Shown here one piece after another: positions 1-64,000 of a DNA stretch of 64,000 nucleotides. The notes beneath the pieces were generated by a model. The model saw only the letters and a list, made by a program, of their open reading frames with translations. It made no database searches and was not told the origin of the DNA. The position numbers and the translations under genes were made by a program. How positions within the stretch are numbered: position 1 is the stretch's first letter; each line of letters starts with the position of its first letter. Origin of the DNA: a virus; the IMG/VR virus record IMGVR_UViG_3300045988_101367, positions 11,047-75,046 of that record; one strand, given 5' to 3'.

Positions 1-632
1 GATTCTTCTAACTCTCCTTTACGAAATTTCTAATTAAGCCACTTTTTAAAATCTTCCATAGTTCCTCCATCGTCAAATTTTAAAAGACCTCCTTCAGCAT
101 TATAAGATATAGGTTGATTATCCTAACTCCACTATTTAAAGATAGCTTCAACATCCTATCCAGAATTTAAGGCTTTTCTCAGAGCCTTTCTCTAACCTCC
201 AGTATAAGCATATGGATCTAGTCCTCTACTAGACATAAAAGCTCTTACTTGTGATCGATTAAAATTATTAATTGGGGCATTTATAGAAGTTATTTCCTAT
301 ATACTAGGAGGAAGAGTAGCCTAATCTATTAACTGATTAGTAGCAGGACTATTAAACTATGGTTTAAAATATATTCCAATATTATAATCTTGTCCTGCAT
401 ATTTACCTTTAGTAGGATTCTAAAATACTCCCATCATTTGAGAACCCATATTAGAGGCAGCCTTCTAAAAATTAGAATTATCTCCAACATTACCTTTGAA
501 TTTACTAAAATAATCCCCAATTCCGGAATTCTATTCCTCTTTAGTCATAGTATTATAATCATTTCCATTCCAAGAAAAATAGCGATTACCTGCTTTTCTA
601 GCAGCATTAAATGCCTGTTTAAATTTCAACAT
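1..632 (-). CDS. late-region protein, 3' partial (gene runs past window start); TAG-recoded
   Basis: ATG at 632-630 (minus). A long protein-like frame (MLKFKQAFNAARKAGNRYFSWNGNDYNTM...) is open only if plus-strand cta (minus TAG) codons are read as sense. Plus-strand ORFs 390-665 and 705-908 are antisense to it. Confidence 0.4.
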
Positions 633-661
633 TTTTATTTGGATATTTTATATAAAAATAA

Positions 662-892
662 TTAGGAAAATTTGGATTTTTCAATCTTCTAAAGGTCCTT
701 AGTATTGAAAATTGCTTCCTACAAAACTCCATCTGTAGTAAACCATCTACACTTTATTCCAATTAATACATCAGTATCTTTATTTTTAAATACAGTAGTT
801 ATTTTTTTAACTACTAGCATCTTAGGAACATTTCCAATGTCCTACTTTAAAGTAACAACCTCACCTGGTTGGAAATATATTTTATCTTCCAT
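662..892 (-). CDS. small late protein (76 aa) with 3 in-frame TAG
   Basis: MEDKIYFQPGEVVTLK(Q)DIGNVPKMLVVKK...; ATG overlaps the 3' end of the upstream gene by 11 nt. Confidence 0.35.
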
Positions 893-1463
893 TGAATCTC
901 TCTGTTAAATCATCATTTACTATTGCTATTAATCTTGCTTCATTTACAAGCTCTAAGCCTTGTTTATAGAAAGGCACTGGAATAATACTAGTTCTAGGAT
1001 AGAATACACAATCTCCTATCTGTGCCCATTTACATTCAGGACCTACCTCTACAATTACTCCTGATTTGGTAATATTCTCTTCTTCCTCAATTTCGCCATT
1101 ATCATTATTTTTATATTGAGGTTTTTGACCTCCTAAATCAATGATAAGTCCGCCAACCTTTTTAATACGTTGAAAAGGATTCTCAGCAAAAGGTTTTATA
1201 ATAATATAATTACCAATAGGTCTAATCTCAGCTTTAGATGACATAGTAAATTCTTCAACGGCTTTCTCTAAAGCTTTAGCATGTTCTTCAAAACGATTTA
1301 CATACTCATCTACTTGAGTATTAAACTTACTAATAGCTTCATTCTTTACTAAATCATCTGCTTGTTTCTCATTAACATTAAAGTGCATACCACCACTTTC
1401 TAAGCCATTAACTGTCATGGCTAACTTTTCATTCTGATTAAAAATTGCTCTGTCTTTACTCAT
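882..1463 (-). CDS. GroES/Cpn10-like co-chaperonin domain protein with N-terminal coiled-coil extension
   Basis: C-terminal IRPIGNYIIIKP...GGLIID...KSGVIVEVGPEC...IGDCVFYP...LIAIV resembles the GroES beta-barrel pattern; standard ORF from the track. Confidence 0.5.
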   Translation of the reverse strand: MSKDRAIFNQNEKLAMTVNGLESGGMHFNVNEKQADDLVKNEAISKFNTQVDEYVNRFEEHAKALEKAVEEFTMSSKAEIRPIGNYIIIKPFAENPFQRIKKVGGLIIDLGGQKPQYKNNDNGEIEEEENITKSGVIVEVGPECKWAQIGDCVFYPRTSIIPVPFYKQGLELVNEARLIAIVNDDLTERFNGR

Positions 1464-1464
1464 A

Positions 1465-1737
1465 TCACCATTTATTTACAGGACAGTGTGCATTTACAAG
1501 TCTAGTCTTAGCATTAAGACGACATCCACAACCATTTTGATAACCTGGTCGTGCATTTGTACTCACATCTCCCGTTTCTACATTTAACCATAATCTACTA
1601 TTACACATTCCGCCTAGAGCGTTACTAAATAACGGGCATCTATGACAGATTTTTAATCTAGCTTCAGAAATATCAGTATCTAACCCTAGGGCTTCTTTAG
1701 CATGACCTTCTATAATCTAAGCAATAGGTAATTTCAT
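1465..1737 (-). CDS. small Cys-rich zinc-ribbon protein (CxxC...CxxC), one in-frame TAG
   Basis: Manual minus-strand translation: MKLPIA(Q)IIEGHAKEALGLDTDISEARLKICHRCPLFSNALGGMCNSRLWLNVETGDVSTNARPGYQNGCGCRLNAKTRLVNAHCPVNKW. Confidence 0.4.
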
Positions 1738-1738
1738 A

Positions 1739-2656
1739 TTAATATACAATAGGTTTACGTCTCGCTACTTTTAATTGTTGTTTTTTCTTTTTGTAGTAGT
1801 CAGCAAGCATACGTTCTACTTCATCTTTTCGATAAATACAATGATATAGAGTATTTTTCATATTATGATCATAATGATTAAGAATTAAATCTTTAATCAC
1901 ATATTCTGGATGTCTCTGTTGAAGCATAAATGCATAAGTAGAAAGTTGCATCTCATAGTGACCATAATTGCAATCCTCAATAGTGTTTAAAGGGTATTGC
2001 ATTTTAGTAGTACCTCTAGTAACTGTATTAAATCCTCCTTTTAAGTCTATTTTTTTATTAGTTTTATGGTCTACAATAGTAACTTCATTACCATATTTAA
2101 CCATTAAATCAATTTGTCCTGCTAAGTTTAAAACATTATCAGGAGTAGACCAGGAAATTAAATACTCAGGATATACACCATTTTCTAAGTCTAATTTAGT
2201 ATATCCCTCTTTACATATAAATTTACCTCCTAATCCAAATTTCTGTAAAGGCTTATCATCCTTCATATTGTAAAAAGAATGTTCTAATTGAGAATGAATT
2301 TTTGTTCCTCTCTCACAAGACTCTATTTTATTAGCTTCCCATTCATCAAGAATGTTCTGTTGTTCCTTATTAAGGTCATTAATGTCTACAGAATAAGCCT
2401 CTAAAATTTCTTTAGTAATTCTGTGTGTATTAAGTAAAGTCTTTTTTAAATCTTTCCATACATCTGTATCTAGAATTTTTTCCAAAGCTTTATACTTAGA
2501 CCAAAAATCTGAATCAAAAGGTTGTGCATAACTTCCTATTAAAGTAGTTACTGAGATATACTCTTTTTTTGGATTATTAATATCCCAATAAACGTGAGTA
2601 GAATCATTGAAAGCTACTCCATCATTTTCTTTATCAATCTTCATTGTCATTGCCAT
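1739..2656 (-). CDS. PD-(D/E)XK family nuclease (RecB/Cas4/YqaJ-like fold)
   Basis: Motif GQIDLMV-x12-TIVDHKT fits D...(D/E)XK; 305-aa ORF from the track. Confidence 0.5.
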   Translation of the reverse strand: MAMTMKIDKENDGVAFNDSTHVYWDINNPKKEYISVTTLIGSYAQPFDSDFWSKYKALEKILDTDVWKDLKKTLLNTHRITKEILEAYSVDINDLNKEQQNILDEWEANKIESCERGTKIHSQLEHSFYNMKDDKPLQKFGLGGKFICKEGYTKLDLENGVYPEYLISWSTPDNVLNLAGQIDLMVKYGNEVTIVDHKTNKKIDLKGGFNTVTRGTTKMQYPLNTIEDCNYGHYEMQLSTYAFMLQQRHPEYVIKDLILNHYDHNMKNTLYHCIYRKDEVERMLADYYKKKKQQLKVARRKPIVY

Positions 2657-3344
2657 TTACAGTATCATCAAGTATTGTAGATAATCGTTGAATTTGTGGA
2701 GAAATAACTGTATTATAATAACCTAACTCATATTGTTTAGGCTATTTATACAAAACTACTATTATTCCTATAGGATTTCTAACTCCTTCTATAGGATATA
2801 AAGCAGCTGAGTATGCCCCACTCTATTCTAACTTTTTATATAATCTAGGGAAAGTGTTTTTAATTTGAGGAAGACTATCAACTCTTAAATAAGTAGTATC
2901 ATCAATTTTACTTAATTCTTCTTGGTAATTAGTATACTATAAAGTCTACCAATAATCTCCGACATATTCATCAGAATATGATTTTACACTTTCTCTTATA
3001 CAATCTAAATAAATATAACTAAAACCCTGTAAGCTATGCTTAGTATTATGATAACTTAATAGCAAAACATTACTACAATCAGGATCTTTTATTTTTATAT
3101 TATCAATACACTAAGCTATATAAGGAGCTTGTTTAAATCCATTATCTTCTTCTTTACGTAATTCTTCTTTCTATTTTTTTAAAGCACTAGAAAGAGTTTC
3201 TTCATAATAACTTCTAGGAATTGGATTTAGTATAAATATTAATAATACAAAAATAATTATAGTTTTAGTTTCTGAAGTTAAGTTGGAAATAAGATTCCAT
3301 AATTTTTTTAAATAATCTAAAATAACCATTACAATTTTTTCCAT
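2634..3344 (-). CDS. hypothetical late protein (~236 aa) with several in-frame TAG
   Basis: ATG at 3344-3342 and TGA at 2636-2634. Gene length is a multiple of 3 only in the TAG-readthrough frame; it overlaps the nuclease gene start. Confidence 0.4.
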
Positions 3345-3490
3345 ATTACTATAAGTAATATTTGTATATATGTTATCTATAATAACATTATTACTATATT
3401 TAATAGGTAAAGTTATTATTATTTTGTACTATTTAAGTATATATATAGGTTATTTATATTCAAAAGTATTTTAATCTTATTTATTACATT
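3345..3490. promoter_or_regulatory. divergent intergenic region between minus-strand and plus-strand late operons
   Basis: AT-rich 146-bp gap with genes diverging on both sides; no specific promoter motif verified. Confidence 0.25.
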
Positions 3491-4255
3491 ATGACTAATT
3501 CTGAATTACAAGAAAGAATTTGTTCTGCCTATTAGGATTTTAAGATTAAAAATCAGTATAGTTTTATAAATAAACTAAAGAAAGGCGGATAGATAAAAGA
3601 TAGAAAAGATACTATTCATATAAAAGATAAAAATAAGGGTAAGTTTACTGCCTCAGCTAAAGCAGCTGGAGAATCTGTACAGGAGCATGCTAAATCTATA
3701 TTAAATAATCCTAATGCTACTCCTTTACAAAAACGTCGAGCTAATTTTGCTAGAAATGCTGCTAAATGGAAACATGCTAATGGAGGCACTATTCTTAAAA
3801 TGTAGTTAGCAGGTAAGATGCCTGGAACTAGGAGTCAATATAATAATGTGACTTAGATATATCAAGCTTTAGTAGATAAAGGAGTTACCCCACAGGCAGC
3901 TTTAGATTTAACTAACCAAAAGGTTGCAGAAAAAGGTTGGACTGGATTCGCTACTGGAGATAATAAAAAATATCCTAATGCACAATCTTTTGCAGACCAT
4001 ATAATTAATTGGCATAGTAGAATGTATCCAGACTCACTTAAAGCCTAGAATTTTTAGTAGTACTATGATGGAATACAAAAAAATGCTAAGTACATGTATA
4101 ACTCTGAAAAAGGCTATAATGGTTACAGAAAAGATTTATTACTTACAAGACCTGGGGTAAAGAAAAGAATTAATTATTATAGAGCTACTAAAGGATTAGG
4201 ACCATTAGCTTTAGTTAATTTTAATTAGCCTGGTAATTATTCTAGTTATGCGTAA
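3491..4255 (+). CDS. hypothetical late/virion protein (254 aa) with 7 in-frame TAG
   Basis: Continuous protein-like frame MTNSELQERICSAY(Q)DFKIKN...GWTGFATGDNKKYPNAQSFADHIINWHSRMYP... only if TAG is sense; ends TAA 4253-4255. Confidence 0.45.
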
Positions 4256-4493
4256 GAATAAATATTATAAAGAAAATAAAAAGATTTTAAATGAACATAA
4301 AACACAATGTATAATATGTGGTGAATCAGCTAAATGTTGTTTAGAATTTCATCATACTGGAGAAAAATTATTTAATATATCACAAGCTGTAAGTCATATA
4401 CCTACAGATTTATTTATTAAAGAATTATCTCAAACAGTTTGTGTTTGTAAAAATTGTCATTCTAAAATACATAATGGTTTGATAAAATTATGA
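4248..4493 (+). CDS. HNH endonuclease (small, free-standing)
   Basis: CIICGESAKCC-LEFHH-x-N...CKNCHSKIH matches the HNH zinc-finger nuclease signature; standard code; overlaps neighbours by a few nt. Confidence 0.6.
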   Translation: MRKNKYYKENKKILNEHKTQCIICGESAKCCLEFHHTGEKLFNISQAVSHIPTDLFIKELSQTVCVCKNCHSKIHNGLIKL

Positions 4494-5152
4494 GTGAATA
4501 TTTTAAATATGAAGCTTTAGATATTCCTGATAAACCTGCTACAGAAGTACTAAAAAGTAAAGGTTTAGATTTAGATTTTACTCCTAAACAATATTAGTAT
4601 ATTCCTGAATTAAATACTGGAGATTTTCATATTAATGGTTTAAATTTAGATGGATATTTTTCTATTAATAAAGCTAAAGAGCCTGTACAATATAAATATA
4701 CTCAGCTTAAATTAAACCATAATACTCCTAGTAAAAATAAATAGGTACTAGAATAGACTTTAGATAAATATGGTATCACTGGAAACAAGAAAACTACTTT
4801 AATGAAGATAGCTTCTCTAGAATCAGGATTTAATTCTAAAGCTCAATCTAAAAATAGTTCTGCTGCTGGATGGTTCTAGTTTATAGATAGTACTAGAAAT
4901 AAATATTCTAATTTATCTAGAGAACAGTTTAAAAATAGTCCTGATGCACAAGTATTAGCCGCATCACAATTATATGATGATAATGCAAGATTTTTAAGAA
5001 ATAATGGTATAGCAGCTACTGGAGAAGCTATAGCAGCATCATGGTTAAATCCAAAATGGACTAAAAATTATTATAAGTATGGTATTGCAGGAGGGTCTGA
5101 TGCCAATGGTACTAGTGTTGCAAAATATATAAATAAATTTAGAAATGCCTAA
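4490..5152 (+). CDS. lytic transglycosylase (SLT-domain) peptidoglycan hydrolase, TAG-recoded
   Basis: LESGFNSKAQSKNSSAAGWF(Q)FIDSTRNKY matches the SLT ES...AxGLMQ motif. The motif Gln is encoded by TAG, which supports TAG=Gln. Confidence 0.6.
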
Positions 5153-5788
5153 AATTTTGGAAGAATTGGATCGTCAAGTAGATAAATGGGAACCTACCGC
5201 GGCAGCTATATCTTTAGGTAGTTTAGGACTAGGTGCAGGTATAAGTACTACCGCTGTAGGTGCTCCTATAGGAGGAATTATTGCTGGAGTAGGTTAGTTG
5301 CCTTCTTTAGTTATAGATGGTTATCAAGCTGGTAGAGGATGGTACAAGACTTTTAAAGAATCCCCAAGTAATTTTGGAAATGCCGTATGGAATACTTTGG
5401 AAACTGGGGCAGATATATTAGGAGCTAAATTTGCATCAGCTTTAGCTAAGGGAGGTTCTAATTTTCTTAGATCTAGCGTATACAAACCTGGTTATTACCC
5501 TAAACATCATTCTCCAAGAGTTAATGCTATGCGAAAGAGACAAGTCGACGTAGTATTAAATTAGCAGAAAAAGAAGCTACTGAAAAATTGGCTAAAAGAG
5601 GAGTTCGATCAAGTCAAGGTTCATACTTTACATCTAAATTAAACTAGGAATTAAATAAACCTTATTTAGAGTAGGTAGCTAAAAGGAATACTGTAGTAGC
5701 AAATGATGTTACTAAATTAAGTCCTAAAATATAGTTACCTATTTAGATTATACCTAATATTATTGATATACATGCCAGAAATAAATAA
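5145..5788 (+). CDS. Gly/Ala-rich membrane-associated late protein; reading frame switches -1 between about 5525 and 5564
   Basis: Frame 0 gives MPKILEELDRQVDKWEPTAAAISLGSLGLGAGISTTAVGAPIGGIIAGVG(Q)LPSLVIDGYQAGRGWY.... A protein-like frame with 5 TAG continues in the -1 frame (…AEKEATEKLAKRGVRSSQGSYFTSKLN(Q)ELNKPYLE(Q)VAKRNTVVANDVTKLSPKI(Q)LPI(Q)IIPNIIDIHARNK) to TAA 5786-5788 and has no ATG of its own. Confidence 0.3.
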
Positions 5789-6287
5789 TAATAATTATAA
5801 TATTTGGAATAAATAGTTATCTCAAGCATGGGGTAATTAGGATTTATCTAAAGACCATTACGATTATAGAAAATACTATAATGACCAACCTATAGTAGCT
5901 TGGCTATAGTTAAATAGTATTCTAGCACATAATTGGAATAGGTATATTCCTACTGGGCATTTTCCTGATGAAGGAGCTTCAGGGACTTATAAAACTAAAA
6001 CTCATCCGACTTATCCAGATTTAGGAGATAAATCTTGGAGTAGAGATAATAAGATATATTATTTAAGTAAAGATCAATATATAAAACCTAATAGTGGTTA
6101 GCCTTTAGATTATACTATGGACTATCTAGGTTCCGATTATGACTATAATAATGGTGGAACTAAAGTAGTTTATGATGGAGCTAATGTTCTCCCAACATTG
6201 TATATTACTAAAACTAAAGGTAGTGGATTTAATTTAAAACCCAATAAAAATAATAATGGATACATATATTTTGACAGAAAAGATTGA
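5772..6287 (+). CDS. hypothetical late protein (171 aa), TAG-recoded
   Basis: MPEINNNNYNIWNK(Q)LSQAWGN(Q)DLSKDHYDYRKYYNDQPIVAWL(Q)LNSILAHNWNRYIPTGHFPDEGASGTYKTKTHPTYPDLGDKSW...; ends TGA 6285-6287. Confidence 0.45.
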
Positions 6288-6471
6288 GGAATTACAAAGA
6301 TTTTTAGATTTTGTAAGTGAGAGGGATAAATAGTTATGGGATAAATATTTAAAAAAATATGAAACAGGTGATTAAAACTGGAAAAGGATTACTATGGAAA
6401 ATAGAACACCCAGTAGAAATATCATATTCTAAGATTACTCTAGATTCTTTATTAAAACTATGTGAAAAAAT

Positions 6472-6687
6472 ATGAAATAGTTTTTAATTAAATTAATAAC
6501 AGCACATACTGGAATAAGTAGTAAAAGAGTGTGTGGAATATTAGGATGGATAGTAAGTTTAATTATTCTAATATACTGTTCTATTAGTTAGATACAAGCT
6601 CCTGATATGATAGATACAGTTTTATATTGTTGTATGGGATTACTAGGTATAGATAGTATAACTAGTATATGGAAAAATAAAGTATAA
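6472..6687 (+). CDS. small two-TM membrane protein (holin-like candidate), 2 in-frame TAG
   Basis: MK(Q)FLIKLITAHTGISSKRVCGILGWIVSLIILIYCSIS(Q)IQAPDMIDTVLYCCMGLLGIDSITSIWKNKV; two hydrophobic helices. Confidence 0.3.
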
Positions 6688-6689
6688 AT

Positions 6690-7826
6690 ATGCCAATAGT
6701 AGATGAGAGTAAACAAAATAAAGGAGTAAATAATAATACTCGGAATAAATAGATGGCTATAGATATGGAATATTATAATAGATTAAATCATCCTAGATTT
6801 AAATCTTCATATCTTGGTGCTAAATATTAGTAGAGAGTTATTCCCGTTAGAACTTTAAATGGGGTACAAGATGTATTTGTAGATAATAGAGGGACTATAA
6901 AATAGGGTGGGCATACTAATTTTAAATTATATAATTATAGTAATAAGAATAGAACCCATCCTATAAAAGGAGCTTATGCTAGAGAAGTAGATAGTTGGAA
7001 TAATAATACTAGTCCTATTAAAGCATTAGTTAATTCAGGAATAGGTTATGCTTTAGCTCCAGCTGCTTAGGCAGTATATGATTATACTAAAGGTGCTTTA
7101 GATATATCTAAGAATCTAACTAAAGCTAGTAATTATTTAGTAATGCTTCCTGTAATAGGATATGCTGTAAAAGTTCCTTTAAAACGTGGAGTAGAAGTAG
7201 CTATGAGAACTTCTAATAATGCGAATCCTATAGAAGACATAGTATATAATATGCATAAGGCAAGTCCTAAAAAACATGCTGGAGTATTTTCTTATATATC
7301 AACTGGTGTAGGTTACAATACCTATGCTCCTGAAGCATATACTGGATTTTAGAAAGCAGCTAAAGGCAATGATATGATTGATGCTTATTTATATAATAAA
7401 ACTATAAATCCTTCTTATGGAGTAAGAAAGATAAATGTAGATTATGGTCCACATGAAAATTATATAAGAAAGATATATCCTTATAAAGATATTCCTGTAT
7501 ATGAAAATACAGAAACTTTAGATTTCTTTACTAAGAAACCTATGTAGAAAGCTTCTAATATAACTAATAAAACTCCTTGGAAAGGTGCTAATAATAATCT
7601 AGATTTTGGAGATAATGGAGTTGAGGCTGCTGGACATTTAGTTTAGGAAGGAACATCTAATGGTAAGAAAGTATATAGAGCACAAGATATTTGGAAGTTT
7701 AATCCTGATGAATATAAGTAGAAATGGAGTTCATATGATTTAGACAGTAAAGCTGTATTAGGATTAAAAATATTAGATAAATTAGGAACTCCAGTAATAG
7801 TAAGAACACCATGGCTGTATAGATAA
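6690..7826 (+). CDS. hypothetical late/structural protein (378 aa) with about 9 in-frame TAG
   Basis: ATG 6690 to TAA 7824-7826 is a multiple of 3. The frame is continuous and protein-like, and includes track ORF 7143-7352, only when TAG is sense. Confidence 0.5.
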
Positions 7827-8042
7827 TTACTGATAATGATTCAATACTGATATGAAGATGGGTAGTTGTATGGTAGAAGAAAATCAAATAAGATCCCTTT
7901 TAAAATTAATTCTGATAAAGCTAATAGTATAATATTTCCATAGGTTTAGGCTAAAGGAGTAGATCCTAACATCTACTTTAGTATACCACTCGGCAAAATA
8001 TAAAGAAATGCCCACTGCTAAAAAAATATCTACTCCTAAATA

Positions 8043-8918
8043 GAAAGAAGAAACAATAGTGGTAAATAGTTGATTAATTTAGTAGGAAATGGATTAAGTA
8101 GAAAACTATAGTTATTTTTTGATTCAGAACCTGAGCATACTAGTAAAAGAATTAAAATTCCTAATAAAAAAGTAACTAGAAATAAGAGGAGAGAAAATTT
8201 AGAAATAGAAATATCTCCAAATAGTTATACTATAAATGATACTACTAAAATAAACTCTAGAAGATATCGTATACCAGAATCCATAAATTTAACAAAGTAT
8301 ACTTTTGGTTATAGAAATAGAGGTGATTATACTCCTATAAATAGTATAGCAGCTCCTATTACTGCTTTTTCTAATTTCAAATCTAAAGAAAGTATATCTC
8401 CTAATAATTAGAATTATATAGGTATAGATTCTATTGGTAAATTTGTTTTTGGTAAATATTCAGATATTCCTAATGGAAGTATGATTTCTCCAACATTTAA
8501 AAATATAGTTACTGGTTTTAAAACAGATTCTAAAGATAATGTATTATTCATGGAAAGTAATTCTAATGGTTCTAAAAAAAGTCCTATATTAAATGCTATA
8601 GTAAATGGTAAATCTGTAAATAACAGATTAAATTTCTTAGCTAATAATAATAGAACTGATGAATATGGTTCTATAGCTGGAGGAAGAATAATTATATAGG
8701 CTGGTAAAGAAGTTCGTTTAGTTTCTGGAAGTATAGATAATATTAGAGATGAGATAGAGGCTATGAAATCTAGAAACAATGTTAAAACAGTAGATTTATA
8801 TACTCTAGATAATGGTACTTATCATTCAGGATTAAGAACCTTTGATAAAATATTTACCAGAGATGATTTATTAGAATATGATGCTGGTGGAGGAAATTTT
8901 TTGTATATAAAGCAATAA
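8043..8918 (+). CDS. hypothetical late protein, C-terminal ~290 aa; start unresolved
   Basis: Frame open from 8043 with TAG as sense and includes track ORF 8481-8699. No ATG in the first ~60 codons. An upstream short ORF 8008-8073 lies in the +1 frame, so a -1 shift or indel is possible. Ends TAA 8916-8918. Confidence 0.35.
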
Positions 8919-8925
8919 TACCACA

Positions 8926-8969
8926 ATAGCCGAAGTTTCTCAAATGAGAAGCCTCGGCTATTTTTTTTT
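8926..8969 (+). terminator. rho-independent terminator
   Basis: atagccgaagtttctc / gagaagcctcggctat stem (~14 bp, 2 mismatches) followed by T9. Confidence 0.6.
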
Positions 8970-9002
8970 AAAATTAATAAATATCCATCCCCAAATATTT
9001 AT

Positions 9003-9160
9003 TAATAAGTAACAGATAATTCATTTAACTTATCGCAAAAATCAAGAGTTAATTGATTATCTTGTAAATCATTATCTCCTATAGTATCAATAATCTACTG
9101 TACTTCATTAAGTACTTTGTTCATTTTAGACTTTAAGTCTTTTAATTTTTGGTTAGTCAT
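9003..9160 (-). CDS. small protein (52 aa) with 1 in-frame TAG
   Basis: MTNQKLKDLKSKMNKVLNEV(Q)IIDTIGDNDL...; start overlaps the stop of the upstream gene. Confidence 0.25.
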
Positions 9161-9444
9161 TAATTAATTTTTATATAATCATTAACATCTAGATTATCAT
9201 ATATAGAAGTCATTGTATATCCTGTAATTGGATTTCTATAATGATATTTTTTAATTTCTATATCTTCCTCTTCTGAATTAGAATTTATATTTTGGTTGTC
9301 TTTAATCCATTGGTCTAAATCAGCTTCTGTCCCATTCTCTAATTGAAATAGAATCTTAGGTTCTGATTTTAATCGTTTTAATTTTTTAGTAAGATTAGTT
9401 GTTTTTAAAATCTTACCATTTAATTCATAAATTGCTGCTATCAT
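9160..9444 (-). CDS. hypothetical acidic protein (~94 aa)
   Basis: Track ORF 9160-9456 uses a TTG start inside the tRNA; the first ATG (MIAAIYELNGK...) is at 9444-9442. Confidence 0.4.
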   Translation of the reverse strand: MIAAIYELNGKILKTTNLTKKLKRLKSEPKILFQLENGTEADLDQWIKDNQNINSNSEEEDIEIKKYHYRNPITGYTMTSIYDNLDVNDYIKIN

Positions 9445-9445
9445 G

Positions 9446-9517
9446 TTCTCCCACAAGGATTCGAACCCTGACTAAAAGATTTAGAGTCTTCTGTGCTAAC
9501 CATTACACCATAGGAGA
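9446..9517 (-). tRNA. tRNA-Sup(CUA), amber suppressor
   Basis: Hand-folded cloverleaf: acceptor TCTCCTA/TGGGAGA, D-stem GTGT/GCAC, anticodon stem GAAGA/TCTTT with loop CTCTAAA (U33, anticodon CTA, A37), T-arm CAGGG-TTCGAAT-CCTTG, discriminator A. No CCA encoded. Confidence 0.7.
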
Positions 9518-9705
9518 ATATTATCTTATAAATAACTACTAACACTAAAAGGATTTTCAGTAGAAGTAGTTTTATTATCACTAGTGTTTATTGTAATAAA
9601 TCCATTATGTGGTATATCTTTTAAAACCATATAGTTAATTTAGGTCCATTAATAATATTTACTAGTTCTATTAATTGAGATACTGTAAGATTAGAAACTA
9701 TCTTA

Positions 9706-10008
9706 TTAATTTTTTGTAATGTTTCTATCATTTAAAAAATCCACTATGTGTTTAAATTCTTGTTTATATTTTTTATATTTAGAATTATCTAAATTAGAAG
9801 AAAAATCTTCTAAAGATATATCTGAGATAATTCCAAATATTAGACAAGCATTGTTAAATGTTTCATCATCTAATTTACTACAATATTCTTCAAATTCATC
9901 TACCTTTTTAGTCATGGTTATATGAATTACATTATCAATAACCTATAAATTTATATTATACTAATCAGGAAGGTCTTTAATACTTTGTATTAGTTGTTCT
10001 TTATTCAT
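9706..10008 (-). CDS. hypothetical protein (~100 aa) with 2 in-frame TAG in an N-terminal extension
   Basis: Track ORF 9706-9915 extends upstream through two TAG to ATG 10008-10006 (MNKEQLIQSIKDLPD(Q)YNINL(Q)VIDNVIHITMTKKVDEFEEY...). Confidence 0.35.
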
Positions 10009-10125
10009 TTAATATTTCTTTTTGATTACACGAGTAATATAGTCGAGGTAGGGAATATTAAAAGTTAATTTTTGTAAAAGTTAATATTCTAAGATTTTTA
10101 AATTAAAATTTTAAAAATTCAATTA

Positions 10126-10593
10126 CTAAATAAACTTATACTCAATTATATTTTTTATAATTTGAGTTCTATCAGATATTTTACCTTTAAAAAAGTATTC
10201 AGGATTTAAATAGTAAACAGCTTTATATCTAGAATCTTTTAATAACATCTTTTTCTTTACTAAAGAAGTAATAGTATTACGTATAGTTCCAGCAGCTAAG
10301 TTAGTTTTAATTTTAATAGTATCTCTAAGTTCTTCATCTAAAGAAATCTTATTTCCTGGAAGTGCCCTATCTTTATCTTCATAATAATTAGAAGTATACC
10401 ATAAAACAGCTAATACATTAGACTCTGCTTTAGATAACTTATAAAATTCTTCATTATCTCTTAAATATATCTGGCAGAATTGTTCAGCACTAACAGTTTT
10501 AATAGCTGATAATATCTCTCCACCCACTCCAACTTTAATTGACTCTATTTGTTTCATATTAACATTTGTTTTAATTAAAATTAATTTATTCAT
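10126..10593 (-). CDS. hypothetical protein (~155 aa), possible DNA-binding regulator
   Basis: Track ORF uses a TTG start; the first ATG gives MNKLILIKTNVNMKQIESIKVGVGG.... No confident family assignment. Confidence 0.35.
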   Translation of the reverse strand: MNKLILIKTNVNMKQIESIKVGVGGEILSAIKTVSAEQFCQIYLRDNEEFYKLSKAESNVLAVLWYTSNYYEDKDRALPGNKISLDEELRDTIKIKTNLAAGTIRNTITSLVKKKMLLKDSRYKAVYYLNPEYFFKGKISDRTQIIKNIIEYKFI

Positions 10594-10609
10594 ATGATTC
10601 AAAATAAAT

Positions 10610-10637
10610 TCACAAAAATTATGTCACAAAAATTATG
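10610..10637. repeat. 14-bp direct repeat x2 (tcacaaaaattatg)
   Basis: Two tandem copies seen directly, just upstream (in minus orientation) of gene 10126-10593. Confidence 0.8.
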
Positions 10638-10820
10638 AATAGAACAAATGTAGGAATGAATGAAGTGAATCCTCCAATGAATAGAATAAATCTGTGAGTG
10701 CATAAAAAATTTGTAAGTGTCTGATAATCAAGGAGTTATGAAAATACCCTTCTTATCTTATACGTGAAAAATATTTTACATTTTTAAAATTTTAAAATTT
10801 TTAAGGTTACTTTATATATT

Positions 10821-10830
10821 CCCCCCCCCC
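10821..10830. repeat. C10 homopolymer tract
   Basis: cccccccccc in a genome with <30% GC. Further C-runs (ccccttagagcccccc) lie at 10919-10936. Confidence 0.9.
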
Positions 10831-10993
10831 GTTATTTTTTAGGAACTGTTACATTAATGGCTTTTATTGAAGTAGTTAATTTTTAAATTAAATTTAGTGA
10901 TTTACACGGGTGTTCACTGCCCCTTAGAGCCCCCCACATATTTGGAGTAAAAACCAAACAAAAAAATTATTAACAAATTTAAAAATTAAAACT

Positions 10994-11413
10994 ATGTCAC
11001 AGATTACAGTAGGTAAAGATGGCGATGTTCGCCACAGCGCTATGTCAGCTAGACAAATAGCTGAAGAAACAAAGCAGAGTACAAACATCAGATTGGCATT
11101 TGGTGCCATAGTACAACTGAATGCGCAGGATTTTACAATTCCTGCGAACATGATGACTGGGCAGCCAGCTCAGCCATCGCAAATACTCACCGCCAGCGGT
11201 ATCACCGTTGGTAATTTGGAAGGGGAGCGTACTGTGAATGTTACTCGCATCTTGTCTTTAGTTTGCCTAGGTTGCAATAACTTAACACAGGCATCTACTT
11301 GGTTGGCTGACCATCATGTAGTAGGTTTTGATGTTGATATTGAAACATTACAGAACTATGGCAACGCACGAAGATTTTCTAATGTGCGTTTGGTAACTGA
11401 GAATGCTGAGTAA
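10994..11413 (+). CDS. hypothetical protein (139 aa), GC-rich moron-like gene
   Basis: ORF composition (~45% GC by eye) differs sharply from the flanks. It is bounded upstream by C-tracts and downstream by a strong terminator. No family recognised. Confidence 0.5.
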   Translation: MSQITVGKDGDVRHSAMSARQIAEETKQSTNIRLAFGAIVQLNAQDFTIPANMMTGQPAQPSQILTASGITVGNLEGERTVNVTRILSLVCLGCNNLTQASTWLADHHVVGFDVDIETLQNYGNARRFSNVRLVTENAE

Positions 11414-11417
11414 CAAA

Positions 11418-11454
11418 GGGGAGAGAGTAATCTCTCTCCTTTAAAATTTTTTTT
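11418..11454 (+). terminator. rho-independent terminator
   Basis: ggggagagag-taat-ctctctcc stem followed by tttaaaattttttttt. Confidence 0.6.
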
Positions 11455-12516
11455 ATAAATTTCTTTGTATTTTTTGTATATGTTCAAAACTATTAAGGGA
11501 GTTTATGGGAAAAATAAACTTGTTGACTTAGAAACTTTAGAATTCTACAATGTTCAACTTCCGACACAAATTGTTGGAATTTTTATGTTGTTGATTATTG
11601 AGAATGATAAAGTTATCGTGGTCAAGTATGCTAATTGGAGAAATAGCTGGAATTGGTGGGGAATAAGTTGGGATTGGGTGAGGAAGGTGAGTTATTTATA
11701 TGGTTTGGTATGAGTTTTTGTGTTCACACAAACCTCCCATCCACCAAACAAACCTTTCCCAATTTCCCAATCTCTCTCACTAAAACCAACTTATATATCA
11801 CTCCAAAAATCATCATCACATCAAATAAATTTTAAGGATATTGTACAATAATATTTTTATTCTTTGTAAGATGTTTAATCAAAAATAATAAAAACAAAAG
11901 GTTTTTACCCAAAAGTTGAAATCCCTGTCTAAAGTTTACTTTAGACGAAATTCTATATCGTAAATTAGCTAAGTTGATGAATCTTATAATTAATGGGAAA
12001 TTTACACAACGAAAAATGTATTATGTATCTATTGATACTGCGATATTTAAACTTATAAACAATTTAACTATTTAAATAAAATGAAGAAATACAACATTTG
12101 GAATAAAATTTTCCATAAAAGGAAATTAAACAAGAATGTTGCGGATTATAAACTTCAACAAAGTCTTGTTAATAGTTATGAGTCTAAACGATACTCCATA
12201 AAAGAATTTGGCGTAAAGGGTTTCGTAATGCTAACCTTGATCCAGATAAATATGGAATGTTTAAGATATATAAATGAGGTTTATATTGGAGGAATCTATG
12301 GTCTTAATACTCGAACTATCGCACGATTCTAAAAAAGAACCATATACACAGACATGCTATGTCTTATGTGCTTATAAAAGATTGTTAAAATCTAATATTA
12401 TAGCACTTGCAGATAATGCTAAGTTATTAGTACCAACAAAATAATTATAAGATTCTTACAATCCTACTTATAGGAATGGGTAAAATAGCATATAATAATT
12501 TTAAAGAAATGAACTC

Positions 12517-12885
12517 ATGAAAAATTTAAATAAAAAAATTATATCAGGTTGTGAGAGTCTTGCCGGTAAAGCTCTCACAATAGATCATGATGCTAAAACT
12601 TATCACATTGGTGATAGAGTAATTCCATTTTCTTCTTGTGTTATTAAAGAAGGTAAAATTTATTACTTGACACCAATGTGTAAAGCTCTTATTAATATGG
12701 GTTTTAATGGCGTAGCAGATTTTACCTCTAATACAGTTATTTGTACTAGTTTTGATAATTGTAATTGCAATATTAAAACTGTAGGACCTGTAACTATCGA
12801 CGATAGAGTCTTTATTAAGATTACTCTTAATTCAGAATTTCCAATGTATGAAAGTTACGAATCTTTAAGAAGTGAAGTTTATTAA
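12517..12885 (+). CDS. hypothetical Cys-rich protein (122 aa)
   Basis: Track ORF; its 3' end lies inside the tandem duplication. Confidence 0.4.
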   Translation: MKNLNKKIISGCESLAGKALTIDHDAKTYHIGDRVIPFSSCVIKEGKIYYLTPMCKALINMGFNGVADFTSNTVICTSFDNCNCNIKTVGPVTIDDRVFIKITLNSEFPMYESYESLRSEVY

Positions 12886-13286
12886 GTAAAAGAATGAATC
12901 TGCACTCTAGTACTATAGAGTATAATGAATAGTTGGCATCTTGGAAAGAAAATTGGTTAATCATAAGACAAGACTTATGTATTTTTAAAATAAAATAGTT
13001 ATCAACTAATACAGTTATTTGTACTAGTTTTGATAATTGTAATTGCAATATTAAAACTGTAGGACCTGTAACTATCGACGATAGAGTCTTTATTAAGATT
13101 ACTCTTAATTCAGAATTTCCAATGTATGAAAGTTACGAATCTTTAAGAAGTGAAGTTTATTAAGTAAAAGAATGAATCTGCACTCTAGTACTATAGAGTA
13201 TAATGAATAGTTGGCATCTTGGAAAGAAAATTGGTTAATCATAAGACAAGACTTATGTATTTTTAAAATAAAATAGTTATCAACAA
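12729..13286 (+). repeat. perfect tandem duplication, 2 x ~279 bp
   Basis: Sequence from taatacagttatttgtactag... to ...aaaatagttatcaac occurs twice back to back (12729-13007 and 13008-13286). Copy 2 carries a fragment of the 3' end of gene 12517-12885. Confidence 0.8.
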
Positions 13287-13425
13287 TATACAGTTTAGAT
13301 CATTTCGCTAGTTCGGTCTGTGATAGATAGAGCTCTAGTGTAAACCTACATCCTGCATATCCAAAGTAGCAGACTCTTAATGAGAAAGGTGATGGCACAT
13401 TATTAATAATTAAATTAAAAAAAAA

Positions 13426-13596
13426 TGGAGACAAAAGACATTATTAAGATTACAGCATTAGTCTTTTCTAAAAAGAAAACTATTGCACAAGTAAGTAAGG
13501 AGTACAAAGCTATTCATGGTAAAGAACTTCCAATCAAGAGTGACTTAGAAACATTACAAGCACAATTATCTTTGGGAGGAATTTATCAATGGTGAC
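13426..13596 (+). CDS. small hypothetical protein (56 aa)
   Basis: METKDIIKITALVFSKKKTIAQVSKEYKAIHGKELPIKSDLETLQAQLSLGGIYQW. Confidence 0.3.
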
Positions 13597-13948
13597 AATG
13601 AATCACAATACTCTGGGAGAATTAGTAATAATGCTCTCAGCACAGATTGATGCAGAGTACAATATTTCTAAGACTACACATGCTAACTATGTTAATGCTT
13701 TCAATAAGAAGTATCAATATCTTAATAATACATTAAGAATTATTTCTGGAGAAAGTATAAAGGGGGGAACATTTGCAGCATATATTAGAAATCCTTTGTT
13801 AGTATTATCGGGACTAATTATGGATAAGTACAAGAAAATATTATTTACAGATATAAAAGGTAACACTTTTGTTGTAAATAATGTTAAATGGCTTTACCAA
13901 TATATGAGTTCTAAAAACATTAATACAGAACCAAGAATATATGGATAA
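13589..13948 (+). CDS. hypothetical protein (119 aa)
   Basis: Track ORF, standard code. Confidence 0.4.
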   Translation: MVTMNHNTLGELVIMLSAQIDAEYNISKTTHANYVNAFNKKYQYLNNTLRIISGESIKGGTFAAYIRNPLLVLSGLIMDKYKKILFTDIKGNTFVVNNVKWLYQYMSSKNINTEPRIYG

Positions 13949-14339
13949 AGGTTTGCTAGGAATTGTTATACTTGCTTTTATTCTATGTGTGATTTGGGCT
14001 ATTGCCAATCATAATAAAGAAATAAAACAAGTAAAACTTAATCAGCTAAGAGATATAAGAAGCAATATAAACAATGCTTTAAGTCTCTACGATTGTTTGT
14101 ATATACATATTAATATGTATAATAAAGGATTTACTAGGAGTAAATCTTTGACATCTGATGGAATAGTATTTCTATCAGATAACTTATCATCTAAAACTGT
14201 AATGTTCAAAGAAGGAACTTTAGAATATATCGAAGGTCATTATGAAGCTGACTCTGAAATTTATAAAACAGCATTAGCTACATATAAATCTAGATTAATT
14301 TCTGAAGTTAATCTTGAACTAGTTAGATATAACTATTAA
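13941..14339 (+). CDS. hypothetical protein with N-terminal TM helix (132 aa)
   Basis: Track ORF; the GLLGIVILAFILCVIWAIA segment is hydrophobic. Confidence 0.4.
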   Translation: MDKGLLGIVILAFILCVIWAIANHNKEIKQVKLNQLRDIRSNINNALSLYDCLYIHINMYNKGFTRSKSLTSDGIVFLSDNLSSKTVMFKEGTLEYIEGHYEADSEIYKTALATYKSRLISEVNLELVRYNY

Positions 14340-14350
14340 TTTTAAAAATT

Positions 14351-14746
14351 ATGGAATTATTATTTAATGTTAAACAGAAAAATGTTGTGGCTAAGATTGG
14401 TGAAGATTACTTCTTTCTTAGCAAGAAACCAAAGAAGCTAGAGTTTGCTGATTCAGTGCATAAGACTTTAGTCTTAAAGCATTTTAAAGCTCTGAAACCA
14501 ACTATTGAAGAACATTCAGTTATTGATGAGTCATTAACTGTAGATGAGTGGAAAGATTTTCCAGTATGGTTAGAGAATGAATCTAATGGCGCTGAAGGAA
14601 ATCTTGAAATTACTAAATTTACTTATGGTAATATTAAACTGTATGTAAATGGTGGATGCCTTTGTGGAAATGTTCCAGAATATGCTTTAAAAGGCATCAT
14701 TAAATTGTTCAAACAATCTAAAACGAAAGAAAATGCAGACAATTAA
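14351..14746 (+). CDS. hypothetical protein (131 aa)
   Basis: Track ORF. Confidence 0.4.
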   Translation: MELLFNVKQKNVVAKIGEDYFFLSKKPKKLEFADSVHKTLVLKHFKALKPTIEEHSVIDESLTVDEWKDFPVWLENESNGAEGNLEITKFTYGNIKLYVNGGCLCGNVPEYALKGIIKLFKQSKTKENADN

Positions 14747-15227
14747 GAAAGTAAAGTACAGCATTGAAAGAATTGGTAACAGTACGTTTTGTACTATGTC
14801 TTGTGATTTAGAGTACATAATGGATTACTTAGAAGGAGCTAATACAAAAGTTTCAAGTGCTGATACTTCTGTATTCCTTAAAATTGCGACTTCTAAAGAA
14901 AGAAAGATTTTCATTAAAAATCTTGCTTCTTGGGGACTTACTGTTGATAATTCTACTGTAACAGTCGTTTCTAAAATTACTTTAAGTAAAAATGATAAGG
15001 ACGACCAGGTAGTAGCTAATCGAATTGTAAGAGATAAAGCTATGCATACTATGTGTAAAGTTATTGCAAATGCTTTGAATCAGGCTTTGGATTCTACTTA
15101 TAATAGATTAGCTAAAGTAAACAATATTATTAATAAGTTAGAGCACATTGCTTATCATTTAAAATACAATGAGAATTATATATGTGATATTTGTCCAGAC
15201 TCAGAAGATAATAATGTGATACTATAA
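14733..15227 (+). CDS. hypothetical protein (164 aa)
   Basis: Track ORF. Confidence 0.4.
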   Translation: MQTIKKVKYSIERIGNSTFCTMSCDLEYIMDYLEGANTKVSSADTSVFLKIATSKERKIFIKNLASWGLTVDNSTVTVVSKITLSKNDKDDQVVANRIVRDKAMHTMCKVIANALNQALDSTYNRLAKVNNIINKLEHIAYHLKYNENYICDICPDSEDNNVIL

Positions 15228-15335
15228 AATTGTCTATGTTAAAGTTTAAAATTTGCAAAATATGATGATTTAAACTATAAAATTTGAAATTAACAAATTT
15301 TTACTTTTACAATGGATATTTGAAACTATAGTAGA

Positions 15336-15599
15336 GTGTTGTTAAGAAACAATGCTCTATATACTATTAACTTTATAAAAATTATAATTATGAAAGTTTT
15401 AAGAAAGATATATAATGTTATTAACAATAGCATTCAGTCTCGCGTAGTCAATTCTAAAGAAGAGGCTAACAAATACATTATTTCTCTCAATAGAACTTTA
15501 GAAAATAAAGTATCTCTTGAGACAGTAAATAATAAACAGGTAGAAGCCGTTAAAATTAATGGTAAATGGTGTATATCTGAAACTGAAATAATAGAGTAA
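15336..15599 (+). CDS. hypothetical protein (87 aa)
   Basis: Track ORF. Confidence 0.35.
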   Translation: MLLRNNALYTINFIKIIIMKVLRKIYNVINNSIQSRVVNSKEEANKYIISLNRTLENKVSLETVNNKQVEAVKINGKWCISETEIIE

Positions 15600-15619
15600 T
15601 TCTGTAAAGTTCATATATA

Positions 15620-15650
15620 TTGTTGGCAACTAGCAGATAATTAGTTGCAC
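15620..15650 (+). promoter_or_regulatory. conserved hairpin element upstream of a tRNA (copy 1)
   Basis: attgttGGCAACTAgcagataatTAGTTGCac is repeated almost exactly at 18826-18858; both copies immediately precede a tRNA gene. Confidence 0.4.
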
Positions 15651-15652
15651 TT

Positions 15653-15725
15653 GGTCCTGTAGCTCAGTGTATAGAGCAGGAATCTTCTAAATTCCGGGTC
15701 GTGAGTTAGATTCTCACCAGGACCA
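15653..15725 (+). tRNA. tRNA-Arg(TCT)
   Basis: Acceptor GGTCCTG/CAGGACC, D-arm GCTC-AGTGTATA-GAGC, anticodon stem GGAAT/ATTCC with loop CTTCTAA, T-arm GTGAG-TTAGATT-CTCAC. Confidence 0.65.
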
Positions 15726-15730
15726 CACAT

Positions 15731-15811
15731 GCGGAGTTAGCTTAATGGCTAGAGCACCTCACTTCCACAATTCATAGAGAGGTTATATTGGTTCGAATCC
15801 TTTACTCCGTA
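15731..15811 (+). tRNA. tRNA-like gene with non-canonical anticodon region
   Basis: Acceptor GCGGAGT/ACTCCGT, normal D-arm, T-arm ATTGG-TTCGAAT-CCTTT (two U-U mismatches). No 5-7-5 anticodon hairpin is present; only ACCTC...GAGGT pairs, around an 18-nt loop, so the anticodon is unresolved. Confidence 0.3.
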
Positions 15812-15825
15812 CTAACATTAAAAGA

Positions 15826-16185
15826 TTGAGTAATATGAAAAAGATTATTTTATTAATGAGTTTTATTGTATTAACTACAATAGCTCATGCGTTTAATTAT
15901 GGTTCTATCACTATTTATCAAGATGGTGAATGGGGCAAACCATTGTATATTAAAACTTCAGTAGTATATAATGAAGCCAGAAAAACTATTACTTTTAGTA
16001 ATAGTAAGTTTGGTAAAATGGTATTAAAAATATACTCTTCTGAAATGAAGGATGGAGTAGAAATCCATAATTGTGGAGAGGTTAATACAGGAAGACGCTT
16101 TGTTGTCTTTATTACAGTAAGAAATAATATTCCTTATGTAACTCTCAGCGCTTCCGCAGATACCATGTTTTCATTTGGCTTTTAA
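15826..16185 (+). CDS. secreted protein (signal peptide) (119 aa)
   Basis: MSNMKKIILLMSFIVLTTIAHA signal-like N-terminus; track ORF. Confidence 0.45.
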   Translation: MSNMKKIILLMSFIVLTTIAHAFNYGSITIYQDGEWGKPLYIKTSVVYNEARKTITFSNSKFGKMVLKIYSSEMKDGVEIHNCGEVNTGRRFVVFITVRNNIPYVTLSASADTMFSFGF

Positions 16186-16240
16186 GTTTCCATAATAATG
16201 TGTTAACGTTTTACTAGTTTTCCGATATAAACTAGTACTT

Positions 16241-16324
16241 ACGGTAGTAGCTCAGTGGTTAGAGCATCTCTTTTTATAATAGGTCATTTCGAGAAGGTCA
16301 TTGGTTCGAATCCTTTCTACCGTA
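16241..16324 (+). tRNA. tRNA-like gene, long extra arm, anticodon loop TTTTATA (nominal anticodon UUA)
   Basis: Acceptor ACGGTAG/CTACCGT perfect, D-arm GCTC-AGTGGTTA-GAGC, weak anticodon stem TCTCT/ATAGG (one mismatch), same unusual T-arm ATTGG-TTCGAAT-CCTTT as the 15731 gene. Confidence 0.3.
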
Positions 16325-16406
16325 CAAATTTAATTTGATATATTGTTAGTGTGTTTGGATAAATCCTGTATTAGTACGTTACCACTATTCTCCTTTATAG
16401 AAATGT

Positions 16407-16462
16407 AGGCTATAGCTCAAAAGGTTAGAGCACCCCGAGATTGTGGTTCGATTCCACATATC
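16407..16462 (+). tRNA. tRNA-like remnant (D-arm-like plus T-arm TGTGG-TTCGATT-CCACA, no anticodon arm)
   Basis: Only about 56 nt of tRNA-like sequence; no acceptor pairing found. Confidence 0.2.
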
Positions 16463-16469
16463 TCCCTAT

Positions 16470-16545
16470 ATACGGATGCCTGAGTGGTCGAAAGGGTAGG
16501 TCTCCAAAACCTATAGAGACGAAAGTTGAACAACTACTCCGTGTG
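16470..16545 (+). tRNA. tRNA-like gene with anticodon arm TAGGT-CTCCAAA-ACCTA (anticodon CCA); T-arm not canonical
   Basis: Acceptor ATACGGA/TCCGTGT pairs and the D region GAGTGGTCGAAAGGG is class-II-like, but the 3' part lacks a TTCGAAT-type T-arm. Confidence 0.3.
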
Positions 16546-16565
16546 CAAAATAAGATTATAAATTA

Positions 16566-16639
16566 GCTTTCTAAGCTTTAAGGTGAAGTACGAAACTTTT
16601 AATTTCGGGAAGACAGGTCAGTACTGTCAGGGAGCACCA
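16566..16639 (+). tRNA. tRNA-Lys(TTT), CCA encoded
   Basis: Acceptor GCTTTCT/AGGGAGC (two G-U), anticodon arm CGAAA-CTTTTAA-TTTCG, T-arm GACAG-GTCAGTA-CTGTC, 3' ACCA. Confidence 0.6.
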
Positions 16640-16680
16640 TTAATTTTTAATTTATTAAAAGTATTCATTTGTAATACACG

Positions 16681-16710
16681 AGATTCTCAGTCTGTGAAGA
16701 TAGAGAATCT
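16681..16710 (+). promoter_or_regulatory. hairpin with conserved loop gtctgtgaagata (copy 1)
   Basis: agattctc-AGTCTGTGAAGATA-gagaatct; a second hairpin with the same loop lies at 16861-16890. Both precede tRNA genes. Confidence 0.4.
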
Positions 16711-16714
16711 ACTT

Positions 16715-16787
16715 GGCACTATCGTCTAGCTGGTTAGGACGGGATTCTTTCAAGATCCAAAGGCGATCTCGAGCATCGCTAGTGCTA
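16715..16787 (+). tRNA. tRNA-Glu(TTC)
   Basis: Acceptor GGCACTA/TAGTGCT, anticodon arm GGATT-CTTTCAA-GATCC, T-arm GCGAT-CTCGAGC-ATCGC. Confidence 0.65.
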
Positions 16788-16860
16788 CTCTTCCATATTT
16801 AAAAAACTAATACAATTAATATTTAAAATATAAAGTCAGCGAACGTTAAAGAGTTGTTAG

Positions 16861-16890
16861 GCTTCTTGTCTGTGAAGATAGGAAGCTTTA
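16861..16890 (+). promoter_or_regulatory. hairpin with conserved loop gtctgtgaagata (copy 2)
   Basis: gcttctt-GTCTGTGAAGATA-ggaagc. Confidence 0.4.
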
Positions 16891-16892
16891 TT

Positions 16893-16964
16893 GGAGAAAT
16901 GACTGAGTGGTCCACCCTGCTAAGGTGTTAGTCATGCTCGAAGGTTCGAATCCTTCTTTCTCCG
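16893..16964 (+). tRNA. tRNA, atypical; candidate anticodon GCT (Ser)
   Basis: Acceptor GGAGAAA/TTTCTCC and T-arm GAAGG-TTCGAAT-CCTTC are perfect. The D and anticodon regions fold only as CACC-CTGCTAA-GGTG. Confidence 0.4.
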
Positions 16965-17020
16965 CTTTATACATACTTGTAATTATAAAATATGGTTCGT
17001 GAGAATAGTATTTTATTCTT

Positions 17021-17092
17021 GGGATATTGGTGTAACGACAGTCACGTTGGGATTTGACCCCAAAAGAAGAGGTTTGACTCCTCTATATCCTT
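17021..17092 (+). tRNA. tRNA-Gln(TTG)
   Basis: Acceptor GGGATAT/ATATCCT, anticodon arm TTGGG-ATTTGAC-CCCAA, T-arm AGAGG-TTTGACT-CCTCT. A gagaata...tattctt hairpin lies upstream. Confidence 0.65.
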
Positions 17093-17106
17093 CTAATTTT
17101 AACAAT

Positions 17107-17780
17107 ATGAAATATGATTGGTCAAAAGAAAGAATTGAATCAGTTATTGCAGACTGCGATTCATTATCTTAGGTATTAGAAACATACCTAGAGCAGGTAA
17201 TAATACTGCTACATTAAGAAAGAAATTAGAGGAATTTAACATAGATTATTCACATTTTACTTATGGAGCAAAAGGTAAAAAAGGAATTGAAAATTATGTT
17301 CCAGTAAAAGAATATTTAGGTACTGGAAAATACATTCAAACTACCAAATTAAAAGAAAAGTTAATTAAAGAAGGTCTTAAAAAGAATGAATGTGAAAATC
17401 CTAAGTGTCCTTGTAAGAATGGATATTGGTTAGACAATCCTTTGATATGCTAACTACATCATATTAACGGCAATAATAGAGATAATAGATTAGAAAATTT
17501 ACAGATGTTGTGCCCAAATTGCCATTCACAAACAGATAATTATTGTGGACAAGCTGCAAAATATTTCTGTGGTGCAAAAAAGAAGACAAAAGCTGCACGA
17601 TATTGTCCTAAATGTGCAGCCAAAATGGCACAAAAAGTAGATTTACCAACTAAAGATGATCTTATAAATAAATTTAAAGAACTAAAATCTTTTGTTGCTG
17701 TAGGTCAATTTTATAAGGTATCAGATAACACCGTTAGAAAATGGTGTAAGAAATACCATATACTAAAAAAGAATTAGTAT
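17107..17780 (+). pseudogene. HNH endonuclease, disrupted (frame change plus internal TAA)
   Basis: C-terminal frame carries CPCKNGYWLDNPLIC-(TAA)-LHHINGNNRDNRLENLQMLCPNCH, a classic HNH motif. The N-terminal MKYDWSKERIESVIADCDSL... frame is offset by one and itself contains a TAG. Confidence 0.5.
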
Positions 17781-17812
17781 TATTCTTAAAAGATTTTAAC
17801 TAAGAATTTTAA

Positions 17813-17850
17813 GTGGACTGTCAGCCCCAGTTCGAATCTGGGTAGCCCAA
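17813..17850 (+). tRNA. tRNA 3'-half fragment (T-arm CCCAG-TTCGAAT-CTGGG plus acceptor strand TAGCCCA)
   Basis: No matching 5' acceptor strand, D-arm or anticodon arm upstream. Confidence 0.3.
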
Positions 17851-18038
17851 CAACTGAAATAGGTACTAAACAACTCTCAGTAACTCTATTAAATAGCGTA
17901 ATTACCTTAAAATTAATCATTTGGGTTAAAAAGAGAAAGAACGTTAGATAGCTGAGGACAATGGAATAGTTTAAATATAACCAGTGAATATCGCCTATTA
18001 TTTAAATAGATTATTAACACATTAATTATAGATAAATT

Positions 18039-18428
18039 ATGACAAGACAAGATTATTTTATTAGTAAAACCAATTTAATAGCACAAATAGAAAGTGCTAA
18101 GAAATTTGGTTGTAAACATGTACTCAAGTGTGCAAAGTTAAACTTAGCTGAACTTGAAAAGAAATACAAAAAAGAACATCTTTCTAATCCTCTGTTCAGT
18201 TACATGGTAACTGATGAAGAACTGGACGAACTTATTAGAAATGATGAAAAGCCTACATTTAAAATCAAAGTAACTTTTAAAAGTGGAGAAGCTTATGATT
18301 TAATGTTTTATCATGAACTTAAAAGTGGAGTTAAACATTCTGATGTTGTGAAATGGGCGATGATAGGATTAACTAAAACTATTCATCATCCTGAAAATAT
18401 TGTAAATGCTCGTTTTATTATGGGTTAA
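18039..18428 (+). CDS. hypothetical protein (129 aa)
   Basis: Track ORF. Confidence 0.4.
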   Translation: MTRQDYFISKTNLIAQIESAKKFGCKHVLKCAKLNLAELEKKYKKEHLSNPLFSYMVTDEELDELIRNDEKPTFKIKVTFKSGEAYDLMFYHELKSGVKHSDVVKWAMIGLTKTIHHPENIVNARFIMG

Positions 18429-18433
18429 GAGAT

Positions 18434-18793
18434 ATGGAAATAAAAACAATACAGATTGACTCTGATACATTTTTAGTGTTTAAGGGACGAGAGTACAGAC
18501 AGATAAACATAAATGACATTGTATGTATAAAAACATCTGGTAAATATAGTACTATAATAGATGTTCATGGCAATAGTATTATTGTGTGTTGTTCATTAAA
18601 AAATATTTCACGTGTTTTATGTATTAATTTTATTCTTGCAACACAAGGATTTTTAATAAATCATAAATACATATCTGAGATAACTAGAAAGAATGATGAA
18701 AACAATACATATATCTTAAAATTAAATGATGATATTCATACAACTGTGGATATTTCATTACATATAGCTACAAACATGTTAAAACAATTGTAA
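18434..18793 (+). CDS. hypothetical protein (119 aa)
   Basis: Track ORF. Confidence 0.4.
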   Translation: MEIKTIQIDSDTFLVFKGREYRQININDIVCIKTSGKYSTIIDVHGNSIIVCCSLKNISRVLCINFILATQGFLINHKYISEITRKNDENNTYILKLNDDIHTTVDISLHIATNMLKQL

Positions 18794-18825
18794 TACCATA
18801 ATAATTTAAGGTTTATAAAATAAAT

Positions 18826-18858
18826 ATTGTTGGCAACTAGCAGATAATTAGTTGCTCC
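18826..18858 (+). promoter_or_regulatory. conserved hairpin element upstream of a tRNA (copy 2)
   Basis: attgttGGCAACTAgcagataatTAGTTGCtc; near-identical to 15620-15650. Confidence 0.4.
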
Positions 18859-18860
18859 TT

Positions 18861-18943
18861 GGCTCAGTATCCGAATTGGTATAGGAGATGGTCTTAAACA
18901 CCATTGGACATGTGTCCGTACGGGTTCGAGTCCCGTCTGAGCT
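18861..18943 (+). tRNA. tRNA-Leu(TAA), class II
   Basis: Acceptor GGCTCAG/CTGAGCT, anticodon arm ATGGT-CTTAAAC-ACCAT, long variable arm GGAC-ATGT-GTCC, T-arm ACGGG-TTCGAGT-CCCGT. Confidence 0.65.
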
Positions 18944-19029
18944 AGAATAGCAAATGAGAAACCTCCACGTGGTGCTATTCGGATAACGCTAATTCTCATA
19001 AAATTAATATAGTTCAGATTATAAGCTAA

Positions 19030-19134
19030 TTAAATATGGCGGAATTGGTATACGGCAGTAGATTGACGGAAGCGCCTCTAAAGTCGTCGTTAAATATTTC
19101 TTGAGGATTAAAGGTTCGAATCCTTTTGTTTAAG
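19030..19134 (+). tRNA. tRNA-like element (~105 nt) with canonical T-arm AAAGG-TTCGAAT-CCTTT but unresolved body
   Basis: AT-only acceptor pairing TTAAATA/TGTTTAA. It contains a CTCTAAA loop identical to the suppressor tRNA anticodon loop, but I could not fold a stem around it. Confidence 0.2.
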
Positions 19135-19268
19135 TTAGCTTGTCTGAACTACATAATTGATTATTTATTATGTTTTGAAAAATTAAAATCATTCATAATT
19201 ACTATGAATTTGTGAAAATTTATAAGTAATGTAAAATTTTCGTTTTGTAAAAGATTTTATCTTTTTTT

Positions 19269-19305
19269 AAACTCATACTGCTTGCGAAAGTAGTATGAGT
19301 TTTTA
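19269..19305 (+). terminator. hairpin terminator with conserved loop (gcttgcgaaagt)
   Basis: aaactcatact-gcttgcgaaagt-agtatgagttt followed by ttttaaat. A related hairpin with the same loop core (aagagct-ttgcttgtgaaagtag-agctctt) lies at 19565-19595. Confidence 0.5.
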
Positions 19306-19451
19306 AATAAGGCTATATAGCAATACTAGTATAAAAGCATGTCCAGATGCTTAATCCCTAGAATAGGCTGTCTGATTCAATATGGCGGCACATAGTCAAC
19401 TAACTAGGCAAAGCGTTTAATAAAAACAAATGCTCTTACTGAATTGTAATG

Positions 19452-19523
19452 AAATGTGTAGCTCAGTGGTTAGAGCATCTATCGTTGAGTAGAAGGTTGG
19501 CAGTTCAAATCTGTCCACATTTC
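19452..19523 (+). tRNA. tRNA with atypical anticodon arm (possible 8-nt loop)
   Basis: Acceptor AAATGTG/CACATTT perfect, D-arm GCTC-AGTGGTTA-GAGC, T-arm GGCAG-TTCAAAT-CTGTC. The anticodon region folds as TCTA-TCGTTGAG-TAGA. Confidence 0.4.
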
Positions 19524-19719
19524 CTTTTTCTATCATTATTTTAATTTTTAATTTATTAAAAATAAAAGAGCTTTGCTTGTGAAAGTAGAGCTCTTATCAA
19601 AATTATGCGAAAACTTTAATAAGTCGGAGGACTTACAAAAACTCAAAAACAGTGTGTCTTAGTTGCAACGTTCTCTTGACTGAGAAAGGAGAGGATTAAC
19701 GACCCTCAGACACATCTTC

Positions 19720-19792
19720 GGGCTTGTAGTTCAATCGGTTAAAACGGGAGACTCATAATCTCTTATTCTCGGTTCAATCCCGGGCGAGCCCA
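19720..19792 (+). tRNA. tRNA-Met(CAT) (elongator or Ile-lysidine type; 1-72 pair is G-C)
   Basis: Acceptor GGGCTTG/CGAGCCC, anticodon arm GGAGA-CTCATAA-TCTCT, T-arm CTCGG-TTCAATC-CCGGG. Confidence 0.6.
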
Positions 19793-19941
19793 CTATTTCT
19801 TTTATTATATTATTCTATTTTAAAAAGTCTAATTAGTTAATCTAGTTAGGCTCTTTTTTGTTTAATTAAATAGCACATTAACATATAGATTTTACAAATG
19901 AAATAAACACTCTTGAATCTGAGAAGCTCAGATTAGAGGAA

Positions 19942-20304
19942 ATGTTGGAACGTAATAATGATCGTTTGCAACTTTTAAAGGAGGTATCTACAAAACCTAG
20001 TTCTGATGGATATAGAAGATTCTTTAAATTAAAAGGATATTCTTTATTATACACTGGAGGTAAGTGTCTTAATTCTGACTATTTTGTATTTAATTGTACT
20101 TTAATAAGTACGGCAGGGCATCTTAGCCGTAGATATTGGAATGTAGAAGAGTTAAGTAAGCAAGTGCTAAGGAAATATCCAAAGAAGAATTTATTAAGTG
20201 GGCAACAGAGTATCAGCAAAGAAAGCTTAATAATATTAATAGTGACTATACTCAATTATTCAAATATATTAATAGTATACCTAATGATGGTAAAGAATAC
20301 TTAG
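19942..20304 (+). CDS. hypothetical protein, N-terminal part; protein-like signal moves to the -1 frame near 20170-20300
   Basis: The first ~85 codons of the track ORF look protein-like and the tail looks like out-of-frame AT-rich text. The -1 frame is open from ~20160 and runs into ORF 20340-20540. Confidence 0.3.
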   Translation: MLERNNDRLQLLKEVSTKPSSDGYRRFFKLKGYSLLYTGGKCLNSDYFVFNCTLISTAGHLSRRYWNVEELSKQVLRKYPKKNLLSGQQSISKESLIILIVTILNYSNILIVYLMMVKNT

Positions 20305-20339
20305 TATCTGATTTATGCGGAGAACAGTTTTGCTTTAAT

Positions 20340-20540
20340 ATGTTTCGAACTAAGGCAGGTAGAGATGAACTATTAATTACTAAAATAAAAGTAAATAATG
20401 GTATTATTATGTTTTATGTTAATTCTAAGAAACAGTGGTACTATTATGAGGATTTAGGAGAAAGTAAATGGTATGCTGATCAGCTTATCAATTATTTAGA
20501 TTTAACTAAATTTATGCACAAAGATGAAGGATATAAATAA
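20340..20540 (+). CDS. hypothetical protein (66 aa, or C-terminal part of a longer frameshifted gene)
   Basis: Its frame is open for ~60 codons upstream of the ATG (…KEEFIKWATEYQQRKLNNINSDYTQLFKYINSIPNDGKEYLVSDLCGEQFCFN-MFRTKAG...). Confidence 0.35.
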   Translation: MFRTKAGRDELLITKIKVNNGIIMFYVNSKKQWYYYEDLGESKWYADQLINYLDLTKFMHKDEGYK

Positions 20541-20648
20541 AATTATTGATTTGGAATGGATAAAATAGTATTATAGGTAAATGGCATCTTTTCTCAAGCG
20601 TAGAAAGGATGCCATAGAACTAGGATTCTATAAATTAGTTAAATAATT

Positions 20649-20945
20649 ATGTGTTGGATAGAAATTTTAAGAAATGTAAAATATCAAGTTGCAGATAAAG
20701 ATATTGAAATTTATAAAATAGTTACATTGGCTAATAAGCAATCGTGTGTATCTATCATTAAAAACTTTAATTATACTGCAAATATATTATATAAAATACC
20801 AACCCTTGAATGTAATGAGATAGCTAGAAGGTATGGGACGCTTAAGATAGAAAAAGCTTATCATAGTTATACTGGAGTACAATTTGTATGTAATTCTGCC
20901 TTTCACATAGTCAAGGGGATGCAAACGTATGATATTCGGAAATAG
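20649..20945 (+). CDS. MCW-family paralog 1 (homologous C-terminal ~30 aa continues in the +1 frame to ~21037)
   Basis: Shares MCW start, xYKIV and GYHSY-x-V-FVC(N/D)S motifs with paralogs 2 and 3. After ...DIRK-TAG the +1 frame reads RRMFIPFENDSYIATFIIPKGAVYTINNCV, matching the paralog 2 C-terminus (…RIFRVDNSLYLATFIIPSGFVYF…). Confidence 0.45.
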   Translation: MCWIEILRNVKYQVADKDIEIYKIVTLANKQSCVSIIKNFNYTANILYKIPTLECNEIARRYGTLKIEKAYHSYTGVQFVCNSAFHIVKGMQTYDIRK

Positions 20946-21077
20946 AAGAATGTTTATACCTTTTGAAAATGATAGTTATATAGCAACTTTTATAATTCCT
21001 AAAGGTGCTGTCTATACTATTAATAATTGTGTCTAATAAAATTATGTATACTGGTAGATATTTAAAACTGTAAAATT

Positions 21078-21515
21078 ATGTGTTGGACTTGTAATATTAA
21101 TAAATTAAAAGCTCAAATAGCTAAAGAAGATATTAATGTATATAAAATAGTTAAGAAAGCTACTAAGAAATATTGTATATCTCCATTTATGGATTATACT
21201 TACTATTCAAAAGATATACAGCCTTCTTTAACTTTAGGAGTAATGATTGAACCTTGTTCAATTTTTGCAAAAATTACAGAAGGTTATCATAGTTACTCTT
21301 CTGTAAATTTCGTATGTGATTCAATAGTGCCGGACATCTTTGGAGGTTGTGTAAAAACTATACAGTGTGGAAATCGTAATAGAATATTTAGAGTAGACAA
21401 TTCTTTATATTTAGCTACCTTTATAATTCCCTCAGGTTTTGTATATTTTACAAACGAAGAAGGTGAAATTGTTTCTAATAAAATTCGCTACACAGGTAAA
21501 TATATAAAATTATGA
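21078..21515 (+). CDS. MCW-family paralog 2 (145 aa)
   Basis: Track ORF; see paralog motifs above. Confidence 0.5.
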   Translation: MCWTCNINKLKAQIAKEDINVYKIVKKATKKYCISPFMDYTYYSKDIQPSLTLGVMIEPCSIFAKITEGYHSYSSVNFVCDSIVPDIFGGCVKTIQCGNRNRIFRVDNSLYLATFIIPSGFVYFTNEEGEIVSNKIRYTGKYIKL

Positions 21516-21733
21516 AAAAAAGTATTATTAATTATAGGATTATTATTAATTGTTGTTTTAGTCAATAGTTACAATTATCCTGACACGTGGACAGGTAAGA
21601 GAAGCTGGGCTTATGAGAATAAAACATTAGAAATAATGTATGATTCTAAAAAGAAACTTCATAAGATAGTTATTTATTCCGAATTTAGAGAAGGAATGAC
21701 AGCTATTGATTTGGATACCAATACATATAAATA
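21512..21733 (+). CDS. small secreted/lipoprotein-like protein; frame broken in an A7 run right after the ATG
   Basis: With one A fewer the frame reads MKKVLLIIGLLLIVVLVNSYNYPDTWTGKRSWAYENKTLEIMYDSKKKLHKIVIYSEFREGMTAIDLDTNTYK. As written, ATG+A7 shifts the frame to an early stop. Confidence 0.3.
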
Positions 21734-21736
21734 ATT

Positions 21737-21955
21737 ATGCCTTGGTTTATTCAATTAATAATGGCTATATTTATGATAATACTTTATATTGCTATATTTA
21801 TGGGAATGTATACTAGTTCCAGTTATTCAGATAAACGAATATTTTATAGTTTTGGAATAGGAACGTATAGTACACTTCTATTGTTATTTTGGATATTACA
21901 ATATAGTATTCATCATACAATCATCTATTGGAGAATTATAGAATTATTTAAATAA
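21737..21955 (+). CDS. small membrane protein (72 aa, two hydrophobic helices)
   Basis: Track ORF MPWFIQLIMAIFMIILYIAIFMGMY.... Confidence 0.4.
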   Translation: MPWFIQLIMAIFMIILYIAIFMGMYTSSSYSDKRIFYSFGIGTYSTLLLLFWILQYSIHHTIIYWRIIELFK

Positions 21956-21979
21956 AGTAAAACAATTTATAATTAAATT

Positions 21980-22375
21980 ATGTGTTGGTCAAATTATATG
22001 GTAACTCCAATTGTATTGAAGAAGCCTTTGAAAGTTTATAAAGTAGGCACGGCAAAAACTTTAGGTATCTTTATAAGTTTATATCAAAATTTTAGATACT
22101 ATAAATCTCAGACTATGCCTACAGTAAAGATAGGACCTAAATTTGAAAGGTTTAAATCTGTTATGGGATGTGTGGGAGAACTTTGGAATTATGATCGTTT
22201 TTATATACATGAAGGTTATCATTCATACTTAACTGAAGAAATGGCTAAGGGTAGAATGTATAGTGCTGAAATAGGAATATTTGAAATTCCAGTAGGTGCT
22301 ACTGTATATATCAACTATGCATATAGAGAAGTAGTTAGTACTGATATTAAATATTTAGGATTATTAGAAGAATAA
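21980..22375 (+). CDS. MCW-family paralog 3 (131 aa)
   Basis: MCW...VYKV...EGYHSY... motifs shared with 20649 and 21078. Confidence 0.5.
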   Translation: MCWSNYMVTPIVLKKPLKVYKVGTAKTLGIFISLYQNFRYYKSQTMPTVKIGPKFERFKSVMGCVGELWNYDRFYIHEGYHSYLTEEMAKGRMYSAEIGIFEIPVGATVYINYAYREVVSTDIKYLGLLEE

Positions 22376-22751
22376 CCAATTTGGGGGATACCTATATAGT
22401 CGTGAATATTATAGGGCAGATTGATAAGAAACGGAAACAATGAATGGGTAATTCTAGTAACCCTCAGGAATTGTGAACGAAAGTTTCAAAGTACGTTAGA
22501 TTCGTAAGTCCTCCACTGCGAAGTTTCAATCATTGTACCTAATTAGGGAAAAGAGAAGTTACCTACATAATCCGGAGTATGTAGGACAGGTGATAAGGCG
22601 AAACATGATTATTATCTAAGTAGTCGAAGTACGTTCGATTCGTATTACTTCTCCAAAGTCTTTGATAGACTGAAATGCCAGGTTTCATAGGAGTATATTA
22701 ACTTTTAGTTAGTATACTCCTTTTTATATTTAATACATTAACAAATAAATT

Positions 22752-23087
22752 ATGGACAATCAAGAAATTTTTAATCAAATTAGAGAATTGCAAAAGCAAC
22801 GAACTCTATTAAGTGCGCAAGATACAGCTTTAGTAAATAAGATTAATGAGCTAAAAGATAAAATAGCATTAAAGAATATCAAGAAGGGCTATTATACTGA
22901 TAATAATGGTTTATACTGTAAAGTCTATGATATTAAAGAAGATGTTATATTTGTGTATGAAGTTAATACATCTGAGCTGTATGCTACCATGGAAGTTTAT
23001 CCTTATTATAGAGCCTTCAGTAATGCATATTGTAGAGAGTGCACTAGAGAAGAGTATGACAAAGCTCTAGATTATTTTAAAAGTTAA
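22752..23087 (+). CDS. hypothetical protein (111 aa), N-terminal coiled coil
   Basis: Track ORF. Confidence 0.4.
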   Translation: MDNQEIFNQIRELQKQRTLLSAQDTALVNKINELKDKIALKNIKKGYYTDNNGLYCKVYDIKEDVIFVYEVNTSELYATMEVYPYYRAFSNAYCRECTREEYDKALDYFKS

Positions 23088-23106
23088 GCATATATACAAA
23101 AGGATT

Positions 23107-23286
23107 ATGGAAAGAAAAATAGGTGAAATATTTACTTATAATGGTAAAATTTATCAGGTAGTAAAATCTGATATATGTGCGAATTGTGCATTTAGAGAGA
23201 ACGATTGTAGTATTATTAGATCACGTATAGGTCTATGCGTCTTTAGTATAAGATTTGATAAAACTAATGTAGTTTTTAAAAAATAA
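23107..23286 (+). CDS. small Cys-containing protein (59 aa)
   Basis: MERKIGEIFTYNGKIYQVVKSDICANCAFRENDCSIIRSRIGLCVFSIRFDKTNVVFKK. Confidence 0.3.
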   Translation: MERKIGEIFTYNGKIYQVVKSDICANCAFRENDCSIIRSRIGLCVFSIRFDKTNVVFKK

Positions 23287-23292
23287 AATAAT

Positions 23293-23451
23293 ATGGCACA
23301 AGAAGGATGGATATGCCCTAGATGTGGAAAGGTAAACGCACCTTGGGTGATGCAATGTTCCTGTAATATGGGTACTCAAGTATTACCTAAAGTTGGTGCT
23401 CCTTACTATGAAGGAGACCAAACAACATGTAATACAAAGGAGAGAAAGTAA
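23293..23451 (+). CDS. small zinc-ribbon protein (52 aa)
   Basis: MAQEGWICPRCGKVNAPWVMQCSCNMG... Confidence 0.3.
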   Translation: MAQEGWICPRCGKVNAPWVMQCSCNMGTQVLPKVGAPYYEGDQTTCNTKERK

Positions 23452-24021
23452 TGAGCAAAATTAAGAAATTATTAAGTCAAGCATTCAGTCAGCTTGATGA
23501 ATACAATAAAGGTGGTGCTACTCAGCATAATCTTCTTTGGAAGGCTATGGGCAATATTGAGGATGCACTTAAAGAATTGGAGGATGGGTAAAATAAATGT
23601 TAAAAAGTCAATTCTAGAAATTGTCGAAAGAATAATCTAGAAATACTCAAAATAGACTTAGTAAATAGTGATGAAGCTTTTGCTAGACGCTATAATGAAG
23701 ATAGAAATATATTTTCCTGTAAAGTCTATATCACTTTAGAGGACTTAGACTTTGAAGTAGATTCTGTCTTTTGGCATGATGACGTTTTAGGTACTGTATA
23801 CTGTCAAGATAAAGATACTAAAGAACCAGTATGGATAGTGTCTCGTGGCAATGAAGGAGGTTCTTGGTGGGAAGTTAATAGAGTTCCAGAGTTTTACAAA
23901 AATCAATTTAAAACTAAAGAATGAAGCACTCCTACGAAATTAAAACTGTCTATGTTGGTCATAGAGATAAAAATAGTTAATGGATTCTCAATTCGTGTTA
24001 ATATTAATGTAAAAGAAAAGT

Positions 24022-24225
24022 ATGACAAGAAATGAAGCAATGGCTTTCGCTATCAGCGTAGGAAAGCCAATAAGACATAACTCATTTTCAAAGGGTGAGT
24101 TTGTCCGATATAAAGGAAAGGAGTTAGTTGACGAAGAAGGAACTATCCTTCCTCAACAAGAGTTTTGGGCTATCCGTTCAGGTGGCTTTTGGGAGAATGG
24201 GTGGGAAGAATATAAAGATAATTGA
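24022..24225 (+). CDS. hypothetical protein (67 aa)
   Basis: Track ORF. Confidence 0.35.
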   Translation: MTRNEAMAFAISVGKPIRHNSFSKGEFVRYKGKELVDEEGTILPQQEFWAIRSGGFWENGWEEYKDN

Positions 24226-24227
24226 TT

Positions 24228-24593
24228 ATGACTAGAGAAGAAGCAAAAAAGTTATTGCCTATTATTAAGGCATACGCAGAAGGAAAGAAAATTATAGTAA
24301 AAGATAAAAGACTCTCTGATAAAGAGTATAACTGATCTGAAGTAAATGATTGCTCTTTTAATATAAAGCAATTTGATTACCGTATCAAACCAGAACCTAT
24401 TTACAGACCTTTTAAGGACGCAGAAGAGTGCTGGAATGAAATGCAAAAACATCAGCCAATTGGATGGACTAAACTAAAAGGAGCAATCGAGTACAGTTTT
24501 ATAACAGATGTTAATGATAGTATTAATTATTCAGATGCTATTAAAGAATATACATTTGCAGATGGGACTCCATTTGGTATAAAAGAAGAATAG
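24228..24593 (+). CDS. hypothetical protein with one in-frame TGA (24333-24335); terminates with TAG
   Basis: MTREEAKKLLPIIKAYAEGKKIIVKDKRLSDKEYN-TGA-SEVNDCSFNIKQFDYRIKPEPIYRPFKDAEECWNEMQKHQPIGWTKLKGAIEYSF...; frame is continuous across the TGA. Confidence 0.35.
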
Positions 24594-24595
24594 TT

Positions 24596-24844
24596 ATGAG
24601 CAAAACAGATTTACATTCATCATTGCTTTTTTTAATGATTAAACTGGAAGAGGCTAAAAACAATTCAATGTCTGACAAAAACTTTGTTGCTGCATTAACA
24701 GATGTTCTCAGATATTTCCGTGATAATGGAGAATTAAAGAAAGCTTATGAAATCCAAAAGGATTCATTAACAAATATGGCTAATAGTCCTTGGGCGAAAT
24801 TGGTATGTTCACTTCAAAAGTACAAGAAGATAAAGTTGATGTAG
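24596..24844 (+). CDS. hypothetical protein (82 aa)
   Basis: Track ORF. Confidence 0.4.
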   Translation: MSKTDLHSSLLFLMIKLEEAKNNSMSDKNFVAALTDVLRYFRDNGELKKAYEIQKDSLTNMANSPWAKLVCSLQKYKKIKLM

Positions 24845-25087
24845 AGTTGCCTGACATTGATGCTCTAATAAAAGAAAATACTTCTGATGAGTTTATTGAA
24901 AGGAAAATCAACGATATTCTAGGTATTAAAGAAAAATGAACATGAATAATAACGATAATAACTTAGAAATCTTAGAAGAATTTACATACTCCATTCTCAA
25001 AGACCTAAAAAGTTTAGAACCCGATATATCTCAACTAGTAGATGGATATTTTTGGCATTTAGTAGTATAGAACTTAAAAAAAAATAA

Positions 25088-25387
25088 ATGATATTCTATA
25101 GATTTGGTGAAATTCCAGAAGATGAATGTTCATCTATATGGAACAATAATAATGAAGTAATAGGTAAAGAAAAAGGTGTGTCTGTTTATGAAGCTCATAA
25201 AAACATAAATGGAATATACTCTCCTGTTCTTCCATTTCCAACAAATGAGATAGCATTTAATGATTTTATATATAATGTAAAATACTTTACTGGCAATAAA
25301 TATCTAGTAACTGGTGATTTGTTAGATGAAACTGGTACTGATGGCGAACCATTAATTAAGAATGTAAAAATATTAAAAAAATTATAG
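25088..25387 (+). CDS. hypothetical protein (99 aa)
   Basis: Track ORF. Confidence 0.4.
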   Translation: MIFYRFGEIPEDECSSIWNNNNEVIGKEKGVSVYEAHKNINGIYSPVLPFPTNEIAFNDFIYNVKYFTGNKYLVTGDLLDETGTDGEPLIKNVKILKKL

Positions 25388-25389
25388 TT

Positions 25390-25794
25390 ATGGAAACAGA
25401 AAATATAAATAACTATTCGGAAATGTCTATTGAGGACTTGGAAAAACTTAAAATAAAGTTTCTAAGTCAAAGAGATAATATAGAGAATACTATAGGAAAA
25501 ATAATAAATAATATAAGAGCTAAAAAACTGCAAGTTAGTAATCACGCTCTTAGAGAACATCCTTACTATAAAGATAACACATCTTATCTAAAAGTAGTTA
25601 TCAATGATGGTACTGGCTATACTGTAACTAAAATCACTCCTGGTGGTAAATGTATAGGTATATACCAATTTAATGCAGATAATACTAACTTTTTAAAATA
25701 TTATAAAATCTGTTCTCAATCTGAATGGGAAAGTGCCATAGATAGACTTAATATATGGTTTAAAGATGCTAGTTTAAAAATTAAAAAGTTATGA
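25390..25794 (+). CDS. hypothetical protein (134 aa)
   Basis: Track ORF. Confidence 0.4.
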   Translation: METENINNYSEMSIEDLEKLKIKFLSQRDNIENTIGKIINNIRAKKLQVSNHALREHPYYKDNTSYLKVVINDGTGYTVTKITPGGKCIGIYQFNADNTNFLKYYKICSQSEWESAIDRLNIWFKDASLKIKKL

Positions 25795-26030
25795 TTAAAG
25801 CAACAGAAGCAAAGACTATATCTAGGTCTGCTGTATTAGACCCGCATATATTAGATCAAATAAACTTTGCTATAATTAAAGAAGCTAGTAAAGGTAATTA
25901 TGCAGCTTGGATTGGTGCTATACTTCCGACAACTAATGTTGACAAATATTATAATTACCTTAAAAAGTTAGGATTTGAGATTAGTCTTCGTTATAAGGGT
26001 GAATATGGAGTTTATGTAGTTTGGTGTTAA
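25791..26030 (+). CDS. hypothetical protein (79 aa)
   Basis: Track ORF. Confidence 0.4.
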   Translation: MIKATEAKTISRSAVLDPHILDQINFAIIKEASKGNYAAWIGAILPTTNVDKYYNYLKKLGFEISLRYKGEYGVYVVWC

Positions 26031-26051
26031 AAATAAAAAAAAATAAAAAAT

Positions 26052-26261
26052 ATGAATAAACTTTGGATATTACCAACAATTTGTTTTATAATTGTTTTAG
26101 CTTGGTCAGTTCCTAGCTACTATTATCAGAAAGCAAAAATTCTGGAATTGCAAATAATTGTAGATAGACAGTCAAACGCTATTCAGCAACTTGAAAGAGA
26201 AAAGAATAATATTGAAGTAACTATTCCTCAGTATTTAGATAGTTTGCCTGGTGGTGATTAA
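26052..26261 (+). CDS. small membrane-anchored protein (69 aa)
   Basis: Hydrophobic N-terminus LWILPTICFIIVLAW. Confidence 0.4.
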   Translation: MNKLWILPTICFIIVLAWSVPSYYYQKAKILELQIIVDRQSNAIQQLEREKNNIEVTIPQYLDSLPGGD

Positions 26262-26277
26262 TTAAATATTTAAAAAT

Positions 26278-26622
26278 ATGTATTTAGAAGGAGATAAATG
26301 GAAAAATTGGCACACTAGATGTTCTGATGCTGCCATTAAAGAGAACAAAAGTGAAGAAGATACTAAACTAAGTACTATATCAGTGTCTAAATTACTTGAG
26401 TATGCACATACTGCATTGCATCATTGTGAGATTAATAATTTAGACCCTTATAAAGTCCCAGTATTTCTTACACTAGATCATAATGAGAACTTGTATTCTT
26501 ATGTAGGATTATCTATATGTAGTAGTAGTCAGTTGGGAACTTATGTAACTTTAGGTTCTTCAGATTATTATAAAATGTTCTATGTTGCTCCAGATTCTAA
26601 ACCTGAAGTTGGTGAATATTGA
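26278..26622 (+). CDS. hypothetical protein (114 aa)
   Basis: Track ORF. Confidence 0.4.
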   Translation: MYLEGDKWKNWHTRCSDAAIKENKSEEDTKLSTISVSKLLEYAHTALHHCEINNLDPYKVPVFLTLDHNENLYSYVGLSICSSSQLGTYVTLGSSDYYKMFYVAPDSKPEVGEY

Positions 26623-26658
26623 AGAAGTAGAGGTGTAGGTTATGATTTATCTGGTTTT

Positions 26659-26904
26659 GTGGTATCTAAACTAGCTGGAGAACGTTTAACTAGACTAGTT
26701 AAATATGTATTAAATACAGATGAACCTCTGTCTCATCTAGATTACAGAGAATTTGAACCTAATTGGATTCAATTCAAGTTTCAAAAAGAAGAATTTAATC
26801 TGGAATTACTAGATAAACTCGCAAGAGCAAATGATAATATAGTTAATGAAGCTATATTAAGACAATGTATGATTAATGATTCCGAAAAAGAGACAGATTT
26901 ATAA
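26659..26904 (+). CDS. hypothetical protein (81 aa)
   Basis: Track ORF. Confidence 0.35.
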   Translation: MVSKLAGERLTRLVKYVLNTDEPLSHLDYREFEPNWIQFKFQKEEFNLELLDKLARANDNIVNEAILRQCMINDSEKETDL

Positions 26905-27205
26905 TTTCTTTGACGATGGTAAATGTTCGCCAAGTAGGTTATATAAAGCTTATATAAAGAAAGTAATTCCTTTTAATAAAGCTGATATACATCTAAAGAT
27001 ACATTTAGTTAATAGTGCTCTTAACTGTAGTTGGATATGGAATGGAGATACTGACTATTTTATAGGTTGTTATATTCCTGAGTACGACGATCATCTTATT
27101 TGGTTTGCAAGAACTAAATATGATACATGGTTCAGTATGGATATTCAATCTAATTGGCAAGGAGGATTATTAGATGTCAATAGAGATATTCAATTTAGTT
27201 TTTAA
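26876..27205 (+). CDS. hypothetical protein (109 aa)
   Basis: Track ORF. Confidence 0.4.
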   Translation: MIPKKRQIYNFFDDGKCSPSRLYKAYIKKVIPFNKADIHLKIHLVNSALNCSWIWNGDTDYFIGCYIPEYDDHLIWFARTKYDTWFSMDIQSNWQGGLLDVNRDIQFSF

Positions 27206-27321
27206 CATTAATTAAGTTTTAAATTATGGGTAATGAAGATAGAATAGATCCAGATGATTGGTATAATAATTACAATTATTTACGTGGTAGACACTAATTT
27301 ATAAAAGAGTTCTTTTAAATT

Positions 27322-27654
27322 GGGGCATTCGTGGTTTTGATTGTATAGGAGATAAGAAACACAGCAAGACAGTTGGAGAGACAACAAAACAATAATCGCT
27401 AGAGTTATCAATATGACTCCTGTTTCTTACGCTATTGCAGCCTAAGAAACCGAGCAGCACTTGCTTGGGAACGGAAAGGTGCATTATTCTTTTATTTCTT
27501 TATTAGTTCTCTGTATACTTTAGGAACAGAGTGGTGGAAGTTGGCAATGTTAATCTTGTCAACCCTAACAGACAAGGATAGTCTTTAAAACCTATGCTGT
27601 AAGAACGTTTTGATGCAAATATGCAAGACTGGAGTTCGACTCTCCAATGCTCCA
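27322..27654 (+). ncRNA. ssrA: tmRNA (SsrA-like) candidate
   Basis: 5' GGGGCAT pairs with 3' ATGCTCC (one G-U), giving a tRNA-like acceptor with discriminator A. 3' T-arm TGGAG-TTCGACT-CTCCA. Internal tag-like reading frame ...aat atg act cct gtt tct tac gct att gca gcc TAA (…SYAIAA*) resembles the ...YALAA tmRNA tag ending. No protein ORF in the region. Confidence 0.55.
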
Positions 27655-27688
27655 CTAGTTCATAGAACTATTTTATTATTTGTTTTTA

Positions 27689-27730
27689 ATCCCTGGGCTA
27701 TTATTATAGTTCAGGGATTTTTGTTTAATT
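27689..27730 (+). terminator. rho-independent terminator
   Basis: aatccctg-ggctattattatagtt-cagggatt followed by tttg/ttt. Confidence 0.5.
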
Positions 27731-27886
27731 TTAACTGTTAATTATGGGAATTTTTAGTAATTTTTTAAAAGAAAACAAAAAAGAACAGAAGCCTTTAATA
27801 ACTATAGATAAAGAATTATCTAAGTTAGCGGTGGATTTAGTAGGGTTTCAGAAGGCACAGCATTAATTCCTTTAAAGTCTAATGAT

Positions 27887-28594
27887 ATGTCTGGAGAATA
27901 TGCCAGATTATGTGGATTAGGCAATAGTGCAAATGCTAAATTCTTAAAAGACAGAATACGTGATATTGATGCATATAACAGAAATATCATAAAAGCTTGT
28001 GAGTTGTTAGCTTATATAAAAACTATAAATGAGTTTTTAGGAGACTCTGTTGTATTAGTTAGTAAAGATTCTTTTTATAAATTGTGTCATAAATATAAAT
28101 TATCTGTTGGATCTCTTGAACAATTCACCGGAGTTATACCTGATGCTAATTTAAAGGAGTTCTCAGATATAAAGTATAAGATGGATCATTACTCTGGTTA
28201 TGTGAAATTAAATACAAACCATCACACAATAGAAATTAAACGTATATATAATCGTAGTGATAAGAGTGATTCTAGTATTAGTAAATACTTTGATTATAAT
28301 TTTAATATTATTTCTTATCCTGCCTATCTATATCGTATGAGTGATATTAAAGAATTTAAAGATAAGGAATGGGCTGAAAAAGTCTCTCTTGATGTACGTT
28401 ACATACATAGAGACGAAATATTCATAGCTTGTCCAAAATCAAATCTACAAGAGAAGGAAGTTATAGTTTCTCACCCTGTAGATCCAATAATATTTCAATA
28501 TTGTCCTTATGGAGTATTAATATATACTATGTGGGGAAAAGAAGCTGAAGATAAAGTATTTGAAGAATATAAAAAGTTAAGAACTATAAAATAA
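27887..28594 (+). CDS. hypothetical protein (235 aa)
   Basis: Track ORF. Confidence 0.45.
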   Translation: MSGEYARLCGLGNSANAKFLKDRIRDIDAYNRNIIKACELLAYIKTINEFLGDSVVLVSKDSFYKLCHKYKLSVGSLEQFTGVIPDANLKEFSDIKYKMDHYSGYVKLNTNHHTIEIKRIYNRSDKSDSSISKYFDYNFNIISYPAYLYRMSDIKEFKDKEWAEKVSLDVRYIHRDEIFIACPKSNLQEKEVIVSHPVDPIIFQYCPYGVLIYTMWGKEAEDKVFEEYKKLRTIK

Positions 28595-28699
28595 ATATGG
28601 AAGAACATATTAATAACTCTATTAAAATAATTGATAATATGTTATATAACATAGATATTCTTATAAATTTATTAAAGTAATTATTAAACATTTATCAAA

Positions 28700-28966
28700 A
28701 TGGGTAAACAAATTTGGTTGCAAGATGGCAACGTTTTTAGTCAGGGTAGTGCGACAACAGTATCTCATCCTGAAGGATTACCGAAAGGTATTTATGAAGT
28801 AAAAGTCTCAATGACTGGATTTTACTTAAGTAAAATCGCTGAGTCTTTTACGTTTGATTACAAACTGTATGGTCTAAACCAAAAATTTATTAATTATGTC
28901 TTAAAGACATATGATAACACTACAGGTAATTTAGGTGTTCTGTTAGACGGAATCAAAGGAACTGGT
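28700..28966 (+). CDS. AAA+ ATPase, exon 1 (ends in Walker A ...LLDGIKGTG)
   Basis: The ORF terminates right after GIKGTGKI. Joining ...ggt (28966) to exon 2 aaa aca gtt... restores the GxxxxGKT Walker A. Confidence 0.5.
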
Positions 28967-30277
28967 AAAATTTAAGCAAATTCAGTAAGCTTAAATTTTT
29001 AAAAATTTTATATTTATTTGGATTTAATAAAATTTCATATATATTATAATAATATTAATTTTAACTATATGAATATGAAATTTGTAATTAATGAAGAATT
29101 AGGAGAAAAAATTAAAACTTTGTACTTAATAGATGGATTAAGTTGTACTAAGATTGGTAAAGAGGTTGGAATTTCTACTTCTACTATAAGTTCATTTCTA
29201 AAAAGAAATGGAATTGAAGTAGTTAATAAACAAAACAAATTATTATTTGATCTAGATAAAGATATTATTCCTAAATATAAGCAAGGGATAAGTTTATCTA
29301 AATTAGCTAAAGAGTATCATACTTCTATCCAAACTTTGTCTAGAAAATTAAAAGCTAAAGGGATTGAAATAATCAATCATCAAAATGAAACTAAATTTAA
29401 TGAACATATCTTCGATGTTATAGATACCGAGGAGAAGGCTTATTGGTTAGGATTTATATTTGCTGATGGTTATATTTCATCAAGAGATAACGGTTTTGAA
29501 CTATCTTTAAAAGGCTCTGATATTGAACACTTACATAAATTTAATAAGTTTATGGAGCATAATAAAGATAATGTCAAATTAGGGGAAGTTAAGAATAAAG
29601 ATAAAACTTTTTTAAGATGTCGCTGGGGAATAGTCAATAAGCACTTATGGAATACTCTAAATAATTTAGGATGTATTCCAAGAAAAAGTTTAACTCTTCA
29701 ATTTCCTAATATTTCTGAAGAATTAAAAATTCCTTTTATTAGAGGATACTTTGACGGAGATGGTTGTCTAAGTTATTATTAGAGAGCTAAAATTTTACCA
29801 AAAGTTTCATTTCTAGGAACTGAGCAATTTTTAGTAAAGATACAATCAATATTAAATAATTTTAATATAAAAAGTTCTTTAGTAAAAGATGCGCGAATGG
29901 AAAATACTCTAGTATTAAATGTATCTTCAACAAATTCTTTAGATTTTTTAGACTTAGTATATAGTAATAGTTCCATTTATTTAGACAGAAAATATAAAAG
30001 ATATAAAATTTTTAAAACTTGCCGTTCTAAACAGGAATGTTTAGAATTATTAGCGGGTGAAAACGGAGAAGGCTGTGATGCTAATTCCGTGGTAAATGAA
30101 GATAGTAACGAATCTTCATCACTGTAACGCGTAGAAGTTGAAACTCTTATAAGAGAATATAATACTTCCAAGAGCACCCGCTCTCCCAATCATTTGAATG
30201 GAGAAAAAGGTACGCTGAGCTATAACAAACAAGAAGTTATAGAAATATAGATAAAAAGCTATATGATAACAATACTG
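28967..30277 (+). mobile_element. group I-like self-splicing intron carrying a LAGLIDADG homing-endonuclease ORF; approximate boundaries
   Basis: It splits an ATPase gene between Walker A and Walker B. The 5' exon ends in U and the intron ends in G (…atactg|aaaacag). Its 3' ~230 nt and first ~20 nt are homologous to the ORF-less intron at 60123-60374. Confidence 0.5.
29018..30127 (+). CDS. LAGLIDADG homing endonuclease (two motifs) with N-terminal HTH repeats; needs readthrough of TAG 29780-29782
   Basis: AYWLGFIFADGYIS and IRGYFDGDGCLSYY are the two LAGLIDADG motifs. The track ORF stops at TAG immediately after motif 2, yet the same frame continues (…(Q)RAKILPKVSFLGTE(Q)FLVKIQSILNNFNIKSSLVKDARMENTLVLNV…) to TAA 30125-30127, as expected for a full-length enzyme. 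Confidence 0.6.
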
Positions 30278-31165
30278 AAAACAGTTACCGCAAAGGAACT
30301 TTGTAATCATTTACAGCTTCCTGTGATCTTAGTACAATCAATGGGTGTTGATACTAATAGTAAATTAATAAAATATTTATCTACCTCTATTGATTTTGAC
30401 TGTATCTTCTTCTTTGATGAATATGAGAAAGAATTTAAAAATTCTTCAGATGTTCTTTCTTTCATGGATGGTACTTATAACTCTATTTATCGTAAGGTAT
30501 TTTTACTTACTACTAATGAGTTAAATGTAGACCCAGATCTTCTTGGTAGACCTTCTAGAATAAGATATAAAAAGTCTTTCAGTAATCTTTCTGAGGAAGT
30601 TACTAGAGAGATTCTTAATGATATCTTGGAAGATAAAACTGCTATAGAAAAGGTTATAGAGCTAACTCATTCTATGAATATTATTACTATAGACTTAATT
30701 AAAGCTATAGCAACTGAAATTAATATTCATGGAGTAGAAGCTCTTCCTGATATTAAAGAAACCTTTAATATTGAATTCTCTAGGTTTACTTATTTGTATA
30801 GAGAAGTACAAATCAGACATTGTGACTTGAAATTTACTCCTGAAAATATAAAGAATATATTAAAAGCTTTTTATAAGTTTAAAGAAATTAAAAAGAAAGA
30901 TTGGAAGAAACATACTCGTGAAGAAAGCAAATTCTATAACGAATGGTCTACTAAGTTCAATGAGGATTATGGTTCCACTACTGAGGATAAAGAGTTAAAA
31001 TATCTGGAACCTGGAGATTATTTTGAGGATGATCGTATATTGATGGTAAGTATTAAAGAAAAATATGTAGTAACTATGACTGATTATGGGAATATTAGAA
31101 TATATATAATTAATAGTTGCTATTCTACAAGTAAAGCTACAGGTCTTGTAAATTACGAATTATAA
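30278..31165 (+). CDS. AAA+ ATPase, exon 2 (Walker B FFFDEYE, sensor LLTTN, Arg-finger-like RPSR)
   Basis: KTVTAKELCNHLQLPVILVQSMGV…CIFFFDEYE…VFLLTTNE…LLGRPSRIRY; the track ORF 30263-31165 begins inside the intron 3' end. Confidence 0.5.
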   Translation, partial: KTVTAKELCNHLQLPVILVQSMGVDTNSKLIKYLSTSIDFDCIFFFDEYEKEFKNSSDVLSFMDGTYNSIYRKVFLLTTNELNVDPDLLGRPSRIRYKKSFSNLSEEVTREILNDILEDKTAIEKVIELTHSMNIITIDLIKAIATEINIHGVEALPDIKETFNIEFSRFTYLYREVQIRHCDLKFTPENIKNILKAFYKFKEIKKKDWKKHTREESKFYNEWSTKFNEDYGSTTEDKELKYLEPGDYFEDDRILMVSIKEKYVVTMTDYGNIRIYIINSCYSTSKATGLVNYEL

Positions 31166-31243
31166 AAAATAAATGCCCCCCTGGAATTAATATCAGTTAG
31201 TTCTTAGATATTTAATTTTTATTATTTAAACATTTACAAATTT

Positions 31244-32797
31244 ATGGAACATTTAGTTCTTATTGGTGTTATCGCAGTCGTTATTATTGTACTACTTGTT
31301 ATTATTGCTACAATGTATGTTAAAGCTCCTCCTTCGATGGCGTACATTCTTTCAGGTTTTCGTAAGGAGCCACGAGTACTTATCGGTGGTGGTGGAGTAA
31401 AAATTCCTGTACTTGAACGATTAGATAAAGTATATCTTGGTCAAGTAACAGTTGATGTTAAGACTTCACAACCAGTTCCTACTCATGATTTCTTGGATGT
31501 AATGGTAGATGCCGTATGTAAAGTTAGGGTAAAACCTGATACAGAAGGCACTAGACTTGCAGCTAAGAACTTCTTGAATATGAATTCTGTGCAGATTGCT
31601 GCTCAGGTGAAAGATTCTTTGGAGGGTAATATGCGTGAAGTAGTAGGTTCTCTTGACTTGATTAAGATTAACACTGATAGAGATGCATTCTCTGATGAAA
31701 TTCAGAAGAAGGCAGCTCCTGATATGGCTAAGTTAGGTCTTGAGATTTTGTCTTGCAATATTCAGAATATTACTGATGAGAAAGGCTTGATCCGTGATTT
31801 GGGAGCTGATAATACAGCAGCTATTCAGAAGAATGCTAAGATTACCCGTGCTAATGCTGATAGAGATGTAGCTAAGGCTCAGGCTGAGGCTGACAATGAG
31901 GCTAATGAAGCACGAGTAAAGGCTGACACCATTATTGCTGAACGTAATAATGAATTAGCTATTAAGAGAGCTGAACTGAAGAGATTGTCTGATATTAAGA
32001 AGGCTGAATCTGATGCCGCATATGAAATTCAGCAGCAGGAGCAGCAGAAAACTATTAATATCAAGACTGTAGATGCTGATATTGAGAAGACTCGTAAAGA
32101 ACAAACCTTGTCTGAGGAGAAGATTAAGATTAAGCAGAATGAGTATCTTGCAGATGTAAATGCTAAGGCTGATGCTGACAAGTATCAGACAGAAATTGAT
32201 GCTCAGGCTGCTTTAGAGAAGCAGAAGCGTGAGGCTGAGGCTGAAGCTTATAAAGCAGAGCAAACTGCTAAGGCTGTAAAAGCTAAGGCTGAAGCTAATC
32301 GTTATTCTCAGGAGCAGGAGGCAGCAGGTATTCGTGCTAAGGGTGAAGCTGAAGCATATGCTACTCAGCAGACCTTGACTGCGGAAGCTGAAGGTACTAA
32401 AGCTAAACTTTTGGCAGAAGCTGAAGGTGTGAAGGCTAAGGGTCTTGCAGAAGCTGAGGCTATGCAGAAGAAGGCTGAAGCATACAGTAAGTATGGCTCT
32501 ATTGCTGTAATTGACATGCTTTCTAAACTTAATGAGAAAGTTCTTCCTGATATGGCTAAGTATATTGCTGAACCTATGAGTAAGATTGGCAATATGACAG
32601 TTTATGGAACTAATGGTTCTGAGGCTTCTGGTATTTCTGGTAATGTACCTGCTATTATTAAGCAGACTCGTGACATTGTAAAAGATGCCACAGGTGTAGA
32701 TATGGCAGACATTATGAAGGCTAACACCATTGATGCTAAGGTTAACAAGAATGTTAACGTTAATGGCGATGTAGAAAACACCAATGTAAATGTATAA
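31244..32797 (+). CDS. SPFH/band-7 flotillin-like protein (517 aa), N-terminal TM helix, long Ala/Glu/Lys-rich coiled-coil region
   Basis: N-terminal membrane anchor, SPFH-type core (…YILSGFRKEPRVLIGGGGVKIPVLERLDKVYLGQVTVDV…), then extended EAEA/AKA repeats typical of flotillins (FloT/YqiK-like). Higher GC than the flanks. Confidence 0.7.
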   Translation: MEHLVLIGVIAVVIIVLLVIIATMYVKAPPSMAYILSGFRKEPRVLIGGGGVKIPVLERLDKVYLGQVTVDVKTSQPVPTHDFLDVMVDAVCKVRVKPDTEGTRLAAKNFLNMNSVQIAAQVKDSLEGNMREVVGSLDLIKINTDRDAFSDEIQKKAAPDMAKLGLEILSCNIQNITDEKGLIRDLGADNTAAIQKNAKITRANADRDVAKAQAEADNEANEARVKADTIIAERNNELAIKRAELKRLSDIKKAESDAAYEIQQQEQQKTINIKTVDADIEKTRKEQTLSEEKIKIKQNEYLADVNAKADADKYQTEIDAQAALEKQKREAEAEAYKAEQTAKAVKAKAEANRYSQEQEAAGIRAKGEAEAYATQQTLTAEAEGTKAKLLAEAEGVKAKGLAEAEAMQKKAEAYSKYGSIAVIDMLSKLNEKVLPDMAKYIAEPMSKIGNMTVYGTNGSEASGISGNVPAIIKQTRDIVKDATGVDMADIMKANTIDAKVNKNVNVNGDVENTNVNV

Positions 32798-32803
32798 ACA
32801 TTA

Positions 32804-32840
32804 AGTATCACAGAGGGAGGGAATAATCTCTCCCTCTTTT
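32804..32840 (+). terminator. rho-independent terminator
   Basis: agagggagggaataatctctccctc stem followed by tttttct. Confidence 0.55.
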
Positions 32841-32859
32841 TCTAACTTTTAAAAATTTT

Positions 32860-34893
32860 ATGGAATACTTAGATTTTAGAAATCTTGTTACAGAAGCATG
32901 TAATAAGATGATTAAAGAGAACAAACATCTCTTTATTCTTGACACTCAAAAAGAGTTTTTATGGATGGCTTATATGGAATCTTTCCCTGAAGGAGCCGTA
33001 CGTCAAGAATTTAACTGTGTAAATTGTAAACATTTCATTACTCGCTATGGAGTATTAGTCTCTGTAGATGAGAATTATAAAATACATTCTTACTGGGAGG
33101 ATGTTCACGCTGAAGGAATGTTTGCTAAAGTTGTAGACAATATGTTACAAGTGCTTAAAAATACTAAAATTAGGAATGCATTTGTTACGAAAGAGACTAC
33201 GATGGGTTGTAAATGTAATCAGCAGATACTACCTTCTAAAGAAATAATTACTTGGAACCATTTTTATGCTACTCCTACAAGTAATTTAATTATGGATAAG
33301 TCTCAGATTCCAACATTCCGTGCAGGTGCTAAATCTTCACATGATGTATGGGTAAGAACTTTATCTGAAATTAACTATAATTCTGTACAAACAGTATTAG
33401 ACTTAATTGTAGATGATAACCTCTATAGAGGTGACACTTATCTACGTCAAGTGAGTGCTTTAAAGACTGCTCTTGATACAATAGAGAGTAAGCACTTGGA
33501 AGGTTTTGAGTTAGATAATTATGCTTGGATATCTTCTTGTGTACTTCCTGATGCTGTAACACATATACTTAATAGTGCTATAGGTCAACTTCTTAAAGAC
33601 ATAACTGATACTAACAATGTTGAAAGTTCAGTTAAAAAGTTTGAAGCTATGGTTGCTCCTTATAATTATAAGAGACCTAAGGGTATTATCACCAAAACTC
33701 AGGTAGAAAATGCTTATAAAACTGTAGTAGAACTTGGTTATGAAGATTCTTTAGAGCGCCGTCATGCTAAAGTAGAAGATATATCTATTGAAGATGTTAT
33801 CTTTGTAAATAGAGAAACTCGTAAGAGAATGTTAGGAGGATTTGATTCTCTTATGAATGAAACTTCTAATACTAGCAAAACTGCTACAGACTTTGAGAAG
33901 ACTGCTATTCCAACAACTATGGAAGAGTTCCTTAATAATATTGTTTCTAAGGCTAGTAAGCTTGAATTATTCTTTGACAATAAGTTAAATAATAATTTAG
34001 TAACTCTTACTGCCCCAGTTAATAAAGAAGCTCCTTCTATGTTTAAATGGAATAATGGGTTTGCTTGGGCATATAATGGTAATATCTCTGATGCTATTAA
34101 ACAACGTGTTAAAGAAGTAGGAGGTAAGGTAGATGGCTATATGAGAATCTCTCTTCATTGGTATAATTACGATGATTTGGATTTACATATGGATAGTCCT
34201 TATGGACACATTTATTATAGTAATAAAGCGGACCTTCTTGATGTAGATATGAATGCCTATGGAGGTAGTGCTTTTGAAGAACGTAATAATCCTAAGAAAT
34301 TCTCTCGCAATGCTGTAGAAAATATCATTTTCTCAGGAATTCCTAAAGCAGGTACTTATAAAGTATTTGTTAACAACTTTGCTAAAGTTGAAAATATTGA
34401 TTTAGGATTTGAAGTAGAAGTAGAACTCAATGGAGTTGTTCATACTTATGTGTATGATAAAGACGTCCCTCATAAGAGCGATGTTTCAGTATTAGACTTT
34501 ACTTCTAATGGGCGTGAAGTTATCTTTACTAAAGAACATTTAAGTAGTACTACAGCATCTAAAGAAATTTGGGGAGTAAAGACTCAGAACTTCGTTGAAG
34601 TATCTGCTATATGCTTATCTCCAAATTACTGGGGAAATAATAAAGTAGGTGCTAAGCACTATTTCTTTATATTGAAGGATTGTAAGAATCCAGATGCTGT
34701 TCGTGGATATTTTAATGAATATCTTAAAGATGAACTCACTAAAAATCATAAGAGAGTATTTGAAGTATTAGCATCTAAAGCTTTAACTCCTTATGATGAT
34801 AATCAGATGAGTGGTTTAGGATTTATAGCTACTTCTCGTAATTCACTTATGGTTAGAGTAGATTCAGGTAAAATTTATAAAGTAAACATTTAA
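32860..34893 (+). CDS. large hypothetical protein (677 aa) co-located with the flotillin gene
   Basis: Track ORF. N-terminal FNCVNCKHF Cys pair. No family recognised by eye. Confidence 0.5.
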   Translation: MEYLDFRNLVTEACNKMIKENKHLFILDTQKEFLWMAYMESFPEGAVRQEFNCVNCKHFITRYGVLVSVDENYKIHSYWEDVHAEGMFAKVVDNMLQVLKNTKIRNAFVTKETTMGCKCNQQILPSKEIITWNHFYATPTSNLIMDKSQIPTFRAGAKSSHDVWVRTLSEINYNSVQTVLDLIVDDNLYRGDTYLRQVSALKTALDTIESKHLEGFELDNYAWISSCVLPDAVTHILNSAIGQLLKDITDTNNVESSVKKFEAMVAPYNYKRPKGIITKTQVENAYKTVVELGYEDSLERRHAKVEDISIEDVIFVNRETRKRMLGGFDSLMNETSNTSKTATDFEKTAIPTTMEEFLNNIVSKASKLELFFDNKLNNNLVTLTAPVNKEAPSMFKWNNGFAWAYNGNISDAIKQRVKEVGGKVDGYMRISLHWYNYDDLDLHMDSPYGHIYYSNKADLLDVDMNAYGGSAFEERNNPKKFSRNAVENIIFSGIPKAGTYKVFVNNFAKVENIDLGFEVEVELNGVVHTYVYDKDVPHKSDVSVLDFTSNGREVIFTKEHLSSTTASKEIWGVKTQNFVEVSAICLSPNYWGNNKVGAKHYFFILKDCKNPDAVRGYFNEYLKDELTKNHKRVFEVLASKALTPYDDNQMSGLGFIATSRNSLMVRVDSGKIYKVNI

Positions 34894-34905
34894 TAATTAA
34901 CAACA

Positions 34906-35274
34906 ATGTACAAAGAAGCATTACAAAAGAAATTACGTTTTAAGACAAACAAGGGTATGCTTACTACAGAAGATTTGTTCGACTTATCTCTGCAGAATCT
35001 TAACACTTTAGCTATTATGCTGGATAAGAAAATTAGTGAGGCTCCTAAGAAGTCTTTCATTGAAGAGCTCCCAGCTGAAGAAAATGATGATGAACTTCGT
35101 TTCAGCATCGTAAAAGATGTAATTAATATTAAATTAAAGGCTCGTAAAGACAATATTGATAAAGCACAAGCTGATGCTCAAAAGAAACGCATCCTTGAGA
35201 TCCTCGCAAAGAGAAATGACGAAGAGCTTGAGAAGAAATCTACTGAAGAACTTCGTGCTATGCTTCAGAATTAA
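34906..35274 (+). CDS. hypothetical coiled-coil protein (122 aa)
   Basis: Track ORF, charged and helical. Confidence 0.4.
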   Translation: MYKEALQKKLRFKTNKGMLTTEDLFDLSLQNLNTLAIMLDKKISEAPKKSFIEELPAEENDDELRFSIVKDVINIKLKARKDNIDKAQADAQKKRILEILAKRNDEELEKKSTEELRAMLQN

Positions 35275-35391
35275 AATTTTTAAGATTTTATTTTTAGAAA
35301 AAAAATTCACAACTATAATAACTTCAGTAATAAGGAGTACTTATTGAACGTTGTGAAACGTGAATTATAGTCGTGATAATTAAAGGAAACT

Positions 35392-35430
35392 CAATCTTTT
35401 GAGGGGACTCTATTTAGAGTTCCCTCTTTT
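35392..35430 (+). terminator. rho-independent terminator
   Basis: gaggggactct-attt-agagttccctc followed by ttttgg. Confidence 0.5.
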
Positions 35431-35438
35431 GGTTTATT

Positions 35439-35660
35439 ATGACTAGCAAATTTAAATTGTATGAAAGTATTGTTTTAGACAATATCAAATTTACAGTTAT
35501 TAATATTAGTGTAATTCCACAATGTGCTCAATATATAGATGATAAATTTGTCTATTTATTTGATTTTAATTATTCTTTAAGTTATGGGGATTACAAGATA
35601 GAACTCACAGAGACAGAAATAAATAATTTAATTAAAAATAATAAAGTAAACAAAAATTAA
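35439..35660 (+). CDS. hypothetical protein (73 aa)
   Basis: Track ORF. Confidence 0.35.
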   Translation: MTSKFKLYESIVLDNIKFTVINISVIPQCAQYIDDKFVYLFDFNYSLSYGDYKIELTETEINNLIKNNKVNKN

Positions 35661-35813
35661 CTTTTATAGTTAAATTATATTTATATCACAAACGGGTTAG
35701 GACTGTTATAGTTACGAATTTCATGATTCCCAGATGTATATATCTATAAATATACTGACTTTTTTGAAGATTTCAACATGAAATTGGAAGGGTCGTACTT
35801 ACCTTAGTACACA

Positions 35814-35848
35814 GAACCGAGAATTGGGAAGTTCTCGGTTCATTTTTA
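35814..35848 (+). terminator. rho-independent terminator
   Basis: gaaccgagaa-ttgggaag-ttctcggttc followed by atttttaaatttt. Confidence 0.55.
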
Positions 35849-35922
35849 AATTTTATTAAAATTATATTTTGAATAATAAAATTTAGATTTATAATAGTCA
35901 ATACGATAAAAAAGAATAAAAA

Positions 35923-36078
35923 ATGAAGAAATTACTTGTATTTAGTGTGTTATTTACACTCTTAAGTTGTTCTACTGGTTCAAATAATTCAGTAAATTCA
36001 ACTTCAAATGATTCTATTAATGTTGATACTACAGTAGTTGATACTACTGCTATTGATTCAACTGTATGTCCTGATTAA
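35923..36078 (+). CDS. small lipoprotein (51 aa; signal peptide plus LLSC lipobox)
   Basis: MKKLLVFSVLFTLLSCSTGSNNSVNSTSNDS... Confidence 0.4.
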   Translation: MKKLLVFSVLFTLLSCSTGSNNSVNSTSNDSINVDTTVVDTTAIDSTVCPD

Positions 36079-36089
36079 TCAGGACTTTC

Positions 36090-36170
36090 GTCTAGATAAC
36101 CAAGTGGTCAACGGCAGCAAGCTGTTAACTTGCCCCGAAAGGTTCCTAGGTTCGAATCTTAGTCTAGACG
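36090..36170 (+). tRNA. tRNA-Asn(GTT) with unusually long variable arm
   Basis: Acceptor GTCTAGA/TCTAGAC perfect, anticodon arm GCAAG-CTGTTAA-CTTGC, ~12-nt variable region, T-arm CTAGG-TTCGAAT-CTTAG. A palindrome gtcctgattaatcaggac precedes it. Confidence 0.5.
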
Positions 36171-36241
36171 CAATAATATATGCCTCTTATTTCTAAGGTT
36201 AGCTACCTTCTCGAAAAGAAATGTGTACACAAGAGGCGCCT

Positions 36242-36318
36242 GGAGTATTAAGCCCTGTTGGTAAGGGAACTAGACTGTCATTCTAGTAAAACTAAGGGTT
36301 CGAATCCCTTATATTCCG
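36242..36318 (+). tRNA. tRNA-Asp(GTC)
   Basis: Acceptor GGAGTAT/ATATTCC, anticodon arm CTAGA-CTGTCAT-TCTAG, T-arm AAGGG-TTCGAAT-CCCTT. Confidence 0.6.
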
Positions 36319-36343
36319 CAACTAATTAAAAAAAATAAATAAT

Positions 36344-36820
36344 ATGAAAAAAACTTTTAATTATCAATCTGATGCAAATTTTTATGATAAAAAGGATTTT
36401 ATTATAGCTACTTTAAAAAGAAAAATAAATAGTTTTAAAGAGTATGATGCTGAAAGAAAAAAGCATTATGCGGGACTAGAACAAAAAATCGGAGAGTTAG
36501 AATCTTATATAGATGAATTAGAAAATGGATCGACTATAGCTTCCTTAAATAATAAGATTCAGTCTTTAGAAAATGAGATTGAGAAACAGAATCTTAAAAT
36601 TAGAGAGTTAAGAGCTAAAGTTAATATATCTTTATTTGATAATACTAAGTCTTTTAGAGAATTGGAATCTATAGCAAATAATTTGAAAGACTTTAATAGC
36701 ATGAAATTAGCTATTAAAGCTCTCAAAAAACATCTTAAAGATAATAAAAAAACTATATCTGATTTAGTATATGAATTAACACAAGCTAAACTTAAAATAA
36801 AACAATTAACTGGAGAGTAA
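36344..36820 (+). CDS. hypothetical coiled-coil protein (158 aa)
   Basis: Track ORF, followed by ggaga-gtaa-tctcc hairpin terminator (36800-36830). Confidence 0.45.
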   Translation: MKKTFNYQSDANFYDKKDFIIATLKRKINSFKEYDAERKKHYAGLEQKIGELESYIDELENGSTIASLNNKIQSLENEIEKQNLKIRELRAKVNISLFDNTKSFRELESIANNLKDFNSMKLAIKALKKHLKDNKKTISDLVYELTQAKLKIKQLTGE

Positions 36821-36830
36821 TCTCCAATTT

Positions 36831-36904
36831 GGGCTCGTAGTTCAGTTGGCTAGAACGCTACTTTTGCAAGGTAGATGTCGTGGGTTCGAGTCCCACCGTG
36901 GTCC
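36831..36904 (+). tRNA. tRNA-Ala(TGC)-like with mismatched acceptor stem (possible pseudogene)
   Basis: D-arm GTTC-AGTTGGCTA-GAAC, anticodon arm CTACT-TTTGCAA-GGTAG, T-arm GTGGG-TTCGAGT-CCCAC. The 3' strand CGTGGTC does not complement the 5' GGGCTCG (2-3 mismatches). Confidence 0.4.
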
Positions 36905-36923
36905 ACTATTAAATTAAATATTT

Positions 36924-37262
36924 ATGAAAATAACTATTGATACAGACAATTTAGAAACATTAAAGTATAAAACTGAAGATGTTCCTATTTTAATGAAGAC
37001 TTTCCAACAATTAATAAATAAATTAATGTATGAAGTAATAGGGAATTATTATTCTGTAGACAATGTTCCTGAAGATGCTCCAAAATGGGTAAAAGAAGAA
37101 CTACTTAATGTAGGAAAAACCTGTTATATGGATGGGCATATGAATAAAGAATATGTCTTTAAAGGTATTCAAGAAACATTTGAGGATTATTATTATATAT
37201 TAGAAGATAATAATAAAAAAATTTCTTATTCTTCATGCGTTGGAAAGATATCTTATAAATAA
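36924..37262 (+). CDS. hypothetical protein (112 aa)
   Basis: Track ORF. Confidence 0.4.
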   Translation: MKITIDTDNLETLKYKTEDVPILMKTFQQLINKLMYEVIGNYYSVDNVPEDAPKWVKEELLNVGKTCYMDGHMNKEYVFKGIQETFEDYYYILEDNNKKISYSSCVGKISYK

Positions 37263-37264
37263 AT

Positions 37265-37342
37265 GCAAGATTAGTGTAGCTGAAGGCGCATATCTGGCTT
37301 CCAACCAGAAGGCTTGCGTGGGTTTGATTCCCACATCTTGCA
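37265..37342 (+). tRNA. tRNA-Gly(TCC)
   Basis: Acceptor GCAAGAT/ATCTTGC perfect, anticodon arm TCTGG-CTTCCAA-CCAGA, T-arm GTGGG-TTTGATT-CCCAC. Variable region is longer than usual. Confidence 0.55.
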
Positions 37343-37436
37343 CTATGATAAAGCTCTAGAATACTAGTTACAGGAGCAACGTAACTTATAGGGTGCCTCT
37401 CAACGATGCATACTCGCCTATTAGGTGTCGTAGAAC

Positions 37437-37467
37437 CTACGAACTGGAATGGTTCGACGTTTTTTGC
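37437..37467 (+). terminator. rho-independent terminator
   Basis: acgaac-tggaatg-gttcgacgt followed by tttttt. Confidence 0.45.
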
Positions 37468-37739
37468 ATTCCTACAGAATCCTAAATAATAAAAATAGAG
37501 ACCATAAGATTGTCTCTAACAGGGGTGATTTACCTGGGATTCTTAATTTTTTAAACTCTCCTCCTAGATATTTTATAAGTTAAACTTTAAATTTGATTTA
37601 TTATGATGAAAATTTTAAAAAGAACTTTAAAAGCATTTAAGAAGGGTTGGACTTGGTATGCTAATCAGTATTGTAGATTATACATGCCTCCAATTATTTA
37701 ATCTTATTATTTAATTTGTAAGTACCAAAGGGGTACTTA

Positions 37740-37775
37740 CTGATGTTGAGTCGGGCAATAAGCTCGACTTTTTTG
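37740..37775 (+). terminator. rho-independent terminator
   Basis: gagtcgggcaataagctcgac hairpin followed by tttttt; preceded by a 9-bp-stem hairpin gtaagtacc-aaagg-ggtacttac. Confidence 0.45.
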
Positions 37776-37805
37776 TTTGTATACATTTTAAAAATTTTAT
37801 ATATT

Positions 37806-38174
37806 ATGGGAATAATTAACACAATTAAAACAACATTAAATGGTATTAATGGTGCTACTTGAATTAACAATGTTAAAATAGAAGGAGCACAAACCATTAG
37901 TATTAATAATGGTAAAATTTATGTAAATGGAAATTTAAGAGAAGGTCTTGAAAGTCCATCTATAGAAGTAAAAATAGAAGGTAATGTAGCTAGTGTACGT
38001 ACTGATAGTGGGGATGTCTCAATTACAGGGGATGTTTCAACTGTTAATACAACTAGTGGTGATGTATCCTGCAAAGACGTTAAAGGTGGAGTATTAACAA
38101 TGAGTGGCGATGTTACTTGTAGTAATATTGGTGGAAATGTTAGTACTATGAGTGGTAACATATGCCATAACTAA
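37806..38174 (+). CDS. repeat-rich (GDVS/GNVS) beta-helix-like protein with one in-frame TGA (37860-37862)
   Basis: MGIINTIKTTLNGINGAT-TGA-INNVKIEGAQTISINNGKIYVNGNL...SGDVSITGDVSTVNTTSGDVSCKDVKGGVLTMSGDVTCSNIGGNVSTMSGNICHN; frame continuous across the TGA. Confidence 0.35.
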
Positions 38175-38188
38175 AAAGATTATTTATA

Positions 38189-38569
38189 ATGAGAAGATTT
38201 AAATTTATATTAATATTATTATGTTTCTTATACGCTAAAAGTATTGCTCAAACTGTAACTCATGTAACTCTTACTTGTTATCAACCAGTAAAGAGTCAGT
38301 GTGATAATAAACCATTAGTTACAGCTGATGGTTCTAAAATAAATTTACACCATTTAAAACATAATAAAATTAAGTGGTGTGCTATATCTCGTGATTTACT
38401 TTATTTATTTCCAAAGAATAAACCTAAAAAAGTGTTTATAGAAGGATTTGGGATATATGAAGTTAGAGATATTACTAATAAACGATTTAAACATAGAGTC
38501 GATATATTAGTGCATCCAAAAAATTCAAAAAAGATTTTATTAAAAAATGTAAAAATTAAAATATTATAA
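38189..38569 (+). CDS. secreted protein (126 aa), possibly 3D-domain/RlpA-like peptidoglycan-binding
   Basis: Signal peptide MRRFKFILILLCFLYAKSIA. Segment TLTCYQPVKSQCDNKPLVTADGSKI weakly resembles a 3D-domain motif; low confidence. Confidence 0.4.
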   Translation: MRRFKFILILLCFLYAKSIAQTVTHVTLTCYQPVKSQCDNKPLVTADGSKINLHHLKHNKIKWCAISRDLLYLFPKNKPKKVFIEGFGIYEVRDITNKRFKHRVDILVHPKNSKKILLKNVKIKIL

Positions 38570-39075
38570 TGGAAGAAGTATGGAAAGACATTGAATGGCA
38601 TAAGGGAGCATATAAAATATCCAATTTAGGAAGAGTCTACTCTGTGCAAAGAAAAAAGATTAAAAATACTTTTATAGATAAAGGTGGATATGTGAGAGTG
38701 TAACTCTATCATAATTATACTCAAAAAAGATTTTTGGTACATCGCTTAGTAGCTGAAGCGTTTATACCTAACTCTAATAATTATCCACAAGTGAATCATA
38801 TAGTAAATAATTGTGTAGATAATTTAGAATGATGTACTAATAAGTATAATTGCAATTTTGGTACTAAACCTGAAAAATCTAGAAAAAATTCATCAAAGTT
38901 ACAGTTAAACAAAAGATCAGTAGCAATATATGATTCCGAAAATAATTATATAGATACTTGTAAAAGTATGATGGATGTTGCAAGAAAACTAAATTGTAGC
39001 TATTCAAATGTTCAATCTGTACTTTATGGTCGAACTAAAACTTGTAAAGGATATGTACTTAAATATACTGAATAA
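38569..39075 (+). pseudogene. NUMOD4/HNH_3-type homing endonuclease with in-frame TAA and TGA
   Basis: MEEVWKDIEWHKGAYKISNLGRVYSV...GYVRV-TAA-LYHNYTQKRFLVHRLVAEAFIPN...VDNLE-TGA-CTNKY...; the TGA sits at the conserved Trp of the NLEW motif. Confidence 0.5.
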
Positions 39076-39157
39076 AAGACATAAACATCGTATTAATACA
39101 CCCCAAAAATTCTAAACGAATCAGTATCAAACATGTAAAAGTTAAAATTCTTAAATA

Positions 39158-39586
39158 ATGTGTTTATATTTGCAATATAAAGAAGAATGTGTAACTACTT
39201 CTAACATATATGTATGGAAAGCTCTAATAAATTATGGTAGGTTCGGTTATTATTCACCAATATTTAATTATAGATATAATATAGGAGAAACTTATACATC
39301 ATACTTAGACCGAAATAAGAATAGTGTATCTGTAGATATAGGACTACATTCTTTTGGATATAATATAAAGATAGTAAGTCCTTATGCTGGAAGATATGAA
39401 TGTCGTGAAGATACACATAATAGTTTTGATATTGATGAATCTATTGATACTATAGGTTTATTTATAATTCCTGAAGGAAGTCACTATTATACTGATGGAT
39501 ATTTCTACGCAAGTGATACTTTAAAATTATTAAGAACTCTTCCAAAAAATAAATTTTTTAATTATATGATGAACAGACGACATTAA
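39158..39586 (+). CDS. hypothetical protein (142 aa)
   Basis: Track ORF. Confidence 0.4.
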   Translation: MCLYLQYKEECVTTSNIYVWKALINYGRFGYYSPIFNYRYNIGETYTSYLDRNKNSVSVDIGLHSFGYNIKIVSPYAGRYECREDTHNSFDIDESIDTIGLFIIPEGSHYYTDGYFYASDTLKLLRTLPKNKFFNYMMNRRH

Positions 39587-39688
39587 AAGAAATTATAGAA
39601 GCCTTTGATGGCAAGGAGAAAGGGACTAGTAAGTTTATCTTATTAGTCCCTATTTTTGTATTAACATTACTAATATTTATTAATTTAA

Positions 39689-39889
39689 ATGGTTAAGTAT
39701 AAAAAGTGTGGAGCATTACGAATTAGAATAGATGGTAATAAATGTATTGTAGTAAATCTTAAATTACCATCTATTACTAGTCGTAGTACTTCATATTTAG
39801 GGTTTTTAAGAGAAACTATTTTAGATAGTAATAAGCAAGAGTTTAATAATGCTGTAGAAACGATCTGTACTAGGATTAAATCTTTATAG
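39689..39889 (+). CDS. hypothetical protein (66 aa)
   Basis: Track ORF. Confidence 0.3.
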   Translation: MVKYKKCGALRIRIDGNKCIVVNLKLPSITSRSTSYLGFLRETILDSNKQEFNNAVETICTRIKSL

Positions 39890-39954
39890 TATTATATTAT
39901 CTTACTTATCATAACGTAGATGATTATTATAGAAAATTATTAATATGATTAAAT

Positions 39955-40137
39955 GTGTTTATTGATTTAACATTAGACAATGACAATATTAATAGAAGAT
40001 ATTTAATAGCCGTAGATGATATTTCCTTAGTAGAAGAAGTTGGTGAAAGCTCTTACATTATGTTAAAGAGTGGAGGCTGCTTATCTGTGAAGGAATCTAT
40101 TGATTATATAAAGTCTTTATTAAATGTTGTCAAGTGA
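39955..40137 (+). CDS. hypothetical protein (60 aa)
   Basis: Track ORF. Confidence 0.3.
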   Translation: MFIDLTLDNDNINRRYLIAVDDISLVEEVGESSYIMLKSGGCLSVKESIDYIKSLLNVVK

Positions 40138-40351
40138 TAAAGTAAATGTAAATTTAGGATGTGGAGGATGGGTTATTCCAGTAACTTTTATTATTTTATT
40201 AGTTGCTAAAGTTATTTTACATTCAGATATTTCATGGTTAGTTGTTTTTAGCCCATTCTTAATAGGAATAGGACTTATAATTATACTCTGTATTATATTG
40301 CTAATTTTATATTGTATACCTGATGGAAAATTTAACAGATATTATAAGTGA
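40124..40351 (+). CDS. small membrane protein (75 aa)
   Basis: Two hydrophobic helices. Confidence 0.35.
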   Translation: MLSSDKVNVNLGCGGWVIPVTFIILLVAKVILHSDISWLVVFSPFLIGIGLIIILCIILLILYCIPDGKFNRYYK

Positions 40352-40387
40352 TCTAGATGATTATTGGAATGATCTAGAAGCAGACTA

Positions 40388-40573
40388 TTGGAATTCCTTA
40401 GAAAAAGAAGGATTATGAATTCAGATACTCTTGAAATAAAAGTAAATAAAGCTTGGAAAACATTAATTGCAGAGTCTCCTATATATCTATTAATGTTTAA
40501 TAGAGAGTTAGGAAAGTGTAAAGACTTTTTTATTCTAGGATATTATACAGCAATTAGGGATTCTCACTTATGA
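40388..40573 (+). CDS. hypothetical protein (61 aa)
   Basis: Track ORF. Confidence 0.3.
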   Translation: MEFLRKRRIMNSDTLEIKVNKAWKTLIAESPIYLLMFNRELGKCKDFFILGYYTAIRDSHL

Positions 40574-40797
40574 ATTATCAAAAAGCTAATCAAGTATCTT
40601 TATTAGTAGAATTAGTTAAATCTTCTGAAATAGTGTCTAAAGAATATTCTGAAGCACATATACCAGAAGATTTAATTTCTAATATAAAGATATTGTGTAT
40701 GAAAGATAGCAGTTTTAGAAGAAGTTTCTATAGTATAATGCAAAAACTTGGAAAGAAATATTCAGATATTTATATAAATAAATTATCAGCATTATAA
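40570..40797 (+). CDS. hypothetical protein (75 aa)
   Basis: Track ORF. Confidence 0.3.
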   Translation: MNYQKANQVSLLVELVKSSEIVSKEYSEAHIPEDLISNIKILCMKDSSFRRSFYSIMQKLGKKYSDIYINKLSAL

Positions 40798-40896
40798 ACT
40801 TAGTTTGTTTGAAATTAATAAAGCGAATCTTAACTCATAAGTATTATGTTGCTAAATATTGCTTTCAAATAGGATTATATTGGCAAGGTATTACTC

Positions 40897-41196
40897 ATGA
40901 TTTGTCTAAATTTAGTTTTACAGAATTTTCAAGAGCTATTAAGTATTGGGATACATTCCTTAGATAATGGAGAAATTCCTGCTAAAATGCCTAAAAAATA
41001 TGTTCTAGAACTTATATGTGATTATTTAGCAGCAGCTAAAACATATGGAGCTGACCCTAGAAGAGAATATACATGGTGGCTTAAACAACAGCCTCATATG
41101 AAAATCCACAAAAAAACTAAGAGTTATATAACTGAAGTGTTTTATAAATATAGTATAGGTTTAACATTAAAAGAATCAATTAATGGAAATTATTAA
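40897..41196 (+). CDS. hypothetical protein (99 aa)
   Basis: Track ORF. Confidence 0.35.
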   Translation: MICLNLVLQNFQELLSIGIHSLDNGEIPAKMPKKYVLELICDYLAAAKTYGADPRREYTWWLKQQPHMKIHKKTKSYITEVFYKYSIGLTLKESINGNY

Positions 41197-42473
41197 TGCA
41201 ACTGATGGCTACAAGCTTGGTCATCATCGTATGTACCCAGAGGGTACACAAATGGTCTATAGTAATTGGACTCCTAGAAGTAATCGTTACTTCCCAGAAG
41301 CTACAGAAGGTTCTGTAGTATTTGGTATTCAGTACTTTGTAAAGAAGTATTTGATAGAGGAATTTAACAAATGGTTTGCTCTTCCTAAGGAAGAAGCTAT
41401 TAAGCAATTTGCTTATCGTGTAGGCAACTTTGTAGACCTTAATCAGGTTGGAACAAAACATATTGAAGAACTTTATGATTTGGGGTATCTTCCTATTGAA
41501 ATTAAAGCTCTTCCTGAAGGTTCTATCTGCCCTATAAGAGTGCCTATGATGACTATTAAGAACACTCTTCCTGATTTCTTCTGGTTGACTAATTACTTGG
41601 AAACTTTAATTAGTTGTACTCTATGGCTCCCTTGTACTTCTGCAACAAGTGCTCGTCTTTATAAGAAGAGACTTATAGAACATGCTAGAAAGACTGGATT
41701 CCCAGAGGAAGTAAATCTAGGTTTCTCTTGTCACGATTTCTCAATGAGAGGTATGGCAGGACTTGATGCTGCTATTATCTCTGGTATGGCTCATATGACT
41801 TCATTCTGTGGTAGTGAAACAATTCCTGCTATTGAAGCAGTAGAACATTATTACAATGCAAATGTTACTGAAGAACTTGTAGCTGCAACTGTTCCGGCTT
41901 CAGAACATTCAGTAATGTGCGCAGGAGGTGAGGATGGTGAGATTGAAACATACCGCCGTCTTATTAATGACCTATATCCAACAGGTATTATCTCAATAGT
42001 ATCTGATACTTGGGATTTTTGGCAGGTAGTTGAGAAATTCTTGCCTAAGCTTAAGGCAGATATTATGAAACGTGTTGGTCGAGTAGTAATTCGTCCTGAT
42101 AGTGGTGATCCAGTAGACATTATTTGTGGTCTTCGTACAAATCCTCACTATCATACTGCTATGAAAGAAGGTAAGTATTACTGTGATTTTAATCCATTTA
42201 TGGACGATGATGAAAATCATTATGTAGAAGTATCTGAAGGTCAGTACTATGGAGCATATTATATGCTAGGAAAAATCTTTGGATGGAATACTACTGTAAA
42301 TGACTATCGTTATCCAAGTACCAAGGTTGGATTACTTTATGGAGATTCTATTACTCTGGAGCGTCAGCGTGATATCTATGCTAGATTGGAAAACGCTCAT
42401 ATGGCAGCTTGTAATCTTGTTCTAGGTATTGGATCTTATACTTATCAGTTTAAGAGTAGGGATTCACTTGGCT
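41183..42473 (+). CDS. nicotinamide phosphoribosyltransferase-like enzyme (NAMPT family; Namat-type candidate), exon 1
   Basis: N-terminus MEIINATDGYKLGHHRMYPEGTQMVYSNWTPRS matches the NAMPT start (…[23 protein letters not shown]…). The frame stops 7 codons after ...SRDSLG inside the intron. Confidence 0.65.
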
Positions 42474-42686
42474 TAACTGCGAGGCCCTTTATATAGTAAT
42501 GTATATCGAATAACCGGAAGAATTGCTGGGAAGAGTTTGTTAATTCTTAATCAGCAGCCGAGCCACAGGGAAGACTGAGGAAGGTTCAGAGACTAAGGAC
42601 ACTACGGTGAGCCTACAGCCTCCGGAATCCCTAAATATAGGGATTATGATATAGTCCATAAAAATTAACATAATTTAGCTTTTATG
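42474..42686 (+). mobile_element. group I self-splicing intron (IA2-like core, no ORF), 213 nt
   Basis: Contains P (ccggaagaattgctgggaagag), Q (aatcagcagcc), R (ggttcagagactaa) and S (gatatagtcc) consensus-like elements. 5' exon ...cttggcU can pair with gaGGCC (P1 with U-G at the splice site). Intron ends in G before tcgcag...; splicing restores the NAMPT C-terminus in frame. Confidence 0.65.
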
Positions 42687-42949
42687 TCGCAGTAAAAGCA
42701 ACTGCTTGTATAATTAATGGAAAGCTTATAGAAATCTATAAGCATCCAAAGACTGATGATGGAACAAAGAACTCTCTCAAAGGTCTTATTAGAATTGAAG
42801 AAGAGAATGGTAAGTATGTCGCTTATGACCAGCAGACTAAGGATGCAGAACTGCAAGGTTGTCTTAAAACAGTCTTTGTAGATGGAGAATTAGTAAGAGA
42901 ATATTCTCTTTCTGAGATTCGTGAACGTGTAAATTCAACATTAGTATGA
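42687..42949 (+). CDS. NAMPT-family enzyme, exon 2 (C-terminal 87 aa)
   Basis: …FAVKATACIINGKLIEIYKHPKTDDGTKNSLKGLIRIE…CLKTVFVDGELVREYSLSEIRERV aligns with the NAMPT C-terminus (…[29 protein letters not shown]…[21 protein letters not shown]). Confidence 0.6.
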
Positions 42950-43440
42950 TAGAAATTGTTAATGGAGATTTACTTCAGTCAAATTTACCTCTTATAGCCC
43001 ATCAAACTAATTGTTTAGGAGTAATGGGGGCAGGTATAGCTAAGGCTATTAAAAATAAATGGAATAGCGTATATACACGATATGCCAATTATTGTAAATA
43101 TTTTAAATATTCTAAAGAATTATTAGGGAAATGTCAAGTATGTATAACAGGAGATGAACCTATTAATCTCGTAGCTAATTTATTTGGAGAATATTCTTTT
43201 ACTGAATCAGTAGCTCCCTATGAAAATAGACATACTGATTATGATGCTCTTAAAAAAGCTTTATTAGATTTAAAAGACTTTTGTAAAGATAACGAGATTA
43301 CAGAGATAGGCATTCCTTATAAATTAGGATGTGGATTAGCAGGAGGAGATTGGGACGGAGTAGTTTATCCTATGCTCCAAGAACTTTTTGCTAATGATTT
43401 AACAATAACCCTTTATATTTATAAATTATGCAACAATTAA
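42946..43440 (+). CDS. macro domain protein (ADP-ribose binding/processing)
   Basis: GDLLQSNLPLIAHQTNCLGVMGAGIAKAIKNKW matches the macro-domain GDIT…VNAAN…GGGVxGAI pattern. Confidence 0.55.
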   Translation: MIEIVNGDLLQSNLPLIAHQTNCLGVMGAGIAKAIKNKWNSVYTRYANYCKYFKYSKELLGKCQVCITGDEPINLVANLFGEYSFTESVAPYENRHTDYDALKKALLDLKDFCKDNEITEIGIPYKLGCGLAGGDWDGVVYPMLQELFANDLTITLYIYKLCNN

Positions 43441-44237
43441 ATTTAGTACATTTAGAAGATAGTGATATTAAGTATTCTATCTCTAGATTCCCTGATGGAG
43501 AAGTTCAAATTTCATTAGAAGAATTCAGTCATAAGGAGCAAGTATTAGTTAACTGTAGAGTTACTAATGCTGAAGACTTATTTATACTTATACAAGTTTT
43601 AGATATTCTTGATAGACATGAAGTTCTGTATAAGTTAAATATCTATTACTTAATGAGTATGAGAATGGATAGAGTAATGGATTTCAATAGACCATTCACT
43701 TTAAAAATAGTCTTAAACATATTAAAAAATTGTAATGCAGAGACTATTGAAATTTTAGAACCTCATTCTGATGTTTATTATGATCCTAGATTCGGAGTTA
43801 AATTTATGCCTCTCTATAGTGAAAAGAATCCATCTAATAATACTTGGAAAGAATTTCAATTAGTTTTCCCAGATGCTGGAGCTGTAAAGAGAAATGAATT
43901 CAGATATAATCGCGTAGGAATTACTTGTAGTAAAGTCCGAGATTTAACTACTGGAAAAATCTTAGAGATTAAAATAGATAATCCTGAAAATATACAGGAT
44001 AAACCTCTGTTAATTCTTGATGATTTATGTGATGGTGGTGGAACCTTCTGTGGTATTGCTAAAGCATTTAATGCTTTAGGTATTTCTAAAGAGCGTTTAA
44101 ATATTGCAGTTACTCATATGGTAAATTCTAAGGGTATAAAGAATCTGTCAGAAAATTTTAATCACGTATGGTTTACTAATTCTTATAAAGACTGGGACAA
44201 TCTTCCTGAGAATGTTACAATGTTTAAGGTTATCTAA
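43428..44237 (+). CDS. ribose-phosphate pyrophosphokinase (PRPP synthetase) family enzyme; Adps-type candidate
   Basis: FPDGE (cf. Prs FSDGE), PDAG and the PRPP-binding loop DDLCDGGGT (cf. DDMIDTGGT). Confidence 0.65.
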   Translation: MQQLNLVHLEDSDIKYSISRFPDGEVQISLEEFSHKEQVLVNCRVTNAEDLFILIQVLDILDRHEVLYKLNIYYLMSMRMDRVMDFNRPFTLKIVLNILKNCNAETIEILEPHSDVYYDPRFGVKFMPLYSEKNPSNNTWKEFQLVFPDAGAVKRNEFRYNRVGITCSKVRDLTTGKILEIKIDNPENIQDKPLLILDDLCDGGGTFCGIAKAFNALGISKERLNIAVTHMVNSKGIKNLSENFNHVWFTNSYKDWDNLPENVTMFKVI

Positions 44238-44378
44238 TGTATATTTTGGGACTTATTATAACTATTATTTTGGTAATAATTATAATTGATCCAAGATTAG
44301 ATATTACAGATAACCAATGTATATTGTGGTATTCAAATTTAGAAGGAGAACGTTGTTATTTAATACTTTGGAATAAAA

Positions 44379-44705
44379 ATGATCATTATAAATAAAAATG
44401 AATTAGATCCTAACTTAATTCATGACATTAATTTGGAGTTAGAAGCATTATTTACAGATAATAGAACTTGGGAAATTAGTTCTAGTACTGGAGATTTAGA
44501 TGATGCTTCAGATATACGAATTGTTATTAAAGGTGAGGGACACTGTTATATTTCCACAACAGAGGATACTGAAGAGTATGTTAGGGATTTATTAAATGGT
44601 TATAGAAAAGCTCATAGTTTTAATACTTTTTGTATGTCTACAACGTATTTTGATCCTGAAAAGAACGGAATAGTATTTGAATATGCAAATTACATATCTT
44701 TATAA
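44379..44705 (+). CDS. hypothetical acidic protein (108 aa)
   Basis: Track ORF. Confidence 0.4.
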   Translation: MIIINKNELDPNLIHDINLELEALFTDNRTWEISSSTGDLDDASDIRIVIKGEGHCYISTTEDTEEYVRDLLNGYRKAHSFNTFCMSTTYFDPEKNGIVFEYANYISL

Positions 44706-44707
44706 CT

Positions 44708-45121
44708 ATGTTACAGATTTATACTGATGGTGCTTATAAATCTTCTATTGACCAGGGAGGTATTGGAATAGTATGGATGAAGGATGATGAAGTATTTAAA
44801 AAATACTCTAAAGGCTTTAAACATACTACTAATAATAAAATGGAATTAATTGCTATGCTATGTGCTTTTAAGTCCATTAAAACTCCAATAGATGAAGTAG
44901 AATTTATAAGTGACAGTCAATATGTATTAGGATGTCTTACTAAAGGATGGAAGAAAAAAAAGAATGTAGAGCTCTGGAATATTTTAGATAAAGAATATGA
45001 AAGAGTTAAATCTTTAATAAAAAATATTAAATTTACCCATGTTAGGGGACATCAAGATTGTTTTGGTAATAATCTAGCGGATGAATTAGCTAGTAATGCT
45101 AGTTTAGAATTATTAGAATAA
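44708..45121 (+). CDS. ribonuclease H (RNase HI type)
   Basis: IYTDGA…GGIGIV…NNKMELIA…SDSQYV…THVRGHQD…NNLADELA follows the RNase HI catalytic motif order. Confidence 0.7.
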   Translation: MLQIYTDGAYKSSIDQGGIGIVWMKDDEVFKKYSKGFKHTTNNKMELIAMLCAFKSIKTPIDEVEFISDSQYVLGCLTKGWKKKKNVELWNILDKEYERVKSLIKNIKFTHVRGHQDCFGNNLADELASNASLELLE

Positions 45122-45336
45122 TGTATTTAGTTATATCAATAATAATTGTTGCAGGTATGGCTATTTATATTGGATCTGCATTTGCTGTTATAGACAGATG
45201 GACTGAAATTAATGTTCCTACTAATATAATAACAATATTAATATTAGTATGTCCAATTATAAATACGTTATTAGCACTGTATTACCTGTATCCTGAGTTA
45301 ACAGAAACTTTAAGTAAAATTTTTAAAAATAATTAA
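45121..45336 (+). CDS. small membrane protein (71 aa)
   Basis: Two hydrophobic helices. Confidence 0.35.
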   Translation: MYLVISIIIVAGMAIYIGSAFAVIDRWTEINVPTNIITILILVCPIINTLLALYYLYPELTETLSKIFKNN

Positions 45337-45338
45337 TT

Positions 45339-45518
45339 ATGGCTAAAGAAATTGTAAAAGCAACAGTGGATACTATTACTATTTATTGTACTACTGGTGG
45401 TAAAATTGCGGTAAAACGTAGTGACCGATTAAAACCAAGTAGATATTTCGATGATATCAAAGATGCTCGTAAGTATGCTGATGAGCACTTTGAAGGTAAT
45501 GTCTCAGAGTCTCTCTAA
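45339..45518 (+). CDS. small hypothetical protein (59 aa)
   Basis: MAKEIVKATVDTITIYCTTGGKIAVKRSDRLKPSRYFDDIKDARKYADEHFEGNVSESL. Confidence 0.3.
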   Translation: MAKEIVKATVDTITIYCTTGGKIAVKRSDRLKPSRYFDDIKDARKYADEHFEGNVSESL

Positions 45519-45795
45519 GACATTTTCATTTCTAGAGTGGTAAATTGTTCATGATTCTAAATTTAGAAGTTTGTAGGCTATTCTAGATGTGTCTATGACT
45601 AAATTATGGTATTTTACCTAGATAATTTTAATATTACACAGATGATTAATTTTCTTTTAATTTTCAATTCTAGTTAAAATGAAGTATAAGGCAAAGCTTG
45701 AAAGACTTCGTCAGAAGCAGGTATGGTGGGATAAGCTCCCTCAAACAGTAAAGAATGCAACAACAAGACCTGGTGGTATTGGATCAAAGTAATCT

Positions 45796-46113
45796 ATGAT
45801 AATTAAAGAGTCTGATTTTGAATTAAGATCTTCAACAAATGATGAAAGTTGTCCTCATTGGGATTTATATATTATGAAGACCATTAATGCCAAATCTAAA
45901 ACTAGAGAGGCTAGAGAGGAACTTACTTTAGCAGGATATGGATTAACCTTATCTGGAGCTATGGCATCAATTGCTAGATATAGAGTAGCTAAAGCTAATT
46001 CTGAAAAGGCTTTTACTATGCAACAATATTTAGATTCCTATACAAAAGAACTTCATAGATTATATGATATTGTGGGGGAAACTCCTAACAATACTACTTT
46101 GATGGAGGAATGA
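45796..46113 (+). CDS. hypothetical protein (105 aa)
   Basis: Track ORF. Confidence 0.4.
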   Translation: MIIKESDFELRSSTNDESCPHWDLYIMKTINAKSKTREAREELTLAGYGLTLSGAMASIARYRVAKANSEKAFTMQQYLDSYTKELHRLYDIVGETPNNTTLMEE

Positions 46114-46379
46114 TTAAGTCCATTCCTATAACTACTTGGAGAGACGAACATCATAGAGATATTACAGTTTCTAAGATGTTCGTTTATGAACTTACAGCAT
46201 ATACTCACTATAAAGATAGAGAGGAATTGCTAGGTAGCAAGTTTATATCTTCAAGTAAACCTCTTAAAGAGAGGATACAAGTTACTAAAAAAATTGGATA
46301 CAGAATTATAAAATCCATTGACTTAGTATCAGCTCCTCTAGATTATATTATTAATAATTCCAAATTTAAAAAATTATGA
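46110..46379 (+). CDS. hypothetical protein (89 aa)
   Basis: Track ORF. Confidence 0.4.
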   Translation: MIKSIPITTWRDEHHRDITVSKMFVYELTAYTHYKDREELLGSKFISSSKPLKERIQVTKKIGYRIIKSIDLVSAPLDYIINNSKFKKL

Positions 46380-46798
46380 CAAACACTAAACAGAAACTTG
46401 TAGATTACAGAGAAGGTAGTTTTGTAGACTTTGAAGGTAAAGATCATTACTTTGTAGTATGCGCTGTTCTTAGAGAAAGTGCTGTATTTGAAAATCCTAC
46501 TAGAATTCTTAGTTTTGGAGTATCTTTCTGTAATCCGGTAGATAAACACAACAACGAACTTGGTAAGAAAATTGCTTATGGTAAAAGTATTAGTGATAGA
46601 AATACCAACGTACTATTAGGTAGAGCAGGACTTCTTAATATTGAGACTGTAAAATATATACTTGATAATGAAGTTAATCACGTAAAACAATATCCTGAGC
46701 AGTATAGTGTGGCATATGCCAAAGCTAAAGATAAATATGAAAAAGATAAAGCTTTAGCTCAAAAAGCAGCTTTATATAATAAGGCAGTAGCAGATTAA
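46376..46798 (+). CDS. hypothetical protein (140 aa)
   Basis: Track ORF; GVSFCNPVDKHNNELGKKIAYGK motif, family not recognised. Confidence 0.4.
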   Translation: MTNTKQKLVDYREGSFVDFEGKDHYFVVCAVLRESAVFENPTRILSFGVSFCNPVDKHNNELGKKIAYGKSISDRNTNVLLGRAGLLNIETVKYILDNEVNHVKQYPEQYSVAYAKAKDKYEKDKALAQKAALYNKAVAD

Positions 46799-47371
46799 TG
46801 AAACTTTTAGATAGATTAATTTTAATATTAATTTTTATTACTATTATAGGAGCTACTATCTTTTTATATAAAGGGTTTAAATCTATTACTGTAATGCCTA
46901 CAGATACCTTAGAAAGAAAAATAGACTCATTAAATAGTAAGAAAAATTCTATTAAAGTTGATATCAATAAGTGTGATACTGCTATCTACTATAATAAAAC
47001 TATCTATGTTAAAGAGAAGGACAATATTATTAAGCAGTCTCCTGATAGCGACATGCAGTTTTTCACAAACTACATTCAAGAAGTCGGGAGAAAACTTCTT
47101 ATTGACACCGTATCAATTAAAAATAACTAATCTTATTTTTAATGAGCATAAATATTTACTAGTAAATGATAGTCTACAAAAAATTCAAATAAATAACTAC
47201 AAATCTTTAGTAAATACGCTGGATAGTACGCTAACATATAAAAATTATCAAATAAAGATTCAATCTGATAAAAATAATGAATTGTATATACAAAATAAAA
47301 AATTATCAAAATTGAATTATTTATTTGGAGGTATAAGTATATTATCTATAATATGTGCTCTAATACATTAG
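46798..47371 (+). CDS. membrane-anchored protein; apparent +1 frame change within T5 run 47059-47063
   Basis: Track ORFs 46798-47130 and 46958-47371 overlap in different frames. Each is protein-like on its own side of a gtttttc run, and removing one T joins them into a ~190-aa protein with N- and C-terminal hydrophobic segments. Confidence 0.35.
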
Positions 47372-47520
47372 ATACTTGCATAAAGGATACTGACGGTAAG
47401 AAATTTAAATTTCCAGATAGAGATTGTAAGAATTGTAAAAGATATAAATGCTTAGTAAATATGGACATGCTTAAATGTAATTTTGCTAAGTATGGATGCA
47501 GAAATTATAATCCTAGATAA
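47353..47520 (+). CDS. small Cys-rich protein (55 aa)
   Basis: MCSNTLDTCIKDTDGKKFKFPDRDCKNCKRYKCLVNMDMLKCNFAKYGCRNYNPR. Confidence 0.3.
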   Translation: MCSNTLDTCIKDTDGKKFKFPDRDCKNCKRYKCLVNMDMLKCNFAKYGCRNYNPR

Positions 47521-47579
47521 CTAAAATTACTAAAAATTGATAAATAATATTTACGCCTTGAAAAAGGATTACCATATTA

Positions 47580-47918
47580 TTGAGGAAATTTATTTATCAA
47601 TTAATGGTTGTTTATAGTAAATTACTTGAGAAATTTAATGATAGCTTAGGCTATGTGATATATGTATTCGAATTGTTAGATAATGAGGATAAGCTTAGAG
47701 AAAAGACTAAATACCTTATGTGTACTCAACCTCCTAATTGGAGCGCTGCTACTATAAATTATGGGGATATTGGTTATCTCGAAGTGAAGCCTGTAATAGC
47801 AGGGATAGATGAATGGTACAATGGAGACACACAACAGAAATACAGATATAATAATGTCTGGTTTATTAAGTTTGTCCCTCAGAGACCTAAAAACGTAGAT
47901 GATATAATAATACAATAA
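47580..47918 (+). CDS. hypothetical protein (112 aa)
   Basis: Track ORF. Confidence 0.4.
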   Translation: MRKFIYQLMVVYSKLLEKFNDSLGYVIYVFELLDNEDKLREKTKYLMCTQPPNWSAATINYGDIGYLEVKPVIAGIDEWYNGDTQQKYRYNNVWFIKFVPQRPKNVDDIIIQ

Positions 47919-47934
47919 ATAATCTTTAAGATTT

Positions 47935-48921
47935 ATGACAACAGTTTTAGGTGATAAACTCAATCAAGCTTTTGAAGCTAAGAATAACGATGTAGAAACA
48001 TTTCTCTGGAAAGGTTCCAGAAAAATTGTAGATGGTGAACGCATTCAGTCTTCCATGAAAATGATAGATATGACTGAAGAAGAATTATGTAAAGCATATA
48101 AACATTGTGAATCAATGCTTTATAGTGACAACTATGAAAATCCTGGACGACAAGTTTTGTTGGAACAGATTGAAGATCAAAGAACTCGCTGTAATGCTGA
48201 GTTGTTCTTAATTTGGCTATTGTACCCAGGTGAAGGTAGTACTAGACAAGGTATTGTAAGAACTAGTTTCTTTAATATGCTCAATCAGCAGATTACTGCT
48301 CAGGCAGAACAGTTTGCTAAAGAGAATGCAGAAAGTGGTGAGGGCGAAACAAATGTTAGTGCTATTGCAGAAACTCTCTTTAAAGAGTGGACTCTTAATG
48401 ATATTATGAATAGTGATGAAGATTCATTTACCATGTTTGCTTCATTACCATTGTATATCGTTAGAGAAGCTTGTTTATCTGCTTTAGGTAAATGTATCCG
48501 TAAACACATTACTCTTACATTTATTACTGAGCTTGGATTGTGGTTTACACGTTCTGAGTTATTAGAATTAAATAAAAAAGACGAGAATGGTCGTTTAGTA
48601 GATAGAATTAAGCAAGTTGCTGAACTTCTAAATATTAAACTGAGAGACCCTAAGAATCCTGAAGATAGAAAAGGTCTTGTTTTAAAAATTAATGATAGAA
48701 AAGGCTTAACTCTAAAAGAGTTTAGCGCAATGCTTACCTTCCGTAAGGATAAATATGATAAGCGTTATAATGATCTGACTAAAGTACAATTGGAAACCTT
48801 AAGAGATAAAGTTTTACTGCATCTCGAAAATAAGGTTAGATGGCAAGCTTCAGAGTGGGAGAAGCGTATTAAACAAATCAAAGCAGTAGCTGATTACAAT
48901 GGCTACAAACTCTCTGATTGA
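47935..48921 (+). CDS. hypothetical protein (328 aa)
   Basis: Track ORF. Confidence 0.45.
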   Translation: MTTVLGDKLNQAFEAKNNDVETFLWKGSRKIVDGERIQSSMKMIDMTEEELCKAYKHCESMLYSDNYENPGRQVLLEQIEDQRTRCNAELFLIWLLYPGEGSTRQGIVRTSFFNMLNQQITAQAEQFAKENAESGEGETNVSAIAETLFKEWTLNDIMNSDEDSFTMFASLPLYIVREACLSALGKCIRKHITLTFITELGLWFTRSELLELNKKDENGRLVDRIKQVAELLNIKLRDPKNPEDRKGLVLKINDRKGLTLKEFSAMLTFRKDKYDKRYNDLTKVQLETLRDKVLLHLENKVRWQASEWEKRIKQIKAVADYNGYKLSD

Positions 48922-50188
48922 AGGAGAACTATTTCATAAAATCACTAGAGATGAACGACAAGAAGAGTGTCGTAGAAAATGGATAAAAAATCGTTGTGTG
49001 GGGACAATAGTCGCATCTACTGGATTTGGTAAGAGCAGAATAGGACTAAACTGTATTAAAACAGTGCTAAAACACTTTCCACAATATCGAGTACTAATAA
49101 TTGTACCAACAGAAACTTTACAAAAACAATGGTGTGGTCATATAGATTCTAATGGGCTAGGATTAAGTTGTGATGTACAAATAATAAACACTGTAATAAA
49201 ACATCCTGCCAAATATGATCTTTTAGTACTGGATGAAGCGCATAGATATGCAGCTGAGACTTTTGTAAGATTATTTGAAGTAGTAAAATACCAATTTATC
49301 TTAGGTCTTACAGCTACTTTTGAGCGTCTTGATGGTAGAGATAAAATATTAGCAAAATACTGTCCAGTAATTGATACTATTGATATTAATACTTGTCTTG
49401 CAAATGGTTGGGTTAGCCCATATAAAGAATATCTAGTCTTAGTAAATGTTGATGATTTAGAAGAATATGAAAAAATAAATAAAGAATTCATTTCTCATTT
49501 TGAATTCTTCGGATTCTCTTGGGAGTTAGTTAATAAATTAGCCGGTCCTATGGGTTGGCGAAATAAACTACTCCTAAGAGATTCTATGTGTAGTGATCCT
49601 AATAAAAAGTCTGAAGTATTACAAAGTATAAATTATCATGCTATCAGATTTTGGTCTACTATGCATGAGAAAAAAGCTTTCATAAATAATCATCCAAAGA
49701 AAATTGAAATAGTAAAGAAAATTATAGAAGCTAGAAAGGATAAAAAAATAATAACTTTTGCTAATAATATTAAAATGGCAGAAAAAATTCCTAATGCTAC
49801 TGTATATTCTAGTAGAACTTCTAAGAAAAGAAGTGCTACAGCTATTGAAGATTTTAACTCTGGAAAGATAACTTTATTATCTACAGTAAAAAAAGCTGAT
49901 GAAGGACTTGATGTAAAAGGTCTTTCTGTAGCTATTATATTTGGATTAGATAGTTCAACTACTAGAGCTTGTCAACGGAGAGGAAGATCAATCCGCTTTG
50001 AGAAAGGTAAGACAGCAGAGATATTCAATATAGTATTAAATAGGACTCAAGAGACCAAGTGGTTTTATGATTCTCATAAGAGAGATTCTTTTATAACTAT
50101 AGACGAATCAGAATTGGATAAAGTATTACAAGGTAAAGACTTTACCCCAGGTGAAAAGATAGTTCCTAAATTTGATTTTAGATTCTGA
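48899..50188 (+). CDS. superfamily-2 DEAD/DEAH-box helicase
   Basis: Walker A-like TGFGKSRIG, motif II LVLDEAHRY, SAT-like TAT, and C-terminal helicase motifs (QRRGRSIR). Confidence 0.65.
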   Translation: MATNSLIEGELFHKITRDERQEECRRKWIKNRCVGTIVASTGFGKSRIGLNCIKTVLKHFPQYRVLIIVPTETLQKQWCGHIDSNGLGLSCDVQIINTVIKHPAKYDLLVLDEAHRYAAETFVRLFEVVKYQFILGLTATFERLDGRDKILAKYCPVIDTIDINTCLANGWVSPYKEYLVLVNVDDLEEYEKINKEFISHFEFFGFSWELVNKLAGPMGWRNKLLLRDSMCSDPNKKSEVLQSINYHAIRFWSTMHEKKAFINNHPKKIEIVKKIIEARKDKKIITFANNIKMAEKIPNATVYSSRTSKKRSATAIEDFNSGKITLLSTVKKADEGLDVKGLSVAIIFGLDSSTTRACQRRGRSIRFEKGKTAEIFNIVLNRTQETKWFYDSHKRDSFITIDESELDKVLQGKDFTPGEKIVPKFDFRF

Positions 50189-50266
50189 ATCTATGTATTA
50201 ATATCACTCTGAGAAGAGATTAACTTAATTACAGTATGGAAGACTTTTAATTATTCGAATTACTGT

Positions 50267-50878
50267 ATGTTTGATTTAAACATTGATGAAGAAATAACAA
50301 TTTTAGAAAAATATAATATTACTCCTACTGAATTATTTGTTATTAAAGCTATTAATGCTTATATAGAAGATTATTCAGAAGATTATCTTCGTAGGTATTT
50401 GGCTATTGATAAAAAGTATGTAGGAAGTTTTATAGATATACTTAAATCTTTACAAGATAAAGGTCTTATCCTTAAAAGTTATAAAATTATTCCAGGAATG
50501 AAACTAGTTCCTGAAGAGATACCATTTAATAAAAACTTCCTAAAATGTTTAGCTAAGAGTTCCTTTGAAATGGGAAAAGAACTTAGAGAACATTATCCTA
50601 GATTTAGAAATATTAATGGATGCTTAACTAGTATGCTAGGTGTTTCTAAAAAGTTTAATAGTCTTGAAGATGCTTATAGAACTTATGGAAAGAAAATCCA
50701 TTGGAATGAAGAACTTCATAAAAAGATTATTGATTTACTAGATTGGGAAGCTAATACTGATAATGGTATTATTAATTATAGCTTAGCTACATTTATTGTA
50801 GATGAAAAATGGGAAGACCTTGAAGCTTTAAAGAATGGAGATTCAGGTATGAATTATAATTCAATCACCACTCTGTGA
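50267..50878 (+). CDS. hypothetical protein (203 aa)
   Basis: Track ORF. Confidence 0.4.
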   Translation: MFDLNIDEEITILEKYNITPTELFVIKAINAYIEDYSEDYLRRYLAIDKKYVGSFIDILKSLQDKGLILKSYKIIPGMKLVPEEIPFNKNFLKCLAKSSFEMGKELREHYPRFRNINGCLTSMLGVSKKFNSLEDAYRTYGKKIHWNEELHKKIIDLLDWEANTDNGIINYSLATFIVDEKWEDLEALKNGDSGMNYNSITTL

Positions 50879-51957
50879 GTTTAGAAAGTTTTAAACGTTC
50901 GATAGAGCTTGGTAGACAAGGATTTAATCAAGGATTTAGTATGGGTCTTCCTAAATTGGAAGAATTAATAGGAGGTATTACTAAAAGTACCATGACTCTT
51001 TTATTTGCGAGTTCAGGACAAGGTAAAAGTTCATGTGTATTATATTCTTACATATATGCTCCTTTAAAAGAACATTTAGAAGATAATAAATTAAAAATTA
51101 TTTTCTTTGCTCTTGAAATGAAAGAAGACTTTATTATAGCTAAATTATTAAGTACCTATTTATATGATACCTATCATATTGTTGTAACTGCTAAACAAAT
51201 ATTATCTATAGGTAAAGATTATATTTTACCTGATGATTTATATGAGTATGTACAACTAGGATATGATTGGCTAGAAAAAGTATATAAAGTACTAACTATA
51301 TACGAAGGCTCTTTTAATTCTGATAGGCTCATAAAAGTTACAATGGAAGAGCTTAAAAAAGAAGGAGAATTTACAGAGAATAAATATATTCCGAAAGACC
51401 CTGAAAAAGTAATACTTTCAGTAACTGACCATGTTGGATTGATCCAACCATCCAATGGAAGGAACAGAAAAGGAGAAATTGATGATTATACTAATAAATT
51501 AGTTATCATTAGAAATAAAACAGGATTATCTCCAATTATTGTTATGCAATCCAATAGAGCAGTGGCTAACATGGAAAGAAAAAAGAATGAAGCTTTCATG
51601 GAGCCAATGGTGGAGGATATTAAGGAAACATCCACTGTTTCAGAGAATTCTGAAATTATTTTAGCTGTATATAATCCTCAAGTTGATAAAAGAAAAACTT
51701 ATAGAGGTTACCAAGTTAAAGAAATGGGTTATAGGTTTCGAAGTATTCTTGTACTAAAGTCAAGATATGGAGAAAACCAAGTAGCTGATTGCTGTTTCTT
51801 TGACGGAGCAGTAAATAAGTGGATGGAAATGCCTAAGCCAGAAAAAATCTTTGATTATTCTAGATATCGAGCTACAAATAACAGTTCAACAGATAATACA
51901 ATAAAGAATGAAGATAAAGATGAAAAAGTGAAAAATAAATTAGACTATAATTTATGA
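50875..51957 (+). CDS. DnaB-like replicative helicase (RecA-fold C-terminal domain)
   Basis: Walker A LLFASSGQGKSSCV, Walker B-like ILSVTDHVGLIQ, RecA/DnaB-like layout. Confidence 0.55.
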   Translation: MSLESFKRSIELGRQGFNQGFSMGLPKLEELIGGITKSTMTLLFASSGQGKSSCVLYSYIYAPLKEHLEDNKLKIIFFALEMKEDFIIAKLLSTYLYDTYHIVVTAKQILSIGKDYILPDDLYEYVQLGYDWLEKVYKVLTIYEGSFNSDRLIKVTMEELKKEGEFTENKYIPKDPEKVILSVTDHVGLIQPSNGRNRKGEIDDYTNKLVIIRNKTGLSPIIVMQSNRAVANMERKKNEAFMEPMVEDIKETSTVSENSEIILAVYNPQVDKRKTYRGYQVKEMGYRFRSILVLKSRYGENQVADCCFFDGAVNKWMEMPKPEKIFDYSRYRATNNSSTDNTIKNEDKDEKVKNKLDYNL

Positions 51958-52709
51958 TTATTGGTTTAGCAGGTTTGAGTGGTACCGGAAAAAGCACTTC
52001 TTTGCGTTATTTAGATTATAAATCAACATTTATCATTAGTTGTACTAACAAGCAACTTCAAATTCCTGGATTTAGACGTAAGTACAAGAAAGCTGAAGTT
52101 GTAAATAAGAAGCCAGTTGGAAATTGGCTTGTGTCTAATGATTATACTACTATTGGTAAGTGGTTAAAGATTATTGATAAATTACGTTCTGATATTAAGA
52201 CAGTAGTCATAGATGATGCTAACTATTGTCTTTCAAATAATATAATGGATTCTGCCCTTGAAAAAGGTTGGGATAAGCACGTTGTGTTTGCTAAAAATTA
52301 CTATGATTTAATCATGGAAGCTAGTGAACTGCGTGAAGATCTTAATGTAGTATTCATTAGTCATATTATTAATGCTGGTACTGACCTCGATGAACATTGG
52401 CAGTTATATTCTAGTGGTAAAATGTTGGATAGAACTGTAAATATTGATGGTTTATTTTCTTATATTTTATATACTGAACGCCAGGTTGATAATGAGGGCA
52501 ATATTAGTTATTTCTTTAGAACCAAAACCAATGGTAACGATACTTGTCGTAGTGTTGATGGATGTTTTAAAGATAAACTGATTGAACCTAATATGCAGAA
52601 GGTTTTAGATACTATCCATAACTTTGAATATGGTGAGGAAGAAGAAGAAATCGCAGATGACCATAATGAAACCAATAATGATGACAATATTTTAAATGAA
52701 GCTAATTAA
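51954..52709 (+). CDS. P-loop NTPase (AAA/RecA-like recombination or replication ATPase)
   Basis: Walker A GLAGLSGTGKST near the N-terminus, Walker B VVIDDAN. Confidence 0.5.
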   Translation: MIIGLAGLSGTGKSTSLRYLDYKSTFIISCTNKQLQIPGFRRKYKKAEVVNKKPVGNWLVSNDYTTIGKWLKIIDKLRSDIKTVVIDDANYCLSNNIMDSALEKGWDKHVVFAKNYYDLIMEASELREDLNVVFISHIINAGTDLDEHWQLYSSGKMLDRTVNIDGLFSYILYTERQVDNEGNISYFFRTKTNGNDTCRSVDGCFKDKLIEPNMQKVLDTIHNFEYGEEEEEIADDHNETNNDDNILNEAN

Positions 52710-53301
52710 AATGACAATTAAGTCCGAGTGGCTTAATGAAGAAACTGGAGAAATTTTTACTGATACACGTGAATTGAAGGATGATTCTGTAAAGAAGCCG
52801 TCTACTCGTAAGTCTTCTTCTAAAAAGAAAGATTCAGAAGTAGATGATACAAATCCTAATCCACTATTAATTCTTGAGGAGAATAAGTATATTCTTAATA
52901 AGGCTGCTGTTGAGGCTCTTGGTGTAGAACCAGGAGATAAGGTAGACATTAAACAGCAGAAACTTAATAAGAAGGAGTGCTTAGTTATCGGAGCTGCTGA
53001 AACATTTGGTACGCAGTCAGGTAATAAATTAACTCAGAAGAATGCAGTTTCATATAGAGGAAAGAATAACCAGAACCTTGCTGAGCATGGTAATGAGTTT
53101 ACTTTCACTCCACATCCTAAAATTGATGGATTGTTTATATTAACAGGTAATCGAGAGCCTGAGATTAAAGAAGATGTAGTTCCTGAAGCAGAGGATATTG
53201 CATCAGAAGATGAATTAGATGACGAAATGGCTAGTCTTATTGACGGCAACGCAGATGATACAGAAATCTCAGATAATGATTTTAATTTCGATAATCTTTA
53301 A
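52696..53301 (+). CDS. hypothetical acidic protein (201 aa)
   Basis: Track ORF. Confidence 0.4.
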   Translation: MKLIKMTIKSEWLNEETGEIFTDTRELKDDSVKKPSTRKSSSKKKDSEVDDTNPNPLLILEENKYILNKAAVEALGVEPGDKVDIKQQKLNKKECLVIGAAETFGTQSGNKLTQKNAVSYRGKNNQNLAEHGNEFTFTPHPKIDGLFILTGNREPEIKEDVVPEAEDIASEDELDDEMASLIDGNADDTEISDNDFNFDNL

Positions 53302-53313
53302 TAATATAGCAAT

Positions 53314-54084
53314 ATGAATTTAAATTTTGGTGGTCTTGGTGATATTAATCCTACAAGTAAGAAAGGTCTTCGTCCTTATGGAATTTATCTCGTTCAGTTG
53401 AAAAGTGTAGAAACTAAGGAAGGTCAAGGTAAACAAGACCCTAGTACAACTTGGAAATCTCTGGTACTTCATTTTGAAGGAGAACAAGGAACTTATCAAG
53501 AATCATTGTTTTATCCTAATGAAAGTTCTGCTAAAAGATATGAGGGTAAGAGAAAGGATTCTAAGGGTGTAGAATTCCCATATGTACTTCCTTCAGCATT
53601 TGAACAGCTTAAAGGTTTTATGCTGCATATTATAACAGTAGTAGGTGGTGATAAAGCTAAAGAATTGTTTGTAACTAAAGCTCCTACTTGTAAGAGTACT
53701 GACCAATTCATGCAGCTTTTCCAGGCAGTATTGACTAAGTATTGTATGAATAAAAACTTTTATTTAAAGCTTAGCGGTCATAAGGAAAAGAAAAAGGATG
53801 AAAAGGGAATTTCAAAGGAAACTGGTAATGTATTTGCTAAGATTCCTGATATTGGAGCTATTAATAGTGATGGACAGTTCTATATCCGTGATAATTTTGC
53901 TAGCTTAGAGGAAGATAAATTGTCATTCTCTAGTTATGAGATTAAGCAGAAAGAGGATATGGAGAAGCGTAAGCCTACTGCTCCTGTGCCAGCAGCTGAT
54001 TCAGAAGAGGCTAAATCTATTGACTCTACTGAAGGCAAGGAGGCTCAAGATGAAGACTTCGATGCTATGCTAGCAGATATGTAG
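53314..54084 (+). CDS. putative single-stranded DNA-binding protein
   Basis: Acidic C-terminal tail …DEDFDAMLADM typical of SSB proteins; replication-gene context. Weak call. Confidence 0.35.
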   Translation: MNLNFGGLGDINPTSKKGLRPYGIYLVQLKSVETKEGQGKQDPSTTWKSLVLHFEGEQGTYQESLFYPNESSAKRYEGKRKDSKGVEFPYVLPSAFEQLKGFMLHIITVVGGDKAKELFVTKAPTCKSTDQFMQLFQAVLTKYCMNKNFYLKLSGHKEKKKDEKGISKETGNVFAKIPDIGAINSDGQFYIRDNFASLEEDKLSFSSYEIKQKEDMEKRKPTAPVPAADSEEAKSIDSTEGKEAQDEDFDAMLADM

Positions 54085-54107
54085 TAATTATAAAGTAAGT
54101 AGTTTTT

Positions 54108-55118
54108 ATGGAATTAGATTTTTCTTATAAACCAGATATTACTAAGGACTACTTACTTAAATATAACACAGAGGAAGCCTATATGGAGTATTATCTTGGC
54201 GTAAAAGTTTCAAAAAAATTAATTTGTAATCCTTTACGTAAAGATAAAAATCCTACGGCTTCCTTTTTTCGTAACTCTAAAGGAGAACTTATATTCCATG
54301 ATTTTAATGGGAGCTTTTATGGAAACTTTATATCAGTAGTTATGACTAAATATGCTTGTAAATACCATCAAGCATTAGACATTATAGCTAAAGATTTTGG
54401 CTTATTAAAAGGACAAAATAATTATCATTCTGTAATACAATCAAGCACTTCTTTTGTTAAAACAAATGAGCCAGCAGATATACGAGTAGAAATAAAAGAT
54501 TTCTCAGAAGATGAATTAAAATGGTGGGGTAAACAAGGAGTTTCTTTAGAATTACTAAATAAATATAAAGTATATTCTTGTCGTACTGTATTTTTAAATG
54601 GTAATATTCAAACTATAAAGACTAAAGATAACTTTATCTTCGGATATTATGGAGGAACAATGCAAGGTAAAGAATTGTGGAGAATTTATTATCCTAAACG
54701 TAAGGAATATAGATTTCTAACAAATTGGCCCTCTAAAAAGGTTCAAGGTTATAGTCAGTTACCTAAAAAAGGTACTTTATTAGTTATAACTAAAAGTATG
54801 AAGGATACTATGTGTTTAAGAGGTTTAGGTGTAACAGCCTGTGCTCCAAATAGTGAAACACAATGGTTATCTGAAAATATGTTAAATGATCTAAAAGAAA
54901 GATTTACTTATATAGTAACTTTTTATGATAATGATAGACCTGGAATGTTTAATATGGCTAAGATAAGAAGAAATCATCCAGAATTACTTTATTTCTTTAT
55001 ACCTCATAAATTCAAAGTAAAAGATATAAGTGATTTTTATAAAAAATATGGTCGACAGAATACTTTAAAATTTATAAAGTATTATATAAAAAAATTAAGT
55101 AACTATGTCAAAAAGTAA
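54108..55118 (+). CDS. DNA primase (TOPRIM domain)
   Basis: TOPRIM-like YIVTFYDNDRPG (DxD) and upstream E residue; lies next to the helicase genes. Confidence 0.5.
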   Translation: MELDFSYKPDITKDYLLKYNTEEAYMEYYLGVKVSKKLICNPLRKDKNPTASFFRNSKGELIFHDFNGSFYGNFISVVMTKYACKYHQALDIIAKDFGLLKGQNNYHSVIQSSTSFVKTNEPADIRVEIKDFSEDELKWWGKQGVSLELLNKYKVYSCRTVFLNGNIQTIKTKDNFIFGYYGGTMQGKELWRIYYPKRKEYRFLTNWPSKKVQGYSQLPKKGTLLVITKSMKDTMCLRGLGVTACAPNSETQWLSENMLNDLKERFTYIVTFYDNDRPGMFNMAKIRRNHPELLYFFIPHKFKVKDISDFYKKYGRQNTLKFIKYYIKKLSNYVKK

Positions 55119-55164
55119 TTAGAATCTGAATACTGCTATTAGAATAACATATAAAAACGGCGAT

Positions 55165-55674
55165 GTGCACGATTATACATCTATAGAGGAATGCTCTGAG
55201 AAAACTAAAATAAGTCAAGCAGCTCTTAAAATTAGATGTAATAAATCTGGAAAAATGGCTGATGGCACTTTATATGAATGGATAGATAGCCATACTAAGA
55301 AGAGTTATCAAGCTAAAAAATCTAGAAATAAAGGAAGTGCATGGGAAGCAGATATAATTCATCATCTTAGAGATATGGGGTATACTGAGTGTGTAAGTAC
55401 TAGAGGAGAGAGTAAGTTTACAGATAATAATAAAGTTGATATCATTGATAGGTCTGGAAAATTACCTATAAATATTCAAGCAAAACATACTGCTAATACT
55501 CCAGCATATTTTAAGATAGAAAATTCTTGTCCTTATAAGGACAAGTCATTTGTGCTATGCTGGAAGAAGGCTCCAACAGAAGGTAGTGTTAGTCCAGGAG
55601 CAATAGCAATGATTCCTATGGATTTCTTTTATACTTTATTAGAATGTTATTCTAAAAGTAATAATTTAATATGA
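55165..55674 (+). CDS. hypothetical protein (169 aa)
   Basis: Track ORF. Confidence 0.4.
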   Translation: MHDYTSIEECSEKTKISQAALKIRCNKSGKMADGTLYEWIDSHTKKSYQAKKSRNKGSAWEADIIHHLRDMGYTECVSTRGESKFTDNNKVDIIDRSGKLPINIQAKHTANTPAYFKIENSCPYKDKSFVLCWKKAPTEGSVSPGAIAMIPMDFFYTLLECYSKSNNLI

Positions 55675-55859
55675 GAGAACTATTAGCCTTAGGAGTAATA
55701 GATTTTATAATAAGTACAATATTAATTTTACTTAAGATTTTTGGAATATTGTTATGGAGTTGGATAACATTAGCAGTGGTAATATTTTTATCACTCCCAA
55801 TTACCATAATGATATTATTTATTATTATAATGATAATTATATATAACAATACCAAATGA
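55671..55859 (+). CDS. small membrane protein (62 aa)
   Basis: Hydrophobic throughout. Confidence 0.3.
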   Translation: MRELLALGVIDFIISTILILLKIFGILLWSWITLAVVIFLSLPITIMILFIIIMIIIYNNTK

Positions 55860-56101
55860 ATAATTATATTTTTGCAATTTGTCAGAGTAATAAAAATAAA
55901 CTTCATAAGTTAACTGCATCTTCATATGAGGAAGCTGTTGAAAAGGCTAAAGAAGAAGTTGATAAGTACTTAAATTTAGACGATGATACATATGCTATTC
56001 TTGATAACAATGATAGCTGGATAAATATCAGAGCTGAATTGGCTAAGAAAGGTATTGGGGTAACATATATAAGAGATATTGAGGAATTATTTAATCTATG
56101 A
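55856..56101 (+). CDS. hypothetical protein (81 aa)
   Basis: Track ORF. Confidence 0.35.
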   Translation: MNNYIFAICQSNKNKLHKLTASSYEEAVEKAKEEVDKYLNLDDDTYAILDNNDSWINIRAELAKKGIGVTYIRDIEELFNL

Positions 56102-56634
56102 AATTAAAAATTGGTTTAGATTTAGATGATACATTAAATGAGTTTATGAATCCATATTTAAAAAGATTTGGATATCCTAAGTCTGATGGAGAAATAACAA
56201 AAAATGTACAACAAGTTTTAATAAAAGACAGAGAATGGTGGATAAATCTTCCAATAAAAAATAAAATAAACTTTATACCTGAATTATATTGTACTAAAAG
56301 AGTATGCAATAAAGACTATAGTAAAACATGGCTAAAGAATAATGGTTATCCTAGTAAACCTGTTTATCAAGTCTTGTGCCAGCGTGCTAATAAAGCTCGG
56401 TATATAAAAGGTAGAGTTGATATTTTCATTGATGATTCTATTAGTAATTTTATTCAGATGAATCTAGCAGGATTGCCTTGTTTATTAATAGCTTCTGAAT
56501 CTAATGAAAAATGGGGTCCTTATGGTAAGATTTATAGTTTAGATAAAGAAGAGATAGAATATGGGTATGAATGTATAAAAGAGTCGGAAGACTTTAACAA
56601 TTACTTACGTGAAATTAAGTCAAATTTCTATTAA
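56098..56634 (+). CDS. HAD-family 5'(3')-deoxyribonucleotidase
   Basis: N-terminal IGLDLDDTL is a DxDxT HAD motif I; size and layout match NT5C-type nucleotidases. Confidence 0.55.
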   Translation: MKLKIGLDLDDTLNEFMNPYLKRFGYPKSDGEITKNVQQVLIKDREWWINLPIKNKINFIPELYCTKRVCNKDYSKTWLKNNGYPSKPVYQVLCQRANKARYIKGRVDIFIDDSISNFIQMNLAGLPCLLIASESNEKWGPYGKIYSLDKEEIEYGYECIKESEDFNNYLREIKSNFY

Positions 56635-57655
56635 ACCTCTGATAGAGACTTTAAGAGTTGAAGATATTGATGATAATACTTATTTCTCAGAAAAGTATAA
56701 TAATTATATCTCAAACTCTAGATTATCTAAGATAAATCCAGATCAAGATGGTTCTCCAACAGAGTTCTTTGATAATTGGGGTAAGACTAAGTTAAATACA
56801 ACTAGTTTGGAATTTGGTAGTTGGTTACATACTTTAGTTTTACAACCTGATGACTTCTTTCTAACAGATGTTAGCAGACCTACTGCTAAAATGGGGTCAA
56901 TGGCAGACTATATTTATAAGAAAACACAAGGTATCAATGTTACTAATGATATTATATTAGAAGCATCTGATAAATGTGATTATTATAAAGATAAAATGTC
57001 AGATAAAAAAATAGAAAAAGTGTTAGCAGACTGTGCTCAATACTGGTGTGATAGAAAAGCTTTTGAAAAAGAAAATAATGATGCTAGAACACCAATATTT
57101 ACAGATCCTAAAAATCATGCTAAACTGAAAGTCTGTCTAGAGTCTCTAGATAGTGATACACAAATTCAATCTTTACTAAACCCTGAAGGATTACTAGAAC
57201 AACCAATTATTGGTAATGAAATAGCTTTCCTTATAGATGTTTTAGTAGAGGCTCCAGAGCATAAACCTTTTATATTAAAAATTAAGTCTAAACTTGATAA
57301 TTATAGTATAGATAAAGAAGAAGGAATAATCACTGTAAATGATTTAAAAACCACAGGAGATTTAATAAATAACTTTGCTAAAGGAGCTCTTATTAAATAT
57401 CACTATTATAGAGAGATGGCTTTATATAGTTGGTTATTAACTATGGCTGTTAAGAAGAATTATAACATTGAGAATCCTAAAATTAGAAGTAATTTCTTAG
57501 TAGTAGAAACTATTCCAAATTTTAATACTAAAGTAGTTCCTATGACTAGAGAACTTTTTAATAAAGGATTTAAAGAGTTTACTCACCTTCTTAAATTAGT
57601 AGCATTCTATTGTATGCATGGTTATGAGGGATTCGGAATTACTCAAGAGACCTGA
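56609..57655 (+). CDS. hypothetical protein (348 aa), possible recombination exonuclease
   Basis: Track ORF; weak resemblance to YqaJ-type nucleases. Low confidence. Confidence 0.35.
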   Translation: MKLSQISIKPLIETLRVEDIDDNTYFSEKYNNYISNSRLSKINPDQDGSPTEFFDNWGKTKLNTTSLEFGSWLHTLVLQPDDFFLTDVSRPTAKMGSMADYIYKKTQGINVTNDIILEASDKCDYYKDKMSDKKIEKVLADCAQYWCDRKAFEKENNDARTPIFTDPKNHAKLKVCLESLDSDTQIQSLLNPEGLLEQPIIGNEIAFLIDVLVEAPEHKPFILKIKSKLDNYSIDKEEGIITVNDLKTTGDLINNFAKGALIKYHYYREMALYSWLLTMAVKKNYNIENPKIRSNFLVVETIPNFNTKVVPMTRELFNKGFKEFTHLLKLVAFYCMHGYEGFGITQET

Positions 57656-57977
57656 TTATACTAAACTTTCCGATTTATATCGTAAATACTTTAGTTTAGG
57701 GTCTTTAGGGGAAAGTATAAATTTAAAATTTGCACTTATATCGTTACTTGGATATATGGTAAATTCTATGAAGAAGAAAAAACCTGGAGTTACTTATTAT
57801 GAAGTAACTGCTAAATTAGCAGAAAAAACAGGTCTTGATGAAGATACAATACAAGCTATTGCTATCATCACTGAGGATTTTTCATATGGATGTACCGATT
57901 TTCCAACATTTGGCGTGCAACCAAAAGACATGCCAACAAAAATAAGAGAATTAATGGGAAAATTTCTTCCATTCTAA
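57618..57977 (+). CDS. hypothetical protein (119 aa)
   Basis: Track ORF. Confidence 0.3.
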   Translation: MVMRDSELLKRPDYTKLSDLYRKYFSLGSLGESINLKFALISLLGYMVNSMKKKKPGVTYYEVTAKLAEKTGLDEDTIQAIAIITEDFSYGCTDFPTFGVQPKDMPTKIRELMGKFLPF

Positions 57978-58105
57978 AAAAATTAATTTTTTTATAATTT
58001 TCTTTTTGGAGGCAAAAAATATAGAGTATATTAGCCTTACAAAGATAAAGAAAAAACATCGCAGATGATTTGATAATAAGAATTAATGTTAATATATTTT
58101 TGAAA

Positions 58106-58750
58106 ATGAGTGAAATTTTTAATTTTAAGAGTTTTGAAGTAAGTGCAGAAACAAAGGAAGCAGCAGTAGCACAGGTAGAGAAAGAGAATTTTCATATTAA
58201 TGGTGATGCAACACAGGCATGGAAGAAGTTCCATGAGAAGACTGCTAAAGTAACTTCTAATGATGAGAAGGAATTTAAGCTGGAGTATTTGAAGAAAAAG
58301 ACTAAGAATGCTCCTGGTAGTGGTTTCATTGTAACTCTTTCTAGTGCTGTTGCAAGTACACGTGAGCGTCCTTGGAAGGTTGTTGATATTAAGACTGAGG
58401 GTAAGCGTGATACTCAGAAGAAGTTTGATTTGGTAGACCACGATACAAAGGAAGTACTGAAGACTTTGAAGTCTGAGCGTGTAAAGAACGAAAAGGCTGG
58501 TGAAGCAATTCTTGATAAGGATGGTAACGATACTGGTCGTGTTGAGCCAGATACAAAGGTTATTCGTCCTACTAAGACCGCAGCTAAGGAAATGGCTAAG
58601 GAACTTATTAAGAAGGGCTTTAAGGGTCAGATAGATATCGTTCAGGGTAAGGAGTCTATTGGCTCTGACCCAGTAGTAGCTACTGTAACTTATACTCCAT
58701 CTAAGAGTACTCGTAATGGAAGATGGATGGTTTTTGGTCTGGAATTTTAA
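58106..58750 (+). CDS. abundant-looking basic/acidic hypothetical protein (GC-richer)
   Basis: Track ORF 58070-58750 with the likely ATG at 58106 (MSEIFNF...); followed by a strong terminator. Confidence 0.45.
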   Translation: MSEIFNFKSFEVSAETKEAAVAQVEKENFHINGDATQAWKKFHEKTAKVTSNDEKEFKLEYLKKKTKNAPGSGFIVTLSSAVASTRERPWKVVDIKTEGKRDTQKKFDLVDHDTKEVLKTLKSERVKNEKAGEAILDKDGNDTGRVEPDTKVIRPTKTAAKEMAKELIKKGFKGQIDIVQGKESIGSDPVVATVTYTPSKSTRNGRWMVFGLEF

Positions 58751-58769
58751 TTTTATTCATAATTTTTAA

Positions 58770-58808
58770 AGTAAGGCAGGTGCTCGCGAGAGTATCTGCC
58801 TTTTTTAA
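58770..58808 (+). terminator. rho-independent terminator
   Basis: aaggcag-gtgctcgcgagagtat-ctgcctt followed by ttttt. Confidence 0.55.
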
Positions 58809-58880
58809 TTTAGATACCTTTTATTTTACTAGATACTTTTATTTATAAAGGCGTAACAGCTATCTAATTTTTAAAAAAGT

Positions 58881-60122
58881 ATGAAACAAGCAACAAAATC
58901 TTCTTATATTAAGTTCTTTAATGATGCAATTAATAATAATCGTTCTTTAAAAGCTCAGTGTACTATATCAGGAAAAAATATAAATACTGTATATATTACA
59001 ATGAGAAATCTTAGAAAGAAAGAAAATAAAGATGAAGATGACAAGAAGATATTGGAATTATATGATAGACTAAAGGATACTAAGAAAAAAGAAGTAAAGA
59101 AAGATACAGATGATGCTTCTAATACTTGGGAAATAAGAGACGAGGAGACTGGTAAAATTACTGGATATAAGTTTGAGATTTTCAGAAGAAATAAGCCCGC
59201 AATCACAGGAGTCTTTACTAGAAACGAAATGAATAGTGTATATAGAATGTATACTTATTACGGTTCTGGTTTAACCCAGCAGATTGTCAGCAGATATTTC
59301 CCAGATTATTCTCTTATTGACTTTAAAAGAATTTTACGAGCTTTTAATATTACTAAAGCATCCTCTCCGTTTGCTCCTCATATGTATGAAGAATATACTG
59401 AGGATGAATTAAAAGAAATGCATCTTAGGGAAAAAGAGAATGATTTCTTAAAAAGAATAGAGAAAGATGAGGTAAAGGATTTAAGAGCTTTAGTTACTAA
59501 GTTAACTAAGGAAACCTCTAAGTCTTTAAATAAGGAACTTATAGAAGACACTATTAAAAATACAGTAAAGGATTATAAAGAGCTTCCAGTAAATATTAAT
59601 AATAAAGAAGCGAAATATCCTGATTTAATTATATGGTTATCTGATTTACATATCGGAGCTTATAATGCTAAATATAGTAGTTTTGTACAGTTACCTTCTT
59701 ATGATGTTCCAGAAATTAAATCTAGATTATCTAGAATTGTGGAATCTTTTGTGGGACAAGAATATCATTCTGTATATGTAGTTAATCTTGGAGATTCTAT
59801 TGATGGATTCAATAAAGAAACTACTAGAGGGGGTCATGAGCTTCCTGAGATTCTTGATAATAAAGAAATTAGTGAAGCATTTATAGAGTGTATGATGGAG
59901 TTCTTTGCTACTCTTACAGTAAAAGTAAAAAGTGAAGATTTTAATTATCTCTCTATAGGAGAATCTAATCATGGTGGGGATTTTGAATGGTTAAATCAAA
60001 AACTCTTAGCTGCATATTTAACTAAATATAATATTAAGAGTTATATTAGTAACTATCCTATTGATAATTTTATTATTGGAGATCATCAATTCCTGTATGC
60101 TCACGGTAGAGTTTTGCCGTAT
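58881..60122 (+). CDS. calcineurin-like metallophosphoesterase (Mre11/SbcD-like), exon 1
   Basis: Motifs IIWLSDLHIGA, NLGDSIDG, GESNHGG and GDHQFLYAHG, in the order expected for this family. The ORF ends a few codons later inside the intron. Confidence 0.5.
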
Positions 60123-60374
60123 ATTTGAGAAATCAAATATGTTAAAACAAACCAATATCGGTGAAGGCTGTGATGCTAATACCGAGATAACTACAGAAAC
60201 TAAAGAGTCTGTAGCATCGTAGAGCGTAGAACTTGAACCTGAGAAATCAGAATAAAATAGTTCCAAGAGTGGTTTGCCCTCAGCACGTAAAGGTGGAGGT
60301 GAATATGTACGCCGAGCTATAGTAAATAAGAAACTATAGAAATACAGATAAAAAGCTGTATGATAACAAAACTG
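60123..60374 (+). mobile_element. group I-like intron without ORF, homologous to intron 28967-30277; approximate boundaries
   Basis: ~230 nt share ~85% identity with 30050-30277 (e.g. gaaggctgtgatgctaat…, tacgccgagctatag…, tatagaaatacagataaaaagctgtatgataacaaaactg). The start atttgagaaatcaaata resembles atttaagcaaattcagta of the other intron. Confidence 0.5.
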
Positions 60375-60674
60375 AAAGATAATAATTCTCAGACTAGACA
60401 ATTTCCTCTTACTTTAAATCCTCAGACTGAATTATTCTTTGCTAATTATATAGCAGAAAAAGGTATATATAGTCCTCATATTTATGTAGTAAAAGGTGAT
60501 TTACATAATTATGCTTATACTACTGGTAAACGATTTGATTATATATCAGTAGGTAGTATGTATGGTAGTAGTAATTATATTACAGCTAATTTTGGATATA
60601 CTAAATGGAGTATTAATTATACTATTGTAAAAGATAAAGATATTTTGATGGGAACTATTAAAGGAAATAATTAA
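60375..60674 (+). CDS. metallophosphoesterase, exon 2 (…VVKGDLHNYAY… GHxH-like motif)
   Basis: The track ORF 60360-60674 begins within the intron 3' end. The frame matches exon 1 when spliced at …tat|…ctg|aaa gat. Confidence 0.45.
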   Translation, partial: KDNNSQTRQFPLTLNPQTELFFANYIAEKGIYSPHIYVVKGDLHNYAYTTGKRFDYISVGSMYGSSNYITANFGYTKWSINYTIVKDKDILMGTIKGNN

Positions 60675-60937
60675 TGAAGGACATAAGACTTCCAGAAACA
60701 TCCGATAAATCTATAGACATTTCTGCTATAGATACAAATACTGAAGGTATTATCTTAGCATACAAAGGTAATAAACCAATAGGATTTATTGGATATGACG
60801 ATGATAATAATGAGTGGGTATACTTAGATGATATTACTATAAACTGTAGTTACAAACGAGACGAAAATTTATTAGCTTTACTAAGAAACGTAATAGCTAG
60901 TAATTACGCCGATAGTTTTAAATTAGTTGATTTTTAA
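60674..60937 (+). CDS. small protein, paralog family member A (87 aa)
   Basis: …IDISAIDTNTEGIILAYKGNKPIGFIGYDDDNNEWVYLDDI… resembles 60941-61114 and 61832-62068. Confidence 0.4.
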   Translation: MKDIRLPETSDKSIDISAIDTNTEGIILAYKGNKPIGFIGYDDDNNEWVYLDDITINCSYKRDENLLALLRNVIASNYADSFKLVDF

Positions 60938-60940
60938 ATA

Positions 60941-61114
60941 ATGAAATATATTACTATTCCTAAAAATAGTGAACACACTATAGACTTAGCAGCTATTACT
61001 GATGATTATAAAGGCATAATTATTGTTTACAAAGAAGGTATGGCTGTAGGAAGAATTTCATATTGCTCAGATACCGAGTTGTGGTATTTTTATGACAATA
61101 TAGATAATGCTTAA
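60941..61114 (+). CDS. small protein, paralog family member B (57 aa)
   Basis: MKYITIPKNSEHTIDLAAITDDYKGIIIVYKEGMAVGRISYCSDTELWYFYDNIDNA. Confidence 0.35.
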   Translation: MKYITIPKNSEHTIDLAAITDDYKGIIIVYKEGMAVGRISYCSDTELWYFYDNIDNA

Positions 61115-61217
61115 TTTGATACATGTAAAGATACATTATTAGAAGTAGTCAATGAATTAATAGATATTAAACATATAGCAGATAGTTTTAAATTATTAGA
61201 ATTTTATACTAACAACG

Positions 61218-61838
61218 ATGATTGATAGAGAAGACGTTTTACAGGAAGCTTTACATAAGTGTTTTGTAGAAATGTATAGATGGGCTCAACCTTCTATAGA
61301 TTTGGATGAGCTTATTAAGAAGGGATTTAAAGATAGTACAGAATATCCTTTATATGCTAGACATTATTTATCTCAAGATAATTTTAATTATATAAGAGAT
61401 ACTTATATGTATGCATATGGTATTAAGGATACTTGGGATGATACTTTTGAAATATTAATTAAGCAACTTTTAGAAGGAGGTATAGAAGATGACTATAAAA
61501 AAGCTACTCCTGATAAACCTGCTTATAGAGATTATAAAAAAGTTCTCCCACTAAAAGAAGTTATTACTTGCCCAGGAGAAGTTGATACTATTATTGACTA
61601 TATAAAGAAATGTCAAAACTTTTATAAAGAACATTGCTATGAAACTAATAAATTTTCTTGTAGTATTGCATTAGGTCCTAGTCCCAATTGTAATGCAAAA
61701 CATGTTACAGAATATTGGCATAGTCATGGCAAACCAGAGTTTAAAATAGTAGAATATAATATCTCAGATGTTATTTACGGAGACGGAGACTTTGAAGAAG
61801 TATCTGATGAAGAGTTTCTCACTACATTAAGATGGTAA
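61218..61838 (+). CDS. hypothetical protein (206 aa)
   Basis: Track ORF. Confidence 0.4.
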   Translation: MIDREDVLQEALHKCFVEMYRWAQPSIDLDELIKKGFKDSTEYPLYARHYLSQDNFNYIRDTYMYAYGIKDTWDDTFEILIKQLLEGGIEDDYKKATPDKPAYRDYKKVLPLKEVITCPGEVDTIIDYIKKCQNFYKEHCYETNKFSCSIALGPSPNCNAKHVTEYWHSHGKPEFKIVEYNISDVIYGDGDFEEVSDEEFLTTLRW

Positions 61839-62068
61839 CTAATGAAATTACTAAAGATAACAAGACACTACTTATCTGCTATAAAAATTCATATCCCTGT
61901 GGGCAAATATTATACAACGGGAGTAAGTGGATATATATTACTAGTGTAGATATAAATAAAGTTAATTATGCGGAAGATACTCCCCATAATTTAGTACAAA
62001 AATTATTAGATAAAGAAATTATTGATAATATAATGTTTTTCACATACAATGGAGAGAATGCCAACTGA
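61832..62068 (+). CDS. small protein, paralog family member C (78 aa)
   Basis: …LICYKNSYPCGQILYNGSKWIYITSVDINKV…. Confidence 0.4.
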   Translation: MVTNEITKDNKTLLICYKNSYPCGQILYNGSKWIYITSVDINKVNYAEDTPHNLVQKLLDKEIIDNIMFFTYNGENAN

Positions 62069-62843
62069 ATTTACTTTAGAAGAAGTATTAAAAGGAAAAG
62101 CTACTAGTATTAAAGGTAAAGATTATCTTCCTACTAGAGGATATATTGAGCCTTTTCTAGAAAGAGTTCAAAAATTAACTTCTGATATTAGAGTACATGT
62201 AAAATTACCTGATCAAATCACTTATAATAAAAATGGTGACATAGATACTGCTGATTTAACTTTTAATAGAGTATGGTTGGAAGCAGTATTACCAAATGAA
62301 TATCAATATGCTAATCATCAGCAAGTAATTGGTATGGTATATGGTCTAGATACTAGAAAAGCTGTTGTAAAAATATACTCAGGTGCCGTAAATTCTGCTT
62401 GCACTAACCTTTGTGTGTTTAATCCAGACAGTTTAGTAGTTAATGAAATAGAACCCGAGACTCCTATTGACTTTAAGCCAATTACAAGACTTGTAGAGCA
62501 AACTACAGAGATAGGAGTTACTCTCAGACGTTTTGCAGATACAGATTTTGACTATACTAATAAAAGTTTTGTAAATGAACATTTGGGTAGATGGATTCGT
62601 AACTGTATGTCTGAATCTGTTGATAATGGTTTTGGTAAAGTAAAATTATCTACATCAACTCCTATTGATGCTTATAAATTATTATTTGATAAAAAAGATA
62701 GTCCATATCTTATATCAGATGATAACGCAAATATGTTTACTGTATATAATGCATTCACTCAAATTATAACTGATTCTATGAAAAAGGATATTATGAATCA
62801 GGTTGAGAAAACTTTACTAGTAAACAGCATTTTAACTTTGTAA
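62049..62843 (+). CDS. hypothetical protein (264 aa)
   Basis: Track ORF. Confidence 0.45.
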   Translation: MERMPTEFTLEEVLKGKATSIKGKDYLPTRGYIEPFLERVQKLTSDIRVHVKLPDQITYNKNGDIDTADLTFNRVWLEAVLPNEYQYANHQQVIGMVYGLDTRKAVVKIYSGAVNSACTNLCVFNPDSLVVNEIEPETPIDFKPITRLVEQTTEIGVTLRRFADTDFDYTNKSFVNEHLGRWIRNCMSESVDNGFGKVKLSTSTPIDAYKLLFDKKDSPYLISDDNANMFTVYNAFTQIITDSMKKDIMNQVEKTLLVNSILTL

Positions 62844-62940
62844 ATAATATTTTGAAATAACTATATAAGCACTATATTATTAGTTCAATACTAGTATTAT
62901 AATGCTTATTTCGTAGATGATTTAAAATGTTAATTTATAA

Positions 62941-64000
62941 ATGTTATTTATGGTAATAAAGAGAGACGGAATTAAAGAAGAGTTTAACAGAAACAAAATT
63001 AGAGATGCTGTACTAAAGGCTTTTGGAATTACCCAAAATTCTAGTAAAACAATGGACGAAGATATTTACAGAGCAGTTACTGAGATAACTAATTCTGTAG
63101 TAGAGACTGAAGATCAATCTATTGAGGATATTCAAGACCAAATTGAAGAACTTTTAATGGATTTAGGATATCACGATGTGGCTAAAAAATATATTCTATA
63201 TCGTAAAGAACGTGAAGATATTAGAAATCATGCTACTAGGGATATTAAATTTATTCATAATTTTGTAAAATCTGATAATACTGCTAATGCTACTATTGAT
63301 GATAATAGTAATGTAGGAACTAAAGGTATTGGAGTATTAAACGCTGAAATACATAAAGTCGATAATAAACTTACTAATACAGAATGGTGGGAAAGTTTTG
63401 TAAAGAAGAGAGACCCTAACTTTAATATAAAAGTTATGAGGAATGACTTTAAAACTATTTTGTATCCTCATGACTCATCTTCTCAAGTAGGGGAACCATA
63501 TTGTATGGCAGCTTCTATGTATCCTTTCTTGTTGTTTGGATTAGAGAAATTAGGAGGTAAATCAGCTGTTCCAAAGAACCTTGATTCATTCTGTGGTATT
63601 TATGTAAATTTAAACTTTGCATTAGCCTCTGAAATTAAAGGAGCAGTAGCTACTCCTGAGTTTCTGATGTATATGGATTATTTCTGTAGAAAAGAATGGG
63701 GAAATAATTATTATCTCAAACCAAGTGTAAAAATAACTACAGATTATTGTATAAAACAGAAAACTATTGGCAGTCAAATTGATCAGTATTTCCAACAGGT
63801 AACTTATTCCATTAATCAAATAGCGGGAGCTAGAGGAATGCAGTCTCCATTTACAAATTTTTCATTCTTCGATAAATATTTCTTTGAAGGTATGTTTGGA
63901 GAATTTGTATTTCCAGATGGAACAAAGCCAGAATGGAATTCTACTAATTGGTTACAAAGACGTTATTTACATTGGTTAAATCAAGAAAGATTAAAATGTA
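62941..64000 (+). CDS. nrdD: anaerobic ribonucleoside-triphosphate reductase (class III RNR), 5' partial at window end
   Basis: N-terminal ATP-cone (VIKRDGIKEEFNRNKIRDAVLKA…) followed by NrdD-like core (…GEPYCMAASMYPF…). No stop before the window end. Confidence 0.55.
   Translation, partial: MLFMVIKRDGIKEEFNRNKIRDAVLKAFGITQNSSKTMDEDIYRAVTEITNSVVETEDQSIEDIQDQIEELLMDLGYHDVAKKYILYRKEREDIRNHATRDIKFIHNFVKSDNTANATIDDNSNVGTKGIGVLNAEIHKVDNKLTNTEWWESFVKKRDPNFNIKVMRNDFKTILYPHDSSSQVGEPYCMAASMYPFLLFGLEKLGGKSAVPKNLDSFCGIYVNLNFALASEIKGAVATPEFLMYMDYFCRKEWGNNYYLKPSVKITTDYCIKQKTIGSQIDQYFQQVTYSINQIAGARGMQSPFTNFSFFDKYFFEGMFGEFVFPDGTKPEWNSTNWLQRRYLHWLNQERLKC

Follow-up and report, generated by a model that had tools for sequence, protein, structure and literature searches.

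Among described systems, the group I introns of phage subgroup IA, such as those in td, nrdB and nrdD of T4, in the DNA polymerase gene of SPO1 and in orf142 of Staphylococcus phage Twort, are what we take to be the closest counterparts of the element analyzed here. In gut phages, the crAss-like Zeta and Delta groups combine genomes of 145-192 kb and suppressor tRNAs with a high density of group I introns and inteins (Yutin et al. 2021, PMC7886860). As their introns were located via the protein domains of the endonucleases, ORF-less copies lie outside that screen, and neither the RNA family nor its fold or choice of insertion sites is described there (PMC7886860). In the Jug jumbo phages, the splicing of many such introns was confirmed by metatranscriptomes (PMC12880540). 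At the protein level, inteins cluster in the coding sequence of the Walker A motif (P-loop) of replication and packaging ATPases (Novikova et al. 2016, PMC4760082).

Here we analyzed a stretch of 64,000 nt from a viral genome (IMG/VR record IMGVR_UViG_3300045988_101367), termed the window, which carries two related elements, intron A in an AAA ATPase gene and intron B in a phosphoesterase gene. Intron B is very probably an ORF-less group I intron at a His-Gly^Lys site, descended from a LAGLIDADG-containing intron at that site, and its predicted splicing would yield a protein of 508 residues.

A 267-nt in-phase insertion in a phosphoesterase gene

The interrupted gene consists of three parts:

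58881-60107, + strand: exon 1 of the phosphoesterase gene, 409 codons ending in ...TAT GCT CAC GGT (Y-A-H-G), from the ORF list and the spliced translation
60108-60374, + strand: intron B, assigned to group I, no endonuclease ORF, from its exact absence in MT835492.1, the family alignment and covariation
60375-60674, + strand: exon 2 of the phosphoesterase gene, 99 codons plus stop, starting with AAA GAT (K-D) and including the motif GDLHN

Exon 1 closes on the Gly codon GGT (60105-60107), the insert closes on G60374, and exon 2 opens with AAA at 60375, with the flanks ...TATGCTCACGGT in exon 1 and AAAGATAATAAT... in exon 2. The intron is thereby positioned between the codons of the invariant Gly409 and Lys410 (CAC GGT ^ AAA GAT). 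Its extent (60108-60374 of the window, + strand, 267 nt or 3 x 89, phase 0) was defined against the intron-less allele of MT835492.1, a 121.6-kb phage genome from human faeces that is ~96% identical to the window over 24.4-64 kb. The same gene of MT835492.1 reads ...CAC GGA AAA GAC... without the 267 nt (CACGGAAAAGACTCGAGAAATCAA), compared to ...CAC GGT, intron, AAA GAT... in the window. An earlier note on this DNA had set the left boundary at 60123, which is corrected to 60108 by the end of exon 1 and the intron-less allele; it had rightly seen that the host gene continues in frame directly after both intron A and intron B, which end in GATAACAANACTG.

The spliced product of 508 residues is colinear with more than 500 uninterrupted homologues of ~500 residues, including one of 508 residues and 95% identity (P0001, from a cluster of 2076 member sequences). 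PHROG 284 ("exonuclease") and PHROG 22398 each give one continuous match across the exon junction, and the spliced reading frame is the uninterrupted gene of close and distant relatives. A protein of 392 residues (P0009, 98% identical) was considered as a second intron-bearing allele and rejected, as it is the intron-less gene with a shorter called start. On one matching contig (L019), the gene is called as three separate genes (415, 38 and 104 residues), where the annotation should be a single gene of 508 residues.

The host protein has the motifs DLH, GDSID, NH, HG and GDLH, which are invariant in homologues. In 20 homologues the invariant residues D255/H257, G304-D305/D308, N363-H364, H408 and G450-D451/H453 match the metallophosphoesterase motif set DxH / GDxxD / NH / H / GDxH. 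Intron B sits right after the His-Gly of the fourth motif, and the residues His408-Gly409-Lys410 at the junction are invariant in the 20 homologues, down to 47% identity. The AlphaFold (AF2) model of the spliced protein has a pLDDT of 76.6. Structural similarity search against the PDB using Foldseek revealed, among the matches listed, Rv0805, the PolD DP1 exonuclease, polymerase B subunits, Vps29, GpdQ, LpxH and Mre11, the metallophosphoesterase matches having a probability of 1.00 and E-values down to 8.5e-7. The calcineurin-like metallophosphoesterase motifs and, in the predicted model, the alpha/beta sandwich fold are both present. The assignment of the host as a metallophosphoesterase-fold gene rests on the predicted-fold match, the motifs and the PHROG 284 annotation. 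Motifs and predicted fold thus agree with the earlier description of a metallophosphoesterase split in frame. At the sequence level, neither Pfam (searched with the spliced protein and the 20 homologues) nor the PDB (searched with a profile) returned a significant match.

A covarying group I core

No intron family of Rfam matched the whole window at the gathering score, or intron B, intron A and six relatives at a permissive E-value. In particular, the covariance model RF00028 (Intron_gpI) detected neither B nor A at the gathering score or at E <= 10, nor the six relatives at E <= 1. The structure was therefore derived by comparison. RNAalifold on an unbiased MAFFT alignment of 14 members yielded P2, P3, P4, P5, P6, P7.1, P8, P9 and P9.1, with compensatory changes in 48/59 pairs; P7, which crosses P3, was then added. 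The resulting structure with the pseudoknot has 65 pairs, with 97.5% of cells paired compared to 30-42% when the 3' partners were slid, and with changes on both sides in 50 of the 65 pairs; 0/500 shuffles reached the observed values. The single-sequence fold of B has a z-score of -3.64 and contains P1 in its centroid. Every helix is intact in copy B:

60103-60120, + strand: P1, exon ACGGU (60103-60107) and A60108 pairing with U60115 and the guide sequence GCCGU (60116-60120), read from the sequence and the centroid fold
60121-60140, + strand: P2 hairpin, AUAUUUGA-GAAA-UCAAAUAU, compensatory changes in 9/9 pairs
60148-60154, + strand: P3 5' strand CAAACCA, partner 60270-60276, covarying in 7/7 pairs, 99% of cells paired
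60158-60185, + strand: P4 (60158-60163 with 60180-60185) and P5 (60166-60168 with 60175-60177), with A-rich J4/5 and J5/4
60186-60218, + strand: P6 (60186-60188 with 60216-60218) and P6a (60191-60197 with 60208-60214), covarying in 9/10 pairs
60222-60228, + strand: P7 5' strand, G60222, bulged A60223 and GCGUA (60224-60228), pairing with 60308-60313 as a pseudoknot with P3
60229-60263, + strand: P7.1 extra hairpin (60229-60233 with 60259-60263; inner stem 60239-60242 with 60247-60250), 4/5 pairs covarying
60270-60276, + strand: P3 3' strand UGGUUUG, alignment helix 2
60278-60299, + strand: P8 hairpin, CCUC (60278-60281) with GAGG (60296-60299), alignment helix 7
60308-60313, + strand: P7 3' strand UACGCC, alignment helix 5
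60317-60361, + strand: P9 (60317-60323 with 60333-60339) and P9.1 (60342-60347 with 60356-60361), 12/14 pairs covarying
60374, + strand: terminal G (omega-G) and 3' splice site, closing the family motif GAUAACAAAACUG

P1 presents the splice-site wobble U60107·G60116 and a 6-nt L1 loop. In all ten relatives with a definable 5' junction (10/10), the exon ends in U and pairs with its own guide sequence. P3 is CAAACCA/UGGUUUG in B, AGCGGGUG/CACCCGCU in A and CAGACCA/UGGUCUG in the MT835492.1 copy at 26219-26599. P4-P6 are 94-98% paired in the family alignment, and the P4-P5 segment is the most conserved part of the intron family. A P4-like pairing GAUGC/GCAUC was tried and dropped, as it fails in A and the covarying P4/P6 was preferred. 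P7 is 100% paired with two covarying pairs (132-254 as GC, AU or CG; 136-251 as GC or AU); alignment column 133 is a bulge (A or C), and the pair G134-C253 is invariant in 14/14 members. From this classical arrangement, the bulge and the invariant G-C pair (predicted as G60224-C60312 in B) are inferred to form the guanosine-binding site, with its function as a pocket. P8 in B, as read from the sequence, has only 4 bp, with a register off by one column relative to the MAFFT alignment. The inner stem of P7.1 is missing in some family members; this extra hairpin between P7 and P3' is reminiscent of subgroup IA. The terminal G is invariant in 14/14 members of the alignment and in 68/68 nhmmer hits reaching the model end. 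P10 in B is weak, with about 3 A-U pairs.

Altogether, B contains P1 with its U·G wobble, the P3-P8 core with the P3/P7 pseudoknot, the P7 bulge with its G-C pair and omega-G, and these defining features identify it as a group I intron. The missing Rfam match points to limits of the model, not to the absence of a group I fold.

Predicted splicing of intron B

We propose that exogenous guanosine, bound in P7, would attack the phosphodiester after U60107, upon which the freed 3'-OH would attack after G60374 and the exons would be ligated to encode the 508-residue enzyme. The prediction is genetic in nature, as it draws on the exact intron-less allele and the colinear homologues.

Two other explanations were weighed for the interrupted gene. 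It might be a decayed relic, leaving the phosphoesterase as a pseudogene or as two polypeptides (415 residues ending in RVLPYI, and 104 residues from AUG 60360). The frame of exon 1 indeed meets a stop 21 nt inside the intron, an in-frame ATG (60360) lies 15 nt upstream of exon 2 and would in principle permit its separate translation, and the loss of the endonuclease puts the element beyond the invasive stage of the homing cycle. However, all core helices are intact and P1 fits the local exon; the identical allele is common among independent assemblies; the His-Gly-Lys at the junction is invariant in the protein family, so that a split there should be harmful; and the ATG merely belongs to the conserved P9.1/GAUAACA motif, most members being devoid of it. 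We consider decay quite unlikely. Still further down the scale, to the point of being negligible, is an assembly chimera in which a repeat-induced misjoin placed intron sequence into the gene. In its favour are the two related repeats of the genome, the UNVERIFIED flag on the relative MT835492.1 and the truncation of copy A in that record. Intron B is identical to no other sequence in the window, it interrupts the reading frame in exact phase, and its guide can pair with the local exon. Moreover, the exact exon 1 ORF with its intron-encoded tail (415 residues) is listed in 42 blocks of a public collection, and the intron-bearing allele was read in at least 21 independent contigs, one of them a human-gut contig of 144.6 kb in which the intron is identical. 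An artefact of this kind, which the earlier note had named as one outcome that would overturn it, is thereby excluded and effectively refuted.

Relation to intron A

The second element of the window resides in the Walker A motif of an ATPase:

28967-30277, + strand: intron A, 1311 nt, in the AAA ATPase gene (exons 28700-28966 and 30278-31165), inserted at GTG^KT of Walker A

The PF00004 match of the host ATPase spans the exon junction. Intron A has its LAGLIDADG ORF (29069-30127) in the P1 loop, from where the frame runs through P2-P6 to a stop in J6/7; the LAGLIDADG_3 match of this ORF (E 8e-11) spans an in-frame TAG. This single TAG at 29780 has homology on both sides, and is either read by a phage suppressor tRNA or a recent nonsense mutation.

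Intron B is homologous to the 3' core of intron A. The two had been described as the same intron at ~85% identity, which is too high. The pairwise alignment suggested in the earlier note confirmed the homology at 64.8-74.7% identity, with 73.5% over 219 nt by blastn (60159-60374 against 30064-30277, E 3e-30), 74.7% (168/225) by global alignment over the coordinates of that note, and 64.8% from the internal guide sequence to the last G. Thus B is, as noted, ORF-less and homologous to an endonuclease-containing intron, but at ~65-75% identity it is not the same intron. They share the guide sequence GCCGU, and a comparison of their exon flanks, which had been proposed in search of a shared recognition site, revealed only GGT^AAA (6 nt) in common.

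Probable loss of the endonuclease at the B site

In two pig-gut contigs (L015 and L016), whose phosphoesterase is 61% identical, the site CAC GGT ^ AAA GAT holds an intron with a 351-residue LAGLIDADG ORF in the P1 loop. The L015 core equals that of B in length (263 nt) and is its closest relative (88.2% identical), followed by an ORF-less intron in a DnaB-like gene of MT835492.1 (86.7%). A LAGLIDADG-containing intron also occupies the same His-Gly^Lys site in another orthologue (IMG/VR contig L090). Endonuclease ORFs are present in intron A and in the same-site introns of L015 and L090, while the ORF list of B shows nothing beyond a remnant of 27 codons. The C-terminal codons of the L015 endonuclease (FCRIFEKSNMLKQTNIGEGCDA.TEITTE.KESVAS*) persist in B: the ORF ends in ...YFCRIFEKSNMLKQTNIGEGCDADTEITTEIKESVAS in L015 and is retained as EFCRIFEKSNMLKQTNIGEGCDANTEITTETKESVAS in B, with the stop in J6/7. 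The same-site LAGLIDADG introns together with these retained codons support the loss of the endonuclease, and this part of the earlier note is well founded.

In nearly all close members, the frame of the endonuclease stays open across the guide sequence and P2-P6 up to a stop in the conserved J6/7 GUA(A/G), which indicates that ORF and ribozyme are anciently interlocked. The 381-nt copy of MT835492.1 (26219-26599), as read from the sequence, keeps remnant codons (IYLDRKYEKFIYF) of a partly deleted ORF, which argues for repeated ORF deletion in the family.

Accounts of the origin of B differ in where the intron came from and in which state was ancestral. The earlier note implied that intron A recently transposed within this genome into the phosphoesterase gene, where the copy lost its endonuclease. 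We find such a jump very unlikely: the copies are homologous, both at GGT^AAA and with a common guide, yet their identity is only 65-75%, the endonuclease of the B-site intron shares only 42% identity with that of A, and the exon flanks match over only 6 nt. Moreover, B is 88% identical to the same-site endonuclease-containing intron in a phage with a host protein only 61% identical, which implies that the B site was occupied long ago. Alternatively, the ORF-less form might be ancestral at the site, the LAGLIDADG gene having later entered the P1 loop in the pig-gut and other lineages. Free-standing endonuclease genes can invade introns, and the L1 of B is a clean 6-nt loop. Nevertheless, the ancient interlocking of ORF and ribozyme, the exact open frame and stop codon kept in B, and the intermediate partial deletion at 26219-26599 of MT835492.1 make this order of events unlikely. 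We thus regard intron B as a probable ORF-deleted derivative of an intron native to the phosphoesterase site, not a recent copy of A.

In the course of events that we propose, B would stem from the LAGLIDADG-containing intron that related gut phages have at this very position, and deletion of the endonuclease ORF from its P1 loop would have left the 6-nt loop. Of the ORF, only about the last 35 codons survive, because they overlap the ribozyme elements P2-P6. Further spread of B would now require recombination, or an endonuclease supplied in trans by a co-infecting phage.

Intron gain and loss among close phages

Between the window and MT835492.1, intron B is present in the window only, and two other family members are present in MT835492.1 only, at sites that are empty in the window:

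49028-49033 (break between 49030 and 49031), + strand: empty site GGT^AAG, GFG^KS in Walker A of an SF2 helicase, holding a 1217-nt ORF-containing member in MT835492.1
51022-51027 (break between 51024 and 51025), + strand: empty site GGT^AAA, GQG^KS in Walker A of a DnaB-like helicase, holding a 381-nt ORF-less member in MT835492.1

The reciprocal difference of two 96%-identical genomes at three intron sites indicates that intron mobility is recent. The earlier claim of recent mobility accordingly stands for the absence of B from MT835492.1, but not for the A/B pair itself as a recent spread, given its identity of ~65-75%. Compared to the intron-less allele, the first 30 nt of exon 2 are identical at 21/30 positions and the next 270 nt at 265/270, and in those first 30 nt the window is slightly nearer to the distant intron-bearing L015. 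This low-identity patch 3' of B looks like a co-conversion tract.

Among gut phages, the B site exists without an intron, with an endonuclease-containing intron and with an ORF-less one, as the homing cycle predicts. Three such states at one site among closely related, abundant human-gut phages provide a natural system for the study of intron gain and loss.

Two further variants were observed in MT835492.1. At 5972-5975 (L008; corresponding to window 30168-30298), its intron A is devoid of 131 nt between two ACTT repeats. Missing with them are the downstream half of the ribozyme core, the 3' splice site and 21 nt at the start of exon 2. Unless this UNVERIFIED record is misassembled here, the AAA ATPase gene would be inactivated. 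At 61934-62099 (L009 11951-12105) lies a truncated 5' half of an A-like core, ~97% identical to A over ~125 nt and followed by unrelated sequence.

A widespread intron family and its insertion sites

A blastn search of phage genomes located the element, with identities of 67-80%, in phages of Clostridioides, Streptococcus, Staphylococcus, Mammaliicoccus and Arcanobacterium, in the crAss-like phages cr6_1 and cr118_1, in Prevotella phage Lak-A1 and in Bacillus phage PJN02. The family consensus matches 108 records, and the 3' domain pattern at least 120 IMG/VR stretches. The nhmmer score of B against the family model is 211.7. Its membership of this very widespread family of phage introns is well supported, and B is otherwise ordinary within it.

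An automated search for 5' splice sites by 4-5 nt of guide complementarity turns up many sites by chance, and the count was restricted to junctions that a protein motif or the annotation confirmed. In 11 members both junctions were definable, and nine of these (9/11) are inserted between the Gly and Lys codons of Walker A, at GGT^AAR:

AAA ATPase (the window and cr6_1), SF2 and DnaB-like helicases (MT835492.1), RecD-like helicase (PJN02), helicase (cr118_1)
Terminase (TPWB06), the gene upstream of portal in phi116 (presumably terminase), and L049

Intron B is at the same hexanucleotide, but in a His-Gly-Lys motif that is not a P-loop, and the eleventh member is at GAT^AGA in a tape-measure gene. 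The guide sequence begins with 5'-GCC in 27/34 distinct full-length cores, which predicts exons ending in GGU. A Walker A preference of the whole family was considered and rejected, since the 3' exon starts with AAR in only 23/68 and other sites recur (AGAAGA of the tape-measure gene). Because of this count, the P-loop bias is limited to the closest relatives. Within the literature that could be searched, no paper describing P-loop clustering for phage group I introns was found.

It is possible, although we hold it doubtful, that the family is specialized for the Gly-Lys junction (GGT^AAR) of Walker A through the guide 5'-GCC and the LAGLIDADG enzymes, with ectopic moves between unrelated NTPase genes; intron B might then be a jump to a P-loop look-alike, to which the endonuclease adapted before it was lost. 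If so, the moves would have linked AAA ATPases, SF2, DnaB-like and RecD-like helicases and terminase in phages of Bacteroidota and Firmicutes, with the B target CAC GGT^AAA (His-Gly-Lys) lying in a non-NTPase enzyme and the whole family invisible to Rfam. The preference of the closest relatives for GGT^AAR in Walker A offers a testable clue to the way in which new genes acquire group I introns.

In Clostridioides phage pCD1602_4 (L007), two members (1946-2215 and 2460-2722) stand in tandem, ~500 nt apart at most. Their P1-P2 and P9-P9.1 are near-identical and their central cores differ, an arrangement that suggests recombination between intron copies.

Other features of the window

The + strand ORF block at 3437-8915 contains many in-frame TAG codons (for example, six in 3437-4252 and six in 6681-7823), with almost none elsewhere. 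A suppressor tRNA(CUA) (9445-9517, - strand) adjoins this block, and a tRNA with the anticodon UUA is encoded at 16241-16325 (+ strand). The distribution points to a putative TAG recoding confined to this one gene block. General recoding of TAA, for which the UUA tRNA and an in-frame TAA at 61113 had been considered, was rejected: each internal TAA sits at the end of a stop-free stretch, and long ORFs gained by reading through TAA are as numerous on the non-coding as on the coding strand. That TAA ends a 57-residue ORF (60941-61114), the frame of which goes on to 61200 with the C-terminus ...IADSFKLL, paralogous to that of the preceding gene 60674-60937 (...YADSFKLVDF). The segment 60941-61200 is either a nonsense-interrupted paralogue or a case of local read-through.

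A 1.96-kb segment (40890-42852) that is missing from MT835492.1 encodes a 437-residue nicotinamide/nicotinate phosphoribosyltransferase (NAMPT_N and NAPRTase), an auxiliary NAD-salvage gene that is variable between near-identical phages. The window also encodes a tmRNA (27322-27655) with the tag peptide ARVINMTPVSYAIAA and, besides the suppressor tRNA(CUA), 12 tRNA genes in two clusters (15653-19793 and 36090-37343).

In relatives, the gene of the anaerobic ribonucleotide reductase NrdD lies ~2-2.2 kb downstream of phosphoesterase exon 2 (L015 6497-7227; L019 7061-7248). In the pig-gut relative L015, NrdD has an intein containing a LAGLIDADG domain, which shows that this group of phages harbours intervening elements of several kinds.

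Comparison with known systems

Similar to the phage introns of subgroup IA, intron B is small and inserted in phase at a catalytic-motif codon of a phage protein gene. It shares with them the U·G wobble, the terminal G, the P3/P7 pseudoknot and the extra hairpin between P7 and P3', as well as an endonuclease ORF that is optional. Differences are found in the extra element, which is a single nested hairpin in the B family compared to the two helices P7.1 and P7.2 of subgroup IA, and in the location of the endonuclease ORF. In T4 introns this ORF lies in P6a or P9.1, whereas in the B family it lies in the P1 loop and overlaps P2-P6. Intron B, intron A and the six relatives searched have no detectable similarity to Rfam Intron_gpI at the sequence or covariance level.

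Contigs related to the window are 120-190 kb long (one 204 kb) and have suppressor tRNAs, inteins and introns in an ATPase. They share the ecosystem and apparently the kind of genome with the crAss-like and Jug phages, a likeness by features and not a placement in the crAss-like order. A family member of crAss-like cr6_1 occupies the same ATPase Walker A site as intron A. As ORF-less introns escape both the endonuclease-domain screens and Rfam, the density of introns in gut phages is probably underestimated. Unlike the P-loop inteins, which act at the protein level, the present elements are RNA introns with a conserved guide 5'-GCC at GGT^AAR, and B lies in a His-Gly-Lys motif outside any P-loop. 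Overall, intron B is a known kind of element, to which the present analysis adds an RNA family model, the ORF-less state at a three-state site and the GGT^AAR lead.
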